From contig JAYSQC010000294.1 in NCBI GenBank assembly GCA_043721755.1, positions 20,839-84,838 of the forward strand: DNA of 64,000 nt, given 5' to 3'. The notes beneath the pieces are model-generated. The model had not been told where the DNA came from, searched no databases, and was given only the letters and a program-made list of their open reading frames with translations. The stretch's first letter is position 1, and each line of letters starts with the position of its first letter. This stretch comes from Schlesneria sp. (GTDB lineage Bacteria; Planctomycetota; Planctomycetia; Planctomycetales; Planctomycetaceae). This document shows, one piece after another, positions 1 through 64,000 of this stretch. The position numbers and the translations under genes are program-made.

Positions 1-1359
1 GAGTTCGATGAGCGCGACCAGCCGCTTGCCGGTCATCGTCCCATCGGCCTTGAGCGTCGTCCCGCCATAGACAACCGGGATGCCTTGGCCACCCTCGACC
101 TGATGCACCACACGCTTGGCATCGAGAAAGAAACTTCCTTCGCCGACGTGGCGCTCGGGAGGGGGTGGAACGAAGGCGGGTGGTGGGACTCCTTGCTCCA
201 AAGGCTCATTCGATGGCGAAGTGACTTGGATCGGAGCGAACTCGGGCAGGCGCTGAATGGCTCGTGTGAGATCGTTCGCCAAGTCTGCCGAGCCGATGAC
301 AGAGAACCCTTCGCCGCCGTAGAGCGTGTCCTTGCGGGACCACGTACCGAGGACCATCTCGGGATGATTCACGAAGTAACTGTTGATCGGGATGTCGAGA
401 CCTTCGATCGACTGTGGCGAGGTCTTCAGCCAGTCAGCATCAACGTGCCGGTCCGGCTCGTTTGGTGCTCGCTTGCGCAGGAACACGATGTCGGTGACGA
501 CCGCTGTCCCTTCGCGCTTGAAGGCATCAGACGGGAGGCGAATCGCTCCTACGAAATCGGCTTGTTCGGCGAGCAGCTCACGTACGACGGCGTTTTGTTT
601 GTCGAGCGTGAAGCGGCTCGTGACCAGTGCGAGGACGCCGCCCGGCTTCAGAGCGTCCATCGACTTGGCAAAGAAGTAATCGTGCAGCGCCAGCTTTTGG
701 CCGCGATGATCGAGCTTGAGATCGGCGAACGGCACGTTGCCCACGACCGCATCAATGCGGTCCGTCGGCAGCTTGGTGTCGCGAAAGTTTTCGATCCGGA
801 TGTCGTGTTCGGGATATCTTGCTCTGGCGATGCGGCCCGAGATCGAATCCATCTCCACGCCGATGAACCGATGGCCGTGTTGCCCTTCGCTCATGAAGTT
901 GCCGACGCCGCAGCCCGGTTCAAGAACCGTGGCTCCGTTCGGAATGCCGAGCCGTGTGATGGCCTCGTGAATCCCCGCGATCACCGTCGGAGACGTGTAG
1001 AAGGCATTGAACGTCGTCCGCTTGGCGCTGTCATATTCTTCCGGCGTGAGTAACTCATGGAGTTCATCGCCGAGCGACTGCCAACCCGCATCCTTGAACT
1101 GCCCGGTGACGGGATCGGGGAAGATCGAGAGAGCCACCGGACCGAATCCAGAGAATCGCGCGAGGGTCTCTTTCTCGGCGGCGATTGCGGGGCGACGTTC
1201 CCGCTCGATGTTCTTGAGCGTGCGGATCGCCGCGAGAATGTCGCGGGCTTTCGACTTCTCACCGCTCGCGATGCGCGGTGAGGTCGTCGCGGAACTCTGC
1301 GAAAAGGTGCCGGATTCAGAGTCTGCTCGGTGAGTGGGACTCGATGAATCTGGCGTCAC
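1..1359 (-). CDS. Large plasmid-type N6-adenine DNA methyltransferase, N-terminal part (3' end runs off the window)
   Basis: Absent from the ORF track because it has no stop inside the window. My reverse translation gives ...ARDILAAIRTLKNIERERRPA...FNAFYTSPTVIAGIHEAITRLGIPNGATVLEPGCGVGNFM...IDAVVGNVPFADLK...KPGGVLALVTS. This shows SAM motif I (LEPGCGVG) and motif IV (NVPF, NPPF-like). There is no in-frame ATG upstream; GTG at 1357-1359 is a candidate start, so the start is unresolved. The 85..1053 + ORF is its antisense shadow. Confidence 0.6.
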   Translation of the reverse strand, partial: MTPDSSSPTHRADSESGTFSQSSATTSPRIASGEKSKARDILAAIRTLKNIERERRPAIAAEKETLARFSGFGPVALSIFPDPVTGQFKDAGWQSLGDELHELLTPEEYDSAKRTTFNAFYTSPTVIAGIHEAITRLGIPNGATVLEPGCGVGNFMSEGQHGHRFIGVEMDSISGRIARARYPEHDIRIENFRDTKLPTDRIDAVVGNVPFADLKLDHRGQKLALHDYFFAKSMDALKPGGVLALVTSRFTLDKQNAVVRELLAEQADFVGAIRLPSDAFKREGTAVVTDIVFLRKRAPNEPDRHVDADWLKTSPQSIEGLDIPINSYFVNHPEMVLGTWSRKDTLYGGEGFSVIGSADLANDLTRAIQRLPEFAPIQVTSPSNEPLEQGVPPPAFVPPPPERHVGEGSFFLDAKRVVHQVEGGQGIPVVYGGTTLKADGTMTGKRLVALIEL

Positions 1360-1457
1360 GGCGGACGGCGGGTGATCTCGCGCGGCATCGGGAGACGAAT
1401 CGCCCGTCTCACGAACCGGAGGGCGATCAAACAGCGAGCCTGAATAACGGTGAGGTG

Positions 1458-1778
1458 CTATCCGTTGAACGAAGGACTGCGGAGGAATGCCATCGCGTCG
1501 TCGAGGTTCAGTGGTTCGGGCGGCTCCGGCAGGGAATCGCTCTCCGTCAAAAAGATCTCCCACTCGTGCAGGGCCAGCTCGAACGCGGTCGTTTTGAATT
1601 GGTCCGGCTCGCTCCCCGGTATCGCTTCCGCCAGCACCGCCATCCACTCGTGATGCCGTGCTCGCAGTTGCCAGGCTTGCTCGGTCATCGTCTCCAAGAG
1701 CGTGTCGCTCCGGCGAAGCTGTTCGTGGAGCGGCTTGTTCTGTCGCAGAAGTTCGAGAACGATCGTCTTGTACTGCAT
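1458..1778 (-). CDS. Hypothetical 106-aa protein immediately upstream of the methylase
   Basis: ATG-initiated ORF (MQYKTIVLELLRQNKPLHEQL...) on the same strand as the methylase, with plausible composition and no recognisable motif. Confidence 0.35.
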   Translation of the reverse strand: MQYKTIVLELLRQNKPLHEQLRRSDTLLETMTEQAWQLRARHHEWMAVLAEAIPGSEPDQFKTTAFELALHEWEIFLTESDSLPEPPEPLNLDDAMAFLRSPSFNG

Positions 1779-2277
1779 GGGGGTGGCCTCCTTGTTGCGG
1801 GTTCGTGGCGTCGTGCTTGTGGTCCGCCGAGTCTGTGTCGAACGAGAAGAGTGACTTCTGATGCTTATCGGGCGGCGGCTTGCGAGGCATGGTCAGAAAC
1901 CATTGGCGTCCCAAGCCGAATCAACCCGTGTGAACCATTGGTCTCCGTAAAAAGTGACTCTCATCCTTGTTAATGACGCTGTCATCAGTCGCTCGTTCGT
2001 TCGCTCCCTTGCTCTCTTTGAGACTACAGCAAAATCGTTACTTTTTGTTTAACGATGGCGGCGATCAGCCGACCGGAGCTTGAAGCCGAGCGGCCGACGA
2101 GCCACATCAACAAAGCAGAGAGCCAACAACCAAAAACCTCGGCTCAGGCTCAGCAAACGGGACGCCCCGCCCCTTGTCCCCTCCCCCTCACTCGGCCTTC
2201 TTCTGTGAAGGCCGAGGTGACGGTGAGGCGAACGGGACGGAAGACAAAGCCCTGTTCAAATGGGGTGAAGAATGAAT

Positions 2278-2643
2278 TCACTCCGTCTTGATTGTCATCT
2301 TGTATTTGTCTGCCAATCCCAGCACAGCCTCGCGAGCCGGTTGGGTGTGTCCCGCTTCGACATCAGCCAGTCCCTCACGAATTGCTTCAACGGTTCTGCG
2401 ACTGCGGTGTTCTTCCAACGATCGGCGAGAATTCTCGATGGCCTGCTCGAATGACACCGTTTTCGTTTCGCCCCGGTCATAGGAGGCGATGCGACGATCG
2501 ATCTCGGCCGACCATGCGGCGGCGATCTCGGGTGTGGCAAACCCCTTTGGATCGAGGCTTGCTTCAAGCTCATCGATCAACCTCGCGCGGTCATCGGGTG
2601 ACAGTTGCAGGGCTTCACTCAAAACAGCTTCGAGGTTCAGCAT
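2278..2643 (-). CDS. Addiction-module antitoxin-like protein (TIGR02574-like N-terminus, ParD/RelB-like C-terminus)
   Basis: Internal ATG at 2643 is preceded by GAGGAG. MLNLEAVLSEALQLSPDDRARLIDELEASL...AAWSAEIDRRIASYDRGE resembles the putative addiction module component family. The C-terminus is EAIREGLADVEAGHTQPAREAV. Confidence 0.55.
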   Translation of the reverse strand: MLNLEAVLSEALQLSPDDRARLIDELEASLDPKGFATPEIAAAWSAEIDRRIASYDRGETKTVSFEQAIENSRRSLEEHRSRRTVEAIREGLADVEAGHTQPAREAVLGLADKYKMTIKTE

Positions 2644-2744
2644 CGGGATAACTCCTCTTCTGTGCATAGAGCCAATGAATTTGAGTCTGCCAGACTCGCC
2701 GACATCCGTCGAGCGAATTGATTCGGAACCAAAGCCAGACCGCC

Positions 2745-3158
2745 TCACCATTCGATCTCTTCGACGAGTGTCCCTTGGCCTTGAGCTTCCATCGCCGTGG
2801 GTTCGTCGGCTTCTTGAATCCACGGGACGCGGTGGCGGGTGATGCCTTGGAAGAGGCGGACGTGGGGGCGGGTTTCGGAGTTGAGGTGGCGACCACGCAG
2901 TTTGACGGTTTGGCTGCCGATGTGGAGGGTGATGCCGGTGGACGGGTCGAACTCGGCCTTGTCGAGCCAGGCGTAACCGACGGCGAGGATGTTGCCGTCC
3001 TTCTTGCGAAGTTCGAGCATCACGGCTCGGTCGCGAACGCCGCGTAGCCAGCCGAACGAACCGAGGTCTTCGAGTGGTTCGAGGTCGGAGAGGAGCGAGT
3101 TCTCGTTCGCATCGCTCGGTGATCGTTGGATGTATTTGTTGAGCAGGCTATCGGTCAT
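2745..3158 (-). CDS. Hypothetical protein translationally coupled to the relaxase
   Basis: ATG at 3158 (MTDSLLNKYIQ...) overlaps the relaxase stop at 3148. The longer 171-aa track ORF would overlap the relaxase extensively. Confidence 0.45.
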   Translation of the reverse strand: MTDSLLNKYIQRSPSDANENSLLSDLEPLEDLGSFGWLRGVRDRAVMLELRKKDGNILAVGYAWLDKAEFDPSTGITLHIGSQTVKLRGRHLNSETRPHVRLFQGITRHRVPWIQEADEPTAMEAQGQGTLVEEIEW

Positions 3159-5817
3159 GGGGTACCTCGAATTGGCGGCGTTGGAGTTCTTTGGGGTAGA
3201 GCTCAAGGACCGTCGTGGCTTGACGCAGGACTGTGAGCCGGTCGTGACGGTTCCGTTCATGACGAGTCATCGCATGACGATCACGGTCGGCCACGAGTTC
3301 GGTCGCAGTGATGCGGTCGTCGGATCGGCGGATGGCATCGAGTAGCGCGGCTCGGTCATCGGTGTAGACGGTGGCTTCTTTCCGACCGCGTGAGCAACTG
3401 ACGTAGAACTGTTCGCGGGACGAGGCTTTGAAGCTGTCGGAGGATTGGCCGATAAGGACGCGGTCCACGGTGCGGCCTTGGCTGGCGTGACTCGTCACGC
3501 AATAGCCGTGTGTGAAGTGGCCGAAGTCTTTCGAGACGGTCCAACCATTCTCCAGCACGATGTTGCCATCGCGGTCGAAGCGGTCGATTTGATAGAGCGC
3601 TCCGTTGTCGAGGCGATGCTGGCCATCGAGCGTCTTGCCGTTCTGAGTCACTCGCAGCTTGTCGCCGCGAGCGAAGGCGATCTCGGTGGGATGAAAGACT
3701 TGGAAGTTCTTGGCCTGATCGGCGGGCAGCGGTTGCTCGCCAACGACGACACGCTGTCCCTTCGTGAAGCCTTTGGCGTTCTGATGAAACACGATCACGT
3801 CGCCGGGGAAGTAGTTTTCCGGTTCGGCTCGTTCGGCTTGTGTGAGATGGACATTCTCCAACGCCGCGAACGTCCGTTCATCTTCGCCAAGCTTCTTTGC
3901 GGCCTTCAGTTCGCTCCGAATCTCCGCCGTGATCCGTTCCCCTTCGAGATGTGTCGGCGAGACGACGAGCGTATCGAGGCCCTTTGAAACGGCCTCGATG
4001 TAGTCGGTGGCCATCATGCGGTAACGCTCGCCCGTGGGTGTTTCTCGAATCCAACCGAGGTCGTTGAGTTGCTCGAAGCCTCGTTCAGTCTCTCCCGCCG
4101 CGAGCGACTTCACAGCCGCTTTGTATTGGCCCGACTGTCGCTGAATCTCGCGGATCTCGGCCGGGATCAAACCGGCTTCCTCTTCGAGCAGTCGCAGTGC
4201 GGCTCCGCGTTCGACCGAGCCATGTTGCTTGCGGTCACCCGACAGCACGATGCGATAGTTGTTTTGTTCCGCGAGTTTGAAGACCTGCGTCATCGCCTTC
4301 GAGCCGAGCAGTCCCGCCTCGTCGATCCAAACGACGTGACCCCTCGCCTGCTCTTGCAGCTTGGTATCCACGAGCAACCGCGCCACGGTGTCGGCTCGCT
4401 CGAAGCCCTCTTGTTGCAACACGCTCTTCGCCGCCGTCGAAGGAGCGAACGTGAAGACCAGCGGCCCGTTGGCCTCGATGGCTTCGACCGCCTCTTGCAT
4501 CATGGTCGTCTTGCCCACGCCTGCCGCACCCCGCACGAGGATCACTCGGTCACGCGAGGCAAGGACATGTTCGACGGCTCGTCGCTGTCCGTCATTGAGC
4601 CACGTCCGCTTGAGTGTCCTGTCGCGAGACCCAAGTCTCCGTTGCGAGCCTCGTCCATTGCGAGCGAATGAAATCATCTGCTTCTCTTCGGCGATGATCG
4701 CGGGTGTCGTGACCATCCGGCGTCCCTGCCGTTCCGCCGTGATGAGGTCATGTCGTCCAAAGGCCGACTGCACGGTGGCGACAGTCGCACGACCCACTGA
4801 CCGCTTGAGGGACTGGGCCAGCAACTCGCGTTCGGGGACGACCGACTTCCGCTCGAAGACGTGTTCGACCGAACGTTCTATCGCTTCGCGAGCGGCGTCC
4901 GCATCTTCGGGCACCGCGCGTCCGCCGATCTTGTCGGCCAATGTCAGCACCGTGCGATACTCATCGTCCGAGAGCCGCGATCGCCATTCATGACGCAGTT
5001 CGGGCAGCGACAGGTTTTTTTGTTTCCGCTCGCGAGTCTTGGCCCCGAGTTCCGACTTCCCCTTCGCGGTGAGTTCATCGCCTAACTTGCGAGCCTCATC
5101 TTCAATCTGAGCCGTCCGCCGCGAGAACTTGTCGATGGTCGCCTTGTCCAAACCGGCCAGTTCCCAGCCCCACTTCTTACGTTCGACATGCAGCCCGAGA
5201 TCACCGAGGCGACTGGCCAACCGCGAATGAAACACCGCCTCGAAGTACGGTGCGTCCCGCTTGAGGTCCGCGAATTGTCCCGCCTTCCACGCCTGTTCGT
5301 TGTCATCCCACGTTGTGTTGAACACGAAGCAGTGGGCGTGCAAATGCGGATCAGGAATGCCATCAATCGGCCGCGCCGTGAAGTGAATGAACTCACCCCA
5401 CACCATGTTGCCGGTCACGCGGTCTTCATTCAGGCCCCGCTTGCGAACGCGTGTCTTCATCTCCGCTTCCATGTCCTGCATGGTTGCGTCCACTGAATCA
5501 CGAAAGGCATCGAGCAACCGCTCGTCCTTCGTCAGCCCGTACAACAACGAGACGCTCTTCGGAACGTGGAAGTTGAAGTCATAGCCGACGCGACGTTCTT
5601 CTTTACGACGCAGCGTGAGTGGCTCGTTTGACTGCGGATGCCGATTGTCACACAGAGCATCCCACGCTGCCGACTGAATCGTTCCGGACAGGCCGAGCCG
5701 TTCCGCTCCCTGCCCTCGCCAATGGCCTTCGAGTTCCTGCCCCTCGGTGTAGTAGTCGGCCGTGCTGTAGTAGCTCTTCGCCCCCGCCGCCGAAGTGTTC
5801 TGAATGATCCGCAACAT
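3148..5817 (-). CDS. MobF/TrwC-family conjugative relaxase fused to a RecD/TraA-like helicase
   Basis: 889 aa. N-terminal relaxase motifs are present: AKSYYSTADYY tyrosines, HVPKSVS, and the DPHLHAHCFVFN His triad. Walker A is GAAGVGKTT, followed by a helicase-type C-terminal half. Confidence 0.9.
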   Translation of the reverse strand: MLRIIQNTSAAGAKSYYSTADYYTEGQELEGHWRGQGAERLGLSGTIQSAAWDALCDNRHPQSNEPLTLRRKEERRVGYDFNFHVPKSVSLLYGLTKDERLLDAFRDSVDATMQDMEAEMKTRVRKRGLNEDRVTGNMVWGEFIHFTARPIDGIPDPHLHAHCFVFNTTWDDNEQAWKAGQFADLKRDAPYFEAVFHSRLASRLGDLGLHVERKKWGWELAGLDKATIDKFSRRTAQIEDEARKLGDELTAKGKSELGAKTRERKQKNLSLPELRHEWRSRLSDDEYRTVLTLADKIGGRAVPEDADAAREAIERSVEHVFERKSVVPERELLAQSLKRSVGRATVATVQSAFGRHDLITAERQGRRMVTTPAIIAEEKQMISFARNGRGSQRRLGSRDRTLKRTWLNDGQRRAVEHVLASRDRVILVRGAAGVGKTTMMQEAVEAIEANGPLVFTFAPSTAAKSVLQQEGFERADTVARLLVDTKLQEQARGHVVWIDEAGLLGSKAMTQVFKLAEQNNYRIVLSGDRKQHGSVERGAALRLLEEEAGLIPAEIREIQRQSGQYKAAVKSLAAGETERGFEQLNDLGWIRETPTGERYRMMATDYIEAVSKGLDTLVVSPTHLEGERITAEIRSELKAAKKLGEDERTFAALENVHLTQAERAEPENYFPGDVIVFHQNAKGFTKGQRVVVGEQPLPADQAKNFQVFHPTEIAFARGDKLRVTQNGKTLDGQHRLDNGALYQIDRFDRDGNIVLENGWTVSKDFGHFTHGYCVTSHASQGRTVDRVLIGQSSDSFKASSREQFYVSCSRGRKEATVYTDDRAALLDAIRRSDDRITATELVADRDRHAMTRHERNRHDRLTVLRQATTVLELYPKELQRRQFEVPHDR

Positions 5818-6023
5818 GGTTAATTATAGACCGAGAGAGATTGCGAAAGAGTTAACGCAACGAAACCTTTATTCGGCGGCGACATGATTGCGGTACGTCG
5901 CGCGAAGGCAAGAGCGTTCTTGATCGCAATGCAGAATGCGGGCGAACTCATCGCACCGAGGTCATGCTCAGCTCTCGAACAAAGCCGATCTGATGACGAA
6001 TCCTCAACCTCATTGGCGAGGAC

Positions 6024-6482
6024 TCAAGCCTTCAGCAGGCCATTCACGATATCAGTCGGTGAATAGACGTTGATTCCGGTGAAGCGGGCAAAGTCTTTCA
6101 CATTGAACGTAACGAGATTCGTCAGGCCATGACACAGCATGGTGGCGACAATGCGGGCATCGTGTGCGTTCTTTCCCATCACAGAGTTCGCCGTTACCAA
6201 GTCGCGCCACCGAACAAATACACCTCGCTCATCGAGGAGCAGCTTGAAGACGGTCGTCCATTCCGTGATTGCCGCATCCGTGCTGGCGACATCCAAGCCG
6301 AGGCCGTTGACGTTCAACGGACGAGTGGCCACCACCCAATACTCGTAGAGAACTTGTGGGACAATTACTGCCTCGTGACCATGAGCCGCCAGCCAATCGA
6401 TCACCGCCACCGCCGTGTCGTGGTGCGCGTGGCCCACGTCTTCAAGCCGCAGCAACAGGTTGGTGTCGATGAGGACTTTCAT
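6024..6482 (-). CDS. vapC: PIN-domain toxin (VapC-like)
   Basis: MKVLIDTNLLLRLED... shows the N-terminal PIN acidic motif. The protein is 152 aa and overlaps the upstream small gene by 4 nt. Confidence 0.8.
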   Translation of the reverse strand: MKVLIDTNLLLRLEDVGHAHHDTAVAVIDWLAAHGHEAVIVPQVLYEYWVVATRPLNVNGLGLDVASTDAAITEWTTVFKLLLDERGVFVRWRDLVTANSVMGKNAHDARIVATMLCHGLTNLVTFNVKDFARFTGINVYSPTDIVNGLLKA

Positions 6483-6736
6483 TCACCGCGACCTTCGTAA
6501 ATGGATTCGCGGCTGTCATCGAACTTGCCGTTGTGGATGCCGTGCTTCTTGATGATCCCACGCACACGAGCCATGTAGTCGGAGTGAGGCTCCGTCTTTT
6601 CAGGAACCGCAGGGTCTTCGCTGAGCTGCTCGGCAACGATGCTCGTGACGAACGTGGTGATGTCCTGCCCGGCGGCAGAGGCGCGGCGGCGGATTGCGAC
6701 TTCGATTTCGTCGGGGAAGTTGATGCTGACACTCAT
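6479..6736 (-). CDS. VapB-like antitoxin
   Basis: ATG at 6736 is preceded by AAAGGAGA (MSVSINFPDEIEVAIRRRASAAGQDITTFV...). It is small and overlaps the PIN gene start. The track start at 6802 is probably too long. Confidence 0.6.
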   Translation of the reverse strand: MSVSINFPDEIEVAIRRRASAAGQDITTFVTSIVAEQLSEDPAVPEKTEPHSDYMARVRGIIKKHGIHNGKFDDSRESIYEGRGE

Positions 6737-7205
6737 GATCTTGGTCTCCTTTGACGTTTCACCGTGTGGCTTCAGTCTAGCACGGCTTGTGGGTTCGGTC
6801 ATCTACTGTTTGACGGTGTGATCGTGCGACCTGTACAGCCAAGGGACACACATCTCGTGAGTGTGGTTCGTCAGACCGGTCATTACTTCCGACATCTGAT
6901 CGTGGTTTCAAAACTTCCGGCGAGTCTCTTCCAACGGTTGGCAATGACGAGTGTCTCACCATGCCTGCGGTGTTGATCCAAAAGCAAAACATTCTCTCTG
7001 GTGGAGCGGCCACACACAGCGACCTGATCATGGGCGTGCTTAAAGCCGCAGCCGGTCCGGGCAAGCAGAAAATCGGTTCCCCCTGAAGGTCTCCCCCGAT
7101 TTTCGGCTGGCCAGGAACGCTGCGCTCCGGCTTCGCGGCTTTTGGTTCGCAGCCATGAGGTCGCCGTGGTCGTGGCCTCTTCAACAACCAGAAAGGAACG
7201 TTTTT

Positions 7206-7418
7206 ATGACTGAAGAAACAACACCCGCCAGCAATGGCAAAAAACCATCACACAACGCCTACCACGTGCGGGAGACCGGCATCGGGAAGAGCTTTTGGAA
7301 CCGGGTCGGTGTCGCGTGGACCAACAAGAACGGTGGCTTCACCCTCCAGCTTGAATGCGTGCCACTCGACGGTCGCATCGTCTGCCAACCCGCCGACAAA
7401 CCGGCTCCGACCGAATAA
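7206..7418 (+). CDS. Small conserved plasmid protein, unknown function
   Basis: ATG at 7206 (MTEETTPASNGKKPSHNAYHVRETGIGKSFWNRVGVAWTNKNGGFTLQLECVPLDGRIVCQP). The sequence resembles small proteins I recall from conjugative elements. Confidence 0.45.
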   Translation: MTEETTPASNGKKPSHNAYHVRETGIGKSFWNRVGVAWTNKNGGFTLQLECVPLDGRIVCQPADKPAPTE

Positions 7419-7479
7419 CCCTCAACCGGGGCGGGCCTCACGCTCGCCCCGTTCACCCTCACGAGAAAGGACTCTCACC

Positions 7480-7740
7480 ATGAAACTTCACATCGAACAA
7501 ATTCAACATCACCGCAACGGCATCTCCGGCGCACCGTTCCACGTCCTGATCTTTCGCGATCCCGAAGTCGGGCGAATGCTCGGCATCGTCTTCGAGCAGA
7601 AGTACCACGTCGCGGCCTTCAACCTCGACAAGCTGTTCGTGGGCGACATCGCCTTCGGCAGCAATTCGTGGCGGGGCGATCAGTACGAGCCGCATCTCCG
7701 TCGAGCCATCGAACAGACGACGCAGGAGGTTCAGCCATGA
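7480..7740 (+). CDS. Hypothetical protein
   Basis: ATG at 7480 (MKLHIEQIQHHRNGISGAPFHVLIFRDPE...). Its stop overlaps the next start as ATGA. Confidence 0.4.
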   Translation: MKLHIEQIQHHRNGISGAPFHVLIFRDPEVGRMLGIVFEQKYHVAAFNLDKLFVGDIAFGSNSWRGDQYEPHLRRAIEQTTQEVQP

Positions 7741-8504
7741 CCATCATCAACCCCTTCTACGCGGTTCGCCGCAACCAAGCTGCCAGCGTTCCGGTGACTC
7801 TTCACGAAGACTCGCAGCCACGCTACGCACGGCTCCCACTGGCTCCACGCAATGCAAGTCCCGTCCCACACCTGACGAGCCTGTATCACTTCCATCGGGC
7901 AGGCGACTACGGTGACCGGAGCTATCCGGGTAACTGCGGTGGCAACCTCATCAAGGACTTACTCACGTACTTCAAACCGGGTCTGGTCTATGACCCGATG
8001 AGTGGCTCAGGAACCTGCACGGACGTTTGTCGGGAGCTGAACATCCCGTGTCTGTCATTCGATATTCATCAGGGCTTCGATGCTTGCGACCCGCAAGGCT
8101 TCGGACCGGATAAGACGTTCGACTTCATCTGGGCACATCCCGCCTACTGGCGTCAGAAGCTTTATGCAGACGATCCGCGTGACCTGTCACGCTCACCAAC
8201 GCTCGACCATTTCTTGAACCGTTACGGCCAGTTCATTCGCAACTGTGCCCACTCCCTGAAGGTTGGCGGGAAGCTGGCGATCCTGATGGGCGACTACTGT
8301 GACCGCGAGGCCGGGTTTGTCCCCCTCACCTACCACACAAAACGACTTGCCTTCGCCGCCGGGTTGCGGCAGTGCTGTACCGACATCATCCGGTTCAGCC
8401 ACGGGGCGAGCAGCTCGAAGAAGACTTACCGCTCGTCATTCATTCCCGGACTGCACGATACCTGCATGGTCTTCGAGCGTCCCACTGCCACAAACCAACG
8501 ATAG
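7737..8504 (+). CDS. Putative orphan DNA methyltransferase
   Basis: ATGA-coupled start at 7737. VYDPMSGSGTCTDV matches an FxGxG SAM motif I, and IWAHPAYW resembles motif IV [DNS]PP[YFW]. Confidence 0.5.
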   Translation: MTIINPFYAVRRNQAASVPVTLHEDSQPRYARLPLAPRNASPVPHLTSLYHFHRAGDYGDRSYPGNCGGNLIKDLLTYFKPGLVYDPMSGSGTCTDVCRELNIPCLSFDIHQGFDACDPQGFGPDKTFDFIWAHPAYWRQKLYADDPRDLSRSPTLDHFLNRYGQFIRNCAHSLKVGGKLAILMGDYCDREAGFVPLTYHTKRLAFAAGLRQCCTDIIRFSHGASSSKKTYRSSFIPGLHDTCMVFERPTATNQR

Positions 8505-8514
8505 GAGACACAAT

Positions 8515-8760
8515 ATGAACTTGATCATTCAAACTGACTGTGACATTCACGCAACACTCGCCGAACGTCGGGAGATCGCCATCATCTGGTGCATCGACGA
8601 TGTGAAGGAGGTTCGGCCTGACCTCAATGAAGACCAATGTTGGCAAGTCCTGCAACACGCCAAACGTCATCACGATGCCACTGTCGGCATTTCGTGGGAA
8701 GTCCTGGACATCGTGGCGGGAATCCTCTTTGGCGATGCGGCGAAAGAACCAGATCAGTGA
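8515..8760 (+). CDS. Hypothetical protein
   Basis: ATG at 8515 is preceded by AGGAGA (MNLIIQTDCDIHATLAERREIAIIWCIDD...). Confidence 0.4.
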   Translation: MNLIIQTDCDIHATLAERREIAIIWCIDDVKEVRPDLNEDQCWQVLQHAKRHHDATVGISWEVLDIVAGILFGDAAKEPDQ

Positions 8761-8945
8761 CGCGGCTCGACGACGACATTTTTGACAGCGTGTTTCACGG
8801 ATGCGCATTCAGTGCCTACGTGGAATTGGCCGTGGCGAGCGGTGGCGTGCCGGAGGAAGCTGCCACGCGCCGCCGTGCCTTCCAGCTTTACGAGGAAGCA
8901 CTCGCCGAGCGTCACGCCAGCCGGAACGTCACTGAGAAATCGTGA
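8757..8945 (+). CDS. Hypothetical small protein (GTG start, weak)
   Basis: GTG at 8757 overlaps the preceding stop as GTGA, in frame with track ORF 8637..8945. Confidence 0.25.
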   Translation: MTRLDDDIFDSVFHGCAFSAYVELAVASGGVPEEAATRRRAFQLYEEALAERHASRNVTEKS

Positions 8946-9020
8946 CGGCATGACGGGCGCTGGGCAGCACCGCCTGTTGAGCGGCTCAAGGTGCCCTCGC
9001 ACCGTGACTGGTCGATCGAC

Positions 9021-9587
9021 TCAACGTGCCGGTACAGACGGCCCCGGAATCAGCTCATTGATGAGTTTCTCAATGGCCTCGATCTGCAATCGACCTTCAA
9101 AGTCGTTGCGACGAACCCAAGCGTTCTTCTGACCGCGATAGTCCGACTGGAACCGGAAGCCCGCGCCCTTGACCGCCGTCAACACGTCTTCGGGTGGCCG
9201 CTCGCTGAACTGCACGACCAGCCGATGAAAGTCCTCATCGGACATGCGGCAGTAACCGCGAGCCTCATCAACGACCCATGTCCGCAGTCGAGGCTCAGTC
9301 TTCGATGGTGGTGTCACGGCATCGTTCGCTGCTCCGCGATCAGCCTCTCCTGCTGCCGGTGTGTACGTCCCGATCGCCTCGAAAGGCGGTTGCTCAACCG
9401 GCTGCTGCTCGACCTCGGGTGCCGATGGCAGACATTCCATCAAGCTCACGTCCGTGTTCGTGATCGCCACCGATTCGCTCGGCGGTTCGGCCAATGTACT
9501 GGTCGCTTCGCCAAGTGGTTCAGCACTCGTCTCGGCGATAGTCGCCGCTCCCTTCTTCTTCCGTGGTCTGCGTGTGGTCGTCGTCAT
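9021..9587 (-). CDS. Hypothetical plasmid protein
   Basis: ATG at 9587 is preceded by GGAGGAG (MTTTTRRPRKKKG...). It has an acidic/proline-rich linker followed by a structured-looking C-terminus. Confidence 0.45.
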   Translation of the reverse strand: MTTTTRRPRKKKGAATIAETSAEPLGEATSTLAEPPSESVAITNTDVSLMECLPSAPEVEQQPVEQPPFEAIGTYTPAAGEADRGAANDAVTPPSKTEPRLRTWVVDEARGYCRMSDEDFHRLVVQFSERPPEDVLTAVKGAGFRFQSDYRGQKNAWVRRNDFEGRLQIEAIEKLINELIPGPSVPAR

Positions 9588-9735
9588 GTTCTCCTCCGTG
9601 AGTTGTTGATGAATCGTTGAAGTCCCCGACATCGGTCGGTCCCTTCAGTCTACGACAGACCGTTAAACAATCCGTTAACGCCCGTAAGGACACTCGCCGA
9701 ACTAGCGGCCAGCACTCCACAACACGCTCGCCAAC

Positions 9736-9997
9736 CGAAAATCACCCCCTCGGAACGCCCCCAAAAACGCCCGTTTTGGAACGCCGAAAAATCACCCCTC
9801 GTGAGCGGCTGGCAAGCAAAAATTCTGTCAGACATCTCCCCTAAGCACTGCTTAGGAAGATTTTCACGGTGAAAATCCGGAAATACGATTTTGCAGAAAC
9901 ACAGAAAACCGACTTCACGACGAGTCGCAAAACAGTGTTTGACCAATTCTGTAAACCGTGATAGTCGTGAAATCGCAATTCCGCAAAATCGTGTTTC
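9736..9997. promoter_or_regulatory. Repeat-rich parA upstream region (candidate operator or centromere-like sites)
   Basis: Direct repeats CGAAAA(A)TCACCCC(C)TCG lie at 9736-9752 and 9785-9801. Palindromes are CTAAGCAcTGCTTAG (9841-9855) and TTTTCACgGTGAAAA (9861-9875). GCAAAATCGTGTTTC at 9983-9997 has its core AATCGTGTTTC recurring inverted at 10907-10917, upstream of repA. Confidence 0.4.
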
Positions 9998-10009
9998 AGG
10001 TAGGTCTTT

Positions 10010-10642
10010 ATGTTCGTTGTCGGTTTTTTGAATCAGAAGGGGGGCGTCGGTAAAACCACACTCGCCGTCCACGTTGCTGACGCCTTGGCGCGTCGCAAGC
10101 AAAGAGTCTTGCTGGTCGATGCAGACCCGCAGGGATCGGCACTCGATTGGGCGGCGGCACGTCGGGGCGAGCCACTCTTCCCGGTGGCGGGGCTGCCGCG
10201 AGCGTCAATCCACAAGGAATTGCCGACGCTGGCCAAGGGCTATGATGTCGTCATCATCGACGGCCCGCCGCGCGTCTATGACGTGGCCCGTTCGGCCATC
10301 ATGGCCAGCGACCTCGTACTGATTCCCGTGCAGCCATCACCCTACGACGTGTGGGCGGCGAAAGAGATCGTGGACATGTTGCATGAGGCCACCGTCTTTA
10401 AGCCCCAGCTCAAATCCGCCTTTGCGATCAATCGTAAAATCGTAAATACGGCGCTGGGGCGAGATGTCGTCGATGCTCTGACCGATTACCCGATCCCCGT
10501 ATTCAAGACGGCGATTTGTCAGCGTGTCGCCCTCGCGGAATCGGCCGCTCAAGGACAGACCGTCTTCGAGACCGCCCCCGACAATCCGGCGGGGAAGGAG
10601 ATTCTGGCACTGGTCGAGGAACTGATGGAGTTCGCGAAATGA
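10010..10642 (+). CDS. parA: ParA-family plasmid partition ATPase
   Basis: Deviant Walker A NQKGGVGKTT and the DADPQGS motif are present. The protein is 210 aa and lies directly upstream of a small RHH-like gene and repA. Confidence 0.9.
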   Translation: MFVVGFLNQKGGVGKTTLAVHVADALARRKQRVLLVDADPQGSALDWAAARRGEPLFPVAGLPRASIHKELPTLAKGYDVVIIDGPPRVYDVARSAIMASDLVLIPVQPSPYDVWAAKEIVDMLHEATVFKPQLKSAFAINRKIVNTALGRDVVDALTDYPIPVFKTAICQRVALAESAAQGQTVFETAPDNPAGKEILALVEELMEFAK

Positions 10643-10863
10643 AGAAGATTACTTTCGGGACCAAGCCCGCCGCGTCGCCGGGTCACGCTTCGCCGGATGC
10701 TTGGGTGACCGACCGTCAAGCCAGCAGCGAACCGATGAAGCGGCTCACGATCGACGTGCCGCTGTCACTTCATCAACGAGTCAAAAGCCAGTGTGCGATA
10801 AAGGGGGACAAGATGGCCGATGTCATGCGAGAACTGCTTGAACGACACTTCCATCCGGAGTAA
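10639..10863 (+). CDS. Small ParG/CopG-like (RHH) partition or repressor protein
   Basis: ATGA-coupled to parA. The C-terminus KRLTIDVPLSLHQRVKSQCAIKGDKMADVMRELLERH has a ribbon-helix-helix pattern. Confidence 0.55.
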   Translation: MKKITFGTKPAASPGHASPDAWVTDRQASSEPMKRLTIDVPLSLHQRVKSQCAIKGDKMADVMRELLERHFHPE

Positions 10864-10938
10864 GAGGGGAGGGGGCCTGAATAAATTGCCCGCCTCAACT
10901 GATACAGAAACACGATTACACGATTTGTCGTAAATGCG

Positions 10939-11868
10939 ATGACCCAACGATTGCCACCCAAAGGAGACCAGCAACCGGACCTGTTCGCGGCAAACTTCGC
11001 GGACATCCCCATCCGTGACCAACGCGACACGATGGAGCGGCCGTTCTTCAGCCTTGCCAAGAAGCCACGCTTCACACCCATCGAGTATCACGTCGGCGAT
11101 ACTTGGGTGGAGGTCAGTGCCAACTCCAAGTTCGGATTGGCCACCATTTGGGATGCCGATATTTTGATTTGGGCCTCGACTCAAGTGACCGAAGCTTTGG
11201 ATCGCGGCATGGCCCCGAACCGTGTGATTCACTTTCATCCGCATCACTTGCTCAAGTCGATCCGTCGCGCCACCGGCGGGGAACACTACCGGCGGCTGCG
11301 AGCCGCCCTGGACCGCCTGACACACACCGCCGTCCGCACGAACATCAGGGCCGATGGCCGCAAGAAGGCCGCGTCGTTTCACTGGCTCGAAAGTTGGACC
11401 GAGGTAATCGACGAAGCCACCGGTGAAACGTCCGGCATGACGCTCACACTCCCCGACTGGTTGTTCCAGGGTGTCGTCATGAAGGGGGGTGTCCTCACCA
11501 TCCACGAGGATTATTTTCTGCTGACTGGTGGCGTCGAACGCTGGCTCTATCGAGTCGCCCGCAAGCACGCGGGACATCAGGAAATCGGCTGGCAGTTCAC
11601 CATGCGTCAGCTCTATGAGAAGTCGGGAGCCAGCTCGCGGTTCTCCGACTTCGCCATCGACGTGCGCCGCGTCGTCGAGGAGGACTCGCTCCCCGAATAC
11701 GCCCTGACGATCCGCAAGAACACCGAAGGAGACGAGATCGTCCACTTCATCCGCCGCAGCCAACTGAGCGTCACCGATCCGCGTTTCGAGACCCCGCGCC
11801 ATCGCCGCCGCCGACTCGCCGGTGGCCTGACATCAAAGTCCATCAAATTCAACGACTCAGCGGCCTAA
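10939..11868 (+). CDS. repA: Replication initiator protein A (RPA-type RepA)
   Basis: RDQRDTMERPFFSLAKKPR...SKFGLATIWDADILIWASTQV matches the plasmid RepA (RPA family) signature. Iterons follow immediately downstream. Confidence 0.85.
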   Translation: MTQRLPPKGDQQPDLFAANFADIPIRDQRDTMERPFFSLAKKPRFTPIEYHVGDTWVEVSANSKFGLATIWDADILIWASTQVTEALDRGMAPNRVIHFHPHHLLKSIRRATGGEHYRRLRAALDRLTHTAVRTNIRADGRKKAASFHWLESWTEVIDEATGETSGMTLTLPDWLFQGVVMKGGVLTIHEDYFLLTGGVERWLYRVARKHAGHQEIGWQFTMRQLYEKSGASSRFSDFAIDVRRVVEEDSLPEYALTIRKNTEGDEIVHFIRRSQLSVTDPRFETPRHRRRRLAGGLTSKSIKFNDSAA

Positions 11869-11871
11869 CCA

Positions 11872-12205
11872 CACGGCCTATCAAGCGCATCGAGGCCACT
11901 GAAAACCCTCAAAACACGGCCGATTGAGCGCACCAACTCTCTCGAAGCCGCTCGCTTCATTTGGCTGAGTCAGACTGGCCGCTGATTCAGCCGCTGGTCA
12001 TGGCGATCAAGCCCGCCGAGGCATGACACGAGCAACAACACGGCCCATTAAGCGCACGCTTCGAGGCCGCACACGTTGAGTCTTGACCACTCTAGCGCGA
12101 CCGCACCCCTGTGAATTACCACGGTCGATTAAGCGCAAATTACACGGCCCATCAGGCGCACGACGCACGGTCGATTGAGCGCAGAGACACGGCCGATTAG
12201 GCGCA
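11872..12205 (+). repeat. oriV iterons: seven copies of CACGGYCNATYNRGCGCA
   Basis: Copies lie at 11872-11889, 11915-11932, 12039-12056, 12120-12137, 12143-12160, 12166-12183 and 12188-12205. The last four are spaced 23, 23 and 22 bp apart. Confidence 0.8.
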
Positions 12206-12297
12206 CGAACGACCATATTCCCGTGGAGTTTCAACAGCTTCCCGCGAGCCTAACTGTTTAACCTCAAGAGCTATTTAACCTGCTTAACGACGGGGGC

Positions 12298-12306
12298 TGT
12301 GGATAA
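12298..12306 (-). promoter_or_regulatory. DnaA box (TGTGGATAA, complement of TTATCCACA) beside an AT-richer patch
   Basis: This is a perfect 9-mer consensus about 90 bp after the last iteron. It is preceded by TAACTGTTTAACCTCAAGAGCTATTTAACCTGCTTAAC (12251-12288). Confidence 0.5.
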
Positions 12307-12829
12307 CTCACAAGGTGACATCGCTCGTCATTCCGTCCCATTGTCCACCGATGCACCGCCGCGCAAGTTTCGTGATGATGACCCCAAGAACCTGTTTCCG
12401 CAGAAGTTACCGAACCGAACTCGGAGAATAAGCCCCTGATTCATCAACCGAATCCTCACACATCGCCATTCCGAACCCAGCCGAACCAATCCAAGACGGC
12501 ATTCAGAATGAGACCTCACCCGTGGCCTCGACTTGCCTCATAATCGCATTCAGAGCGACATAGGAAGCACGAATCCGAGGTGTCGGCGACAGACCTAGCT
12601 GACGCCATAAAACTCTCTTCTGCTCGCACTCTTGCACGGGGCATCCGTCGAGGTCTGCTCGTAGCGATTGCGCCATCCGGCAACGAACGTCTTGGTTTGT
12701 TTGGGGCCAGAGGCGCTTGACCATGAATCATCCGTGTGGTTAGTTTCGCGACACCCATCGCGACACCCATCGCGGCAACGGCCACCGTCGAGGCGAGCTT
12801 CTCATCAAACACACGGCGAGAAAATCATC

Positions 12830-13912
12830 ATGAGTCACATTAAGTTGTTAAAGAGTTGGTTTCAGCGTGAACGTGGTCTCGAAACCCGGCCGCGTCGGAC
12901 GGCATTGCCACCAGTGCAAGCGATGGAAGTCCGCGTGCTGATGAGTGCAACGGCAATTGTTCCCGTCGCTGCGGCAACAGAGGATTCTGCCCCTGCGGCG
13001 GAGAATGTGTCGAGCGCAAGTCCCACTGATCTGGTTGAGACACAGTCGCCACTTGCGCGGGCCGTGCTGACGGGAGTTGGCGGTGCGTCTTCGGTGTTTC
13101 AAGCGGCGGGAGCCTCGACCGATTCGGTGACGATTACCGTTCGCCGACTGCGCGGGAAGCCACACCACACTTACGAGATGGGGTTAATCCTCGTCGATGA
13201 CGCCACGGGCAAGATTGGCAACCTGAATCCGGGGGATGCGGGATATGCCAAGGCGGCGCTGGAGAGTGCCAGCCGTCGAGTCCTGCTCTCCACAGCGGAC
13301 GGAAATCGCACACGGCATACGGTGGATATCCCCGGCGGGTCGTTTTACATGCTGTATGTCATTCAGGATGGCACGGCGGCGAATGTGATTGCACAGAACC
13401 CCAACAACGAATCGGGCAAGAGTCCGGTGGCACTCTTTTCAATCGCGGCGGCCAATCCCGACGACGCGTCCCATTTGGGAAGAAGGCGAAATCACCGTCG
13501 GTTTGGTTGGGAGACCGCATTGGGGGGAGGGCGATCCCGTTTCAATGATCTCGTCGTCCGCTTGAAGATGAGCCGTCCTCACGCTCCGCCCGACACTACC
13601 GCTCCGCTGGCTTCTCTGAGCGTGACGGGTTCCATCCCCACACGGAACACGTTCGATGTTCGCTTTACCGAGCCGATGAAAAGCCCCTTCCAGCAGAAGG
13701 CCAATTACACACTGACACTGACCAGCGGCCCCTCGGCCGGACAGGTCGTCCCGATCAATACGGTCACGCGCCTCGATGACTCGACCGTGCGAGTGAACCT
13801 CAGTGCAAACCTCGCGGCGGGCAGTTATCGTTTCGATATTGCAGCAAGTCTGGCTGACCTCGCAGGTAATCCGCTGGCTGCCCCCAGATCGTTTACGTTC
13901 ACCATCGTGTGA
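12830..13912 (+). CDS. Secreted DUF4114-domain protein with a C-terminal Ig-like domain
   Basis: ATG at 12830. The N-terminal motif is MEVRVLMSA. HRRFGWETALGGGRSRFNDLVVRLKM resembles the DUF4114 C-terminal signature, and the tail looks like a bacterial Ig-like domain. Confidence 0.55.
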   Translation: MSHIKLLKSWFQRERGLETRPRRTALPPVQAMEVRVLMSATAIVPVAAATEDSAPAAENVSSASPTDLVETQSPLARAVLTGVGGASSVFQAAGASTDSVTITVRRLRGKPHHTYEMGLILVDDATGKIGNLNPGDAGYAKAALESASRRVLLSTADGNRTRHTVDIPGGSFYMLYVIQDGTAANVIAQNPNNESGKSPVALFSIAAANPDDASHLGRRRNHRRFGWETALGGGRSRFNDLVVRLKMSRPHAPPDTTAPLASLSVTGSIPTRNTFDVRFTEPMKSPFQQKANYTLTLTSGPSAGQVVPINTVTRLDDSTVRVNLSANLAAGSYRFDIAASLADLAGNPLAAPRSFTFTIV

Positions 13913-13942
13913 TCCCGGTCAACTCCTCTACGGGCCTCCTTG

Positions 13943-15532
13943 ATGTTGCATTCCCCCGGTAGCGCCACGACTTCCTATGATCGCACCCCTTACAAGAGTC
14001 ATCCTTTTGGGCAGACCCATCCCGACCGACTGGCGGTGATTGCTACGCTGTTGGGAATGCAGCCGCCGCCGATCGAGACGGCGCGCGTGTTGGAACTCGG
14101 TTGTGCTAGCGGGGGCAATTTGTTGCCGATGGCGGAGCAGTTCCCGCAGGCACAGTTTCTCGGCGTCGATGCTTCGTCGCGACAGATCGAGGACGGAAAC
14201 CAGCTCCTGCGTGAGGCAGGGCTGACAAATGTCGAACTGCGGTTTCAAGACATCTTGGAGTTCCCACTCGACGAACCGCAGTTCGATTACATCCTTTGTC
14301 ACGGTGTTTACTCGTGGGTGCCGGACGCGGTGCAGCAAAAGATTCTGACGATCTGTTCGCGGAACCTCGCTCCGAATGGCGTGGCGTATATCAGTTACAA
14401 CACGTACCCCGGCTGGCGGATGCGGGGGATGATCCGCGACATCATGCGGTATCGTGCCCAGTTCTTTGAGGCTCCCGAAGAGAAGCTCAATCAGGCGCGG
14501 GGGCTGTTGACGTTCCTCAGTAACTCGGTGAAGTCTGAGAACAACCCGTATGGAATGATGCTCCGCAGCGAGCTCGAATCGATCGTGCATTCCGATGACT
14601 CGTACCTGTTGCACGAACACTTGGAGGACATCAACGAGCCGGTCTACTTTCACACTTTTGCCGAGCGTGCGAGCAGCGCCGGGTTGCAGTATTTGGGCGA
14701 GGCCGACTTCGGGGTGATGTCGGTCGAGAATTTCCCCGAACACATTCAGGGGATGTTACAGAGCGTGTCGCGGGATACGGTCGAGTTGGAGCAGTACATG
14801 GATTTTCTGCGGAACCGTGCGTTCCGGCAGACGCTGCTCTGTCACAAAGACATTCGGGTCGAGCGCACGCCTGTCCCACGGTCACTGCTCAGAACGCGGG
14901 TCGCTTCGTCGGGGCAGGCGGAGGGAACATCACTCGAACTGCACTCACCTGACCAAACTGTCTTCCGTCGCCGGAACGCCACGCTGCGAACCACCGACCC
15001 GGTTGTGAGAGCAGCGATGCTCCATCTGCGTCAGGTCTGGCCTGCATCCGTCCCATTCAACGAGCTGTCGTCCATCGGCCGCTCGATGGCGTCCGGTCAT
15101 CCCGTCGCGGTGGAGACTGACCTCATGAGCACCCCCAGCGAGCAACTGGCGTCGATGCTGCTCCGGTGTTTCGCGACCTCGATGGTCGATCTGCACACAG
15201 CCAACCGTCCGTTTATCAGCTCAGTGACTGAGCGACCGGTTGCATCCATCCTCGCGCGGGCCCAGTCGCAGCACACGTCTCAAGTAACGAACCTGTTGCA
15301 TGAACGCATCCCGCTCGACGACTTCCAGTGCCAGGTTCTGCGAGCCTGCGATGGCACACGCAATCGGGACGAACTCATCCAAACCGTCTGCGACAACGCC
15401 ACACGCGGAGACCTCGTGATCTTCAACGCGGGTAAGCGCCTCGTGGAAGGAGATGACCTTCACAAAGGCGTCGCCGACTTGGTCCCGTCGATCCTGCAAA
15501 GCCTCGCACGACAGGCACTACTCGTCGGTTGA
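13943..15532 (+). CDS. Class I SAM methyltransferase with a C-terminal methyltransferase-regulatory domain
   Basis: YDRTPYKSHPFGQTHPDRLAVIATLLG...RVLELGCASGGNLLPMAEQFPQAQFLGVDAS...FDYILCHGVYSWVP is the typical architecture of this family. Confidence 0.75.
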   Translation: MLHSPGSATTSYDRTPYKSHPFGQTHPDRLAVIATLLGMQPPPIETARVLELGCASGGNLLPMAEQFPQAQFLGVDASSRQIEDGNQLLREAGLTNVELRFQDILEFPLDEPQFDYILCHGVYSWVPDAVQQKILTICSRNLAPNGVAYISYNTYPGWRMRGMIRDIMRYRAQFFEAPEEKLNQARGLLTFLSNSVKSENNPYGMMLRSELESIVHSDDSYLLHEHLEDINEPVYFHTFAERASSAGLQYLGEADFGVMSVENFPEHIQGMLQSVSRDTVELEQYMDFLRNRAFRQTLLCHKDIRVERTPVPRSLLRTRVASSGQAEGTSLELHSPDQTVFRRRNATLRTTDPVVRAAMLHLRQVWPASVPFNELSSIGRSMASGHPVAVETDLMSTPSEQLASMLLRCFATSMVDLHTANRPFISSVTERPVASILARAQSQHTSQVTNLLHERIPLDDFQCQVLRACDGTRNRDELIQTVCDNATRGDLVIFNAGKRLVEGDDLHKGVADLVPSILQSLARQALLVG

Positions 15533-15627
15533 GCGTTTCAAGGGACTATTCGGCGTTGGGCCTTCGCCCCGGCCTTGCGGGGAGAGGGTGAGGGGTCTTC
15601 TGTTCGCGACCTCAGTCTCACCGCACT

Positions 15628-15657
15628 GAAGTCCGGCTTTCAGAAATGCCGGACTTC
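15628..15657. repeat. REP-like palindrome GAAGTCCGGC-N10-GCCGGACTTC between convergent genes (possible bidirectional terminator)
   Basis: A perfect 10-bp inverted repeat. Related copies lie at 31500-31529 and 35998-36029. Confidence 0.55.
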
Positions 15658-15677
15658 GAGACCGCGCGACCATCCCG

Positions 15678-17084
15678 TCACTGCGCGGGACCGGGATGCC
15701 CTAGCCGCCGCTCTTTGCCGAAGTAGAGCGTGAACGTATCGAAGCGTTCCACGTCTCGGCCTGCTTCTTCCCAGCCGTAGGGATAATTGCCGAAGTGCCA
15801 CAGTCGGTGCGTCGTATCAGCGTGAATCTTGAAGCCACAGTCACGCGCCCGCTGGGCGAACGAATAGTCCTCGGCCAGATACCACGTCCCTTCGTCGATG
15901 GGATTCAGCATCGGATGAAAGAACGGGATCATCGGCGTGCCGAACCGTTCGTTGCAGACCGGCAGTTGGTGGTGCCGCATCACTGTCAGATAGACTTCGC
16001 GGCGGACGTGCAGGAATCCCGCTCCGGCATACATGACTTCGTACAGCCCGCCCCCTTGGCCGAACGTCATCGAGGTCGTTCCCGGCATGACGTGCGTCGC
16101 CATGGCGCGGCGTCCTTTTTGGGCGCACATCCCCGTCACCATCGGGAGGTTGTGCGCACGAATGCGGTCGATCGCATCGGGGTGGAAACCCACATCGGCA
16201 TCAATCCAAAATGTCTCCTCGAATCCGTCGAGCAGCGAATCGGTCGCCATCTGATTCCGTCCCTGATCGATGGCCGCGTAACCACCGACGCGACGCACCG
16301 GATAGCCACGCCGCTCCAGCTCCTTCAGCGAGTCATCACACGAAGGGACAATCTGAGTATGAAACGGGACGAGGACCACGCACTTGCGCGGGTCCATCGG
16401 GTTCGCCGACGCCCGAGGAGCCAGCGGCCGGTCTCGTTTCAAATCCGGATCTGGTTCGGCAATCGCCTTCCAGCGGCCGGGGCACATTACCTGATGCTCT
16501 TCGGGAACCCCCACGAACGACAACAGTTCGCGCAGCCCCTGCTCCGTATCGAACGCCAGTTCCGGATCGAACACGCGCACCCGATCCGGGTGCCGATGGG
16601 CCAGTCGCTCGGCTGTGTCGTAGTAGTCTTCCCAATACCGGCGAATCCCCTCGTCGCGATCCGTAGTTGGGTACTGCGGATAGATGCGAGTCCAGAGTGG
16701 ATCATGATGCCATCGCGTTCCCGGTTCGCGCGTCCAATGGTTGATGGCCAGCGAATGGTTCCTGTCCAGAAACCGATTGAAACTCCCAATCACTTCGTCA
16801 CACGGCCGCTTCAGGCATACCAGCCGGACGTTCGATTCTGTCGCCAGAATCTCGTCAACATACGGCAGGTAGAACGACGCCGAGTCCCCCACAATGGGCG
16901 TTTCACTACCGCCTCGCATCCGCTGAAACCGCTGCGGAATTACGGGACGATTGGGCTTGAGCCACGGCAGCAACGCCCCATCCTGATACGTCACGGCACA
17001 TCCCGGCTGACGATTCAAAACATCCGCCAATCCCAACAGCCCGCACTGTCCCGTCCCTAACCCCAACACGATCCGCGAGTTCAT
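15678..17084 (-). CDS. Sulfotransferase-like domain fused to a GT-A-type glycosyltransferase-like domain
   Basis: ATG at 17084 (MNSRIVLGLGTGQCGLLGL..., a P-loop-like PAPS motif). The C-terminal half has CVVLVPFH...WIDADVGFHPD (DxD-like) and AEDYSF. The track start at 17318 adds an implausible leader. Confidence 0.55.
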   Translation of the reverse strand: MNSRIVLGLGTGQCGLLGLADVLNRQPGCAVTYQDGALLPWLKPNRPVIPQRFQRMRGGSETPIVGDSASFYLPYVDEILATESNVRLVCLKRPCDEVIGSFNRFLDRNHSLAINHWTREPGTRWHHDPLWTRIYPQYPTTDRDEGIRRYWEDYYDTAERLAHRHPDRVRVFDPELAFDTEQGLRELLSFVGVPEEHQVMCPGRWKAIAEPDPDLKRDRPLAPRASANPMDPRKCVVLVPFHTQIVPSCDDSLKELERRGYPVRRVGGYAAIDQGRNQMATDSLLDGFEETFWIDADVGFHPDAIDRIRAHNLPMVTGMCAQKGRRAMATHVMPGTTSMTFGQGGGLYEVMYAGAGFLHVRREVYLTVMRHHQLPVCNERFGTPMIPFFHPMLNPIDEGTWYLAEDYSFAQRARDCGFKIHADTTHRLWHFGNYPYGWEEAGRDVERFDTFTLYFGKERRLGHPGPAQ

Positions 17085-17479
17085 TTCGATGACTTTCTGA
17101 TGTGATGCGTCCGTTTGCCGTTGAGTCAGGAGCGTTCCTTTCTCAGTTGATCTCAACTGCATGAAACATCGCAGCACTGTGCCCTGTAGATTCACTGAAT
17201 GGAAGCACGAAAAGGCGGCAGGAAAGTCATTCCACAACAACGGTGGAAAAACGAAATCACTTGAGGGGTTGGTGAACGCCTCCGAGGATCGAACAATCTC
17301 TTGGGAGTGGCGTTGCAAAACGAAGCGGCGCGAATTAGGTTTCCGCCCATCCCATCAACGTTGGTCTGTGGCGTTCGACTTCGGAACGCGCACCACCATC
17401 CCGTGCAATACGCACCTCAACTCAGTTTCAGTCTTCGAGATTCGGCTTTCGTTGCGCCCTCACGACGGATTACTCGACC

Positions 17480-20400
17480 ATGCTGCTGTTCAATTGGCTG
17501 GCCTCTGTCCGCAATCGCCTGCGAGTGTCTCGTTACTTTGGTTCTCGTCGTGAGCGGACTCGCCCACGAGGCCGTCGCGACGTTCATTCTCGTGTCCCGG
17601 CAATGATCGAAGTGCTGGAACAGCGTTGCGTTCTCAGCGCGGTCGGTGCCATCGACGATGTGTTCACGGTTTCTGTCAGTGGCAGCAGCCAACCAACCCA
17701 ATTGAACGTTCTGGCGAACGACTTCAGCAGCGCTGGTGGGTTGCAATTGTCGGCCGTTGGCAGCGCCGCTCACGGGACGATCAGCATCGACCAGAGCGAT
17801 CCAACCCAATTGCCGAGTCTGATCTACACGGCCGACGTGGGCTTCATTGGGGTGGAGACGTTCGACTACACGGTCATGGATGCCGATGGTGATTCGGCGT
17901 TTGCCACCGTGACGGTGACCGTCGGTGGTTCCAATCCGTATTCCAATTCTGGCTCGACAACCGGTGTGCTGACAACGGCCACTACGGTGATTGACTCCTA
18001 CGTGTCGCAGATTGCAGGAGCGGTCAGTGGCGGTGTCAGTGGAGGATCATACTCGCCCTACGATCCATCGTGGGGAACCGGCAGCACGACATCATCCCCA
18101 CTCAGTAGCTCAGGGACGGGTTCCTCTTCCGGAGGCACTGCCGGGAATCCCGAGAACATTGCCGGGACGGCATTCGGTTCTGGATCAACAAGTGACTCAG
18201 GAATGGCGTCGTCTGGACTTCCTTCAAACTCAGGTGGACCAACGGGTGGCTCGACGTATGCCACAGGCTTTGAAGGCGGCTTCCAATCGCCGAGTGACCC
18301 CACAGGAACCAACCCTACCGATCCCTCCGGCTATAGTGGAGGTACGTGGCCAACGGGAGGTTCGGGTGGGACTTCAGGAGAAGGAACATCTTCTTCAGGA
18401 GGCACGTCAGGGTCTGGTGGTAATCTTCCGGGTGACCCCGGTTCGAGTGGTAGTGCCGACGATGGGCGGTTTCATCTTGAAGGTGGATATTCGATCGATG
18501 CACACACCACGTTTATTTCCACTTCGGGGAATGTCAGTTCGTCCACAAGCTCCACCGATCTGATCAATGAGACCAATACGGGCGGCGAGAATGTGATTTT
18601 CGTGAGCGTCGGGGCTTCGACAACCACACTTGCCGTCTCGTCCACCGAATATGCGGGAGCGTGGACTTACTCCGAAACATATCTCTTCGATGCGATGATC
18701 ACCGTGACCGGCTCGGACGGATCCGTCACGACGGATCATGAGTGGCTGGGATACAGCTTTGTGGCTTCGGGAGACGCAACGTATTCGACATTCTCACTGC
18801 TGATCGACACGGGCAGTGACCTCGCGGGAACGTATACCGAAGTGTGGTCGGAGACCTCGACCAGCGGCAGCAACAGCGGCGGTTCCCTCGACTGGACGTG
18901 GATGATGTTCTCACAAGACATCATTGGAATCAGCAACACGTCCGATTTGACAACCGCAACTGCGACAGGGGTGACGACACTGGACATTCAATCCAGCGGT
19001 TCGTTTTCCGGACAGGGAACCTACTTTTACGACACCGAAGGTGGCCAAGTCACAGGGGCAATCACCGCGACGGGTCAAAGCTCAGACTCGCTGATATCGA
19101 GCGCAATGGAATCCCAAAGCGTCAGTGGAACGTGGAGTTGGGCCACCGGCACGGCCACACATGCGGGTGCCTCCAAAACGAGCTACAGCTATGCCGGAAT
19201 GGGTGGCTATTTGATCGATGACAACGGCGTGAACCTCGTCGGAACCATCAGTGAAAGTGGGGCCGATCGCAGCGAAGATTCCGATACCGAGCAAGGAGCC
19301 ATTTCGACGGATGGCAAATGGACCTGGAACTCGGGAACGGCCAAGTTCGATGGAGCATCAACTTCGCAATTCTCCGCCGCAGGAACAGGGACCTACACCT
19401 CGACGACCCAGACCAGTACGGCCAACGGCACTCTCTCGGAAATGAGTGGCTTCAGTTCCTCTGCGGCGTATTCCGGTGCCGCGACACTTGGGACAGGTGA
19501 AAAGTGGAACTGGTCCAGCGGTGGGGCCAAATTGTCGATGGGGACCACTTCCTCATTCTCACAAGCCGGGTCCAGCACCTTCACGGATAATACGAGTACC
19601 TCGACATTTGGCGGCACAACGGCAGATTCCAGTGGTGAGACCTCATCGGATCAGGTCAGCATGACTGCGGTCTTGGACCTTGAGGGAACGTGGGATTTCA
19701 ATTGGGGGTTGGCGAAGTCTCAAGGATCATCTTGGTCCGCGACCAGCTATAGCGGCAAAGGCAGTTACTCGACCCAACTTGGCACGCCGGGGCAAACTGG
19801 AGGAGTTTCCGGAGGAGTCAGTGGTGGAACGGAAGCCAACGGAAGTACCTCAGAGTCCTCCGGTTATTCTGCACAACAGTCGATTGGCCAAGAGGGTAAA
19901 TGGGTCTGGGATTCAGGGACGGCCGGGAATTCGTCCAGTGTTACCACTCATTCCGGCTCATCCGGTTCCGGCACATACTCTTATTCGTTACCCGGCGGTT
20001 CTGGAGTGATATCCGGGACGATCACCTCAGGCGGAAGCAGCGACTCAAATCTGAGTGTTTCGCAAACAGCCGCTCTGGACTCATCAGGCAATTGGAGTTT
20101 GGACAAGGGCACACTCACCGTGAGTGGCGGAGCATCGGAAAGCTCTTCCTATGCCGGGAGTGGGGCATACAGTCGCGTGTCGGCCGATGGCTCGATGAAT
20201 GGGACTCAAACCGAGTCAGGGGGCTCCGCGAACAGCAGCAGCTACACCACGACCGCAAATGTGAATACCGATCACAAATGGGAGTGGACCGCTGGCTCTT
20301 CCGCTGTGACGAATGGAGGCTCGGTATCATCGGCCTTTTCGGGGTCGGGAACATTCAGCACACCCACATTCGGGGGCAAGACTACGGAGTCTGGTTCGTT

Positions 20401-23400
20401 TTCGGATTCCACCTCCGAGAATTCCAACAAACTTCTTCGGTCAGATGGCAAGTGGATTCTCGATTCGGGCACCAAGTCTCAATCGACGAGCAGTGCTTTC
20501 GGAGCGTCCTATTCAGGGGCGGGCGGGGTTACGAGTACCGATCCCAGCGGCTCAATCTCGATCTCTTTCGCGGCCTACGGCGGAGACTCGGAAACGGAGA
20601 GTTCGTCGGAGTCACAGATCGTTGGCTCCAACGGAGAATGGCAATCGGGTGGAGGCACGAGGTCGCGCTCCGCAGGGACTGGTAGCGGCTCTTCGTACTC
20701 GGGCAAAGGATCCTATTCGCCCGGCGGTACCGGTGGAACTTCGATGTCCTTCAATATCGAGTTGAGTGGCGGCAGCACTCTCAACGAGACTTTCTCGGAG
20801 GGCGAATCCAATACCGGCACGGGGGGCTGGCAACTCGTGTCTGGTAGCAAGGGGACATCGAACACGAATGATTCCAACGTCGCCTATTCCGGTGCGGGTT
20901 CCTTCCCGATGGGGGCTGCTGGAGCAGGTTCGATCGTCTTCGATGGCACCGATAACCAAAGCAACTCCTTCAGCGAATCCCAACTCGTCGGGACGGGCGG
21001 GACTTGGAATCTGATGGGCGGAGGGAAATCCAACTCAACGTCTTCTGGCCACAATTTCGTGCTCTCGGGGACAGACACGACTTCCGGTGGAGGAATCTCG
21101 GTCACGACCAGCTTCGCCGCTCATGACATTTCCTCCAATTCCGAAAGCACCTCGGCCAAGGTTTCGAGTTCCCTCGGGATCGGCCCGAACACTTGGGGCG
21201 ACGAAACCGGCTCCAAATCTCAGTCGGATGATTCCGGATTCACATTTTCGGCTAAGGGGGGCGGAACGCAGTCGCTCGCGATCGCTGGCGGCACCATCAA
21301 TGCCGGAATCCTCATCGACATGAGTAGCACGCAAAGCTCGGTTCACTCGGAGAGCCACGATTTGACGGGCGCAGGCTGGCAACCCATCTCAGGGTCGAGG
21401 TCCGAATCGTCGAGTGAATCGTCGAAGATGCAAATGAACGGAACCGGGACGTATACAAGGGGGACCGTCAACGGAACGCTCAATCTGATGAAGATGGATA
21501 CGTCGTCCAACTCGTCGTTCTCGACGGTTGAGTCACTCGGTTCGACGGGAGCGTGGACATTTACTTCCGGCAATCGCAGTGCGGCATCAGACAATGATTT
21601 TCAGTTCACGTATGCTGGAAGTGGAACCTACACGTATCCCGTCGCCGGTGGTCAGGTGGATGGTGGTCTCACGGAATTTGGAAACGCCGACAATACCGAC
21701 AACCACTCCCAATCCGAGTCGATCAATGCGGCGGGAGATTGGCAATTTGACGTGGGGAGCAAATCTCACTCGGCGGGAAATTCGTCCACGTTCAGTTCAT
21801 CGGGGACGGGCACTTATTCATACGCGGTCACTGGAGGCAGCGTCTCCGGAACAATCAATGAAGCGAATTGGTCGACTTCATCGAATAATGAAACGGAGTT
21901 TAATACTCGCGGTTCGATCGGAGGTTGGAGTTCGCTCGGGACAAAAACGAGCGGGACGGCGGGAGGTTCCACACGAGACTTTGTCGGTTCGGGCAGTTAC
22001 TCCATCAACATCCCCGATCCCACTGACGCGAAAAAGAGTGCGGGAAGTGTGTCAGGGAAAATTGATGAGGGCGGCAGTACGAACTCCAACTCCTCCGAAA
22101 GCTTGGGATGGTCGCTCAGTGCCGGTAATGGCTGGCAGCAAGTTTCGGGTTCACGTTCCCATTCCAATGGAAATAGTTCCAACAGCAAGTCTTCCGGATC
22201 GGGAAGCTACTCGTACACCGATTTGGAGAATGCCAACGGCATCTATCGCAGCGTCTCGCACAGTGGCAAAATCGAGGAAGACGCGTCCAGCGACTCCGGC
22301 AGCTCCGCTTCCGACGCCCTGATGTTTTCGACCGCTGGTGTCTGGGTGCGAACGTCCGGGGGGACATCCAGTTGGAATAGTTCACATCAATCATCAAATT
22401 CCTCGGGAACGGGCAAATACACGTTCAATGTCGGTGGAACATCGGCCAGCCCGGACTACAGGAAACTGAGCGGAGATGTCACCGAGAGCCGTTCGAGCCT
22501 CGACGATCAGAGTTATTCGTTAAGCACGACGTTCACGCCGTTCGGCACCTTTGTGACAACCGGCTCGAAGTCGTCCACCGGAAACTGGAGTGACGACAGC
22601 TCCCTCACTGGTAAGGGATCGTACAGCCGCTCCGTCACAGGCGGCTCCGTCACAGGCACGATCACCAGCCACAACCTCTCACGGGGACAGAGTTCAAATT
22701 CCACGGCCGCTTGGGGCGTCGATGCCTTCGGCGGGTGGGTGTTGCTGAGTGGCGTTGCGAGCCAGGCGTCTGACAGCACGTCCAACGAGGCTTGGAACGG
22801 AACCGGAACGTACTCCACATCCAACTCGGTGACAGACCCCGCCACGGGTAAAACCCTGTCGTCGCAGTCGATGAGTGGAACCGTGACCGACACAGGTTGT
22901 GAAGTATATGACTCCGGTGGCAGCAGTTCCGCCTCTAAAGTGAACTCCAGCGGTGAATGGGAACAGACGTTCGGCTATGCGTCGTCCAGCAAGCGTTCCA
23001 AGAACAACTCAACGATGACAGGCAGCGGAACGTATTCCAACAACGCGTGGGGGGACACGACTCGCAGTGTCTCCGGCACGTTGTCGGAGAACTACAACTC
23101 GTCCGTCGAGTCTGAAAACAGTGAATCGTGGGTCTTTATGAAGGCGGCGTTTGCCAGTGACATGGTTCAGGTGTCCGGTACTCGGAAGCTGATTACCAGC
23201 AGCGGCGGGAGCTTCACCAGTGACGGGAGCGGGACGTACAGCCACGGTCAGGTGCAAAATGGCAAGGTGACTCGCGACTTCAGTACTCGTTCGGGATCGC
23301 ATGGGGAGAGCAAGGTCGAGAGCTTTAGCGGGGGCGGCTGGACGCTCACGTGGTCGGGGAGCGATTCCAGCAGCCAGTCGTCGGACAACTCGTACTCGGG

Positions 23401-26377
23401 GAGCGGGAGTTCAGCCTTCGACCCGCCCGTGATCACCGAGCCGTTCCGCACGTCGGAGTACCATTCCTCGGGCAGCTATGAGGAAGATTTCCAATTTCAG
23501 AATGGCAATAGCAATTCGTCAAACTGGACGGCCGATGCGACCGGCGGCAAAACGACCACGATCACTTCATCCGCCTCCTCTCTGGAGCATCGCCACACGG
23601 CCTCTTCGGGAGGGACTAGCGCCATCCAAGTCACTTGGTACGACATTCCACCGAATCCGTACACTGCGGGTGGCAAGCAGTCCAACACCCAGGAAAACAA
23701 GTCGAACAGCAGCAACAGCGTGACGTGGCATGTGACTTCCAACAGTTTCTCCAATGTCACCATTGATCCCAGCGGAGGAGTCACGGGGGGCGGTCTGCGG
23801 ACCGGTTCGGGCGCTGTCGATGTGGCAGTGAGTCACGGCAATTGGAGCCGGGGCAAGAATGCCGGCCCGATGGACAAGAGTTCGCATACCGCCACGTACG
23901 ACATGACGAACAACTCGCACGACGGCTATGCGTCCGTCACCGCCTCCATCGGCACGTCGATGCCCGCAACGGTAAACATGGTGGACGGAAACAGAACGTC
24001 GTCCATGCATTCCACCCGGGTGGAATTCGACATGATGGGGAACCTCATCGTACCGACTTTCCCAACCCCTCCCGCCAGCACATGGAGCCAGTCCTATCTG
24101 ACGGTCACATTCACAGAAGGGTTCTATACAAATCCGTACTTCGCCCAATCACCGCCCGCTCCCACGTCGCTGCCACCTGCCACGCCCCCTTCCGGAACCG
24201 GAGGACAAGGCGGCGGCGGAGCGATGAATTCAGCGCAAGTCCTGCGTATGAGAGCACTCGCGGTCTACAACTTCGGTGCTTCGTTGTTCACCGCTGACGG
24301 CCGATCCGCAGTTGTGAATGGTGTCAGCAACGCCGCTAGCAACGCCAGGAATGACCCCCTCGGAACGTTAGGCTCCGCCGTCAGAAGTGCCCTTGATCCC
24401 GAAGGCTTGCGAAACGCCTACAACGGTCGGTTGGATGACGGAACACTTCTGACATGGGATGCCAGAATCACAGAAGGAATGCTCGGAGCGTTTGATGCAT
24501 TAACGACGGCTACAGGCATTGGAGGTGCAATCAAAGGTGCCGCCAAAGGCTTGGGCAAGGTCACGTTGAAGGGGCTACGATCCAGCGTCGATGATGTTGC
24601 GAAGGCGACATGTCGAGTTGCGGAAAATGGCGGATGCTTCACCGAGGAGACGGAAGTGATTGTCGGCCCCGGTAACATGACGCTGATTGCCGCTCACACG
24701 GGCGAGGACCGTTCTTCGTTATTGGCGATCCTCGCAGCGGCTGGCGTGCTGGTCATCGGAAGGGTTGCGGCCAGGCGTTTGAAGGGCAGCGACGAGGAAG
24801 AGGAGGGACTGATGGACGAACCCAACGGTCGGCGTTCGTTGAGCAATCTTCGCCTACAGGGACTCGATGGCGAACCCTCGTCGAGCGACACCGAACTGGC
24901 CCCCCGTTGGCAACTCCAACGAAGCGGCACCATCACGCTCGCCACAACAGAGCCCCAGCCCGCGATTGAACCTCTATGGTCAATCACGTTGCCTAGAGCG
25001 ATAAAAGAGGACGCTGCACAAACGCGGACCATGACCATCGAGCATCCTCCGACGATGTCCACAATCGAACCGGTTTCAAGGGAGCGAAGGCAACACGCCA
25101 CGGGCCGAAACCGCTCCCGAAATTGGTTGGCATCGACTGTTGGTCTGCTCTCGTTGCTGATTGCGGGGATGTGTTTGTGGTGTGCGTTGCCGGGATCAGG
25201 ACGGGCCGAGGCCGTCACCTCTCCGTCTGAAGTTCAACAGTACGAGACCAAACGCATTTCGCAGATTGAACCGTTGGATTGGGTGTTGGCCGGGAACCCA
25301 GAAAGGGAGCGGGATATTCAGTTTGGTGAGGTCATTCATCCACACCAGTGGCGGTTGCTGAAGCTGGTCGCTCCGAAGAAATCGGGTGGTACGGCTGAAG
25401 TCCGGATGGCTCGGCCGTTGACGTGGCTGTACTCGCAGTGGCAGTTGAGTCTGGCTGCGCCTGAAGATCCGGATGAAACGGCATCGAATTTTGACTTCGC
25501 AATACACGAAGGCGACGACGATTCCCTCCTAGCGTTTGATGAAGCCCGGTTGGTGGCATTCGACCCGCAGCAGTTGGTGGGCTGCACGATCTACATCTCG
25601 GTCCCCGAGTGCGGGATCGACGGCCACGCTCAGGTCTTGACGGTCGAGGACTGTCCGAACCTCAAGCCGCGACCGGGACCGGGGTATCAACTCGTCACGG
25701 CCACGTTCAAACATCGCGGGGCGAGGGTCGTCGATGTCCATGTCGCGGGACTGTCGGCCCCAATCGGCTCAACACCCAATCACCCGTTCTGGTCCGAGGA
25801 CAAACAGCAATTCGTCCGAGCCGACACCCTACAACCGGGCGAACACCTGCGCCAAGCCGACGGCTCACTGACCACCGTCACCGCCGTCATTCCCCGCCCC
25901 GGCACCCATAACGTCTACAACCTCGAAGTCCATCTCGACCATGTCTACCACGTCGCCAGCAACGGCGTCTTGGTGCATAATGGGTCGCTTCTTGACTGCC
26001 CTTTAACGCAGTGGGTTGATCCAAGAACGATTAATTTTTCGCAACGCAATGTTTCGGCAAACGTGATCGATTACACGTTAGACATGGAAAAGCGAGGAAA
26101 ACACTTCTTTGACAGACCTCTTAATGTCATAGAAACAAACGCTGGACAATTTGTTTCTCTTGACAATAAGCGACTAATGGCTGCTCGAATGACTGGCACT
26201 CAAGTGCCCATTCGGATTGTCAAAGCTAATGAATTTATGAACGGTACTTCTAGGAAGACGTGGGGGCAAGACCTGAACAATAAGCTGAGTGGCCAGAGTC
26301 GCCCTCGTGGATTACCACCAGTTCCAGCTCTGCCGACTCATGGAGGAAGCGGCCTTCCTGGAATTGAATTCGACTGA
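17480..26377 (+). CDS. Giant (2965 aa) S/G/T-rich repeat surface protein with a C-terminal HINT domain and polymorphic toxin tip
   Basis: It begins with a basic leader followed by IEVLEQRCVLSA. A cadherin/Ig-like module follows (LNVLANDF...FDYTVMDADGDSAFATVTVTV). About 2000 aa of degenerate W-containing S/G/T repeats come next. The HINT domain runs from CFTEETEVIV to NGVLVHN, followed by a 131-aa C-terminal domain. Confidence 0.85.
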   Translation: MLLFNWLASVRNRLRVSRYFGSRRERTRPRGRRDVHSRVPAMIEVLEQRCVLSAVGAIDDVFTVSVSGSSQPTQLNVLANDFSSAGGLQLSAVGSAAHGTISIDQSDPTQLPSLIYTADVGFIGVETFDYTVMDADGDSAFATVTVTVGGSNPYSNSGSTTGVLTTATTVIDSYVSQIAGAVSGGVSGGSYSPYDPSWGTGSTTSSPLSSSGTGSSSGGTAGNPENIAGTAFGSGSTSDSGMASSGLPSNSGGPTGGSTYATGFEGGFQSPSDPTGTNPTDPSGYSGGTWPTGGSGGTSGEGTSSSGGTSGSGGNLPGDPGSSGSADDGRFHLEGGYSIDAHTTFISTSGNVSSSTSSTDLINETNTGGENVIFVSVGASTTTLAVSSTEYAGAWTYSETYLFDAMITVTGSDGSVTTDHEWLGYSFVASGDATYSTFSLLIDTGSDLAGTYTEVWSETSTSGSNSGGSLDWTWMMFSQDIIGISNTSDLTTATATGVTTLDIQSSGSFSGQGTYFYDTEGGQVTGAITATGQSSDSLISSAMESQSVSGTWSWATGTATHAGASKTSYSYAGMGGYLIDDNGVNLVGTISESGADRSEDSDTEQGAISTDGKWTWNSGTAKFDGASTSQFSAAGTGTYTSTTQTSTANGTLSEMSGFSSSAAYSGAATLGTGEKWNWSSGGAKLSMGTTSSFSQAGSSTFTDNTSTSTFGGTTADSSGETSSDQVSMTAVLDLEGTWDFNWGLAKSQGSSWSATSYSGKGSYSTQLGTPGQTGGVSGGVSGGTEANGSTSESSGYSAQQSIGQEGKWVWDSGTAGNSSSVTTHSGSSGSGTYSYSLPGGSGVISGTITSGGSSDSNLSVSQTAALDSSGNWSLDKGTLTVSGGASESSSYAGSGAYSRVSADGSMNGTQTESGGSANSSSYTTTANVNTDHKWEWTAGSSAVTNGGSVSSAFSGSGTFSTPTFGGKTTESGSFSDSTSENSNKLLRSDGKWILDSGTKSQSTSSAFGASYSGAGGVTSTDPSGSISISFAAYGGDSETESSSESQIVGSNGEWQSGGGTRSRSAGTGSGSSYSGKGSYSPGGTGGTSMSFNIELSGGSTLNETFSEGESNTGTGGWQLVSGSKGTSNTNDSNVAYSGAGSFPMGAAGAGSIVFDGTDNQSNSFSESQLVGTGGTWNLMGGGKSNSTSSGHNFVLSGTDTTSGGGISVTTSFAAHDISSNSESTSAKVSSSLGIGPNTWGDETGSKSQSDDSGFTFSAKGGGTQSLAIAGGTINAGILIDMSSTQSSVHSESHDLTGAGWQPISGSRSESSSESSKMQMNGTGTYTRGTVNGTLNLMKMDTSSNSSFSTVESLGSTGAWTFTSGNRSAASDNDFQFTYAGSGTYTYPVAGGQVDGGLTEFGNADNTDNHSQSESINAAGDWQFDVGSKSHSAGNSSTFSSSGTGTYSYAVTGGSVSGTINEANWSTSSNNETEFNTRGSIGGWSSLGTKTSGTAGGSTRDFVGSGSYSINIPDPTDAKKSAGSVSGKIDEGGSTNSNSSESLGWSLSAGNGWQQVSGSRSHSNGNSSNSKSSGSGSYSYTDLENANGIYRSVSHSGKIEEDASSDSGSSASDALMFSTAGVWVRTSGGTSSWNSSHQSSNSSGTGKYTFNVGGTSASPDYRKLSGDVTESRSSLDDQSYSLSTTFTPFGTFVTTGSKSSTGNWSDDSSLTGKGSYSRSVTGGSVTGTITSHNLSRGQSSNSTAAWGVDAFGGWVLLSGVASQASDSTSNEAWNGTGTYSTSNSVTDPATGKTLSSQSMSGTVTDTGCEVYDSGGSSSASKVNSSGEWEQTFGYASSSKRSKNNSTMTGSGTYSNNAWGDTTRSVSGTLSENYNSSVESENSESWVFMKAAFASDMVQVSGTRKLITSSGGSFTSDGSGTYSHGQVQNGKVTRDFSTRSGSHGESKVESFSGGGWTLTWSGSDSSSQSSDNSYSGSGSSAFDPPVITEPFRTSEYHSSGSYEEDFQFQNGNSNSSNWTADATGGKTTTITSSASSLEHRHTASSGGTSAIQVTWYDIPPNPYTAGGKQSNTQENKSNSSNSVTWHVTSNSFSNVTIDPSGGVTGGGLRTGSGAVDVAVSHGNWSRGKNAGPMDKSSHTATYDMTNNSHDGYASVTASIGTSMPATVNMVDGNRTSSMHSTRVEFDMMGNLIVPTFPTPPASTWSQSYLTVTFTEGFYTNPYFAQSPPAPTSLPPATPPSGTGGQGGGGAMNSAQVLRMRALAVYNFGASLFTADGRSAVVNGVSNAASNARNDPLGTLGSAVRSALDPEGLRNAYNGRLDDGTLLTWDARITEGMLGAFDALTTATGIGGAIKGAAKGLGKVTLKGLRSSVDDVAKATCRVAENGGCFTEETEVIVGPGNMTLIAAHTGEDRSSLLAILAAAGVLVIGRVAARRLKGSDEEEEGLMDEPNGRRSLSNLRLQGLDGEPSSSDTELAPRWQLQRSGTITLATTEPQPAIEPLWSITLPRAIKEDAAQTRTMTIEHPPTMSTIEPVSRERRQHATGRNRSRNWLASTVGLLSLLIAGMCLWCALPGSGRAEAVTSPSEVQQYETKRISQIEPLDWVLAGNPERERDIQFGEVIHPHQWRLLKLVAPKKSGGTAEVRMARPLTWLYSQWQLSLAAPEDPDETASNFDFAIHEGDDDSLLAFDEARLVAFDPQQLVGCTIYISVPECGIDGHAQVLTVEDCPNLKPRPGPGYQLVTATFKHRGARVVDVHVAGLSAPIGSTPNHPFWSEDKQQFVRADTLQPGEHLRQADGSLTTVTAVIPRPGTHNVYNLEVHLDHVYHVASNGVLVHNGSLLDCPLTQWVDPRTINFSQRNVSANVIDYTLDMEKRGKHFFDRPLNVIETNAGQFVSLDNKRLMAARMTGTQVPIRIVKANEFMNGTSRKTWGQDLNNKLSGQSRPRGLPPVPALPTHGGSGLPGIEFD
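17960..24200 (+). repeat. Protein-level degenerate repeats of about 55-65 aa (G-x-W-x-W/F-x-SG...SGSGTYSY...GG-x-VSGTI...)
   Basis: Recurrent motifs are visible, for example GKWTWNSGTAKFDG, GEKWNWSSGGAKLS, EGKWVWDSGTAGNS, DHKWEWTAGSSAVT, AGDWQFDVGSKSHS and GNGWQQVSGSRSHS. Each is followed by (S/T)G(S/T)GTY(S/T). The copies are diverged at DNA level. Confidence 0.6.
24635..25981 (+). other. PT-HINT-like domain interrupted by a roughly 190-aa insertion carrying two predicted TM helices
   Basis: The N-terminal block is CFTEETEVIVGPG. The insertion contains LLAILAAAGVLVIG and WLASTVGLLSLLIAGMCLWCAL. The domain resumes at YETKRISQIEPLDWVLAGN and ends with the canonical VYNLEV...HVYHVASNGVLVHN. 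Confidence 0.6.
25982..26374 (+). other. C-terminal toxin domain 1 (ParB/Srx-fold-like by pattern)
   Basis: VDPRTINFSQRNVS...DRPLNVIETNAGQFVSLDNKRLMAARMTGTQVPIRIV resembles ParB-N/sulfiredoxin-fold nuclease domains (compare GhhR..Aa). GC content drops visibly from here. Confidence 0.4.
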
Positions 26378-26396
26378 GTAAACAAAGGGGGTCGAA

Positions 26397-26909
26397 GTGA
26401 TTTCGCAAGGCCTTTGGAAAAACGGTGACTGCCTCCAGATCGACTCGGTGCAATTCGGTGATGATTGCGTCGCGATTCTAAAGGTAACTTACCCTCCACA
26501 GTCGTACCTAGACGACCAGAGCATTGTACCGCATGTCTCGATTGAAAAGAGAGAGCCGATATTGGGCGTGATTAGTAACGAGCCTAATCTGCCAAAAGTC
26601 GGACTATGCCCGTCACATTCCGTTGATTTCACATGGAATTCTGAAATTCTTCGATGCCAAGTCGGGGAGGGTAGTGGCTGGGACGGATTCGGATACGTAG
26701 CTGTTTCTCGGGTCGCAGATGACTATTTATACTGGGTGGCATTTTTTGAAAGATCAAATGGTTTCGACCAGGTGTACATTAAAGACAACTCTGTGATTGC
26801 GACTCCGTACCTCGGCTGGGAATATGTATTCGACCTTGCCGCACCGGAGCGAATAAAGATCAGAACGAGCAAATCAAAGGAGACAGATCAAACGGGTCAG
26901 GGGTCGTAA
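26397..26909 (+). CDS. Candidate immunity protein for toxin tip 1
   Basis: The GTG start lies 20 nt after the toxin stop and follows AAAGGGGG. The ORF is 170 aa, lower in GC and has no signal peptide. The assignment rests on position only. Confidence 0.45.
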   Translation: MISQGLWKNGDCLQIDSVQFGDDCVAILKVTYPPQSYLDDQSIVPHVSIEKREPILGVISNEPNLPKVGLCPSHSVDFTWNSEILRCQVGEGSGWDGFGYVAVSRVADDYLYWVAFFERSNGFDQVYIKDNSVIATPYLGWEYVFDLAAPERIKIRTSKSKETDQTGQGS

Positions 26910-26945
26910 ATCTGGAATGTCACATCGCAGCAAACTGGGGAGCGG

Positions 26946-27000
26946 AAAAGGGGACAGGTCCATATTAGGCATTGCGGCTTATATGGACCTGTCCCCTTTT
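26946..27000. terminator. Perfect 20-bp stem / 15-nt loop hairpin
   Basis: AAAAGGGGACAGGTCCATAT-N15-ATATGGACCTGTCCCCTTTT lies 37 nt after the 26909 stop, and the 3' arm ends in TTTT. Confidence 0.6.
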
Positions 27001-27165
27001 GGCTCCCGCTAAATTGCACTCAGAACTGCCTGTTGTATCGACTGGCTGGGCACAGGCAAACGCATTCTTCAAGGCTGAGCGTAGGCAAGTTAACATCGGT
27101 CTTGGTAATGGAAATGCTCTGAGTATTTTTAACAATAACATTGCAGGTTTTAATCAGGTGCCGCG

Positions 27166-27681
27166 ATGACAGACGAAGAAAAAGAGCTTGCGCTTTCACT
27201 TTCTGCCGACGAAATAACCGAGGCCGACTTTTTGCGGATTCTACAAATCGGTCGTGCGGATGTACGCCAGCTAACCTTGCGATTTCTTGAGGAGTCGCTG
27301 GCAACATTGGATCCTGAAGGTGTCGAGTGCGCATTGAACGTTGGTTTTGTGTTCGGCTTCGACACTGAGCATCTCGATGTATTGAGTGCGCTGTCAGATT
27401 CTGAGTGGCATTTCCGTCACGAAGATGTTGTCGAGGCGTTAAGTGATTTACAGTCGCCCCGTACAGTAGATACGTTGTTCAGAGCTGCATTACACCCACA
27501 TGGCTATCTTGATTATGACGAAAGTCGTTCGTTATCAATAAAAGCAATTTGGGCAATCAGCTGTGTTGCAACCCCTTCTGCAATTGAGGCGCTTCACAAA
27601 CTGGCTGCTTCCGATATTGTGCGTGTAGCTGAAGAAGCAAAGCGACATTTGGAGCAGGCCAAAGGAGACGGGACTCTTTGA
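27166..27681 (+). CDS. HEAT-repeat-like protein (immunity-like)
   Basis: The 171-aa protein looks all-helical and has HEAT-like segments (VVEALSDLQSPRTVDTLFRAAL; AIEALHKLAASDIVRVAEEAKRHL). It sits between two toxin modules. Confidence 0.45.
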   Translation: MTDEEKELALSLSADEITEADFLRILQIGRADVRQLTLRFLEESLATLDPEGVECALNVGFVFGFDTEHLDVLSALSDSEWHFRHEDVVEALSDLQSPRTVDTLFRAALHPHGYLDYDESRSLSIKAIWAISCVATPSAIEALHKLAASDIVRVAEEAKRHLEQAKGDGTL

Positions 27682-28931
27682 ATCGCTTAAAAGGGCAACA
27701 CTACAGGAGCCGAAGCCGCTCCCGAAGTTGGTTGGCATCGACTGTTGGTTTGCTCTCGTTGCTGATTGCGGGGGCGTGCTTATGGTGTGCTTTGCCGGGA
27801 TCAGGGCGGGTGGATGCCGTCACCACGCCGTCTGAAGTTCGGCAATACGAGACCAAACGCATCTCACGGATCGTCCCGTTCGACTGGGTGCTGGCGGGAA
27901 ACCCGGAAGGGGAGCGTGATCTTCAGTTTGGCGAGGTCATCCATCCTAAGCAGTGGCGACTGCTGAAACTCGTCGCACCGAAAAAGGGTGGCGGCGAGGC
28001 CGATGTGGACATGGCTCGGCCGCTGACGTGGCTCTATTCGCAGAAGCAGGCCGGTGTGACTGTGCCTGATGAGGCCATCGCGGAAGATGAGGACGACGAC
28101 GACTCACTCATCGCGGTCGATGAAGCACAGCTCGCGGCATTCGATCCACGGCAACTCGTCGGCCGCACGATTTACATCTCAGTCCCCGAATGCGGGATCG
28201 ACGGTCACGCGAAGGTGCTGGCGGTTGAGGACTGCCCGAACCTCAAACCGCGACCTGGACTGGAGTATCAACTCGTCACGGCGACGTTCAAACATCGCGG
28301 GGCGAAAGTCGTCGATGTCCATGTCGCGGGGCTGTCAGCTCCGATCGGCTCGACACCCAATCATCCGTTCTGGTCCGAGGACAAACAGCAATTCGTCCGC
28401 GCCGACACCCTGCAACCGGGCGAACACCTGCGCCAAGCCGACGGCTCACTGACCACCGTCACCGCCGTCATTCCCCGCCCCGGTACCCACAACGTCTACA
28501 ACCTCGAAGTCCACCTCGATCACGTCTACCACGTCGCCAACAACGGCGTGTTGGTCCATAATGGGTCCGCGTGGTGGTGTTACCAAAATCGCGTCGCAGA
28601 GACTTTTGGTTTTACGACCGGTCGAGCTTCAACAGAATTCGTCGGTCAGCTGAAGCCCAAAAGATTCGCCGATGGAGTTTCATCTGACATCACTCACGCG
28701 ATGGAGGCCAAACACATCCATAATTGGAGCCGATCGCCATACAATCCAGCGAACATTCACACCACTGTTGGTGCGCAAAGGCAATTTGGAATGGTTTCTC
28801 AAATGAAAGATCTATCGAACGGATTTCCCAAAGTAACCTATTACACAAATCATTCAGGGATGGCTAATCACCTTCGTGATTTGGCGAGTCGCGCAAATCT
28901 CAGAAATGTTTCAGTTGAATTCCACCCCTAA
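27678..28931 (+). CDS. Orphan TM + HINT-C + alternative toxin tip cassette (PD-(D/E)xK-like)
   Basis: About 880 nt are near-identical to 25090-25985 of the giant gene (WLASTVGLLSLLIAG...NGVLVHNGS). A different 122-aa tail follows, with KRFADGVSSDITHAMEAKH (D...E-x-K). The only start in the track is TTG, so independent translation is uncertain. Confidence 0.65.
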   Translation: MNRLKGQHYRSRSRSRSWLASTVGLLSLLIAGACLWCALPGSGRVDAVTTPSEVRQYETKRISRIVPFDWVLAGNPEGERDLQFGEVIHPKQWRLLKLVAPKKGGGEADVDMARPLTWLYSQKQAGVTVPDEAIAEDEDDDDSLIAVDEAQLAAFDPRQLVGRTIYISVPECGIDGHAKVLAVEDCPNLKPRPGLEYQLVTATFKHRGAKVVDVHVAGLSAPIGSTPNHPFWSEDKQQFVRADTLQPGEHLRQADGSLTTVTAVIPRPGTHNVYNLEVHLDHVYHVANNGVLVHNGSAWWCYQNRVAETFGFTTGRASTEFVGQLKPKRFADGVSSDITHAMEAKHIHNWSRSPYNPANIHTTVGAQRQFGMVSQMKDLSNGFPKVTYYTNHSGMANHLRDLASRANLRNVSVEFHP

Positions 28932-28959
28932 TCCGCGAAGTTCGGCAGGTAACAATGGC

Positions 28960-29364
28960 ATGGCTTTACCAAAAGTAAAAACAAGGAAGCCTCTTCTCGG
29001 TTGTTGGCTTTCGGAACTGATTCAAGCTTCCCGTTTTGTCACACTTAATGAAAATGAAACCGCAAGCGACCTTTTGGGAGATTATGTTGAATATGTGAAA
29101 GACCTTTGTACGGCTGGTGATTATCGTTTTCATCCAATGGTTCAGTGGAACTCCGAGTGTGTTACCACTACTGGAACGAGATACGCTGTTTTGCTGTACC
29201 GCGCTGGCACACCATCGCACATTTATGGGTTCTTGGAGGATTTGTGTAAACGCGACGGAAGGCAGATAGCTGCCTTCCGCGACAACCTGTTTGCGGACGG
29301 AACCGGTTTTACTTGCCCGCCATCGGAATGTGTCGTAATCCAGCGTGCATGGAGGCGGAAATAG
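28960..29364 (+). CDS. Candidate immunity protein for toxin tip 2
   Basis: ATG at 28960 lies 29 nt after the orphan toxin stop (MALPKVKTRKPLLGCW...). The ORF is 134 aa and lower in GC. Confidence 0.45.
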   Translation: MALPKVKTRKPLLGCWLSELIQASRFVTLNENETASDLLGDYVEYVKDLCTAGDYRFHPMVQWNSECVTTTGTRYAVLLYRAGTPSHIYGFLEDLCKRDGRQIAAFRDNLFADGTGFTCPPSECVVIQRAWRRK

Positions 29365-29404
29365 GCTGAGCATATCGCAAGTGGGAATACGGGAATCACT
29401 CGCA

Positions 29405-29480
29405 GCAGTAGTTAGCCGCACGATCTACATCTCTGCCTCTGAGTGCGGGGTCAACGGTTGCGAGAAGGTCTTGGCGGCCG
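29405..29480 (+). pseudogene. Third, degenerate HINT-core remnant
   Basis: It translates as RTIYISASECGVNGCEKVLAA, against GCTIYISVPECGIDGHAQVLTV at about 25580-25645 and GRTIYISVPECGIDGHAKVLAV at about 28165-28230. No intact ORF is present. Confidence 0.45.
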
Positions 29481-29502
29481 GTTTCCTTCTCTTCTCGTTT
29501 TC

Positions 29503-31449
29503 CTACGATTCGGCGAGTTCGAGGTAGGGGTCGAGGCCGAGGGAGTGGCACATTTTGGTGCGGGACTTTTCTTGTTGGAGTTGTTGTTTGCGGTGCTTGA
29601 GGTCGCGGGCTTCGACTGTGCGTTGCGTGCGGTGGAAGGTGCGGAGCCAACGGCGGGGGAGTTCGCCTTGGGAGTTGGGGCGGGCTTGAGCTTGGAGGCG
29701 TTTGAGGTGGGCCGGTTTGAGACAGCGGAACAACTCGTCTTCGAGAGAGAGCCAGAACTGGAATGAGCCGGGGTCGCCTTGCCGGGCGGCGCGGCCGACC
29801 AATTGGCGGTCGATACGGCGGCTGGAGTGCATTTCGGTGGCGATGACGTGCAGTCCGCCATTGGCTCTCACGTCTGCGTGCAGGTGAATGTCGGTGCCTC
29901 GTCCGGCCATGTTCGTCGCGATGGTGACTCGTCCCGGCTGACCGGCTCCCGCCACGATCGCGGCTTCCTGTTCGTGGAACAGGGCGTTGAGAATGTGGCA
30001 GTCGATGCCGAGTTCCTTCAGGCTCTGACCCAACGATTCTGAAGCATGAACGGAAGGGGTGCCGATCAGGATGGCTCGACCTGCGTGATGCAGGCGTTCG
30101 ATCTCGGGGATCAGCGCGGTGCGTTTGGCGGCCTGCGTGGCAAAGACGCGGGGCGAGAGACCGCGTCGGATGCAGGGGCGATGCGTCGGGATGACCGTCG
30201 TTTCCGAGTGGTAGGTTTTTTGGAACTCGCGCCGCGCTGGTAGGCCCGTGCCGGTCATCCCGGCCAGATGCTCGTACCGGCGAAAGAACGTCTGCACGGT
30301 GACGCGAGCCGCTTCGCCCGTTTCATCGGTGATCGGCACGCTCTCCTTCGACTCGACCGCCTGATGGAGTCCCGCCTGCCATTTGCGTCCGTCGAGCGTG
30401 CGTCCGGTCCCTTCATCGACGATGGCGATCTCATCGTCGGCGTTGACGACGTAGTCGCGGCCGCGTTGGAACGCGATCTGTGCCCGCAGCGCCTGCTCGA
30501 CGTAGGTGTAAAGCTTCTCCGTTTCAAAGCCACTGAGTAACGACGGCTTGCGGGCGAGGACGATTTTATGAGTTCCTCGATTGGTCAATTCGATGCTCCG
30601 CTGCGCGGGATCGAACTGATAATCGTGACCCGGTTTTAACTGCCGCGAGACCTCTCCACCCCACTTCAAGAGCGCCGTCGTCGCGTCCGAATTCTTGAGA
30701 TTGAGGCCGATAATGAGCGGTGTTCCGGCGTCGTCGATCAACACGCTGTCGGCTTCGTCGATGAGGGCAAAGTAGTGGCCGCGCTGGACCGGTCCCTGCG
30801 GATCGGGAACGTCGTGTGTGAGGAGTGACGGCCGGGGCGGTTCATCCAGTTTCGAGCCGACTTTCAAACGGTCACGCAGGAAATCGAAGCCGATCTCACG
30901 GCTGGTGGCGTACGTGATGTCCCGCCAATACGCGTGCCGCCGTCCTTCCGGTTCGCTCTCAGACAACACACAGCCGACCGTCAGCCCGAGCCGCTCGTAG
31001 ACTGGCCCCATCTGAGCGCAGTCGCGTTCGGCGAGATAGTCGTTGACGGTGACGACATGGCAGCCGCGTCCCGGCAATGCGCGGAGGAATGTGGGAAGGG
31101 TGGCGGTCAGTGTCTTGCCCTCACCTGTCTGCATTTCGGCCAGCCCCCCTTCAAACAGGGCGATGCCGCCCATGATCTGCACGGGGTAGTGTTGCTGGCC
31201 GAGCACTCGTCGCGAGGACTCACGCACCAGCGCATACGCTTCGGGGAGGAGTGACTTCAACGAAGTTCCCGACTTCGCTAGCCAGCGGACTTCGTTCGAC
31301 CGGCTCCGCAATTCCTCGTCGCTGAAATTGGCCAGCGATTCGGACAGCGTGATGACTTGCGAAGCCAGCCCCCGCCAGCGCGAAACTCGCGCCGCCATCG
31401 GCCGTCCGCCAGTCTTGATCCAGTGCCAGAGGGGATTGAGGAGGGACAT
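29503..31449 (-). CDS. Truncated SecA paralog (SecA2-like ATPase, 648 aa)
   Basis: ATG at 31449. SecA motifs are present: QIMGGIALFEGGLAEMQTGEGKTLTATLP, VVTVNDYLAERD, LIDEADSVLIDDAGTPLII, a PPXD-like VDEGTGRTLDGRKWQAGLHQAVESKE, LAGMTGT, MAGRGTDI and RIDRQLVGRAARQGDPG. It lacks the HWD/CTD part of a housekeeping SecA of about 900 aa. Confidence 0.8.
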   Translation of the reverse strand: MSLLNPLWHWIKTGGRPMAARVSRWRGLASQVITLSESLANFSDEELRSRSNEVRWLAKSGTSLKSLLPEAYALVRESSRRVLGQQHYPVQIMGGIALFEGGLAEMQTGEGKTLTATLPTFLRALPGRGCHVVTVNDYLAERDCAQMGPVYERLGLTVGCVLSESEPEGRRHAYWRDITYATSREIGFDFLRDRLKVGSKLDEPPRPSLLTHDVPDPQGPVQRGHYFALIDEADSVLIDDAGTPLIIGLNLKNSDATTALLKWGGEVSRQLKPGHDYQFDPAQRSIELTNRGTHKIVLARKPSLLSGFETEKLYTYVEQALRAQIAFQRGRDYVVNADDEIAIVDEGTGRTLDGRKWQAGLHQAVESKESVPITDETGEAARVTVQTFFRRYEHLAGMTGTGLPARREFQKTYHSETTVIPTHRPCIRRGLSPRVFATQAAKRTALIPEIERLHHAGRAILIGTPSVHASESLGQSLKELGIDCHILNALFHEQEAAIVAGAGQPGRVTIATNMAGRGTDIHLHADVRANGGLHVIATEMHSSRRIDRQLVGRAARQGDPGSFQFWLSLEDELFRCLKPAHLKRLQAQARPNSQGELPRRWLRTFHRTQRTVEARDLKHRKQQLQQEKSRTKMCHSLGLDPYLELAES

Positions 31450-31499
31450 GGGGGAGGGGCTTGGGGAGTCGGGAATGGGGGGACCAAGGAGCCACGGCT

Positions 31500-31529
31500 G
31501 AAGTCCGGCTTTCGGAAAAGGCGGACTTC
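31500..31529. repeat. REP-like palindrome copy (GAAGTCCGGCTTTCGGAAAAGGCGGACTTC)
   Basis: An imperfect copy of the 15628-15657 element, in the intergenic region between the GAF-HlyD and SecA2-like genes. Confidence 0.45.
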
Positions 31530-31547
31530 TCCACCACCGCACGCTCC

Positions 31548-33653
31548 TTACCACCATAGATATTTTTGGGCGAATTCGATCACGTCGCCGAAGAGGACAT
31601 CGCCGAGACAGGAGGTGCCGCAGCCGATGCGGGCGCGGACTTCGGCTCCGATAGCGCGGACAGGGAGCCGAGTCTTATCGAGCGTGGCCCGGGCTTCGAT
31701 GACGCTGCCTTGTGCTTCGGCGGTGACGGTGCGCGTGGCCAGCGAGTTCAAGTTGGCGAAGTAACTTGCCTCGGATTGTGTGAGCAGTCGGTACTCGATC
31801 GGGAGCTGTTGGAAGGGCGGGTTGAGGGTGGAAGGTCGAGGGTTGAGGGTTGAAGCAGAAGCAGAAGAATGTTCTTGCGTGGAGGCTGGCGCTGGTCGCT
31901 CGACTTTTGTCTCTTGGCTCACAGCAGCCAGTCGCTGCTGTTCGACCAAGATTCGTCCGAGTCGATGCTCGGCCACTTCCAGTTCGAGTTGCCAGTCACC
32001 GGTTTCATCCATCACTTGCAGCAACAAGTCACCCCGTTTGACGGGTCGGTTGAGCAACAGTTGCTGGGCTTGAAACGTCGTCACCACACCGGCCAGCGGT
32101 GCCCGCACCGTCAACCGGGCGAGACGATCCTTGAGCACGGTCGCTTGTTGGGCTGCTCCTTCCACTTCGACCTTGGTTTCCACCGCCTTGGCTTGCAGCT
32201 TGAGTTCTTCATCGCGGTTCCCTTGCCGCGCGACATCATCCCGTTGCGCGATCAGGGTCGAGACCAGCTTGCGCTTTTCATGTAGTTGGTTTTCGACTGT
32301 CACCAATTCGGCGGACAACTCGTCGCTGCGAAGCTGCAAGAGGACTTGGCCCGCTTCGACCCGTTCGCCCCCCTGCACGAGCAGCTCGACCACTTGACCA
32401 TCCCACGGCGCGAAGACCTCGCGCTGGATGACGGGCATCAGGCGACCGGTGGCATCGACGCGATAAGGCCAGGGCACGAGGACCAAGGCCGCACTGACGA
32501 CGATCAGCAGCGCGAGACCCGCCGCCGCGAGAGCCAAGCGCCGGCCACGCAGCCACTCCACGAACCGGCCAATGGCTCGCCACAGCGGGAGCAGAAAGAT
32601 CGCGCTGTGCGTCTTGGCATTGAAGACCGCCGCCGCGATGTGATCGACGGCCGGATCGAGTGTACTCAGCAGTTGAGGCGACGGTGTGCTGCTCTGCATC
32701 TGCTCGATGACCAGTGCTCCCAGCGAGCGGCGCGGTTCGCGCACCGGCTTCGCATGGGCCGAAGTCTCTTCGGGCTTGATGAGTCGTTCTGGTTCGAGCA
32801 GCGGCACCAGGATGAGAAATCGCGCCCCACTTTCTTGGATGAACTCGGCCAGCGGCTGTTCGAGTTGCGGAGGCAGGTTGTCGAACGCACCGTCGTAGCG
32901 CAGCGGCTCACCCGCCGCGATGACCTGTCCGGCCAGAGTTCTCATCGTGCGGATCAGGTTGCCACGCGGATGAACCGACTCTTGACCGCTCACCGCCGTC
33001 ACCACGCTCTTCCGTCCGCGACGCAGCACCAAACTGACCCGATCCACGCCGAACAACAGCCGTCCGTCGTTGACCGCCACGCCCGCCACTTCGTTCACAT
33101 CCAGCGACCGTTGCAGTTGGTGGATGAAACTCAACAAGGCCCGCGCATCGACCGGTCGCGAAACGGGCTGTTGAGGCTCTGCTCCGCTCAGAGAGACCAG
33201 CGGTGGGTGAGGTGCCTGTGCCTGCGGAGCAAGCGTTCCTGCTCGTAACCTCTGGCCCAACTCGACTCCTCGTTGCGCCAGATATTGCAACTGGCCGTCA
33301 CGCTGCTGGGATGGCAACTCCGATTGCTGAGCGATCAGCATCACGCCCTGTTTGTCGCCGGCCCGAAAGGGGCTGAACAACAGCGTCACTTGGCGCTCCC
33401 GAGGAACATCGACCAGAGTCGAAGTCGCGATGGCCAAAGGGCGTCCAGCCTTGAGAGCCTCCGACATTCCGGTGGCCAACAGCGTTCGCACCGATTCAAA
33501 CTCGGCAAGGCCGAGGCGATCCAAGTTGTCACCGGAGATAGGAACCAATTGGTTCGACTCAGCCAGCCAAATGCCGCCGCCGAGAGCTTGAAGCTCAAGA
33601 ACGACGAGCTTTAGGAACTCGGTCCCAGTTCGGAGTTGAACTTCGTCGGGCAT
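31548..33653 (-). CDS. Tandem GAF-like domains + TM helix + HlyD-type periplasmic adaptor
   Basis: ATG at 33653 (MPDEVQLRTGTEFLKL...). There are two GAF-like blocks, a TM helix (LALAAAGLALLIVVSAALVLVPW), then a lipoyl-like/coiled-coil adaptor (APWDGQVVELLVQGGERVEAGQVLLQL...APLAGVVTTF). The 879-aa track ORF would overlap the upstream gene by about 460 nt. Confidence 0.7.
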   Translation of the reverse strand: MPDEVQLRTGTEFLKLVVLELQALGGGIWLAESNQLVPISGDNLDRLGLAEFESVRTLLATGMSEALKAGRPLAIATSTLVDVPRERQVTLLFSPFRAGDKQGVMLIAQQSELPSQQRDGQLQYLAQRGVELGQRLRAGTLAPQAQAPHPPLVSLSGAEPQQPVSRPVDARALLSFIHQLQRSLDVNEVAGVAVNDGRLLFGVDRVSLVLRRGRKSVVTAVSGQESVHPRGNLIRTMRTLAGQVIAAGEPLRYDGAFDNLPPQLEQPLAEFIQESGARFLILVPLLEPERLIKPEETSAHAKPVREPRRSLGALVIEQMQSSTPSPQLLSTLDPAVDHIAAAVFNAKTHSAIFLLPLWRAIGRFVEWLRGRRLALAAAGLALLIVVSAALVLVPWPYRVDATGRLMPVIQREVFAPWDGQVVELLVQGGERVEAGQVLLQLRSDELSAELVTVENQLHEKRKLVSTLIAQRDDVARQGNRDEELKLQAKAVETKVEVEGAAQQATVLKDRLARLTVRAPLAGVVTTFQAQQLLLNRPVKRGDLLLQVMDETGDWQLELEVAEHRLGRILVEQQRLAAVSQETKVERPAPASTQEHSSASASTLNPRPSTLNPPFQQLPIEYRLLTQSEASYFANLNSLATRTVTAEAQGSVIEARATLDKTRLPVRAIGAEVRARIGCGTSCLGDVLFGDVIEFAQKYLWW

Positions 33654-33727
33654 GGTGTGACTTGAAAGAGAACGGGAAAAATGTGAGTGGTCTCGGTTGT
33701 TGGCTGACCGTTGGCTTCCGCCGCAGA

Positions 33728-35953
33728 TCACATTCGGAAGTGGAACGTCCGACGGATGTATCTCCACGCCCAACCGAAGACGGAGCGTTTCGCGGCAATG
33801 AAACGGGCGTTGCCGCGCAGGTTGGGCTTGAGCAGATCGGGCGCTGCGCTGAGGTGAACCGTCGCCTGATAAGCGGCGTCTTCGAGTTGCTCCCTCCCTT
33901 CTTGATCCGTCACGGTGGCGAGCGATCCGCCATGTTTGACCGACAGCGATTCGGGGGCAAAGTCGGATTGCGCCGTCGCAATCTGTGAGATCGTTCCGCG
34001 AAAGACGCGATCGGGCAGATGATCGAACTTCAAACCGACCGGCATTCCCAGCGTCACATCGTGGCGGTCGGCCTGATCGAGATAGAGGAGCGCTTGCATC
34101 GTGCTGGCCGGGGCAATGCTGAGTAAATGCGTCCGTTCGTCGAAGATGCCACCGGCGTTCTTCGCATCCAGCGGCGTGCCGGTCCAACCGACGAGCCGCG
34201 TGCGGAGTTGTTCCAGCTTCGGTGCCGGAATTCTCGGCGGCGCGACGATGGTCCCCGCGCAGGGAGCGACAATTTGCAGATGCTTCCGTTGCGCTGCCAC
34301 CTCGGCCAATTGCTCGTTGACGGAACTCAGGCTCTGCTCGGCCATCGCACGACTGCCGGGATCATCCGTCACTTTGGCGAGATGGAGCGCCTTGCGTTGG
34401 ACCTCATGTGCCACGAGCAGTTGCCGAGAGCGGTCCTCCAGTTTGGGATCAAACAGTTCAGCGAGGAGTTCTCCCGCCGAAACCAGATCACCGGGCTTTA
34501 CGTGAAGTGCCACCAATTCACCGGGCACCTTGGTCAGCACATGCCGCACGCCGTGCGGTTCGATTACGAACGCTGCCGAACCGAACCACGGAACCGGAAC
34601 CGTTCCCAATGCCGCAATCACGGCCAGCAAGACCGTCGCAGTGAGCGCCACACGCCACTTCTTGATCGGATGTTGCCGCGGTACCGCGAACAGTTGATAT
34701 GACTTCATTCCCAATCTCCACACCACACCACACACCGACACGGCCGCCAGAGTTTGACCGACGCTCTGCAACCCATATGGCTTGAGGACCGTATAGAGGA
34801 ACGTCAGGATGCCGAACAGCACGACCCAACCGTAGATCGTGGAAGCCAAGGCGAACAGTGCGAACCAGTGGAGACCGGTCTGCGGCATGAACGGATCGGG
34901 CCGAGGTTCCACGCCGAGACAGACTCGCGCCACCGTCTCTTGAAACAGTTTGTCCGCCTTCTGCCGCAGGTTAGGGATTTCGAGGAAGTCGCCCAGCATG
35001 TAGTAGCCATCGAGTCGCATGAGCGGATTCGCGTTGAAGATCACGGTCGTGGCGGCGGTCACAAAAAACAGGTTCAAGCAGAGGTAATGCAGCAGTCCCG
35101 GTGACGTGAGCCACCAGACGAAGATGGCCGCCGCTGAGAGGACGATTTCAATGATCATTCCCGCCGCGCCGATCAGAATGCGTTTCCATTTGTTCTTGAG
35201 CATCCAAGAGTCCGACACGTCGCAATACAGACACGGACTGCCGACGAGCAGCATCACGCCCATCTCATGACACTCGCTGCCGAACATCTTGCATGACAGC
35301 CCGTGACCGAACTCGTGAATGATCTTCGCCCCGGCCAGCGTCAGCCACAGAAAGATCAGGTTGGGCCAGCCGAAGAACTGGTTGAACGCGGGCAGCCGAC
35401 TCTGAAACGTCTGAAACTGCGTCGCCAACAACGCCCACGAGGCCAGCACGAAGAGACTCGCCAAGAACGCCGTCACGGGATGAAACAGCCATCGCGTCCA
35501 CGGCAGCATTCGCGCCAGCAACGCATCCGGATCCCAGCCCGGCAGTCGCAACGACAGGATGTTGGTTAATACGCTCCAAATTTGTTGTCGCCGTTTCTTC
35601 CGACGCTGTTCGATCCGCGCCATCGCCTGCCCCGGACGAACACCATACGCGAGACCTTTCTGATGCAGGTCGGCCACCAACTGCTGCACATCGGTCAGAG
35701 TGGGGCTGAGTGCGGGGAACTCGCGGATCAATTCGTCGCGGATCGACTCCAGATGCCGCTGCCCGTCGAGCATCTGCCACACGCGATACTGATCGCACCG
35801 CAGCATGTGGTACGTGAGGCCCACCGCATCCTTGACCATGAAGTGCGCGACTCCGCGAAACTCCATCCGCTTAACAATCAGATCGCCCCGCCCGCGCAGC
35901 GGCACCGGGCGCTGCGACGAAGGTGTCTGTTCGGAAGGGAGTGCGAGAGACAT
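33728..35953 (-). CDS. PqqD/RRE-like domain + M50 (site-2 protease) membrane domain + HlyD-type adaptor fusion
   Basis: The N-terminus is YRVWQMLDGQRHLESIRDELIREFPA..LTDVQQLVADLHQKGL (PqqD-like pattern). HEFGHG (HExxH) and NANPLMRLDGYY (S2P NxxPxxxLDG) sit within a multi-TM region. The C-terminus has VPGELVALHVKPGDLVSAGELLAEL, a coiled coil and a barrel. Confidence 0.75.
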   Translation of the reverse strand: MSLALPSEQTPSSQRPVPLRGRGDLIVKRMEFRGVAHFMVKDAVGLTYHMLRCDQYRVWQMLDGQRHLESIRDELIREFPALSPTLTDVQQLVADLHQKGLAYGVRPGQAMARIEQRRKKRRQQIWSVLTNILSLRLPGWDPDALLARMLPWTRWLFHPVTAFLASLFVLASWALLATQFQTFQSRLPAFNQFFGWPNLIFLWLTLAGAKIIHEFGHGLSCKMFGSECHEMGVMLLVGSPCLYCDVSDSWMLKNKWKRILIGAAGMIIEIVLSAAAIFVWWLTSPGLLHYLCLNLFFVTAATTVIFNANPLMRLDGYYMLGDFLEIPNLRQKADKLFQETVARVCLGVEPRPDPFMPQTGLHWFALFALASTIYGWVVLFGILTFLYTVLKPYGLQSVGQTLAAVSVCGVVWRLGMKSYQLFAVPRQHPIKKWRVALTATVLLAVIAALGTVPVPWFGSAAFVIEPHGVRHVLTKVPGELVALHVKPGDLVSAGELLAELFDPKLEDRSRQLLVAHEVQRKALHLAKVTDDPGSRAMAEQSLSSVNEQLAEVAAQRKHLQIVAPCAGTIVAPPRIPAPKLEQLRTRLVGWTGTPLDAKNAGGIFDERTHLLSIAPASTMQALLYLDQADRHDVTLGMPVGLKFDHLPDRVFRGTISQIATAQSDFAPESLSVKHGGSLATVTDQEGREQLEDAAYQATVHLSAAPDLLKPNLRGNARFIAAKRSVFGWAWRYIRRTFHFRM

Positions 35954-35997
35954 GGAATTGGCTTTGGACGTGGAGTATCGACGGTAGGCAAGTGGCC

Positions 35998-36029
35998 GAA
36001 GTCCGGCTTAGCTTTGTCAGCCGGACTTC
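35998..36029. repeat. REP-like palindrome copy (GAAGTCCGGCT-N10-AGCCGGACTTC), with an extra half-site at 36039-36048
   Basis: A perfect 11-bp inverted repeat in the intergenic region between the HlyD adaptor and the M50-HlyD gene. Confidence 0.5.
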
Positions 36030-36086
36030 CTTCGAGGTGCGGACTTCCGCCGATATGGTCTTTTCCCTCTGGCCAAAAGCCAACAG

Positions 36087-37010
36087 CTATTCCGCAAGTT
36101 CAATCACCATCTCGGCCATCAATCCGCCACGCAGGATGTTGTCGCGATTCTCGACTTCCGCCCAGACACGTGTCTCGCGGGTCACGGGATCGACGGTGAC
36201 ATCGACGAACGTCACTCGCCCCACGAACTCTTCGGCGGCGGCGGGAGGACTGAAGTCAGGATCGTTCAGCTTCACACGCACCTTGAGCTTCGGCTTGATC
36301 GCTCGCACATCGGACAGAGCCACACGCCCCTCGATCCGCACGCGGTCGATATTGACCAGCTCCAAAATCGGGTCACCCTGTCGAACGGCTTCGCCGGGAT
36401 GCTTATAGACCCGTGTCACGACGCCCGAGAACGGAGCGATCACCGAATGCGTGGCCAGTTCGGCACGAGCTTGGTCCGCCGTCAGCTTGTTCAACGCGAG
36501 TTCGTTCTCGGCCTGCTCGATCGCCAATACTGTCTTATCGGCCGCGAGCCTTAGCTTTTCGATCTCGAGCTGCGCGACCGCCACCACGGTTTGTTTTCCC
36601 TCCCCCTTCGACTTCGCCGCCGCTTTCTCATTGGCTTCGACGTTCTTCTGATATTCGACCTCGGCCAAGTCGCGGGCTTTCTGGTTGAACCGGACATCGA
36701 CATCGTTCGACGCCTTCTTCTCGGCCACCGCCAAATTGGCGCGAGCCACTTCATCGGCGATCAGCACCACTTGCTGCCTAGCCTCGACCGCGTCTCCTTC
36801 GTGAAATTCGACCGACCTCAACACCCCCGACCGATCGCAGGCTAGAGTCACCTGTCGAATCAACACGATCCGACATTCGGGCACTCGAACATTCTTCGAT
36901 GCCGTCGGCGTGGACGGTTTTTCAGCGGCTGAGGCCACCGAAGTCATGACGACGAACGTGAGTGGCAACAGTAGGGACGGCTTCCGAATGGGCATGGATG
37001 GAGACTTCAA
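36087..37010 (-). CDS. HlyD/MFP-family periplasmic adaptor with a signal peptide
   Basis: The signal-like N-terminus is SLLLPLTFVVMTSVASA. Lipoyl half-motifs are GVLRSVEFHEGDAVEARQQVVLI and APFSGVVTRVYKHPGEAVRQGDPILEL, with a long coiled coil between them. Confidence 0.7.
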   Translation of the reverse strand: MKSPSMPIRKPSLLLPLTFVVMTSVASAAEKPSTPTASKNVRVPECRIVLIRQVTLACDRSGVLRSVEFHEGDAVEARQQVVLIADEVARANLAVAEKKASNDVDVRFNQKARDLAEVEYQKNVEANEKAAAKSKGEGKQTVVAVAQLEIEKLRLAADKTVLAIEQAENELALNKLTADQARAELATHSVIAPFSGVVTRVYKHPGEAVRQGDPILELVNIDRVRIEGRVALSDVRAIKPKLKVRVKLNDPDFSPPAAAEEFVGRVTFVDVTVDPVTRETRVWAEVENRDNILRGGLMAEMVIELAE

Positions 37011-37296
37011 GGGATTGAGATGCGGAAGGGCAATGTGGCGGTCCGTGCGAACCGGATTTCAGAGAGGTCATCGGTGCTCGCGAGACTACTGTCGCCCGTC
37101 ACGGGAGTCGAGCCTCGTTCTGGGCGGCACTGATGCGGTTCGCGATGACAATCCGTCCGCGATCAAGGTAAGCGCCACGCGGAAGGATGTGTCGTGGCGG
37201 TGTCTCGCGATCACAGGCTGTCCGATCAATTCATGTCCCGGCAACGCGCTGCGCGGCAGTTCCCGCCGAAGCTCACCACCTTAACCCACAGCCATA

Positions 37297-39432
37297 ATGA
37301 TCAGTCGCCCGAAGACTGTTGTTTTATCGGCTGAGTCCCGTGAGCCGGATGGACCCTGTTGTGGTGCGCTGATACATCACGCGCCATCGAAATCGTGCCT
37401 CATTCGCTGCGGTTCAGCAGCCGTTGTTTCATTCCGCTTCCACTCCCATTTCGTTCCAAGATCAGCGACCGACATCGTGCGTGCCGCCGCAAACAGAGTG
37501 CGCTGGGCGAGGGGTCACATCGACTTCTGGGGAGTGGTCCGCGCGGTATGCTTGGGCGCTTGCCTATCGTTGGCCTGTGGGCTGTTTTGCGGGTGTGCCG
37601 CCTGGAAATCGCGTGAGCCTCGGACAGAGAATCCCGTCGCAAACCATTACCTGCGCATCGCCGAGCAGATCGAATATCCCGATGCGGAATCGGGACGTGT
37701 GACGGCTCAACCCAGCCTCGGTCAAACACGACCGCTCGTGGAACCGAGGCCCGAGGAACGGTGGCCCATTTCGCTGATGGAAGTGATTCAACTCGGACTC
37801 CAGAACAGCGATCTCATCCGACAGAACGCGCAGTTCCTCTCGCCGGGGAATCCGTTGCTGGCCAATGCCGACGCCGTCCCCTCGATCTACGACATCGAGA
37901 TTCAGAACAATGGCGTGCTGTTCGGTACGCGCGGGATTCACGCGGCGCTGTCCGATTTCGATCCGCGCCTCATCACCAACATGAAGTGGGGACGGGATGA
38001 AAACGCGCAAAACAACGGGTTGCTTTCGGGAGGCATTCCGGCCGGTGGCATCCTGAATGAAGACAACGCCCTGTTTCAGTCGCGGCTCGAACAGCAACTA
38101 CTCACCGGCGGAACGTTCGCGGTCAGTCACGACTGGAACTATGCGCTCAACAATCAGCCGAACCGTTTGTTTCCGTCAGCCTACACCGGAACACTGGGCG
38201 CTGAATTGCGCCAACCTCTCTGGTCCGGGGCCGGTCAGGAATTCAACGCGATCGCCGGTCCGTCTTCGCAACGGGCGCGCGGCTTCAGTTACGTAAATCA
38301 AGGGATCGTCATCGCGCAGATCAACGGTCGCCTGTCACAGATCGACTTTGAAGAGAATCTCCAAAACTTCGTGCGTGAAATCGGCGACCTGTATTGGGAT
38401 CTCCATCAGGCATGGCAGGAGTACATCGCCGAGTCAGCCACTGCCGAAGCCTCTCAGAAACTGTGGGATGAGGTGCAAGCCAAGTTTCATGCCGAACTGA
38501 TCGGTGGGGCTGAAGAAGCCCAGGCGGAGGACACTTTTCATGAAGCGGTCGCACGCAGAGACTTGGCGCTCGCGACGTTCTTTCAGACCGAATCCAGACT
38601 GCGGCGACTCCTTGGCCTGCCCATCGATGACGACAAACTCCTCTTTCCGAGCGATGTCCCGATCAAACAGGAAGTGACTCAAGATCGGGCAACATGCCTC
38701 TTCGAGGCTTATCTCAACCGACTCGAACTGCGCCGACAGAAGACAAACATTCAGAGCCTCGAACTGCAACTGGCCGCCGCCCGCAACTTGGCCCACCCGC
38801 GACTCGATGTCGTGGCTGGATACCGGCTGAATGGATTCGGTGATGAACTGATCGGGGATCACACCGCTGATGGCGTGTCGAAACAAGGGTTTCAGAGTGC
38901 GTACGGAGCACTGATGCGAGCCAATCAAACGAGTTGGGATTTGGGGGTGGAATACTCGATCCCGCTCTGGATGCGCTCCGAACGGGCACAGGTCCGGCAA
39001 CTGGAACTGCGACTCCTCAAAGCACGCACCGTACTGGCGGCACAAGAAGACGAAATCGCCCACGAATTGCACGCGGTCTTTCAGACGATGCAACGCTGGC
39101 TGCGATCCGCGCAAACCAACAAACGCCGCTACCTCGCCGCCAACCGCCGCGTCGAAGCCGCCTCGTCCGAATACCACGACGCCGGACGAACGGGCATCGA
39201 CCCGCTGCTGCGCGCCGAAATCAGCCTGACTCAAGCCCAAGTCGCCTACCACCGCAGCGTCGCCGAATACAACAAGTCCCTCCGCGAACTCCTCTACCGC
39301 ACCGGCCGCCTCCTCCACGAAGAAGGCATCACCCTCCTCGACCCCACCGGCCAGCCAACCCCAGCACAACAGCCGCCTGAATTCCCCTCAACCGCCCCCA
39401 TGCTCCGCAACGAATCCACCCGCGACGAATAG
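37297..39432 (+). CDS. TolC-like outer membrane efflux protein
   Basis: It is divergent from the adaptor operon. There is a Cys-rich lipobox-like leader (LACGLFCGCAAW). Two OEP-type repeats are present (ISLMEVIQLGLQNSDLIRQ..., CLFEAYLNRLELRRQKTNIQSLELQLAAARN...). The start codon is uncertain. Confidence 0.7.
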   Translation: MISRPKTVVLSAESREPDGPCCGALIHHAPSKSCLIRCGSAAVVSFRFHSHFVPRSATDIVRAAANRVRWARGHIDFWGVVRAVCLGACLSLACGLFCGCAAWKSREPRTENPVANHYLRIAEQIEYPDAESGRVTAQPSLGQTRPLVEPRPEERWPISLMEVIQLGLQNSDLIRQNAQFLSPGNPLLANADAVPSIYDIEIQNNGVLFGTRGIHAALSDFDPRLITNMKWGRDENAQNNGLLSGGIPAGGILNEDNALFQSRLEQQLLTGGTFAVSHDWNYALNNQPNRLFPSAYTGTLGAELRQPLWSGAGQEFNAIAGPSSQRARGFSYVNQGIVIAQINGRLSQIDFEENLQNFVREIGDLYWDLHQAWQEYIAESATAEASQKLWDEVQAKFHAELIGGAEEAQAEDTFHEAVARRDLALATFFQTESRLRRLLGLPIDDDKLLFPSDVPIKQEVTQDRATCLFEAYLNRLELRRQKTNIQSLELQLAAARNLAHPRLDVVAGYRLNGFGDELIGDHTADGVSKQGFQSAYGALMRANQTSWDLGVEYSIPLWMRSERAQVRQLELRLLKARTVLAAQEDEIAHELHAVFQTMQRWLRSAQTNKRRYLAANRRVEAASSEYHDAGRTGIDPLLRAEISLTQAQVAYHRSVAEYNKSLRELLYRTGRLLHEEGITLLDPTGQPTPAQQPPEFPSTAPMLRNESTRDE

Positions 39433-40282
39433 AATCTCCAATGACCGCTCTTTTCACCGGGAAAGTTCCGTCGTAAGACCGCGCTCCCGTCTCCAACCTG
39501 GACCAACAAAATTTTGATTGGTGTCCTGTCGTCCCAGCTTGACGAGAAGAGCAGCCCTTCGACGAGTACGTCGAAAGGCATACTTATTTGTTAGGCAAGG
39601 GAGGCACCGTGAGTGCGTAGTTCAATCAGCCGGATTCGTTGTTTGTTGGAGTAGTTTGCTGTAGTCCACATACCAGCCAGCGTTTGAAAACGTTCAAAGA
39701 CTTTTGAAGCCAACTCCGCTCGTTCAACAGTTTCCTCGTCCACCTGTTCCGCCATCCATTCTCCCGTCAAATTCCAGAGCTTGACCTCGCATCCACGCTT
39801 CAATTCGTCCGAGCGATCAATCAATTCAAGAGCATCGAGTGCCGCTAGCCGTGGTACAGAATCCGGTACGGAATCCGTGGTAAAGCGGCCTAAAGCTGCG
39901 TAAAATCAGGAAAGTACCCCCACCGAATCGGGTGCCGGAATGCTCATTTTCAAGCAGAAAAACAAGGTTTTTTCAACGTTTTCTCGCAATGCCTGATGCG
40001 GCCTCCGAAGCCGAAGGTTGGGCAACGCCTGATTCAGGCCCCGTTGACGATCTCTTCGATCACTCTCAGCGTATCGAGAATTGATGACAATTCCGGAGCC
40101 TGACCGAAAATCATTTCATTTTGCATGAAGGCGTAATCCCGCTCCAACTCTGGCAAGCGTGAGAGGGGCGGGACCAGCCGGAGGGTTCCGGGGATCGCTT
40201 GGTCGTATCGTGCCCATGCCGCCGCGAAAAAGACGCTCTTGTGCCGAACGACACTCCGCAGTAGTTCCAGACCGGCGAGACC

Positions 40283-40882
40283 TCATGAGCCTTCGTGGGT
40301 ACGTTTGCCCTGATGAGTTGCCCAACGCGAGATCAGTTCGCCTCGCGTTGACACTGACAGCGTCTTGTAGATCGCCTTCGCATGGTCATGCACGGTAGCG
40401 ATGGTGATGCCCAGACGCGCTGCGACTTCCTTTTCAATGAGCCCTTGCACAAATAGGTCGAACACTCTGCGCTGGCCAGGTGTAAGGGGCGGAGCCTTCG
40501 ATTCAATGTCGCCACTTGCTGCGACTGGAAAGCTGGCCGAGCGAGTTGAGTCATCGGTACTCACGGTCTCTCTGACGGCTTCCACAATACCGGTGCAGAC
40601 CTTGAGCAGATACGGTCTGATGAGCACTTCAGTTCCACCACCGAATGCCTCGTCGCAATGAAGCAGACGCCCATTGAGGCGCGTACCGTTCCGACTCCCA
40701 AGGTCGCGAATTCGACAGCCATTCTCTGTCTTCAACAGGAGTGCGTGCTTCCGTGACACAAGGAGATCCGGGAGCCTGATCCCGCAGTCGTCATCACGGC
40801 CGATGACCGTCTCCGCAGCATCCAATTCCTGAATGCGATCGAACATCGATTCGTGACGAATCACGACATACAACTGGCCCAT
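40283..40882 (-). CDS. FHA-domain / LuxR-type HTH transcription regulator
   Basis: The FHA part is ETVIGRDDDCGIRLPDLLVSRKHALLL...IRDLGSRNGTRLNG. The LuxR HTH part is LTPGQRRVFDLFVQGLIEKEVAARLGITIATVHDHAKAIYKTLSVSTRGEL. Confidence 0.8.
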   Translation of the reverse strand: MGQLYVVIRHESMFDRIQELDAAETVIGRDDDCGIRLPDLLVSRKHALLLKTENGCRIRDLGSRNGTRLNGRLLHCDEAFGGGTEVLIRPYLLKVCTGIVEAVRETVSTDDSTRSASFPVAASGDIESKAPPLTPGQRRVFDLFVQGLIEKEVAARLGITIATVHDHAKAIYKTLSVSTRGELISRWATHQGKRTHEGS

Positions 40883-41655
40883 GCTGCATGCGGCTTTCTT
40901 GTCAAGGCTGCGGACACCCCCTGAACAGGGGAGTGGCGGAACGTTGCAATGCGAGACACAAATTGGAAGATAGTTCCACAGTTTGAGAAGTTCAATTGCT
41001 CGTCACGTTATCAAGTCAACTTACCTCCCAAACCTATGGAAACAGCTTATCCGCCAGCACTTCAGACGGTGAGCGAAAAGGAGATCGTTTCTCTACTTGG
41101 GAAGCCGCGCAATCGCAGCGCAATACGCTGGAGAAGTTCGCCCGGCTGAGTTTCGCATGATGGCTTGAGATAGGTTTTTCTTGCGTGAAAGAGTTGCCTC
41201 CGGGAGATTTCAACGATGGCGTCTCAACGTCCTAGGCTAGTCATTCTCCGCACAGCCCTACAGCGACCATCCTGATTTGATCGATCCATCGCAATCAAAC
41301 GGCATTCCCACGACATGGGACGATCCCCGGTACGATTACCTCGGCGACACCTATTCGAGCCATGTCAATCAGGTCTTTTTGGCGAGTACATGGCTGGGTG
41401 GGCGACCGCATCGACGACTGGCGCTACGCCAATGGAACGGCTCCCGACGTATTTCAAGGAACTTGGGAAAGGCGTAGTCCCGCCCGCGCCGACCAATATC
41501 GCGCCAGCGGGAATCGCTGCCGCTCATGACCATGATGATCACGACCACGATCACAATTTGGCGAACATGGAAGCTGCCGTCCGAATTCTGGGCAAGTGCC
41601 CCGGACGGTATTCGTTTTGGATGGTTGATTGAAACTTCCTTGAAGGAAAAAGCAA

Positions 41656-43347
41656 ATGGCCAAGAAAGCGGCGAAAATGGCGAAACGGGACGACAACGGC
41701 ATGGCGGCCTTCTGCATGCACAGCAATGACTCTCATTCAAAGCGGGCAATGTCAGCATTGACTAAGGAAAGGAGCGCAAGCCCGAGATTTTCCTTTGGTG
41801 CCGGTGTCACCGCTGTCTCACTCGATCCCGAAACGATTGCGTCTGCATATTTGCAACAAGCGCTGGGAAGTGAGGCAGTGCCGTCATTCGTAGCCCCCGT
41901 CGTGGAAAAGGTAGAAAGCGAGTTCAAGAGCATCGGCGCTGAGGCGATTCCACTGACGGGTACCACGGCGGTCAAGTTCCGCCAATTTCTGAACAAAATT
42001 CCAGTATATGGCTCGATAGTGACCGTCGAACTTGATGAGAATCACGAGTTGTTGGGAATCAACTCCTCGATTGGGTCGCCAGACCATGTCAACGCCATCG
42101 CCAAGATTTCTGCCAACGATGCCATCAAGAACGCCTTCGCCCACAAATCTGATGTCAAACCGGATTTCACCAGCGTTGTTCCGCGATTGAATTACTTTTA
42201 CGACGTTGCCAAATCGAAATGGCACCTTGCTTTCATCCTGGAAGACGTTCCTGTCCGTCGAGACAAAGCCAAAGGAACGATCCCTGTTTCTATGGACTAT
42301 GTCGTTGACGCGCAAACGGGAAAAGTGATCGCCACTCTGAACCGGACACCAACCGTTGCTGCGAGTGCTTCCGGCGACGACTGCTTCGGAGTCAATCGAA
42401 CCTTCCAAGTGGACAAGAACGGCAGCGTTTTGACGCTATTTGACCCTGGACTTAATGTGCAGACCTTCGATTTCAAGAATAAGGATCCAGAAATTCGATT
42501 CGGTCAATTGCCCGGTTCTCCCATTACAAATCCTCCGCAATTCACGGAATCGGCCGTCAGTACTCACGCTAATTCATCAGAAGTCTCACGTTTCATGCGT
42601 ACCACTCTCATGCGCAACAACATTGACAGTGTCGGTGGGCGCATGGCCTCGACGATCAACTGCATTGTTGTCAGCGAAAGCGTTGGGGGACTCGGAAAGG
42701 AATGGATCAACGCCTATTGGGACGGAACCCAAATGGTATACGGACTTCGATTGAACGGGACAAAGGTGATTTCGATGTCGGCTGCCCTAGACGTCGTGGC
42801 TCATGAACAGATGCACGGAGTGACGGACAAGACCTCGCGGTTGGAATACCGGATTCAATCCGGGGCGCTGAATGAGTCGTACTCCGATATTTTCGGCGTG
42901 ATAATCAACAATTTTGTGAAACCGGACCAAAGTACATGGAATTGGGAGATCGGTTCGGGATTGCTTCCAAGCGGGAGGCCGTTCCGCAACTTTGCAAATC
43001 CACCCGCCGAAGGTCAGCCGGATCACATGCGGGATTTCGTCGTCCTACCAGACACTCCGCGAGGCGATCACGGAGGGGTGCATACGAACAGTGGAATCCA
43101 CAACAAGGCCGCGCACAGCGTGCTGACCGCAGCAAAGACGGGAGGGTTTCTGTTTTCACCAAAGGAAGTGGCGATCATCTTCTACCTGGCACTCACTCAA
43201 CACCTCTCCCGAACGTCCCAATTTGCGGATAGCCGCCGTTCCGTCATTCAGTCTGCCCGAACGGTCTTTCGCAACCTGTCTCAGGCACAGTTGTCGATGC
43301 GCATCACGGCGATTGAGGACGCATTTACAAATGTAGGCATTGTTTGA
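41656..43347 (+). CDS. M4 (thermolysin-like) zinc metalloprotease with a propeptide-like N-terminus
   Basis: VVAHEQMHGVTD (HExxH) and GALNESYSDIFG (third Zn ligand Glu), plus GGVHTNSGIHNKA, are present. There is no obvious N-terminal signal peptide from the annotated start. Confidence 0.8.
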   Translation: MAKKAAKMAKRDDNGMAAFCMHSNDSHSKRAMSALTKERSASPRFSFGAGVTAVSLDPETIASAYLQQALGSEAVPSFVAPVVEKVESEFKSIGAEAIPLTGTTAVKFRQFLNKIPVYGSIVTVELDENHELLGINSSIGSPDHVNAIAKISANDAIKNAFAHKSDVKPDFTSVVPRLNYFYDVAKSKWHLAFILEDVPVRRDKAKGTIPVSMDYVVDAQTGKVIATLNRTPTVAASASGDDCFGVNRTFQVDKNGSVLTLFDPGLNVQTFDFKNKDPEIRFGQLPGSPITNPPQFTESAVSTHANSSEVSRFMRTTLMRNNIDSVGGRMASTINCIVVSESVGGLGKEWINAYWDGTQMVYGLRLNGTKVISMSAALDVVAHEQMHGVTDKTSRLEYRIQSGALNESYSDIFGVIINNFVKPDQSTWNWEIGSGLLPSGRPFRNFANPPAEGQPDHMRDFVVLPDTPRGDHGGVHTNSGIHNKAAHSVLTAAKTGGFLFSPKEVAIIFYLALTQHLSRTSQFADSRRSVIQSARTVFRNLSQAQLSMRITAIEDAFTNVGIV

Positions 43348-43355
43348 GGCTAATC

Positions 43356-44030
43356 ATGATTCAGTCGAGATATGACAGTCATGGAATCAAGTATCCGATC
43401 TCGCTTTTCCCATGTCCCGTCGATGGAAAGCGGTATCCCGCAGTGATGTTGATTCACGGAAATGCCGGATTGGTTCCGCCATATGGGGATCAGATTCGAG
43501 GCTTCGCCGAGGATCTATCGAAGCTTGGGTACTTCGCCGCCGTTCCCCAGTATTATCAGGATGATGCGGCACATCTGGGCGACACAACTCCTCATGTGCG
43601 GGCGATATCGGATGCGATTGCGGATGTCTCGAAACGCCCCGAAGTCGATCCGGCCAGAATCGGGCTGATTGGATTCTCGCTGGGTGCGACAACTTGCATG
43701 ACGCTGATCAGTTCCCAACCGAAGGGTACGATCTCAGTCTTCGCGGATTTCTTTGGATTTCTGACTCAAGAAATCAAACACGAAGTTGGCCGCTTTCCGC
43801 CCACCATCATTTTTCACAATCAGGATGATATTCCCGTTCCCGTTCAGAACTCGATTGATTTCGACGCATGGCTGACTTCAGCAGCGGTCACGCATCAATT
43901 CGTCAAGCCGTACAAAGAGGACTGGCAGGAAATCGATCATTCTTTCAAACCAGAAGGCGATGCGGACAAGGACTCTCGCAAACGGGCCACGGAATGGTTC
44001 GTCAAGTATCTACAACCAGTCGGAATATAG
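43356..44030 (+). CDS. Dienelactone hydrolase-like alpha/beta hydrolase
   Basis: AVMLIHGNAG and the nucleophile elbow IGLIGFSLGAT are present, with a C-terminal His region (DHSF). ATG is at 43356. Confidence 0.6.
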   Translation: MIQSRYDSHGIKYPISLFPCPVDGKRYPAVMLIHGNAGLVPPYGDQIRGFAEDLSKLGYFAAVPQYYQDDAAHLGDTTPHVRAISDAIADVSKRPEVDPARIGLIGFSLGATTCMTLISSQPKGTISVFADFFGFLTQEIKHEVGRFPPTIIFHNQDDIPVPVQNSIDFDAWLTSAAVTHQFVKPYKEDWQEIDHSFKPEGDADKDSRKRATEWFVKYLQPVGI

Positions 44031-44170
44031 TTACGCATTCGTAAGCTTTCTTTGATTGGAGCAGAGTTACGAGAGGGAGTTCGGCGCCCGTTGCGAAGCC
44101 CTGATGATACGGGTAGACTTATATTAACTTCTCGCCCTTGATGTTTTCATCCTCTTTTGACGAGTCAAAC

Positions 44171-46471
44171 ATGTTTTCGAGATCTCTCTTCGCCGTGGTC
44201 TTGGTGGGAGCGTTTGCAGGTAGCGAAGCGATCGTCGCGGCCGCTGACAATCTTAGCATCGGTGCCTGGAATATCGAATGGCTGGGCAAGCCCGAAAATC
44301 GGACGGGAGACGGGCGCAATGTCGCTCAGAAGCGTGAACACCTCGCCAAATACATCGCGGACAGCGGCGTTGCGGTTCTTTCGCTTGAGGAAATCTGCGA
44401 CGACGACGGCGACGCGGACACGATGCGCAACACAACGCTCAACGAAACGTTCGCCAAGCTCAATGAAGGCGGCGCCGCCGAGTGGGTCTATGAGCTGTTT
44501 CCTAAAAAGGACGCGGACGACTTAGACCAACACGTCGGCCTCGCGTGGAACGCCAAGGTTGTCACCAAAAAGGGCGATGCCTTCAAGCCGCCGGTCGATG
44601 ACTTTCACGCGGACTACAGTCTGCTCGAGCGCGGCGTGCGTGCGGCGAAGTTCAGTGTCGCCGACGGCAAGACCGACTTCGTGCTGCTCCCGCTGCATCT
44701 CAAATCGAATCGCGGCGGGGCGATCCCAACATCGCGGCAGCGAGCCGTCGAAGCTCGGCGGATTATGGACGTGCTCGCGCTGGTTGAAGCGCATTTCGAC
44801 GATCTGGACGTGGTCCTGCTCGGAGATTTCAATGCGTTGTCGGCATCCGAAGCGGCGGTCGCGCGGCTCATCGAGGGTGGATTTCGCGACCTCAACGCTG
44901 ACGATACGGCGACCTATATCTCGGGGGCGCCATTCGATCGTATTTTCGTCAAGTCGGACGAACCGGAATTCACCGCGTCCAATCTGACGGTCTTTCGCGA
45001 CCCGCAGCACACCAACGCGGAGCACAAGAAGCTGCTGTCTGACCATTTCATGGTCGTGTGCGACTTTGCCATCGGAGACGATGACGACACCGACGACATC
45101 GAGCCGCCGTCCCTCTCCCCGCCCACACGCGCTCGGCGGATTCCTGCGGCGGCTGAGTTGGCCGCGACGACTCTCGTGGCGGACGGCGACCAGGCGGCCC
45201 CCGACGACGAATTCCCGAGCCTCGCGACGAAGTATGAAGGCCCCAATCCCGATACAGACTTCCAACTGAGTCAAGACTACCCGCAGACCTATGTTGTCGA
45301 GCGTTTTTCCTGGGAGGATATCGACTTTCGGACGCACCCCAAGGCGTACATGACGACGGTACTCAAATACTGTTTTGAAGGCAACGAAGACCCCAAAGTG
45401 GATTTCGTCGTGCAGAAAAATCCGATCCGCAAGTGGTATCACGCGCCGTGGCTACACGACGACGGCGACGCGAACGGAGCCGGGCGTGAATACCTCCACG
45501 GCATGACCCGCGAACGTCGCTCGCGTCCTTTCGAGTTGCATCCGTTACAGAAGGACTTCGGCCAGAATTGGGCGGTCGGATTTTATAACGACCGCGGCGG
45601 CTACACGCTGGGCAACGTCTGGAAGACGCCCGACGGCAAGCCCAATCCCTATGCGAGCACGTTTCCGGACCACACAGTGTCTTTCAAATTGCTCTACACC
45701 GATGCGCCCGTCGAACAGGTTCCATTCCTCAAGGGTTCCAAGGCCTGGAACGCGCATATCTACGAGAATACCGACTACAAACTCCCCCGCGTCGTCCGTC
45801 CGATGCGTCTGTTGCAGGTCGACGTCGCAGTGAAAGATCCCCGCGCGGGGACGACCGGTTGGATCTTCGGGACCTTCATTTTCGACGGCTCGCGCGAGCA
45901 AAAGAAATTGATCGACAACTTAGTCTGCGTGGGGGCGTCGTGGGACGACGACGAGCACCTGGCGACTCCGCGCGAGGCCGACGCGATGGAGAATCCGTAC
46001 CTCCGCGGCTCGGTGATCAATAACGAATTGCTGGAGCCGGCGAAAGGTGACGCCGCTCGGATGTATCACCTCGGACTCGGCGGACGTATGAACGGGCCCG
46101 TCGATAACAAGATTTCGTCGTGTATCTCTTGCCACGGTCGCGCCGCCCTGGCTGTCCCCGTGACCAAGGATTTGTCGCCGGTAGGGGAAGCGCAAACTCG
46201 CGGGCGCTTAATGCCGTTCTTCAACGCGCTCGCGGCCAAGCCAAGCGATTTCTCGCCGGTGGAATTCGAGCGATTCTTCCGCCAGATTCGCGGCGCCAGC
46301 CATTTGGAAACGGACCTAGGCGTCACTTACGTCACGACCGATTATTCGCAGCAGGTCGCCGTCGGCATCCGCAACTACTGGCAGTCTCGAATCAACGCCG
46401 GGATTACGCGCAGCTTCCGCGCAAGAAATCCCGCCGACAATCTGCTGCGGGGCGGTCGCGGCGAAGAGTAG
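44171..46471 (+). CDS. Secreted EEP-family nuclease/phosphatase fused to a roughly 430-aa C-terminal domain with one CxxCH motif
   Basis: The signal peptide is MFSRSLFAVVLVGAFAGSEA. EEP motifs are IGAWNIEWLG, LLPLHLKS, VVLLGDFNA and SDHFMVVCDF. The C-terminal domain contains SSCISCHGRAA. Confidence 0.7.
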   Translation: MFSRSLFAVVLVGAFAGSEAIVAAADNLSIGAWNIEWLGKPENRTGDGRNVAQKREHLAKYIADSGVAVLSLEEICDDDGDADTMRNTTLNETFAKLNEGGAAEWVYELFPKKDADDLDQHVGLAWNAKVVTKKGDAFKPPVDDFHADYSLLERGVRAAKFSVADGKTDFVLLPLHLKSNRGGAIPTSRQRAVEARRIMDVLALVEAHFDDLDVVLLGDFNALSASEAAVARLIEGGFRDLNADDTATYISGAPFDRIFVKSDEPEFTASNLTVFRDPQHTNAEHKKLLSDHFMVVCDFAIGDDDDTDDIEPPSLSPPTRARRIPAAAELAATTLVADGDQAAPDDEFPSLATKYEGPNPDTDFQLSQDYPQTYVVERFSWEDIDFRTHPKAYMTTVLKYCFEGNEDPKVDFVVQKNPIRKWYHAPWLHDDGDANGAGREYLHGMTRERRSRPFELHPLQKDFGQNWAVGFYNDRGGYTLGNVWKTPDGKPNPYASTFPDHTVSFKLLYTDAPVEQVPFLKGSKAWNAHIYENTDYKLPRVVRPMRLLQVDVAVKDPRAGTTGWIFGTFIFDGSREQKKLIDNLVCVGASWDDDEHLATPREADAMENPYLRGSVINNELLEPAKGDAARMYHLGLGGRMNGPVDNKISSCISCHGRAALAVPVTKDLSPVGEAQTRGRLMPFFNALAAKPSDFSPVEFERFFRQIRGASHLETDLGVTYVTTDYSQQVAVGIRNYWQSRINAGITRSFRARNPADNLLRGGRGEE

Positions 46472-46523
46472 CCGCCGAATATCGTTTTCCACCTTATTTC
46501 ACTTAATAGCCGAAAGTGATTCC

Positions 46524-48632
46524 ATGGCCAGACTGCCGTATCTCATTCCCTACGACCCGACGTTTTTGGGCGCTGGATTTTCCGTGCCTCTGCCCGTTCC
46601 CGACGGCAGCGAGGCTGGGCGCGCGCTCCTAACAGAGTTGCTGGGCGAGGGCACCGTCTACGACTACATCCATTATAGCTTGGTTGTGCATGCGGCGCGG
46701 CGCCAAACGCTCTTCACCGCCTGCAACTTGGACGGCGATTTGCAAAAGCAAGCCACACGCGGCAGTTGGAGCATCGATAATCGACTCGCTGATTATCAGA
46801 TCGGCAACGAGGCATATCGCGATACACCCGGCAATCCCAATGCGTGGGACCGCGGACACTTGGTGCGGCGGCAAGACGTCTGTTGGGGCACCACGCGCGA
46901 GCGCGCGAAAGAGGCCAGCGATTCGACCTTCTTCTACACCAACTCGTCGTTGCAGCACCACAATTTCAACGGAGACGAATGGAATCAACTGGAAGACTGG
47001 GTTTTGGAGCGCGTCACGGAGGCGGCGCCGCGGCTATGCGTGCTGACGGGGCAGTTCCTCACCCCCGCCGATCCGTTGACCGTGGTGAATCCTGGCGTCT
47101 CGGTCCGGATTCCCACGGCATTCTGGAAAGTGATCGTCCTCCGTGATCCGACGGCCAACGGCGACGACCTGACCGCCGCTGCTTTCATCATGCCGCAGTC
47201 TGAGGAATTCATGCGCACGTTGGCTGGGCAGGACGCGCCTGTGTGGCCGAAGGAGAAACTGAAAACGTTCCAGGTCGAGATCGCCGATCTGGAGCAATTG
47301 AGCCGGCTCGATTTCGGCGACTTGCGGAATGTCGATGACTTCCCTTGGTCGGCCGTGCGGTTTCGGGCGGAGAAGATGTGGGAGGCGTGGCGGCCGATCG
47401 AAGAACCGGAGGATATCACGTTGGGCGGAACGCGACGCCGACGCGTCGGCGGAGGCCGGGCGCTACGCGTGCTCTCGAATCGCGCGCCGGCAGTTCCCTT
47501 CACGATCGTTGGCGAACCGGTCGGCGATGTTGTGCGTGGACTCGCCCAGTCGCCCGCAGCCGTGTCGCATGACTGCGGTTGCGGAGATGCGGAACCGGTC
47601 GCCCGGCGGGTGGCTAAGTTGGAGCACAAGCTCGAACAATTGGCCGACGTGATTCAGCAGTACGCGCGACAAAAAATCGACGAAGCAGACGAAATTGCCG
47701 ACAAGGTGAAAACCACGGCACTCCGGCCACCGGTCGCCTTTTCGTCGGATGCCGGCCCGACCCTCGATCTACCCGACGGCACGACCGTGACCGGCGCTGC
47801 GGAGATCTCGATCCGCGCGCTCGACATCCTCGCCGAGCAGTCTCGCCGCGATCACGGAAGAGCGGAAGAGCTGTACCTTAATGCGGCTCGTATCGTCGGC
47901 GGCACGCGGTCGGTCACCGGCGAGTTTCCCTCGTGCGTGCTGATCGGCGACGACTCGCGATTCTACTGCACAGGCGTCCTGATCGCCGAGCGGCTCGTGC
48001 TGACAGCAGCGCATTGCGGTCGCGATACGACGCGCATGCTGGCCGGCGTTGTTGATCAAGGACTGGCGGCGGTCAGTTCCGCGCAGCAGCGCAGCGTGGT
48101 GCGGTCCCTGCGGCATGCGGACTATCGGGAATCCCGGTTGCCGTGGAACGACCTGATGTTGTTGATCCTCGATCAGCCGATCGTGCCTTCCGATCTCGTC
48201 CAAGTCGTACCGTTGATGGATCGCAGTGAGCTGCAAGACTTCAATCAGGAAGTCGCCATCGTCGGTTTCGGAAATAACGACGCCGATTCCACCCGCGGCT
48301 TCGGCCGGCAGCGGAAGGCTTTGGTGCGCGTGGCGGATACGTTTAATGCGGGCTCGACAACGCCCGCCCAACTCCGTGAGATTCAGCGCACGAAGGGATT
48401 CAGCGCGCCGAACGAATTTTTCGCCGGAGCGGACAACTCGGGCATCGACACGTGCGAAGGGGATAGCGGCGGCCCCGTGTACGTCCGCGTCGGCAACGCA
48501 TGGAAGTTGCTCGGGATCACGTCGCGCCCGGCCGAAGGCTTCGACGTGCTCTGCGGCGACGGCGGGTTGTATGTGAGCGTCCCGTACTACACCGATTGGA
48601 TTCAAGAAATGCGAACTCGTTACCAAGTCTAG
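46524..48632 (+). CDS. DNA/RNA non-specific endonuclease (NUC/DRGH) fused to a trypsin-like serine protease
   Basis: The N-terminus has WDRGHLVRRQD...NSSLQHHNFNGDEWNQLE. The middle has a coiled coil. The C-terminus has IVGGTRSVTGEFPSC...LTAAHC, NDLMLLIL and CEGDSGGPVY, a complete triad. No signal peptide is visible. Confidence 0.8.
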   Translation: MARLPYLIPYDPTFLGAGFSVPLPVPDGSEAGRALLTELLGEGTVYDYIHYSLVVHAARRQTLFTACNLDGDLQKQATRGSWSIDNRLADYQIGNEAYRDTPGNPNAWDRGHLVRRQDVCWGTTRERAKEASDSTFFYTNSSLQHHNFNGDEWNQLEDWVLERVTEAAPRLCVLTGQFLTPADPLTVVNPGVSVRIPTAFWKVIVLRDPTANGDDLTAAAFIMPQSEEFMRTLAGQDAPVWPKEKLKTFQVEIADLEQLSRLDFGDLRNVDDFPWSAVRFRAEKMWEAWRPIEEPEDITLGGTRRRRVGGGRALRVLSNRAPAVPFTIVGEPVGDVVRGLAQSPAAVSHDCGCGDAEPVARRVAKLEHKLEQLADVIQQYARQKIDEADEIADKVKTTALRPPVAFSSDAGPTLDLPDGTTVTGAAEISIRALDILAEQSRRDHGRAEELYLNAARIVGGTRSVTGEFPSCVLIGDDSRFYCTGVLIAERLVLTAAHCGRDTTRMLAGVVDQGLAAVSSAQQRSVVRSLRHADYRESRLPWNDLMLLILDQPIVPSDLVQVVPLMDRSELQDFNQEVAIVGFGNNDADSTRGFGRQRKALVRVADTFNAGSTTPAQLREIQRTKGFSAPNEFFAGADNSGIDTCEGDSGGPVYVRVGNAWKLLGITSRPAEGFDVLCGDGGLYVSVPYYTDWIQEMRTRYQV

Positions 48633-48670
48633 ACTCGCGTTGCCGCAGGCTTCATTCAAAGGATTGCACC

Positions 48671-49453
48671 ATGCAAAAGAACTTCATGCTCGAGCGTGAC
48701 ACCCTCATGGCTCTCGGCGTGCTCGCGCGGGCGTACGTCGATTTCGACCCGCCAATTTCGACCGCGGCCAAGGCGCCGCACCCCCGCGGTTTCAACGTGC
48801 ATTGTCTGGTGCTAGACAATCGCGACGGCGAAGTGCTGGCAATGGCTCGAAATCAAATTCATGCCGAGGAGGATCCGCTCCAGCACGCCGAACAGGTCTG
48901 CATTCGATTGGCCATGAATCGGCTGAAGGCAAAACGTCCGCGGGCTGCGGGAAGGACTGTCGTCGACTACTACAAAGGCGACCTGTTCATGGAACCGGGG
49001 GTCGCCGAGGAGGATTTCGCTTTCAAAGGCTGCACGCTCTACAACACGTTCGATCCGTGCGGCTTCTGCGCCACAACCTCGTTGGTCTGCTACATGAAGC
49101 GCGTCGCGTATCTCTTCGAGGACAAGAAGTTCAACGGCGTCTATGACTTGATGAAGGAGAAGTATTTCACCAAGCGGGATTCCATTAAAGAGCCGACTCG
49201 CACGGACGAGCAGTCCGCCGGTTTCATCGCCCCGGCGAGCCGGTTGTTGCTCGGCGTGCGGAAGAAAGTGCATGACTTGGAGGAAGCCGGCACTGACCTT
49301 GTCCTAACTCTGGACCACTGCCGCGAGGAGTTGGCGGAGGCCGCAACACAGTTGGCTGAACTGAAGGCTGATCACCTGTCAACGACCGGCCCGGAAGGCG
49401 ATCGCAACCTGCGAACGCTAGAGGGGCTGCAGCGGATTGTGCTCGGGATCTAG
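48671..49453 (+). CDS. CDA-fold (cytidine/nucleotide deaminase-like) zinc-dependent deaminase
   Basis: ATG at 48671. LQHAEQVCI (H-A-E) and FDPCGFCA (PCxxC) are present. Confidence 0.6.
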   Translation: MQKNFMLERDTLMALGVLARAYVDFDPPISTAAKAPHPRGFNVHCLVLDNRDGEVLAMARNQIHAEEDPLQHAEQVCIRLAMNRLKAKRPRAAGRTVVDYYKGDLFMEPGVAEEDFAFKGCTLYNTFDPCGFCATTSLVCYMKRVAYLFEDKKFNGVYDLMKEKYFTKRDSIKEPTRTDEQSAGFIAPASRLLLGVRKKVHDLEEAGTDLVLTLDHCREELAEAATQLAELKADHLSTTGPEGDRNLRTLEGLQRIVLGI

Positions 49454-49979
49454 CGCCGAAGATTTCCCGTGAGGTTAAGAAAACCTGTGTAGTAAAAAAA
49501 CTCAGCCGTGTGCGGTGTACCTTGAAAATCGGGTTTGAATAATTTTCTGCGCCGAATTGTCGGCCCATGGGGCTGCAATCGTGTCGAGGAAATGCGTGCG
49601 AACGGTTATTTTTGTTGATTGGCACATGCTGATCTTCACTCATTCGACTGAAGACGAATGAAGTATGACGGTGGCGTCGCCGTCGCGGAGTGGCGCTCAA
49701 GCGGCTCGGCGATGGTATTTCGACTGCTCTGCGCTCTGGTTTTGGCAACTACGAAACACCGATCAGATGCCGACCGGTGTCACGTGATACTGATCAAGTC
49801 CGGTTTTCGGTGTCATCAGTATCATTTTCAGGGTCAGATCAGGGTCGCCGTCCGCCGATCTGTGTCATCTTCCGCAGGTCACTTTGTCTGGGCGGATGTT
49901 TTGAGATTGCCAACTCTGACTAGACTGCTCGCTTGACCGAATCAGGCACCGGAAGCGTGTTCTTCGCGTCGCGACTGTC

Positions 49980-52532
49980 TTGAAAACCTCTCGAACCTGC
50001 CAGCCCCGGAAGTCACACCGCGTGTCCCCCACAGACCTCAAAACGCTGTTGGAAACCAGAGGAGCAATCCCAGATGCCGTCGTGGTGATGGGCAAGGAAT
50101 ATCGCTTTGAGGGAGACCAAGCGATCGACTCAGGATTGCACTCCGTTGTCTGGAAGGCAAAAGGTCCATATGGGCAGGATCGAGCGATCAAGATTCGCTC
50201 TCATCGTAGTAAGGGGAATCTGCTTGAGACGGTCAAAGCTAGTGAACTCGAAGCATGTAGCCAGTTTGCGAGGTTTGTCGACGCAGACACGATCGACTTA
50301 GATCTCGGTCTGAACGGCGTCGTGAAGGTAGACGTGTTCGTTGAGGAATGGATTCCTGGAATCACTCTGGAACAATTCGTGCGTGAGTCGCCTTCTGCGG
50401 TAACCCCAACGCTGATCCTCGGCTTCGTTTACGACATCTGTACGGCGCTCAACGCCTTGCGAGAAAAAGGGCTGTTCCACGGCGACCTGCATGACCGCAA
50501 CATCTTGATTGCCTCTCCTCCACTCGGTTCGTTGGACCAGCAAAACTCAATACGCATCGTGGATGTGGGGCGGTTGTCAAAAGTCACGGAAGACGATCAT
50601 CTAAGGGATCAATTCTACTTTGTCTCCCACCTCGTGAAACTGTGGAATGCGCTGCAGTCACGACAACGCGTGTCGCGGCGTGATCGCCGCTTTCTCCAAT
50701 ACACTGTCCCTTTGCTTCGCATGATGGTCGAAGACGATTCTGGTGTTGCCTTGCGAGACCCGAAAGCAATCGTCGACCGATTTGTTGACGCATTCTCTCG
50801 AGCTGATCTTCCCGTTCGACGAGAGCGATCAAAGCTACCATCACCATTTGACTTCATCTCGGCGGATCAGATTTCCGATGCGCGCCTGCTTGTTGACTTG
50901 TTCGCAAAATCATGTCCCTGGCTTGAAAAGGTGTCCGGGCCAGACCCCTGTCTTGTGACCGGTCCACGAGGATGTGGGAAATCCACTCTGTTTCGATGGC
51001 TCGCACTCCGAACTCACCTTGAGGCGCATCCCGAACTTCCTTCGTCGCAAATCGAGGGATTGACGGTCCTTGGTTTCTACGTCTCGTGTAGCGCAGATCT
51101 GCAGAACCGTCTGAGTTGGGCGAAATCCGATGAGATCGCACAATCTGCACAATCCTTTCTGGTGCATTACTTCAATATGATCTGCCTCCGCGAGGTCGCG
51201 GTCACGCTTTCACTGATTGCGAAGCGAACAGATCGTGATTCTTTCTGGGGGCTTAGTTCGCACGTTGAAACCCGTCTGCTCGAATTCGTGACAGCAATGC
51301 TTCGAGTTGACAGGCCGCTGCGCTTGGCTGGGAGTAGAAGGATCGACCAACTAGCCGAAATAGTCGACCGAGAGATATTTCAGCTCCACCTTTGCCGTGA
51401 CACATGGCAAGGTGGCACGTTTGCTACCGGAACGGCATTCTTGGGAGACCTTACGACTCTACTGAAGGACACCATTCCTGCGTTTGCTTCCCGTCAAATC
51501 GCTTTTCTGGTTGATGATTTCTCCGTTCATCGCATACACGCCCCCGTTCAAACGATCCTGAACCAAATTATTTGGGAGCGGCGACCAACGCATGTTTTCA
51601 AGCTCTCGTCCGAGAAGCACGGTGCCGTTCTCAACGATGCGTTGCTCGCATCGGCGGAGCTGTCGCGTGAAAGGCTGGAGATCGACTGCGGTAAGGAGTT
51701 TCTGGCACTGGATGACCATCAACAGCAAAAGCGGGCACTCGAATTTTCTCGGGAGCTACTCGACAATCGACTTGCAGCCGCAGGCTATGAAGGTCATTCG
51801 AACAACATCATTGGTGAATCGAATTGGGGGGAAGCGGGAAATCTACAGAAGGCACTCCAGGACACGGCGAGTCCCAAGAATAACCAGTACCACGGCATGC
51901 AGTGCATTGCCCAACTGTGTTCAGGAGATGTGTCTAGCCTCTTGATGGTGTACCGAGCGATATTTGAGGCCGGACATGTGACTCGGACAACGGAAAAAAT
52001 CGTTCCCGCAACCTTGCAGCATCAAGCAATCGTCAAGGTGTCGCGGAGCCTACTGGATGTAGTGAGGACGTACTATCCGCACGGACCAAAGCTCTTCGAG
52101 ATCCTAAACGCATTTGGAACTCTTGTCCGCCAGATCCTTGTCGAGGGTAGGTTGCAGTCGAACGAATCGCCAACGATGGCTCCCCGCATTGAAATCGACC
52201 AAGGTGGGCAACATATCGTGGACGAGCTTGAACAATATCAAAGTGACGTGGCATGGGAACTCGTCCGCCGCGCCCTGTTCATTGAGATGGAATCAGGCCT
52301 GTCTCGTCACGGTCGCGTGACGACCCTTCGCTGGCATGTCCGGCGAGTGTTTCTCCCCGCATTTAATGCCGCGTTGTCCAAGAACGATGCCATTAAACGT
52401 AAGGTGGACTGGCTGCGATGGTTTCTCGATTCACCGAAAGAGGCCACCGACCAGGAATGGAAAGGATGGCCAAAGCGCAACGCCCCTAAACCAGAGACGC
52501 GTTACAGAAACCTTCCGGGATTGGAGGAATAG
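49980..52532 (+). CDS. Protein kinase-like domain fused to a P-loop NTPase (AAA/ORC-Cdc6-like)
   Basis: Kinase motifs are GLHSVVWKA, RAIKI, LFHGDLHDRNILI and IRIVDVG. Walker A is VTGPRGCGKSTLFRWL and Walker B-like is IAFLVDDFS, followed by a helical tail. The TTG start in the track is uncertain. Confidence 0.7.
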   Translation: MKTSRTCQPRKSHRVSPTDLKTLLETRGAIPDAVVVMGKEYRFEGDQAIDSGLHSVVWKAKGPYGQDRAIKIRSHRSKGNLLETVKASELEACSQFARFVDADTIDLDLGLNGVVKVDVFVEEWIPGITLEQFVRESPSAVTPTLILGFVYDICTALNALREKGLFHGDLHDRNILIASPPLGSLDQQNSIRIVDVGRLSKVTEDDHLRDQFYFVSHLVKLWNALQSRQRVSRRDRRFLQYTVPLLRMMVEDDSGVALRDPKAIVDRFVDAFSRADLPVRRERSKLPSPFDFISADQISDARLLVDLFAKSCPWLEKVSGPDPCLVTGPRGCGKSTLFRWLALRTHLEAHPELPSSQIEGLTVLGFYVSCSADLQNRLSWAKSDEIAQSAQSFLVHYFNMICLREVAVTLSLIAKRTDRDSFWGLSSHVETRLLEFVTAMLRVDRPLRLAGSRRIDQLAEIVDREIFQLHLCRDTWQGGTFATGTAFLGDLTTLLKDTIPAFASRQIAFLVDDFSVHRIHAPVQTILNQIIWERRPTHVFKLSSEKHGAVLNDALLASAELSRERLEIDCGKEFLALDDHQQQKRALEFSRELLDNRLAAAGYEGHSNNIIGESNWGEAGNLQKALQDTASPKNNQYHGMQCIAQLCSGDVSSLLMVYRAIFEAGHVTRTTEKIVPATLQHQAIVKVSRSLLDVVRTYYPHGPKLFEILNAFGTLVRQILVEGRLQSNESPTMAPRIEIDQGGQHIVDELEQYQSDVAWELVRRALFIEMESGLSRHGRVTTLRWHVRRVFLPAFNAALSKNDAIKRKVDWLRWFLDSPKEATDQEWKGWPKRNAPKPETRYRNLPGLEE

Positions 52533-52535
52533 TTG

Positions 52536-53648
52536 ATGCCCCTGATATCCCAAGTCAGCATTGACGATGTAATCGCGAACTCTCCAACCGTGGAGTCCTT
52601 GAACGTCGAGTGGCTCCGATTGAATCCCCCAAGCATCTATGTTTGTGCCCAGGGGTTTGAAGATCGCTGCACGGCCATTGCGGCATCAATCTCTGCAGCA
52701 GAAATTCGCCTCCAACGAGTCATCGTCGTCAGCCTGCGGTCAAACAGCGAGAAGGATCAGGAGAATGGACATCGAGTCGTTGAAATGCTCAGAACGCATT
52801 CGGTACACGATCCAGTCTTGATTGATGGAGATGAGTCGGGCTTTCACCTCAGAATGGCCAGCGCTTTGGGTGGCGAATCAAACTCGCTCACAGAGGACGA
52901 CCACGTCCTGCTCGACATCAGTGTCGCCGCAAATCGCGTATGTCTCCGTGCTATTGAATGTCTTCTGCGGCACAACTGTCAGTTGACTGTCGGCTATGCG
53001 GAAGCTGCTGTGTATCACCCGGGACAAGCAGCATTCCAAGATGATGAAGCGGCGTGGATGTCGGAGGACAGCTTGGGAACCGAGAAGGGAGTCGAGAACA
53101 TCAGTCCATGCGATGAGTTTCTAGGTGAACACCTTGAAGCCGCATCAAACGTCGTTGTGCTTCTCCCGAGTTTTCGGCATGAACGAAGCGCGGCTGTCAT
53201 CAGCCACGTCGATCCCGCCCTGTTGATCAATCCGACAGACGACGTGATCTGGGTATTGGGGCGTCCCCATCTGAATCAAGACCTTTGGAGGCGCGACGCC
53301 ATGCGAAAGATCAACAAGATCACGGACGAAGCGAAGGTGTTTGAAGCCAGCACCTTCGACTACCGTGAAGCATGGCGCATCCTCGAGCAGGTCTACAGCG
53401 AATGTTGGGAAGGCTCAAACATTACGCTGTCTCCGCTTGGTTCGAAAATGCAGGCGCTGGCAGTGACGTTGTTTTGCATTCGTCACCCGGATGTTCGCGT
53501 ACTTCTTTCAACGCCTCAGCAGTACAACACGCAGCAATGGTCCGAGGGAGTGCGTGACTTATGGCGAGTCTCCTTTGGCTCCGCGCGTGAGTTTGTGGAC
53601 GATATTCTTCGAGCGGGTACATTGCAGCTTGAGGGCATCGATCTCTGA
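52536..53648 (+). CDS. Unknown 370-aa partner protein, tightly coupled to the kinase-ATPase gene
   Basis: The ATG lies 4 nt after the upstream stop. Alternating beta/alpha-like segments are visible (IYVCAQGFEDRC..., VLLDISVAANRV..., VVVLLPSFRHERS...). I recognise no motif. Confidence 0.5.
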   Translation: MPLISQVSIDDVIANSPTVESLNVEWLRLNPPSIYVCAQGFEDRCTAIAASISAAEIRLQRVIVVSLRSNSEKDQENGHRVVEMLRTHSVHDPVLIDGDESGFHLRMASALGGESNSLTEDDHVLLDISVAANRVCLRAIECLLRHNCQLTVGYAEAAVYHPGQAAFQDDEAAWMSEDSLGTEKGVENISPCDEFLGEHLEAASNVVVLLPSFRHERSAAVISHVDPALLINPTDDVIWVLGRPHLNQDLWRRDAMRKINKITDEAKVFEASTFDYREAWRILEQVYSECWEGSNITLSPLGSKMQALAVTLFCIRHPDVRVLLSTPQQYNTQQWSEGVRDLWRVSFGSAREFVDDILRAGTLQLEGIDL

Positions 53649-55037
53649 TCAGTCGCTATGGCTGCCATCGGGCCACAGGGCGTAGTGGGATCTGGCGAAA
53701 TCCGCAAATGACGGATCGCGTTCGGCGCGGTTCAGCAGCCATCGTTCCCGAAACCAAGCAAAGATATCATCTGCTTGCCGGTCGTAGAATTGAAGACTTG
53801 GACTGTCACCGCGAAGGAATTCAGCAGAATTTGAAGCCGTCGGGACCACGTAAACCTCGCGTTGAACGCCGTGGTAGAGCAGATCCTGATGAAGCCCGGC
53901 GGCATGAATGCACTTCTTGACCACTTCACGTCTGTTTCGGAATCCCGTGCCCCAGAGTTCGCTCTTGGCTGTCGGAATAAGCCGTTGAGTTGCGAACGCA
54001 CGCATCTCGTCGTAGAGACCATTCAGGAACTGAAACTCTCCTGATCCGCGAGTGAATCCAACTGGAATGAACATTGACTCGGATCGAAATTTCAATCGGT
54101 TGTAAAGAGACGAACGTCCAAGAGCGGACGTAGTCGTGATAAGAGCAACTTCGCCGGACCGCTCAGCTTGGCTGATCAAGGATTCTCTGCCGCCATACTT
54201 TTGCTGAAAGCGAGATGTGACCTCGCGACTAGCTGCCAGCATCGCAACGAGCTTCCCACACAGGAGGTGAGTGTAGGGCGGCACTGCCCCAAGAACGAAT
54301 GCGTCGAGTACATGATTGAGTCCAACCCTTCGTTGCTGGGAAGTCCAGCCGATCCAATTGTCTCGCGGCGCAAGCGCAAAGACGGGATCACCGAGACCGA
54401 TTACACCCATCAGTTTGTTATTCGCGGCATCCATGACAACGTAACGGAGTCGTCGACCGTAACCTGACGAAACTGGGATGGACCAGTGCAAGCAGGCATA
54501 TCGAAAGAGGAGTTCTTCAGTCGATCCCGGCAGGACTTCAATCAGTGCTGGCGATATCGACTGCGGCAAAACCTCATCGCCATTGGCAATCCATTCCAAC
54601 AAATCGGATTCCTTTCGGCCAAGGGTGCCACGCGCAATGTCACGTTTGTGGGCAACCGCCTCTGTATGAAGTTGTCGCAACCGATCCTTGTCCGTCGCAT
54701 CCGGAAACACGAGTCGGCCACCGCTGAAGCGGAATCCCTGCCTTCGGAGTGACTTTAGAATCCGAGCACGAATGATCCTTCGTTTGTCACCAGAAATCGC
54801 AGCAATCAACTCATCCCTGTTTCCAGATGCCGGAAGGTCGAGCCGCAGTGCCAGTTGTTGAAGTTCCTTGCCCGGCAAAGTGTCGAGAATTGAAGGGAGG
54901 GTGCATTTGCGTGCCGATGCGACAGACGTGAGTAGGTCGTGCTTTTTCTTCCCCTTCAAATCAATGGCGCAGTGCTTTGCGATCTTGGCCAACTGGCGAA
55001 CCGACAACGCGGAGAGAACGGCAATTCGAGATCGCAC
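53649..55037 (-). CDS. DUF4338 (DruA-like) protein with two N-terminal SAP-like motifs
   Basis: GRRLRYVVMDAANNKLMGVIGLGDPVFALAPRDNWIGWTSQQRRVGLNHVLDAF...KYGG resembles the DUF4338 core as I recall it. SAP-like segments are LSVRQLAKIAKHCAIDLKGKKKHDLL and LQQLALRLDLPASGNRDELIAAI. The start appears to be GTG. Confidence 0.55.
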   Translation of the reverse strand: MRSRIAVLSALSVRQLAKIAKHCAIDLKGKKKHDLLTSVASARKCTLPSILDTLPGKELQQLALRLDLPASGNRDELIAAISGDKRRIIRARILKSLRRQGFRFSGGRLVFPDATDKDRLRQLHTEAVAHKRDIARGTLGRKESDLLEWIANGDEVLPQSISPALIEVLPGSTEELLFRYACLHWSIPVSSGYGRRLRYVVMDAANNKLMGVIGLGDPVFALAPRDNWIGWTSQQRRVGLNHVLDAFVLGAVPPYTHLLCGKLVAMLAASREVTSRFQQKYGGRESLISQAERSGEVALITTTSALGRSSLYNRLKFRSESMFIPVGFTRGSGEFQFLNGLYDEMRAFATQRLIPTAKSELWGTGFRNRREVVKKCIHAAGLHQDLLYHGVQREVYVVPTASNSAEFLRGDSPSLQFYDRQADDIFAWFRERWLLNRAERDPSFADFARSHYALWPDGSHSD

Positions 55038-55810
55038 AGCGAATTCACCTTGGTTTTTCAGTGGTTACATTTGGATCGAATGCATCATGCTTGGGACAAC
55101 ATTATTGCGTAGGTTCGGATTGGGCAGCTTCCTGCGAGCGTGGCGACCTGATTTTACCCAACCGGCATGCGACTTGCGAACCGCTCCGTGCGCAAACACC
55201 AGTGAGTCTTGCAAAATCAACTGGCTTCAGAGACATCACCGTGTCATGGCACCTGTGAAATATAGCGTGCCAGCATTTTTCCGCGACTTTGGGGCAAGTT
55301 CTTGACATTACTCAAAACTCGGCACAAAGATGACATTCACCCAAGCCGCTACTGGGCAGTGGAACCCAGCCTGTCGGCTCTGTCATGCCAGACATTGAAG
55401 CCAACTCGATAGGCATCTCTGGGGTACTGAACAAGGCCATTTGGTCTCTGGCCAAACCAATCGAAACCCGTACTCGAGCCGCGCCGAGTCCGCTTCAGAT
55501 ACGATTCTTGGAGCTTCAGTTTGCTAGCCCATCCCAACGCATCGAGTGCCTCTCCGTGATCGGGGGAACCTCGACGGATTGCGGATCACCTTTCGCAGTG
55601 GGCTGAACTGTGTGATCGGTGAGCGGGGGCCAGCAAGACGATGGCGGTGGAGTTCGTCGGCTATGCGCTCTATGCACTGCCGCACCGGGAGCGTGCGGCC
55701 TCCAAAGCCGAAGCTCTCTCTGCGGCTCGTCGTGTTGTCTGGTGACACCGGCGAAACATCTCCTTGATTCAACGTCATATGTGATGTATGATTGGGCAAG
55801 GAGATTTGTT

Positions 55811-56197
55811 ATGACGCGCCGCCAACCCCTCTTTGAGAAGCTTGAAAGTCGCCGCCGCGAACTCGGACTCAGCCAGTCCGCGTTAGCCGAACTTAGCGGT
55901 GTTTCTCTGCCAACAGTTCAGCGGATTCTCACTGGTCACAGCCCAGCCGCAAGCTTCGAGAATACGGTTGCCATCGCACAGGCAGTAGGAATGCAGTTGG
56001 ATGCCGTCCCGATCTTCCCAGTCCAAGAGATTCTTGAGCAGCAGGCCCGCAAGAAGGCTGAGCGGCTAGTTGGAATGGTTCAAGGAACGTCGGCCTTGGA
56101 GGCACAGGCGGTTTCCGCCCGGCATCTCGGGCAAATGATCAAGAAGACTGTGCAAGAGCTTCTGGCGGGTTCACGCCGCAGACTTTGGGCGCAATGA
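55811..56197 (+). CDS. Mobile mystery protein A (XRE-type HTH)
   Basis: RRRELGLSQSALAELSGVSLPTVQRILTG is present, and the stop overlaps the Fic gene start as ATGA. Confidence 0.7.
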   Translation: MTRRQPLFEKLESRRRELGLSQSALAELSGVSLPTVQRILTGHSPAASFENTVAIAQAVGMQLDAVPIFPVQEILEQQARKKAERLVGMVQGTSALEAQAVSARHLGQMIKKTVQELLAGSRRRLWAQ

Positions 56198-56793
56198 CTG
56201 TGGCGTGGAATGCCATCCCCGGCGGGACGCCGATCGACATCTCGGGCCTCAAGGTTTCCGGAATTCGCAACCGGCAGGAGCTTTCGGTCGCGGAAGCCGA
56301 AAATGTCCGTAAGGCCATCGTCAAATACCTTGGCGGTCCGCTGACACGTCGGACTGCCAAGTTTGACCTTACTTGGATGCTAAAACTCCACCGCGAAATG
56401 TTCCGCGACGTGTGGAAGTGGGCCGGTGAGGTTCGGACGACCGACCTCAATCTCGGTCCGCCGTGGTATCAGGTATCCACTCAGCTTCATGATCTGTGTG
56501 CCGATCTGGCCTATTGGGAAACGCACTGGCCGGACGTGGTGGAGCAGGCGGCTCACCTACATCATCGCGCAGTGCAGATTCATCCGTTTCTGAATGGCAA
56601 TGGTCGATGGTCACGATTGCTCGCCAACATCTGGCTCAAGCTTCACAAATTGCCGGTGACTGAATGGCCAGAAGACGCGATCGGGGAGACCAGTGTGATT
56701 CGCGATGACTATCTCGCAGCCGTCCGCGCTGCCGATTCAGGAGACTATGCTCCGTTGATCGAACTGCACCGCCGATTTGCGGCAAAGCCATAG
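56194..56793 (+). CDS. Mobile mystery protein B (Fic/DOC family)
   Basis: The Fic motif HPFLNGNGRWSRLLAN is present. The protein is about 200 aa and is paired with the upstream HTH gene. Confidence 0.85.
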   Translation: MTVAWNAIPGGTPIDISGLKVSGIRNRQELSVAEAENVRKAIVKYLGGPLTRRTAKFDLTWMLKLHREMFRDVWKWAGEVRTTDLNLGPPWYQVSTQLHDLCADLAYWETHWPDVVEQAAHLHHRAVQIHPFLNGNGRWSRLLANIWLKLHKLPVTEWPEDAIGETSVIRDDYLAAVRAADSGDYAPLIELHRRFAAKP

Positions 56794-57252
56794 CAGTCCG
56801 TCAGCGAGACCGTGCTGGGGATGGCGATGGTGATCAATTCATTGATGGCCCGGCCGAGGGCCTTACCGAATAGCAGTATTCGCCGACGCTCTTCCGGCTT
56901 CGTGTGGACCCCTCCACCCAATCGGCTACGTAGGCGATCAGGGGCAGCAGGGGGTGGAAAAGTTTGGCCATCGGTGTATTGTGTGTTCTCGCATTCTGGA
57001 AGGGATTTCACATTCGTTGTATCCCGCTTTGTGTAGGAGAAAAGGCCCGAGACCGATGATCGATACAGGCCATCTGTGACAGGTTCTGTGACGGCATTCC
57101 AGACCGCGCAGAGCATCCGGTTCGGAGACCGACGGCCGATTCCTGTCACAGTTGTTGTCACAGAAGCCTTGATAAAAGATGGAAAACATCTAAAAATCTG
57201 CAATGTGTGGAAACGCCGAGAGCGTTGCCCGTGACAGAGATTCCCCTTGTTT

Positions 57253-57447
57253 TCAGGCGGTTTTCGCGAAAACCGCTCGATTCAATTGGCGGCCTACGGA
57301 ACCGAAGGGCCGCTTCCATTGATGCATCTGAGACGAATGAACCGAGTAGCGGCTCGATAACTGAGTCACAGTCTCTTGTTCACGAACTGCTGCGGTCGCG
57401 ACCTTCGCCTTGAAACTCACACTGTGAGACTTCCGCTTCCCTGGCAT
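57253..57447 (-). pseudogene. IS3-family transposase OrfA (HTH) fragment
   Basis: MPGKRKSHSVSFKAKVATAAVREQETVTQLSSRYSVHSSQMHQWKR matches the IS3/IS911 OrfA N-terminus. There is no OrfB or DDE part downstream. Confidence 0.5.
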
Positions 57448-57602
57448 TCTTCCCCTCCAAAAACGAACCCCGGAAATACTACCTTGTTTCCTGGTCCGGT
57501 TTGTGGGGTCCATAGTAGGTGGTCGGCCTCGCGATTGGTGTTCAGGGCGTAACGGATGCTCTGAACTGGAGGATGGAGTGTACATGACCATGCCACACCA
57601 CG

Positions 57603-57995
57603 TCACACGATTGGTTGTGGTGGAGTCTCTTTGGTTTCGAGCCACTTCCCATACACGATGAGAATGCTGCCCCAGAAGAACACAATCGCCGTGATCCACG
57701 TTGCCCATTTCGTCAACATCTCCATTGGATCTTCTCGTTCAGAGTCCGCAACCGTCCAGTTTTGGATTCGCTCAACAGTACCCATATGCGGTTTGTTGAT
57801 GGTTTTCTCTGGAAACTGGCGAATGTAGCTGTCCGAAACAATTGAGAACAATGCATCCAATTTGTGATTGAGTTTGTACTGACGTATGTCCGCTTCAACC
57901 TCCGCCAAACTCCGCTCCACAAATATCTGCCATCCAGCAGACACGAGAATGAGCACCATGCCGATCAATTCACAACGCTTTGCATTGAGCGCCAT
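57603..57995 (-). CDS. Hypothetical two-TM membrane protein
   Basis: ATG at 57995. Hydrophobic segments are LIGMVLILVSAGWQIFV and WITAIVFFWGSILIVY. The region is lower in GC. Confidence 0.3.
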   Translation of the reverse strand: MALNAKRCELIGMVLILVSAGWQIFVERSLAEVEADIRQYKLNHKLDALFSIVSDSYIRQFPEKTINKPHMGTVERIQNWTVADSEREDPMEMLTKWATWITAIVFFWGSILIVYGKWLETKETPPQPIV

Positions 57996-58094
57996 CACTT
58001 CACTTCCCATTGAGTTGGAACAACAGACAACAGAGTGACCGTCGATCAACGGAACGGGCGGTCCAACGGATCAGAGAATCGTACACACGCCTAG

Positions 58095-59474
58095 CTAAAG
58101 CCGCCGGTTCAACCGGTCTTCAACAATTTGCTGGATGACTCTCGAATCGAAGACCTGTCCGCCAAACAGCCGGAATAGTTGCTTGACGATCGATTCGACA
58201 TGCAACCCGATTGCCGAAATTGCGATCGACACTGGGATAGTTGCATGGGTAACAAAATCATTCTGCGTTGCGAGACCATGAGACCAGAAGAATCGCTCTT
58301 GGCTTCCGAGACGACGACCGGCCAATCCTTTCCAGCGAAGGGCAAAAGTGACGTGATTATCACTTTCTTCACCGCAAAAAGCCTTTGCGAACAACAGGAC
58401 AACGGCGATTACTTCTGCAATTCGAGCGGTCTCGTACACGAACTCCAAGTACTGCAGTTGCGGCTTCTGCGAGAAATCGCCCGGTAGCGGTTCGAGGTAG
58501 TAGAACTTCCCTGAACTCTCAATCCGGCTGAAATCCAGAATGTGGAAAACACCATCGTCGTAGGTCAGAACATCCATCCCACTCGGGTCGTATCGAACAT
58601 CGTCAATCCTTGCCGACATATTCAGGAATGCGACGAACGGTGCCCATCCTGACATGCGTTGGAAATGGCCAAACTGCTGCATGAATTCATCATCGAGGGT
58701 TGGCTGCTCGAACTTGCCACTGATCGCAGCAGAGACTTCGCGAGTTCCGATCTTCGGTAGCGGCTTCGCACGTGCTTTGACCTGACCGAGGTATTTGGAA
58801 AACCCGATCTCCAAGAACTCTTCCGCGAGTTCCTGGGCGTCTGGCCCCTTAGCAACCTTCAAAATCTCGAATAGGACTGAGGCGGTCGATTCGATGTCCA
58901 AGCCGGAGAGCTGCCGCCGCATGAATGCCCCGATATCCGCCTCTCGATTGTTGAAGCAGGTCTCCATGATTCGGGGCCAGTCCGAAAGTTTAGCGATGGA
59001 AGTGCTTGGCCGACCATTTGACTTCAGTGTTCTGACATAGACAGCGCTTTCCTGGACTAGAGTTCCGGCCTCATGCTCGGCCGTCGCTTGTCTGGGAAGG
59101 TTGCTCCGGCAGATGATCGGGGTGCGAATACCGGCTGGCACTTCGATGACAACTCGTTCCATTCCATTGAAGTCGACGAAATGAACTGTGATTTCGAATG
59201 CGTCAGATGCGTACTTGGTCACGATTTCCTGAACCACATCATGTTGGAATGCGGTTCGAACATCGGAAATGTGAGTACGATTATCCGTGGACCCATCGTC
59301 GTTCATGCCAATGACAAGGCATCCTCCATCAGCATTTCGCAGTGCCATGCACCCTTTTGCGATGATGGATTTTCCGAACTCTTCTGACGGCGGAAACCAA
59401 GGCTTGAATTCTGTATTCAGGCTCTCTCGTCCCGCTTGCAGAAGTTGCGTCAGATCGTCTTCGCTAAGGGCCAT
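58095..59474 (-). CDS. AlbA_2/Schlafen-like putative DNA-binding domain protein
   Basis: The N-terminus is LTQLLQAGRESLNTEFKPWF...GCMALRNADGGCLVIGMNDDGS, which fits the E..EFK AlbA_2 pattern. The roughly 300-aa C-terminus is unknown. Confidence 0.5.
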   Translation of the reverse strand: MALSEDDLTQLLQAGRESLNTEFKPWFPPSEEFGKSIIAKGCMALRNADGGCLVIGMNDDGSTDNRTHISDVRTAFQHDVVQEIVTKYASDAFEITVHFVDFNGMERVVIEVPAGIRTPIICRSNLPRQATAEHEAGTLVQESAVYVRTLKSNGRPSTSIAKLSDWPRIMETCFNNREADIGAFMRRQLSGLDIESTASVLFEILKVAKGPDAQELAEEFLEIGFSKYLGQVKARAKPLPKIGTREVSAAISGKFEQPTLDDEFMQQFGHFQRMSGWAPFVAFLNMSARIDDVRYDPSGMDVLTYDDGVFHILDFSRIESSGKFYYLEPLPGDFSQKPQLQYLEFVYETARIAEVIAVVLLFAKAFCGEESDNHVTFALRWKGLAGRRLGSQERFFWSHGLATQNDFVTHATIPVSIAISAIGLHVESIVKQLFRLFGGQVFDSRVIQQIVEDRLNRRL

Positions 59475-59551
59475 TTCAGAATCCTCTGCCGAACGATCCA
59501 ATTCAGTATTCAGTGTTCAGGGCGTGTCAAACGCATCACAGCTTGACGAAG

Positions 59552-59830
59552 CTACCCTCGATATCCCGACGCTCGAACGGCTCGCGCGGCGTGCAGAAAC
59601 AGCAATTCCCGGTCATAGGCCCGCTGGAAACCATCCAGGCGGAATCGGATGTACGACTCGGCCTTTCCCTCGGCCTGGAGCTTGTTGGCCAGATCGTTGC
59701 CACGCACTTCAAAGTCGTGCATGGCTTCCTCCAGTCCGCCGATCAGTTCGTCATACGCTCTTTCCCAATCAAGTCCTTTGGCGACCATGTCGCAAAGAAC
59801 CGTCCGCACGTTGTCTTCTGGATTTCGCAT
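59552..59830 (-). CDS. Hypothetical 92-aa protein
   Basis: ATG ORF between the HNH gene and the AlbA_2 gene on the same strand. Confidence 0.3.
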   Translation of the reverse strand: MRNPEDNVRTVLCDMVAKGLDWERAYDELIGGLEEAMHDFEVRGNDLANKLQAEGKAESYIRFRLDGFQRAYDRELLFLHAARAVRASGYRG

Positions 59831-59845
59831 GTCTTCTCCAAGGGT

Positions 59846-60874
59846 TCACGTAATTGTCATAGTCTCTGATGTCGTTTCGACACTGACCGTGATTCGTGTG
59901 CTATCAGGCGAGCCCAGTGGAAGGGTTTTTCTCACTGGAACTCCGAAATCGTAATCGAGACCGGCAAACGATGGGTAAGGTGGTATCGTCACCTTCTCGC
60001 CGACGAGGTGATCGTCCTTTGGGGTACAAGGCAACATGATTTGAAAACTCTGATTCATTGTGGTCACGACGTAGATCATTGACGGTAGAAGAGCAGTATC
60101 GTCCTTTCGCCGTAGGAGCAGCGACCATCCAAAACCGGGCTGCATGGGTCCTGGAAGGAACGTGTTGTAGCAAGACAACCAAGCGAAGTGCTGGGCATCC
60201 ACGGTGTGGTCGGGATTCATGACCCAGTTGATTGTGTGGCTGTAATTCGGCAAGTCTGCCTCTGGCATCACGGTCAACGCCATCTTTGCGAAACATTTGA
60301 AAACGGCCATCGGGACGAACGGTTGAGTCTCGGCGGTGACGACCATCTGATTCGACTCAGGTCGCAGCTCGACGATGTTGTCCGTTAGATAGTTCTGCAT
60401 TTCGATCATGCCGTTCACGATGTCGATCCGTGACTTGCCGGCTCGGGTCTTGTAGGAACTGATACCGCCCTTAGATCGGATCAGGGTCAACGAGCTGGTC
60501 GCAGATAGCAACTTTCCGAGATCGTTCTCGACGTTGCGAGCGAAGAGGCCGTTGCATGTATCGCATTCGTAAAACGAAATGATTGCCTTATTGCCGATAA
60601 GCTCCGGTAGGGCATGCGCAACGCTACGAAAGTTGACCGCCGGGGCCGATCGCCCACAAAACCGACAGTGCTTCAAAGCCCTGTCGCCAAGGTGGATTTT
60701 CTCTTCAGCAACCAAAGGGTAAAAATTCACGACATCATAATTCTTCGCAAAGAAGAGTTGTTGTTCGGCCACGAGCCAATCCATTAGATCGAAACCATCC
60801 TTGCTCCCACGCTCCGTGAACAGCCTGAAGGCAAGAGTTTCAATTTCGTGACGTGTACCATGCCGAATGGGCAT
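59846..60874 (-). CDS. DUF2934-like N-terminus + HNH (HNH_5-like) endonuclease domain protein
   Basis: IETLAFRLFTERGSKDGFDLMDWLVAEQ is DUF2934-like. CRFCGRS...FRSVAHALPELIGNK...YECDTCN gives a CxxC...H...CxxC HNH zinc finger. Confidence 0.55.
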   Translation of the reverse strand: MPIRHGTRHEIETLAFRLFTERGSKDGFDLMDWLVAEQQLFFAKNYDVVNFYPLVAEEKIHLGDRALKHCRFCGRSAPAVNFRSVAHALPELIGNKAIISFYECDTCNGLFARNVENDLGKLLSATSSLTLIRSKGGISSYKTRAGKSRIDIVNGMIEMQNYLTDNIVELRPESNQMVVTAETQPFVPMAVFKCFAKMALTVMPEADLPNYSHTINWVMNPDHTVDAQHFAWLSCYNTFLPGPMQPGFGWSLLLRRKDDTALLPSMIYVVTTMNQSFQIMLPCTPKDDHLVGEKVTIPPYPSFAGLDYDFGVPVRKTLPLGSPDSTRITVSVETTSETMTIT

Positions 60875-60975
60875 AACCGCAATCTCGCCTAAAACGACTC
60901 AAAAGAACACAATCTCGCCCGCCTGCCGGCTACTTCGTGGTGATGAAATGGCTCCGACGAACTTCCTACCATCAT

Positions 60976-62877
60976 TTAGACATCTGCCAAAGGGAAGCCC
61001 GCTTTCCGAAGTGCATCCATGATAGGAGGCAGAAAACGAGAAATAGTCTGTGTCTTCACATCTCCCCAAGGCATCTTCTTCTTCTTAGGGAATGTCATGT
61101 ACAGCAGCCTCCGTGAGCGAGTAACAGCCACGAATGCGTTCCGGCGCTCTTCTTCGAGGGCGCTTCCCTTCGCCCGATAGTCGGGAAATGTTCCTTCATT
61201 CATGCCGACGACGAAGACGACGTCGAATTCCATTCCTTTCGCAGAATGAACGGTCAGCAAGGCGACTCCATCCATCTTTGGCTGTTGGGTGGTGCCAAGT
61301 GCTACCTGACTGAGGAAAGTCCCGACGCTGTGTGCCCCACCGTGTTCGGAACGAACGAAATAGTCCCAATGTCGTCGCCATTCGCTAACATCGCGGACTA
61401 CGCGACTCCTCGATTCGTCGTCCAGCGTTGCCGAATGTGCCTCAAGGCATTCCAAAGCGGGAATGAGCTTGAAATCCAAAGGAGACCACTGCAAGCATTG
61501 AACCGCCGTACAGAGTATGGCAGCGTTGGATTCGGACGCCTTCGATGCAATCTTGTGGACTACATCCGTGCCGGTCATTTCCCGTAGATTCATCCCATCG
61601 TAGATGTCTTCCGCGACATTTCCCGCATTGCATGCCTTCGCCAGCATGGCAACGTGCAAACGGTCCAAGGGATTGGCCAAAATGCGGAGCGCCAATTCGA
61701 ATTGAGTTACGAGTTCAGACCCACTCTCGACGTTTGAAGCGGAGATTTTCTTGTTGTACAGGATGTCTTTCGCTTCCAGTGCCTCAATGACCGCAGTGAA
61801 CACGAACTTGTTGCGACCGAGGACGGCACACCTTTCCAGAACGATCGGCCCTTCCACATCCGGGTGACCATTTACAACGAGTTCTGAAATCTTTTCCGCG
61901 ACATACGAGGCTTCGTCGTCCTCATCGTTGCACTGATATATCCCCACCTCTCCATCGACTGGAAATACTTCCTCCGCTTCGTAGTCAGGACTGAGAGCCT
62001 GTGCGGCCGTGATGACTGATCTTGATGAGCGAAAGTTTTCACGGAGTTCGATCAGATTCGCCTTGAAGTCTCTCTGGAACAGGTCCAAGTACTTCGGGTC
62101 CGCACCGTTCCATGTGAAGATTGCTTGCTTCGGATCACCAACCAACATGACGTTGAAGTATTCTTTGCCGCAAAGCGAGCAGAGAACCCGGTATTGTGCT
62201 TCGTTCAAATCCTGTGATTCATCGACGCAGATGTACCGGAACTGCCGCCGATAGAATGATGCCACTGCCGGACGTTCTTCAAATAGCCGGTACGAAAGCA
62301 GCAGTAGATCGTCGAAGTCCACAGCGTGGCAAGCCCTGATTGCCGCATTGTAAAGCTCGTAAATGTGACGGAAGTCGACATCGTCGATAATGTCTGAAAC
62401 CATCAACGCATTCTTCGCATCGCTGATGCTCGTCATCCACGCATCGAGAAGCTTCCCTTGGTCCTTCGGTTCACCAGCAGCACGCAAGAGCCGACGTGCA
62501 TCAGGATCGTTTTGCACGGCTTCACGCAGGATCTGCTTCCGATCCGCGTAATTCTCGAAGATATGCGGCAAGCCCTCGACGCCAACTGATTTGCCTCGAT
62601 TCGCCAGTACCTCTACGCAAAAACTGTGCATGGTCCCAATGAAGGCACGCTCAGCGATTTGGGGAACACTTGAAAGACGTTCCACCATTTCGTTTGCGGC
62701 CTTATTGGTGAAGGTCAGGGCTAGCACGCGAAAGTGCTCTTCCTGGCGAGCAAGTAACCGGCGGATACGCTCTGTCAAAACCCGTGTTTTCCCTGAACCA
62801 GGTCCAGCGACAACTAGCAATGCACCGTCATCGTGATTGACGACTTGTCGTTGTGGCTTCGTCAGATTAATCGGCAT
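60976..62877 (-). CDS. gajB: UvrD/PcrA/Rep-family helicase (GajB-like)
   Basis: LVVAGPGSGKTRVLTERI, LTFTNKAANEM, YICVDESQDLN, VHSAKGMEFDVVFV and VAVTRSRR are present. It overlaps the upstream OLD-family gene by 11 nt. Confidence 0.8.
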   Translation of the reverse strand: MPINLTKPQRQVVNHDDGALLVVAGPGSGKTRVLTERIRRLLARQEEHFRVLALTFTNKAANEMVERLSSVPQIAERAFIGTMHSFCVEVLANRGKSVGVEGLPHIFENYADRKQILREAVQNDPDARRLLRAAGEPKDQGKLLDAWMTSISDAKNALMVSDIIDDVDFRHIYELYNAAIRACHAVDFDDLLLLSYRLFEERPAVASFYRRQFRYICVDESQDLNEAQYRVLCSLCGKEYFNVMLVGDPKQAIFTWNGADPKYLDLFQRDFKANLIELRENFRSSRSVITAAQALSPDYEAEEVFPVDGEVGIYQCNDEDDEASYVAEKISELVVNGHPDVEGPIVLERCAVLGRNKFVFTAVIEALEAKDILYNKKISASNVESGSELVTQFELALRILANPLDRLHVAMLAKACNAGNVAEDIYDGMNLREMTGTDVVHKIASKASESNAAILCTAVQCLQWSPLDFKLIPALECLEAHSATLDDESRSRVVRDVSEWRRHWDYFVRSEHGGAHSVGTFLSQVALGTTQQPKMDGVALLTVHSAKGMEFDVVFVVGMNEGTFPDYRAKGSALEEERRNAFVAVTRSRRLLYMTFPKKKKMPWGDVKTQTISRFLPPIMDALRKAGFPLADV

Positions 62878-64000
62878 GGCTCACCTCCGTGGTCGGTATT
62901 GGAAGGACGACTGGAAGCGGCCGAATCGCGTCCAACATGGTTTGAATAAATGGCGGGACGCGCTTCTTTTCGTCGGTGTGCAATGAAAGCGCAGGTGCGA
63001 CTCTGCCCCCATAGGCTGTCTTCTCCTTTCGCAGTTCAACCGCAATTGCAACCGGCGGTTTCTTCATCAGGTCCTTCCTCAATGCCTCCTGCGACCGTGG
63101 ATCGAGCGATTCCTTATCTGTTTCAAAGGCCACAATCATCTCGCACAGCAAGGGAAGGTACTCTGGTTGCGCCAGATATCCTTCGTAATCAAGCCCTCCG
63201 GGAATCGTGAACACGTTGACACTCGGAGGCAAGCCCGCCTTTTTGAGACAGTCATTTACGGATTTGATGTCGCCGGGTGCGCCGTCTGAGAAGATGCACC
63301 AAGGGATACTGAAGCGGTGTGCTAATCGGAGAAAAGGCGTATAGCGGTCCTTCCCCCCGACTCCAATGAATGAAACTCCGAGTTCGTTCGGATGGTAGCC
63401 CCAGTGTCGATGAGCGAAATGGGTGAGAGACTGTTCTTCGGTCTCTCCTTCAAAAAGAACGATGTGACGGCTGAAGAGCAAATCGCCCCGAGTATTCATG
63501 ACTTCGCGATTGATTCGTCGCAGGTCTTCAGGCGTGAGCTTGTCCGCAACCGAATCGAATCGCTGAATCTGGGTCTCACTTCCAGTCTTTCCGAATCGGA
63601 GGAACGTCCGAATGTCTGCTTGGGCACAGATGTAAGGCGAGTGGGTGCTGATGATTCGCTGACCGGGGATCTGGTCGATCTGTCCGAAGAGCGCTCTTTG
63701 AGCGTGTGGGTGGAGATGCGACTCTGGCTCTTCAATTGCAAGAAACGGATGAAGAGCCTCGGTCTTTCGAGACGACATCTTCCAACTCATGTAGGCGCGA
63801 AACAGCAACACGCTGGCCAAGCTACGTGTGCCCATTCCTTGCTTCGACAATGGAAACGCGGATGCCCCGGACGTTGAAAGCAGGACATCCATCCCCTTGT
63901 GTAGGTCACGAAGTCGCCGTGCCACGGGGGTGATTGAAACGCCATCCTTTTCACAATTCACCACGTCTGCGACGCTGGAAAGGTGGCCTTGGACATGAGT
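62867..64000 (-). CDS. gajA: OLD-family ATPase/Toprim nuclease (GajA-like), C-terminal part; 5' end runs off the window
   Basis: The ABC-type signature and D-loop region is FLAIEEPESHLHPHAQRALF...IISTHSP. The Toprim part is HIVLFEGETEEQ...FIGVGGKD...WCIFSDGAPGD. The frame stays open upstream of the track start at 63964 through to 64000. Confidence 0.8.
   Translation of the reverse strand, partial: THVQGHLSSVADVVNCEKDGVSITPVARRLRDLHKGMDVLLSTSGASAFPLSKQGMGTRSLASVLLFRAYMSWKMSSRKTEALHPFLAIEEPESHLHPHAQRALFGQIDQIPGQRIISTHSPYICAQADIRTFLRFGKTGSETQIQRFDSVADKLTPEDLRRINREVMNTRGDLLFSRHIVLFEGETEEQSLTHFAHRHWGYHPNELGVSFIGVGGKDRYTPFLRLAHRFSIPWCIFSDGAPGDIKSVNDCLKKAGLPPSVNVFTIPGGLDYEGYLAQPEYLPLLCEMIVAFETDKESLDPRSQEALRKDLMKKPPVAIAVELRKEKTAYGGRVAPALSLHTDEKKRVPPFIQTMLDAIRPLPVVLPIPTTEVSHAD

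Follow-up and report, generated by a model that had tools for sequence, protein, structure and literature searches.

Gene B of the window, which is the whole 64,000-nucleotide stretch of DNA analyzed in this study, encodes a single polypeptide of 741 aa (33728..35953, minus strand), in which an RRE (PqqD-like) domain is fused to an M50 domain and an HlyD-type adaptor. We consider that this protein is probably the core subunit, in the inner membrane, of a machine that depends on TolC, resembles a type 1 secretion system but has no ABC transporter, and appears dedicated to proteins with an N-terminal leader. In the course of events that we favor, and to which we give somewhat better than even chances, the leader is captured by the RRE and cut off by the M50 domain, and the protein is exported by SecA2 together with three adaptors and TolC. 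A broader proposal, which we regard as equally balanced between right and wrong, is that the RRE fold, so far known only as the leader-reading part of RiPP biosynthetic enzymes, was recruited by a secretion machine as the receptor for its signal, and that the set of RRE-M50-HlyD, HlyD, (GAF-HlyD, SecA2), and TolC is the missing exporter for the LEPR-XLL or 'RRLxxExLExRxLLA' leader.

The sequence-only reading of this DNA had placed a PqqD/RRE-like region, an M50 domain, and an HlyD adaptor in one chain, and this was confirmed by the single ORF, the Pfam and NCBIfam matches, and the structure matches described below. The strings quoted in that reading are all present in the gene B protein, namely VWQMLDGQRHLESIRDELIREFPA...LTDVQQLVADLHQKGL (residues 58-101) and HEFGHG (213-218), and NANPLMRLDGYY was found at residues 307-318. 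What that reading missed is that the fusion is no local oddity and represents a huge conserved family. Approximately 3,150 clusters (50% identity) match the gene B protein at E<=1e-30, the full-length members are of about 741 aa and highly conserved, and the closest named relative, of Schlesneria, shares 66-68% identity with the gene B protein. The family is very large and uncharacterised.

The RRE/PqqD-like winged-helix domain spans residues 19-104 (35642..35899, minus strand) and is predicted to be cytoplasmic. Pfam PqqD (PF05402) matched gene B with 25.0 bits over the entire protein and with 28.2 bits when the domain was taken alone, a small margin over the cut-off of 23.4, and 21 of 22 members of the gene B family matched the same model. 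The AF2 model of residues 1-135 (pLDDT 83) displayed the beta-beta-beta-alpha-alpha-alpha order as in RREs, with strands at residues 26-32, 35-42, and 47-52 and helices at residues 53-61, 68-78, and 86-98. When the model was searched with Foldseek, as had been suggested for the N-terminal domain, the top PDB match was TbiB1 with a bound leader (TM 0.72, probability 1.0), further matches were TigE, PqqD, lasso B1, ThcOx, and CteB, and the best entries (5v1v, 8vpo, 5sxy, 6jx3, 5lq4, and 5why) were all RREs. When the RRE alignment was run as a profile against the PDB, PqqD (3g2b) was recovered only marginally (E=0.016), alongside two de novo designed proteins. R22, G34, and D42 are invariant, the E. 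coli and alphaproteobacterial relatives included, and apart from R22 and D42 no polar residue of the RRE is invariant throughout the superfamily. We speculate that these two residues may pair with the invariant polar E and R of the leader.

The M50 (site-2-protease type) domain (residues ~142-450; 34604..35530, minus strand) was matched by Peptidase_M50 (PF02163) with 29.2 bits against a cut-off of 27.2 and by NCBIfam, and comprises seven predicted TM helices and a beta-hairpin at residues 231-244. This region of the full-length model is of moderate confidence only (pLDDT 45-85), and a PDB sequence search with residues 140-430 returned no match. The domain carries the HExxH zinc-binding/catalytic motif (H213-E-F-G-H217; 35303..35317, minus strand) and the NxxPxxxxDG motif with the third zinc ligand of M50 proteases (N307...D315-G316; 35006..35035, minus strand). 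H213, E214, H217, N307, P310, D315, and G316 are invariant among 35 homologues, which are 50-96% identical to gene B, and so are N309 and L311 in the NxxPxxxxDG region; the E. coli relative possesses the HExxH motif as HELGH. The invariance of the HExxH and D residues argues, at the level of sequence, for retained proteolysis.

The HlyD/periplasmic-adaptor domain (residues 451-741; 33728..34603, minus strand) consists of a barrel-sandwich, an alpha-hairpin (503-557), and a beta-barrel, and was matched by Pfam HlyD_D23 (38.1 bits; cut-off 30) and HlyD_3 (35.9 bits; cut-off 22.2). In Foldseek, the C-terminal part matched MacA, EmrA, MexA, and AcrA with E-values of 1e-12 to 1e-11, and the model of the adaptor contains an N-in TM anchor (helix 432-450), a hairpin of helices 503-529 and 532-557, and beta domains. 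Both M50 motifs are located where predicted helices (198-224 and 287-304) end on the cytoplasmic side, and the seven-helix topology puts 17 K+R inside and 4 outside. From the helix count and the charge distribution, the RRE and the M50 active site are predicted to be cytoplasmic and the adaptor to be periplasmic, in agreement with the topology anticipated for the protein from its sequence. The two checks that could have overturned the sequence-only reading, on the fold of the N-terminal domain and on its side of the membrane, did not contradict it.

Gene B belongs to an operon in the order of A, B, C, and D, from which the TolC gene E is transcribed divergently. Gene A, the first gene of the operon (36087..37010, minus strand; Pfam and NCBIfam), encodes a small HlyD-type adaptor of 307 aa with an N-terminal signal/anchor; among 80 planctomycete loci related to this one, 56 have it directly upstream of B. 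Gene C (31548..33653, minus strand) encodes 701 aa from its MPDEVQL start, with a GAF-like cytoplasmic region, a TM segment, and an HlyD part matched by Pfam; no direct Pfam match of GAF was obtained in gene C, and the GAF assignment comes solely from its alignment through the GAF region of an alphaproteobacterial orthologue, in which Pfam called the domain. Gene D (29503..31557, minus strand; the true start is likely near 31449) encodes a secondary SecA-like ATPase with the DEAD motor, the preprotein cross-linking domain, and the second P-loop domain (Pfam SecA_DEAD with 332 bits, SecA_PP_bind, and P-loop_SecA) and without the wing/scaffold domain, and all the NCBIfam SecA/SecA2 models stayed under their cut-offs on it. 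Gene E (37297..39432, plus strand) encodes a TolC-family outer-membrane factor of 711 aa, matched by Pfam OEP over two stretches and by NCBIfam type_I_sec_TolC. An FHA-LuxR regulator is encoded nearby at 40283..40882.

This operon is the secondary-SecA module of Kamneva, Poudel & Ward (2015), a fact that had escaped the sequence-only reading. These authors described a conserved genomic module of a secondary SecA_DEAD, Peptidase_M50/HlyD, HlyD, and GAF-HlyD (+OEP), in which PqqD was unmentioned, the substrates were unnamed, and the function was 'completely unknown', and proposed that the M50 protein might serve as a pore (PMC4452313). The module and the window operon agree in their genes and in the domains of these, down to a truncated SecA that lacks SecA_SW, the GAF-HlyD protein, and a TolC gene, which is occasional in the module. 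What we add to this module is its RRE fold, its topology, and its connection with LEPR-leader proteins.

No ABC transporter was found in the window operon or in any related operon inspected. The system departs from canonical type 1 secretion in this regard, and also in that the conserved feature of its cargo is N-terminal and not a C-terminal signal. SecA2 was found in 9 of the 80 planctomycete loci, and most A-B pairs stand by themselves, with none of SecA2, TolC, and a leader protein in the surrounding 10 kb. The SecA-less operons of E. coli, Kosakonia, Azospirillum, and Burkholderia encode no ATPase, and apart from the RRE no cytoplasmic domain of any size is encoded there. The version on E. 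coli IncF plasmids is rare (24 of 5,426 complete genomes); one such operon lies at 44.8-64.6 kb of NZ_CP081687.1. The small proteins DUF3467 and SapC recur as partners at the related loci; DUF3467 was not found in the window (14 query proteins) and is missing from many other loci as well.

The window contains two candidate cargo proteins. Candidate cargo 1 (17480..26377, plus strand), located 3 kb from the operon, is a PT-HINT polymorphic toxin of 2,965 aa with a basic N-terminus, the leader LEQRCVLS at 17615..17638, Big_9, PT-HINT, and a C-terminal toxin module. Candidate cargo 2 (12830..13912, plus strand) is an Ig-like protein of 360 aa with the leader MEVRVLMS at 12923..12946, DUF4114, and Big_5. 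In both candidates, the core motif L/M-E-x-R-x-L-L/M-S, recognized by eye and regex, follows a basic stretch and is located 31-45 residues into the protein, and the cargo encoded in the window likely includes the two proteins. The leaders lack a Sec-type hydrophobic core, and none was found in the N-terminus of candidate cargo 1, implying that a dedicated route is needed.

The leader pattern, in which a basic stretch precedes [hydrophobic]-x-x-L-E-(P/x)-R-x-L-L-(S/D)-(A/G), is that of the NCBIfam 'LEPR-XLL' domain and of the planctomycete 'RRLxxExLExRxLLA' motif. The LExRxLL(A/S) motif occurs in dozens of surface proteins per planctomycete genome and also in some of the largest bacterial proteins known. 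As cited in PMC8567305, Studholme et al. put forward the N-terminal LExRxLL(A/S) motif in 2004 as a novel export signal, with RRLxxExLExRxLLA as a putative planctomycete export signal. The window candidates have the core motif in common with the LEPR-XLL proteins (NF012209, 'LEPR-8K'), but the planctomycete variant is mostly without Pro and falls under the cut-off of NF012209. Against this 24-residue N-terminal model (cut-off 17), candidate cargo 2 scored 11.3 bits and candidate cargo 1 gave no match, and no Pfam domain match for the planctomycete export motif was found on the proteins of the window. In the searchable literature, we found neither export machinery assigned to the LEPR/LExRxLL motif nor anything tying an RRE-M50-HlyD protein to a substrate.

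The gene B system is repeatedly associated with giant surface or toxin proteins bearing an N-terminal LEPRxLL leader, which are its probable cargo, and this association is new to this study. In 10 of 10 proteobacterial operons inspected (in Pontibrevibacter, Pseudohalocynthiibacter, Methylosinus, Mesorhizobium, Pseudosulfitobacter, Kosakonia, E. coli, Azospirillum, and Burkholderia), a giant or large gene, spanning 7 to 39 kb, lies directly beside the system; the giant gene of Pseudohalocynthiibacter is unannotated. Every N-terminus of an adjacent giant protein that was read has the motif (MEPRVLLS, LEPRVLLN, LEPRLLLS, LEPRMLFD, LESRQLFD, LEPRVVYD, or LEPRFMFD), and two of these proteins bear the PGAP name 'LEPR-XLL domain-containing'. 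In the reciprocal search, a B homologue was found on the same replicon in at least 36 of 41 plasmids with leader-including matches, against a background of 72,556 plasmids, of which 64-80 carry B. Only matches that include leader residues were taken for this tally, since DUF4347 alone occurs on Phaeobacter plasmids, which are not among the B-family matches shown or tallied.

In Planctomycetes, leader proteins were found beside the complete system in three loci (L001, L032, and L036) and in the window. Their density was 5 per 213 kb at the complete-system loci and 6 per 1,117 kb elsewhere (p=0.02; p=0.08 with the window excluded), as counted with a looser regex requiring a basic N-region, the strict form having missed variants such as LESRILLC in L036. 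As the planctomycete loci are mostly standalone A-B pairs, the linkage is weak in that phylum. The sequence-only reading had offered, as a fallback, that the substrate could be the leader of the neighbouring LExRxLLS proteins, and it is this idea that comparative genomics supports.

From the folds, the conserved motifs, the topology, the operon membership, and the genomic linkage to leader proteins, as shown here, we infer leader binding by the RRE, cleavage by the M50 domain, and a route through the inner membrane. The cytoplasmic RRE would capture the leader in the way in which RiPP leaders are bound by RREs, with the leader added as an extra strand alongside beta3 and alpha3, and would present it to the M50 active site facing the cytoplasmic leaflet, where the leader would be removed. 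Where gene D is present, its SecA-like ATPase, having kept the preprotein-binding domain, may feed the polypeptide, which would be unfolded and is often of giant size, into the assembly in the membrane, and the HlyD-type parts of A, B, and C may build a periplasmic duct to the TolC-like channel of gene E. By analogy only, SpoIVFB acting on pro-sigmaK provides a precedent for an M50 protease that works on a soluble N-terminal leader. EpeP, which is thought to cleave and export its peptide, is a second such analogy (PMC10885120).

The same leader proteins could be exported with another component reading the leader. The preprotein-binding domain of SecA2 or else the GAF-HlyD protein might be the receptor, with the RRE docking a partner (DUF3467 or SapC) or regulating the protease and with the M50 domain acting perhaps mainly as a scaffold or pore. 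The preprotein cross-linking domain retained in SecA2, the recurrence of DUF3467 and SapC, and the pore role suggested for the M50 protein (PMC4452313) are consistent with this arrangement. On the other hand, the operons devoid of both SecA and GAF still have the RRE and the same leader, the invariant catalytic HExxH and D argue for kept proteolysis, and DUF3467 is missing from many loci including the window. We regard a receptor other than the RRE as unlikely.

The classical role of M50/S2P proteases is regulated intramembrane proteolysis, and gene B could accordingly serve signalling in the manner of RseP or SpoIVFB. The M50 domain would then cut a membrane-tethered regulator, the HlyD part would be a sensor or tether, the RRE would bind the substrate or a regulator, and the secretion genes would be merely co-regulated. 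The GAF in gene C and the nearby FHA-LuxR regulator would suit such a role. Nevertheless, no conserved anti-sigma/ECF sigma pair was found next to B in the loci examined, and the covalent fusion to an adaptor, together with the constant presence of the other adaptors and TolC, indicates a transport conduit, so that signalling appears quite improbable as the function of gene B.

The coupling of recognition, cleavage, and export, as envisaged in the sequence-only reading, stood up to the analysis, but its RiPP flavor did not. Neither a radical-SAM, YcaO, lanthionine, or other modifying enzyme nor any tailoring-enzyme domain was found in the window, and a RiPP biosynthetic gene cluster was rejected for this lack and for that of a conserved small ORF besides DUF3467. 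When 6,804 small ORFs from the surroundings of B in the 80 related loci were clustered, nothing conserved and precursor-like emerged, only antisense or off-frame shadows of conserved genes and DUF3467, and the idea of a hidden precursor was dropped on these grounds. The best NCBIfam match of gene B was the daptide intramembrane metalloprotease (NF041824, an equivalog model; E 3e-53), which was partial (residues 90-416), and it was rejected with 181.2 bits against a cut-off of 300, as was the YydH/LiaK epipeptide protease (NF058609) with 40.8 bits against 225. Thus, RiPP maturation and export, in which a small ribosomal peptide encoded elsewhere would be bound at its leader by the RRE, freed of this leader by the M50 domain, and exported by HlyD/TolC, is highly improbable: the RRE fold is elsewhere a mark of RiPP pathways, the daptide protease is the best match, and M50 proteases do act in such pathways (PMC10885120), but both family scores are far under the cut-offs, tailoring enzymes and conserved small ORFs other than DUF3467 are lacking, and the conserved neighbours are HlyD, SecA2, TolC, and giant leader proteins in three phylum/class-level groups.

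Leader-dependent export by the gene B system joins the orphan leader motif of 2004 with the 2015 module of 'completely unknown' function in a concrete and testable model. If true, it would explain how planctomycete surface proteins and the giant proteins (up to >10,000 aa) of Proteobacteria and Chlorobi exit the cell. The secretion pathway would be a distinct one, in which the signal is N-terminal and cleavable, an intramembrane metalloprotease plays the part of the signal peptidase, and an ABC transporter is absent. The RRE fold would then reach beyond natural-product biosynthesis, into a new secretion logic of leader, protease, and adaptor. The model also bears on the delivery of polymorphic toxins such as the PT-HINT protein of the window and, if correct, would open a way to secrete recombinant proteins of very large size; the E. 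coli IncF-plasmid version offers a tractable host for testing it.

Compared with known systems, the RRE of gene B has the winged-helix fold in common with those of PqqD, lasso B1/TbiB1, and CteB (probability 1.0), with TM scores of 0.6-0.72 when normalised to the PDB target and 0.45-0.50 when normalised to the 135-residue query, and with sequence identities of merely 16-20%. Unlike the known RREs, it is fused to a membrane protease and an adaptor, has no RiPP enzyme or precursor in its neighbourhood, and has the leader of a secreted protein as its putative ligand. The RiPP-associated M50 proteases (the daptide protease, EpeP/YydH, and TglG/TmoG) are intramembrane HExxH...D proteases like gene B, which differs from them in scoring under the family cut-offs, in its genomic context, and in the extra C-terminal adaptor domain. 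In PCAT type 1 secretion, which combines a C39 protease-ABC protein with HlyD and TolC, the leader is read and cut by a protease borne by the exporter. The proposed gene B system would have the same logic as PCAT bacteriocin secretion, namely leader recognition and cleavage followed by an adaptor/TolC duct. In contrast to PCAT, it would use neither an ABC transporter nor C39, relying on recognition by the RRE, cleavage by the M50 metalloprotease, a SecA-paralogue motor where present, and three different adaptors, and its cargo would be thousands of residues long instead of a peptide.

The gene under study, B, is a single ORF of the window (33728..35953, - strand) encoding 741 aa, and all of the peptide strings quoted from it in the sequence-only reading were found in this ORF. 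That reading had divided the protein into a PqqD-like domain (RRE, the leader-recognition fold of RiPP pathways), an M50 site-2 protease and a HlyD-type adaptor, and this three-part chain is confirmed in full. In Pfam, PqqD was matched at residues 57-101 (25.0 bits vs. a gathering score of 23.4), Peptidase_M50 at residues 205-280 (29.2 vs. 27.2), and HlyD_D23 and HlyD_3 at residues 469-570 and 597-662, respectively; NCBIfam also gave weak PqqD and adaptor matches. The PqqD signal is marginal in the single sequence but consistent across the B family, with PF05402 matched by 21 of 22 homologous N-terminal domains at E ≤ 0.01. A sequence-profile search of the PDB found PqqD only at E = 0.016. For residues 1-135, the AlphaFold2 model derived from the 22 homologues (mean pLDDT 83) comprises strands 26-32, 35-42 and 47-52 followed by helices 53-61, 68-78 and 86-98, and its first 12 Foldseek matches in the PDB were all RRE domains, beyond which the scores dropped sharply. 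TbiB1 bound to a lasso leader (5v1v) was the top match (TM 0.72 on the target, probability 1.0), and the others included TigE, the NMR structure of PqqD, a lasso B1 protein with its leader, ThcOx and the sactisynthase CteB. The C-terminal part resembles MacA, EmrA, MexA, AcrA and ZneB (E of 1e-12 to 1e-10).

In the full-length model of B (pLDDT 74.9), a basic helix in the linker (110-133) is followed by seven hydrophobic helices, all long (159-178, 198-224, 255-282, 287-304, 361-393, 396-423 and 432-450), with a beta-hairpin (231-244) after the HExxH helix and the adaptor fold from residue 453 onward. With the N-terminus inside, 17 Lys and Arg residues fall in cytoplasmic segments vs. 4 outside, three of the latter being within 40 residues of the start of the periplasmic domain and one in the inter-helix loops. 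PRQHPIKKWR precedes the last helix, as in ordinary HlyD anchors. From the positive charges inside and this stretch, the RRE, H213-E-x-x-H217 and D315 are predicted to be cytoplasmic and residues 451-741 periplasmic; charge count and model thus agree with the topology foreseen in the sequence-only reading.

The full-length B query recovered more than 4,352 matches among 5.8 billion proteins. The best 120 were nearly all of 733-747 aa and spanned the whole query, and the few named among them were of Planctomycetota (Schlesneria at 66-68% identity). Residues 1-450, searched against 1.84 billion cluster representatives, matched 3,154 clusters at E ≤ 1e-30, a number that rose to 7,414 at E ≤ 1e-10; the 150 top matches were mostly of 720-760 aa, and thus carry the adaptor too. 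The fusion is an old and widespread architecture rather than a local novelty. In 35 homologues 50-96% identical to B, the residues of HExxH and NxxPxxxxDG were invariant, as were C221, C228, H229, C244, D245 and D248, while C241 was conserved in at least 90%. This Cys/His/Asp cluster (residues 221-248; 35209..35293, -), which surrounds the predicted beta-hairpin, may bind a second metal or form a disulfide motif peculiar to the M50 subfamily of B.

B belongs to an operon that runs A, B, C, D. A (36087..37010, -) encodes a HlyD adaptor of 307 aa that begins with a signal or anchor, and C (31548..33653, -) a protein in which a long cytoplasmic part is joined by a TM helix to a HlyD adaptor. D (SecA2; 29503..31557, -) encodes a SecA paralogue that has the DEAD motor, the preprotein cross-linking domain and the second P-loop domain and lacks the wing/scaffold domain. 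The alignment of C with an alphaproteobacterial orthologue extends through the part of the latter assigned to GAF by Pfam, and a TolC-family gene (37297..39432) is divergent from the operon. This is exactly the module of secondary SecA_DEAD, Peptidase_M50/HlyD, HlyD and GAF-HlyD (with or without OEP) described by Kamneva, Poudel and Ward (2015; PMC4452313), who proposed that it acts in type-1-like secretion, SecA being the ATPase and the M50 protein a possible pore, and termed the biological role 'completely unknown'; their text contains no 'PqqD' and names no substrate. B is a new member of a known family and module, both of them experimentally untouched. Elsewhere in the window, a TrwC-type relaxase/helicase of 889 aa (3148..5817, -) suggests a plasmid or integrative conjugative element, in keeping with the many proteobacterial copies of the system that are carried on plasmids. 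The TolC gene is separated from a gene for an M4 (thermolysin-like) peptidase by 2.2 kb that are poor in ORFs apart from that of a 199-aa FHA and LuxR-type HTH regulator (40283..40882, -). An unusual 702-aa fusion of Endonuclease_NS, a non-specific DNA/RNA endonuclease, with a C-terminal trypsin-like protease (46524..48632, +) adjoins an Exo_endo_phos protein and the M4 peptidase, and together these make up a cluster of degradative enzymes that are likely secreted.

The sequence-only reading had named neighbouring proteins with an LExRxLLS leader as a possible substrate. Two such candidates were found in the window, and neither bears a Sec-type hydrophobic core. The larger (17480..26377, +; 2,965 aa) carries VPAMIEV-LEQRCVLS-AVG, with the leader motif 45 residues from the start after RRERTRPRGRR, then Big_9, PT-HINT (residues 2735-2834) and a C-terminal toxin module, and is a polymorphic toxin. 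A second, shorter PT-HINT protein follows (27678..28931, +), and GC content dips to 0.50 at about 26-28 kb vs. about 0.59, as expected of a swapped toxin cassette. The smaller candidate (12830..13912, +; PPVQA-MEVRVLMS-ATA) has DUF4114 and Big_5, and directly downstream is a protein-lysine-methyltransferase-like gene (13940..15532, +; Methyltransf, MethyTransf_Reg and PKMT_2nd). By analogy with rickettsial PKMTs, which methylate a surface protein, this enzyme might modify exported cargo. Both leaders represent the planctomycete motif RRLxxExLExRxLLA, which was put forward in 2004 as a novel export signal; in Tuwongella immobilis it occurs on 52 proteins, and many of these are in the envelope fraction (PMC8567305).

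Among 80 related B loci from species-representative genomes, all of Planctomycetota, A and B form a conserved core in 56, while C, SecA2 and TolC lie within 10 kb of B in 24, 9 and 6, respectively. In L001 (Schlesneria), L032 and L036, leader proteins immediately adjoin complete systems, and their rate is 5 per 213 kb near SecA2-containing loci vs. 6 per 1,117 kb elsewhere (binomial p = 0.02; p = 0.08 without the window itself). In this phylum, the cargo genes are scattered, as would be expected if a general pathway served many substrates, and the strong evidence thus comes from proteobacterial operons. DUF3467 adjoins B in at least 10 planctomycete loci. This protein of about 100 aa (conserved core YANFCRV..TPEE..L(D/N)FG(L/I)N), replaced in one case by a SapC-family protein, recurs in Alphaproteobacteria and Planctomycetes (L081-L084, L092; L002, L003, L010, L014, L022, L043, L070, L074, L079, L080), is absent from the 64-kb window, and may be a cargo chaperone.

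A tblastn search of 72,556 plasmids with B yielded 80 records, and the annotated context of ten operons from nine genera fell into two recurring layouts. Type I (Pontibrevibacter, Pseudohalocynthiibacter, Methylosinus, Mesorhizobium and Pseudosulfitobacter) runs giant gene, DUF3467 (or SapC), GAF-HlyD, RRE-M50-HlyD, SecA paralogue, small HlyD and sometimes TolC. Type II (IncF plasmids of E. coli/Citrobacter, Kosakonia, Azospirillum and Burkholderia) runs giant gene, TolC, small HlyD, mid-size HlyD and RRE-M50-HlyD, with neither SecA nor the GAF protein. The giant upstream genes are of 7-39 kb, and two are named 'LEPR-XLL domain-containing protein' by PGAP. In each of eight giant proteins, a basic stretch precedes the common leader motif: DP-MEPRVLLS-ADP, DT-LEPRVLLN-ADV, EA-LEPRLLLS-ADF, WS-LEPRMLFD-GAI, FA-LESRQLFD-GAA, LA-LEPRVVYD-ASV and MA-LEPRFMFD-AAG, the eighth (Pseudosulfitobacter) being annotated LEPR-XLL. 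In the reciprocal search, the N-terminal 200 residues of the giant protein of E. coli matched 112 plasmids. The match takes in the leader residues in 41, and in at least 36 of these a B homologue occurs on the plasmid as well, usually at a distance of 14-25 kb; near-identical plasmids are frequent in this set, but at least nine genera contribute independently. Plasmids matched through DUF4347 only (Phaeobacter) do not appear in the B-family records that were listed or counted per genus, and thus the leader, not the downstream domain, tracks the system. The leader proteins are in this way linked to the system as its probable cargo.

The most serious alternative keeps this cargo but has the leader read by SecA2 or the GAF protein, leaving the RRE another role; the type II operons, lacking both, make it less likely. 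The RRE is the only substantial cytoplasmic domain encoded there and is kept in every branch of the B family, E. coli included, which favours the RRE as the leader receptor. Its sole polar residues invariant across the whole superfamily, R22 and D42, suggestively, if speculatively, pair with the invariant Glu and Arg of the leader. A RiPP protease/exporter, the flavour of the sequence-only reading, is unlikely. The daptide intramembrane metalloprotease model of NCBIfam matched residues 90-416 of B at 181 bits, under the cut-off of 300, and YydH/LiaK only weakly (41 vs. 225). No radical-SAM, YcaO, lanthionine-synthetase or similar gene was found within the 64-kb window; the other genes nearby encode the PT-HINT cassette, FHA-LuxR regulator, M4 peptidase, a dienelactone hydrolase, nucleases, the methyltransferase and the relaxase. 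When every ORF of 25-160 aa within about 5 kb of B was clustered across the 80 planctomycete loci, DUF3467 was the sole real conserved one, all other clusters being off-frame shadows of A, B, C or D. For a purely signalling S2P role of B, no conserved regulator partner was found in the loci examined.

The PqqD label is already in automatic annotation, the NCBI pipeline naming proteobacterial relatives of B 'PqqD family protein' or 'PqqD family peptide modification chaperone'. In the searchable literature, the N-terminal domain has not been explicitly recognised as an RRE fold, nor has the machine been connected with LEPR-XLL/LExRxLL proteins; a 2026 preprint on LEPRxLL domains of giant Chlorochromatium proteins, beside TolC and SapC genes and a recently acquired secA, makes no such link. 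The architecture of B is ordinary, and the cargo link is the interesting lead, since it brings together two observations long labelled 'unknown function' in a single model of secretion that can be tested. The SecA-less system of E. coli (e.g. plasmid NZ_CP081687.1, 44.8-64.6 kb), comprising a 4,460-aa LESRQLFD-leader protein, TolC, two HlyD proteins and RRE-M50-HlyD, offers a ready experimental model; it was found in 24 of 5,426 complete E. coli genomes, mostly plasmid-borne (4 of 25 places chromosomal), the plasmids being of IncF type in E. coli, Citrobacter and Hafnia.

In the scheme that we infer, from the binding step onward, the cytoplasmic RRE would bind the N-terminal leader, and the M50 site at the cytoplasmic leaflet, only some 110 residues further along the polypeptide, would remove it. 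The SecA paralogue, where present, would drive the unfolded chain, which three adaptor-type proteins and TolC would carry across the periplasm and outer membrane. On the most economical reading, the machine would follow the logic of peptidase-containing exporters (PCATs), built from different parts.

Follow-up and report, generated by a model that had tools for sequence, protein, structure and literature searches.

Makarova et al. noted computationally that a kinase, an AAA+ ATPase and a CARF domain are combined in one fused protein (2014, Front Genet, PMC4012209). In BREX type 2/Pgl, the kinase PglW also carries winged-helix modules together with a module resembling ORC/Cdc6, and the ATPase BrxC belongs to the ORC/Cdc6 clade (PMC12839542). 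DUF4338, the domain of DruA in Druantia type I, has been named a GNAT domain (PMC10853773). PADLOC-DB carries the kinase-AAA+-CARF family as 'CARF6--CARF_STK_AAA' (1187 residues) and 'CARF6--CARF_CARF_CARF'. Its CARF6 labels presumably derive from the 2020 CARF census. Literature searches and PADLOC yielded neither experimental work on this architecture nor a system name for it, in agreement with the original prediction, which recognised no named system in the locus studied here; the architecture itself was already present in both the 2014 paper and PADLOC, and to that extent the prediction did not stand.

The window (the whole 64-kb stretch of DNA analysed here) carries three adjoining genes, A, B and C, at ~50.0-55.04 kb. 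We read them, with moderate confidence, as one horizontally mobile cassette that combines a modifier, a kinase-ATPase and a tandem CARF protein and that would follow an immune logic like that of BREX type 2/Pgl. The features are as follows.

50022..52532, + strand: gene A, kinase and ORC/Cdc6-like AAA+ (open reading frame, Pfam, PADLOC, N-termini of homologues)
50067..50820, + strand: Hanks-type kinase domain of gene A, aa ~30-280 (PDB profile search, Foldseek, conservation)
50844..51818, + strand: ORC/Cdc6-like AAA+ core of gene A, aa 289-613 (PF24389, conservation)
51819..52484, + strand: C-terminal helical region of gene A with short strands, aa ~614-835 (AF2 secondary structure, conservation)
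52522..52526, + strand: ribosome-binding site of gene B, GGAGG, inside the end of gene A (read directly from the sequence)
52536..53648, + strand: gene B, 370 aa, two CARF-like Rossmann halves (PADLOC, AF2, Foldseek)
53649..55037, - strand: gene C, DruA/DUF4338, 462 aa, directly adjoining gene B and convergent with it (Pfam, PADLOC, adjacency)
55151..55180, - strand: sigma-70-like promoter match, 114 nt upstream of the DruA-like start (consensus match only)

The kinase-ATPase and its tandem CARF partner

Gene A occupies an 850-aa open reading frame (49980..52532, +) that opens at TTG 49980 and ends with a TAG stop at 52532. Its true start is probably GTG 50022 (MSPTDLK..., 836 aa), since the closest homologues begin there (P0076: 836 aa, MSPSELK). 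Both reading frames of the original prediction are present at the positions it gave, and every gene A motif that it quoted appears in the translation: GLHSVVWKA (52-60), RAIKI (68-72), HGDLHDRNILI (167-177), VDVG (194-197), GPRGCGKST (328-336), and FLVDDFS (509-515). The proposed fusion of a kinase with a P-loop NTPase is borne out by a partial Pfam match to the kinase family PF07714 (4e-9), by a match of residues 289-613 to the ORC-CDC6-like AAA+ family PF24389 (7.5e-31), and by the conservation of the catalytic residues. The best PADLOC model for gene A is PDLC01925 'CARF_STK_AAA' (1.1e-29, profile positions 85-716).

The kinase domain contains the VAIK lysine (K71), the alpha-C glutamate (E83), the HxD loop (H167-x-D169) with its asparagine (N174), and the DxG aspartate (D195-x-G197) of Hanks-type kinases. 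Residues K71, E83, H167, D169, N174, and D195 are kept in 67/67 gene A homologues, which are 23-100% identical. In accordance, a PDB profile search aligns positions 30-195 with PknA, EGFR, ULK and others, and the top Foldseek matches of the domain are MPS1, GAK, TTBK1, and PknB (probability 1.0). The domain has a degenerate glycine-rich loop. It lacks a recognisable APE motif and activation segment and also weakly matches atypical and small-molecule kinases (ABC1/UbiB, Bud32), and therefore the substrate of the kinase may not be a protein.

In the AAA+ core, the Walker A motif GPRGCGKST places an Arg inside the P-loop, and the Walker B motif FLVDDFS provides D512 and D513. The P-loop nonapeptide, including K334, and D512/D513 are likewise invariant in all 67 homologues. 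Judged from these residues, the kinase-ATPase fusion is apparently active. The C-terminal region, in which R784 and R788 are near-invariant, is modelled as helices and may form a lid and a putative DNA-binding module; its short strands could be winged-helix-like.

Gene B follows immediately. Its reading frame spans 52533..53648 (+), and the ATG at 52536 is separated by a 3-nt spacer from the gene A stop, which matches the prediction of a next gene starting just after that stop. The GGAGG of gene B is located within the 3' end of gene A, suggesting that the two genes are translationally coupled. The predicted tight pairing of A and B also withstands the co-occurrence check, as a gene B homologue lies directly downstream on the same strand in 73/73 loci that have DNA downstream of A. 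In addition, A and B are fused into single chains in P0119 and in P0333 (1219 aa: kinase, ORC-CDC6-like, CARF), and PADLOC model PDLC01925 (1187 residues) is also a fused kinase-AAA+-CARF chain. Separate genes are the common form of the family.

The original prediction could place gene B in no family. Gene B has no match in Pfam or NCBIfam and no PDB sequence match. However, 13 PADLOC CARF6 models match it, the best at 3e-20 over residues 20-340, and it aligns with positions 871-1178, the C-terminal part of the fused PDLC01925 (1.5e-9). Its AF2 model (pLDDT 92.6) matches Can1 (6sce) in Foldseek with probability 1.0 and TMq 0.48; other matches include Csm6 (9w3u), Csa3, Csx1, Cam1, Cad1, and the ring nuclease 7z55 (E 9e-5 to 1e-2). 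By these profile matches and this model, gene B is a tandem CARF-fold protein. One half (aa ~30-170) contains DISVAANR and the other (aa ~200-345) contains PLGSKMQ. In 66 sequences, 15 polar or glycine positions are invariant. They are G40, F41, E42, R44, D127, S129, Y160, and P162, and further R252, T273, Y276, G302, S303, K304, and Q306. In the N-terminal half, the invariant motifs are GFExR after strand 1 and DxS after strand 4; in the C-terminal half, GSKxQ follows strand 4'. Homologues of gene A form >246 clusters. Among 1.84 billion proteins, the gene B family forms 1906 clusters (50% identity). The observation is far above chance.

A near-universal modifier gene in a mobile block

Gene C is a clear DruA protein (Pfam DruA, 1.6e-108; PADLOC DruA, 5.6e-108) with a weak SAP-like motif at its N-terminus (Pfam SAP, 3.4e-4), and its putative role in the cassette is that of the modifier subunit. 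The sigma-70-like match at 55151..55180 is the only one in the region, a count not above that in shuffled sequence. A modifier gene adjoins A-B in ~68/74 evaluable loci, and only about 4-5 evaluable loci have none. The modifier takes two forms. A DruA-type gene is adjacent, within ~900 bp of A-B, in 34 loci from many phyla. In ~34 loci, a DNA methyltransferase of the N6/N4 type (DPFSGSGT ... SPPY, PF01555; PADLOC MTase_II up to 2e-18) lies directly upstream of A, overlapping and co-directional. The two occur together in 0 loci. The type of modifier tracks the A/B clade, with DruA in the clades near the window and the methyltransferase in the distant sister clade (clade II). The position and orientation of DruA vary in the closest clade; in the intermediate clade, it is encoded on the strand of A and overlaps the beginning of that gene. 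The original prediction of a two-gene module with an optional DUF4338 gene must accordingly be revised, as the modifier is near-universal, lies inside the mobile block and is replaced by a methyltransferase in the sister clade.

The mutual exclusion of DruA and methyltransferase at the same position across clades leads to the hypothesis that DruA supplies a mark of self on DNA. A link of DruA to phage Mu Mom is weak at the level of sequence: matches to the Pfam Mom family were obtained for 7/32 cassette DruA proteins, under the gathering score (best 5.7e-6), and an alignment of the DruA profile with Mom by hhalign is not significant (E=0.71). DruA could instead acetylate proteins or small molecules.

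The three genes move together. Close relatives are similar to the window only at ~50001-55043, a span that covers A, B, and C, and the flanks are not common to the relatives. In a Planctomycetaceae MAG (L001), the same block lies between genes homologous to window positions 28-1778 and 7181-8921; the insertion site of the block thus differs between close relatives. On two IMG/VR contigs, A and B occur together with DruA; annotated collections contained no plasmid or phage record with gene A. The cassette loci come from ~20 bacterial and archaeal phyla, and their patchy distribution with 45% identity between phyla indicates horizontal transfer.

As predicted, the cassette lies in a lower-GC setting: beyond ~49 kb, GC is 0.52-0.55 through the rest of the window, down from ~0.60-0.62. 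The predicted neighbours of a defence island are also found. Genes for GajA/GajB (Gabija), HTH+Fic, Schlafen AlbA_2, and HNH proteins lie within 10 kb of the cassette, DruA itself adjoins the pair, and the Fic protein matches the PADLOC candidate PDC-S04. Among the 116 nearest cassette neighbours in other genomes, defence matches are scattered and not dominant. When the neighbours of 77 loci were clustered, the only recurrent partners of A-B were DruA and the methylase; the surroundings of the cassette contain no conserved cyclase, Cas10, nuclease, CRISPR array, or PglZ-like gene. The observation behind the original prediction is confirmed, and its interpretation is partly supported.

Proposed function and competing explanations

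The cassette of genes A, B, and C looks like a kind of antiviral system spread across bacteria and archaea. We draw its immune function from genomic context; likewise, we infer that the modifier acts on DNA, and the same holds for the ligand of the CARF protein, the targets of the kinase, and the sequence of steps. Conserved nucleases or other classical effectors are absent, and that the kinase is the effector is an assumption. In such a system, the modifier (DruA here, the methyltransferase in the sister clade) would mark the host's own DNA, and the ATPase and tail of gene A would bind and scan DNA. The CARF protein would work physically with the kinase-ATPase, its single-chain pseudo-dimer binding a nucleotide-type ligand, e.g., a phage-derived or stress nucleotide, that is made by no enzyme of the cassette. 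Detection of unmarked DNA, of the ligand, or of both would switch on the kinase, which would phosphorylate host or phage proteins so that replication is blocked or the cell is arrested, and a dedicated nuclease would play no part. The logic would be that of a minimal BREX type 2/Pgl (methylase, kinase, and ORC/Cdc6 ATPase) with an added CARF sensor. A more specific form of this scheme, which we put forward tentatively and regard as doubtful, is that DruA is a Mom-like GNAT-fold DNA modifier exchangeable for a methyltransferase. In that case, the cassette would amount to a minimal, nuclease-free restriction-modification system in which the ORC/Cdc6 ATPase reads the mark, a cyclase-independent tandem CARF protein senses a nucleotide derived from infection, and the kinase executes.

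The nature of the CARF partner raises another reading, that A-B is a cyclic-oligoadenylate effector whose B protein senses cOA from a Cas10 or CBASS cyclase elsewhere in the genome, DruA being unrelated. Gene B has a CARF fold, its best structural matches (Can1, Csm6, Csa3, and Cam1) bind cOA, and PADLOC places its models among CRISPR-ancillary CARF families. However, the 64-kb window contains no CRISPR array or cas gene, no cyclase or Cas10 is conserved among the neighbours of the 77 loci, where only DruA and methylase recur, and the cassette travels as a self-contained three-gene block, which makes such an effector quite improbable. Alternatively, in the manner of the CARF-AAA+ regulator RtcR, the CARF protein might sense a ligand and control a kinase/AAA+ switch in a stress response or an epigenetic state; the absence of a nuclease or toxin domain from the cassette and the small number of defence matches among its neighbours in other genomes are consistent with such a signalling module. 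Its probability is lowered by the horizontal transfer indicated by the ~20-phylum spread at 45% identity, by the different insertion site in close relatives, by the presence of the cassette on IMG/VR contigs, by the obligate pairing with a DNA methyltransferase or DruA, and by the defence island in the window, and we consider it unlikely.

The remaining explanations concern gene C. The module might consist of two genes only, next to a leftover DruA from an incomplete Druantia type I. The opposite strand of DruA in the window and its variable position and orientation in the closest clade fit such a remnant, but this explanation is largely refuted by the DruA-type gene found ~900 bp or less from A-B in 34 independent loci and by the extent of the block, which includes DruA and excludes the flanks; the overlap of DruA with the start of A in the intermediate clade and the absence from the window of DruB-E and, at 40-64 kb, of any open reading frame >850 aa argue in the same direction, and we give it almost no weight. 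Alternatively, the cassette may be a defence system in which the DruA/GNAT protein serves as a toxin or an additional effector, acetylates proteins, tRNA, or small molecules, and causes abortive infection with no self-marking. The link to Mom is weak, as this would lead one to expect, and the Aravind laboratory has interpreted DndF fusions to S/T/Y-kinase or DUF4338-GNAT domains as carrying protein-targeting suicidal co-effectors (PMC10853773). We judge a toxin improbable all the same, as its slot is held in the sister clade by a SAM-dependent N6/N4 DNA methyltransferase (PF01555), which makes a toxin reading of the slot hard, and as the DruA of the window carries a SAP-like DNA-binding motif. 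Druantia type II, in addition, reportedly has a methylase and lacks DruA.

Should the cassette prove to be an immune system, as we favour, it would present a CARF sensor with no CRISPR/CBASS cyclase that drives a protein kinase instead of a nuclease, and a tractable three-gene relative, in ~20 phyla, of the poorly understood BREX/Pgl logic. The cassette would also be a clue to the role of DruA in Druantia type I, which, if DruA is a DNA modifier, would gain its missing self-marking step.

Comparison with known systems

Gene B resembles Can1 and the tandem-CARF Csm6 (9w3u) in that a single chain contains both CARF-like Rossmann halves of a pseudo-dimer. Unlike these and other tandem-CARF/SAVED sensors, it has no fused nuclease or HEPN domain and no linked Cas10 or cyclase, and the GFExR, DxS, and GSKxQ motifs are specific to its family. 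Genomic linkage speaks against an ancillary effector of type III CRISPR or CBASS, with no array in the window and no conserved Cas10 or cyclase near the 77 loci.

Stk2, PD-T4-6, the TerY-P kinase, and MADS mad6, like gene A, bring a Hanks-type kinase into a defence context. PADLOC matches gene A weakly to mad6 (2.2e-8, kinase core, residues 123-198), PD-T4-6 (1e-6), and mad8 (3e-3, P-loop). The likeness to kinase-based Abi systems is limited to ~80 residues of the kinase core, and the ORC/Cdc6 fusion, the CARF partner and DruA are absent from all of these systems. The clade-II methylase matches mad2 (PADLOC, 4e-6). Membership in the eight-gene MADS system (mad1-8) was rejected, as these local matches to mad6, mad8, and mad2 were the only ones and the other mad genes are absent.

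With Druantia type I (DruA-E), the cassette shares a clear member of DruA/DUF4338, which is partnered here with a kinase-ATPase and a CARF protein. DruB, DruC, DruD, and the large DruE helicase are absent, with no DruB-E-like genes adjacent to the cassette and no open reading frame long enough at 40-64 kb, and membership was rejected.

The family of Makarova et al. has an S/T/Y kinase, a distinctive AAA+ domain with Arg in the P-loop, and a CARF domain, all of which the cassette possesses. In the cassette, the protein is split into two genes, Pfam finds no Zn-ribbon, and the obligate DruA or methylase gene is a third component not mentioned in PMC4012209.

BREX type 2/Pgl (the kinase PglW, the methylase PglX, the ORC/Cdc6-clade ATPase BrxC/PglY, and the phosphatase PglZ) resembles the cassette in its DNA modifier, S/T/Y kinase, ORC/Cdc6-type P-loop, and, putatively, winged-helix DNA-binding parts (PMC12839542), and neither has an obvious classical restriction nuclease. 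Membership was rejected, as no BREX model (PglZ, BrxC, PglX, or PglW) matches A or B at E<=1 in PADLOC. The ORC/Cdc6 module of gene A is predicted to be catalytically intact, whereas the PglW counterpart is inactive; a NERD nuclease and a pseudokinase are both missing from gene A, and the cassette adds a CARF protein and consists of three genes rather than six or more. The resemblance to BREX is one of architecture only.

Composition of the kinase–ATPase and CARF genes

ORF calling finds the kinase–ATPase fusion gene (gene A) and the gene that follows it (gene B) at the positions first proposed from the sequence. A DruA/DUF4338 gene adjoins them on the opposite strand.

49980..52532, + strand, gene A ORF (850 aa from TTG)
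52533..53648, + strand, gene B ORF
53649..55037, - strand, DruA gene (Pfam, 1.6e-108)

Read from the sequence, the TAG stop of gene A occupies 52530-52532, and GGAGG at 52522-52526 lies ahead of the gene B ATG at 52536, the fourth base past the stop. Therefore, translation of gene B is probably coupled to that of gene A. The N-termini of homologues line up with "MSPTDLK" of the window, which corresponds to GTG 50022, and P0076, the nearest full-length relative of gene A, has 836 aa, suggesting that the true gene A protein probably starts at this GTG and has 836 aa. A scan for promoters and terminators gave no more matches than shuffled sequence.

The gene A translation contains all kinase motifs of the original prediction (G-loop GLHSVVWKA, RAIKI, HGDLHDRNILI, and VDVG), as well as its Walker A (GPRGCGKST) and Walker B (FLVDDFS). 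In Pfam, gene A matches protein-kinase family PF07714 partially (4e-9) and PF24389 "ORC-CDC6-like" over residues 289-613 (7.5e-31). The Hanks kinases PknA, EGFR, and ULK are among the PDB matches of a profile built from 23 homologues, and the top Foldseek matches of the AF2 model (pLDDT 77.9) are MPS1, GAK, TTBK1, and PknB. Kinase matches dominated this fold search, which returned no structural class for the ATPase and tail domains. Residues K71, E83, H167, D169, N174, and D195 are kept in 67 of 67 full-length homologues (23-100% identity), as are the entire P-loop and D512/D513 of Walker B; therefore, purifying selection on both enzymes is strong. With a degenerate glycine loop and no recognisable APE motif or activation segment, the kinase is atypical. 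Family profile searches give weak matches to ABC1/UbiB and Bud32, and the kinase could act on a non-protein substrate. Gene A has no match in annotated plasmid or phage collections.

The gene B product, which the original prediction could not place in any family, has no match in Pfam or NCBIfam, and a PDB sequence search returned nothing for it or for DruA. It is matched by 13 PADLOC models "CARF6--CARF_CARF_CARF" (best 3e-20). In addition, genes A and B match positions 85-716 (1.1e-29) and C-terminal positions 871-1178, respectively, of the same 1187-residue PADLOC model, "CARF6--CARF_STK_AAA". The AF2 model of gene B (39 homologues; pLDDT 92.6, pTM 0.92) has two Rossmann-like halves, and its top PDB fold matches are all CARF proteins: tandem-CARF Csm6 (9w3u, 9e-5), Can1 (6sce, probability 1.0, TMq 0.48), Csa3, Csx1, Cam1, Cad1, and a ring nuclease. 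Therefore, the gene B product is a single-chain tandem CARF. Its family comprises 1906 clusters at 50% identity. Fifteen positions are invariant across 66 sequences, among them those of the motifs GFExR, DxS, and GSKxQ, which follow strands 1, 4, and 4', respectively; this pattern is as would be expected for a putative ligand pocket.

Linkage, third gene and mobility of the cassette

A genome-collection scan yielded 77 true relatives of gene A, in Planctomycetota, Acidobacteriota, Gemmatimonadota, Chloroflexota, Actinomycetota, Verrucomicrobiota, Desulfobacterota, Nitrospirota, Pseudomonadota, Methanomicrobia, Bathyarchaeota, and others. In all 73 loci whose sequence extends past the end of gene A, a gene B homologue comes directly after it in the same orientation. 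The linkage is obligate and extends to single-chain fusions (P0119; P0333, with kinase, ORC-CDC6-like, and CARF regions in 1219 aa; and a fused PADLOC model).

When all neighbours are clustered, a single additional partner recurs, hereafter the modifier, and it takes two alternative forms. The clades nearest to the window have a DruA/DUF4338-type gene, in 34 loci with the window included. Its position and strand vary in the closest clade; in the intermediate clade it is short and divergent, on the same strand as gene A, and overlaps the gene A start. In a distant clade of ~34 loci, an N6/N4 DNA methyltransferase gene lies directly upstream of gene A on the same strand and overlaps it; the protein has motifs I (DPFSGSGT) and IV (SPPY), with matches to PF01555 and to PADLOC MTase_II. 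Examples of this methylase form are found in Ferriphaselus sp. R-1 (L051) and Lacipirellula limnantheis I41 (L002). The two forms are never found together at one locus, and the modifier is missing in only 4-5 evaluable loci; in four more, the contig end is too near gene A for evaluation. Neither the clustering nor PADLOC models run on 116 neighbours of the cassette reveal a conserved fourth gene, be it a cyclase, Cas10, a nuclease, or another.

Close relatives resemble the window only across 50001-55043, a span that coincides exactly with the three genes. At locus L001 (a related Planctomycetaceae MAG), the three-gene block sits between genes with homologues at window positions 28-1778 and 7181-8921. 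Therefore, the three genes move as one unit. Gene A, gene B, and DruA also occur together on two IMG/VR contigs. The observations of the original prediction stand and its interpretation holds in part: the partner is now placed, and the proposed two-gene module gives way to a very probable three-gene anatomy, in which the modifier adjoins the pair near-universally and moves with it. The cassette is a widespread, mobile, and experimentally untouched three-gene unit.

Some loci depart from this arrangement. A few copies are without DruA or methylase (L022, and the flanks of L018 and L063). At L022, a KAP/AAA_16-type P-loop NTPase gene (8562-9776) takes this place directly upstream and could be one more form of the third gene. 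On the IMG/VR contigs, an extra 393-aa ORF with no counterpart in the window separates the CARF gene from the DruA gene convergent with it (L081, 4600-5778; L082, 4687-5865).

The Aravind laboratory describes DUF4338/DruA as a GNAT domain (PMC10853773). The Pfam Mom family is matched below threshold by 7 of 32 cassette DruA proteins (best 5.7e-6), and the DruA profile does not match phage Mu Mom significantly (hhalign, E=0.71); the sub-threshold matches are all that hints at a DruA–Mom link, which is weak. The window DruA has a weak SAP-like DNA-binding motif. The YprA/Druantia preprint reports nothing on DruA function.

Surroundings of the cassette in the window

From 49 kb onward, GC drops from about 0.60-0.62 to 0.52-0.55, in agreement with the lower-GC setting described originally, and domain and PADLOC searches bear out the neighbours named there (DruA, Fic, HNH, Schlafen-like, and Gabija-like). 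Features around the cassette are as follows.

17480-26377, + strand, single giant ORF (2965 aa)
40283-40882, - strand, 199-aa ORF with a weak local PADLOC 'CARF3--CARF' match
41656-49453, + strand, co-directional run of degradative enzymes, directly ahead of the cassette where GC is higher
55619-56793, + strand, HTH (PF01381) and Fic pair, overlapping genes
58095-60874, - strand, Schlafen/AlbA_2 protein (468 aa) beside an HNH_5 + DUF2934 protein (342 aa)
60976-63964, - strand, Gabija pair GajB and GajA (PADLOC)

For the Fic protein, PADLOC gives a match to the candidate system PDC-S04 (3e-23) and a weaker one to SoFic (2e-12); the HTH and Fic genes probably form a small module of their own, for defence or as a toxin, adjoining the cassette. 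Neither the Schlafen/AlbA_2 nor the HNH_5 + DUF2934 protein matches PADLOC, and the two may be another uncharacterised defence pair. GajB (633 aa) has a PADLOC match at 3.6e-224. Of the 604 residues in the GajA profile, the adjoining 365-aa GajA ORF covers 234-597 only; therefore, GajA is either N-terminally truncated or split, or else disrupted near the window edge.

The possibly secreted enzymes of the upstream run are an M4 thermolysin-like peptidase, a dienelactone hydrolase, a 777-aa protein of the EEP family, a 702-aa fusion of a non-specific endonuclease with a trypsin-like protease, and a 317-aa cytidine/MafB19-like deaminase, the ORF of which overlaps the gene before it. In the 199-aa ORF, residues 132-175 match the C-terminal part of the 'CARF3--CARF' models (4.8e-7), which is probably merely an HTH region. 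The window contains no tRNA, Rfam family, or CRISPR array.

Proposed mechanism and relation to known systems

The presence of a third gene, together with the swap between DruA and methylase, points to an immune mechanism that would be kinase-based, linked to modification, and free of nuclease, and also to a testable function for DruA. We consider it reasonably likely that the cassette is a defence system; in other genomes, its association with defence genes is no more than moderate. More tentatively, the modifier would mark self DNA, the ORC/Cdc6 ATPase and its tail, which is helical and winged-helix-like, would bind or scan DNA, and the tandem CARF subunit would sense a nucleotide-type ligand made by no cassette enzyme. 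The kinase would then phosphorylate host or phage targets, halting replication or growth. This specific mechanism is the likeliest reading, with rather low confidence.

As an observation on sequence, the kinase–AAA+–CARF combination has a precedent. It was recorded a decade ago by Makarova et al., who suggested a role in kinase-mediated signalling (PMC4012209), and PADLOC-DB has models matching it; the invariant GPRGCGKST agrees with their description. Searches on CARF6 with kinase, DUF4338 with CARF, MADS, and CARF with kinase and phage defence returned no paper on the cassette. PADLOC and the searchable literature, a scope that does not extend to the 2020 CARF census, contain no named or tested system of this composition.

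Several known systems share parts with the cassette. Druantia type I is ruled out because DruB-E are missing, and the reading as an incomplete Druantia is likewise rejected. An ancillary effector of CRISPR or CBASS is unlikely because no cyclase is linked to the cassette. Similarity to MADS is local, covering the kinase and P-loop only, which rules out membership, and the lack of PglZ, BrxC, or PglX matches rules out BREX. By analogy, the logic of the cassette would resemble that of BREX type 2/Pgl, in which BrxC serves as the ORC/Cdc6-clade ATPase, PglX as the methylase, and PglW as the kinase, which also has winged-helix modules and an ORC/Cdc6-like module that is inactive (PMC12839542).
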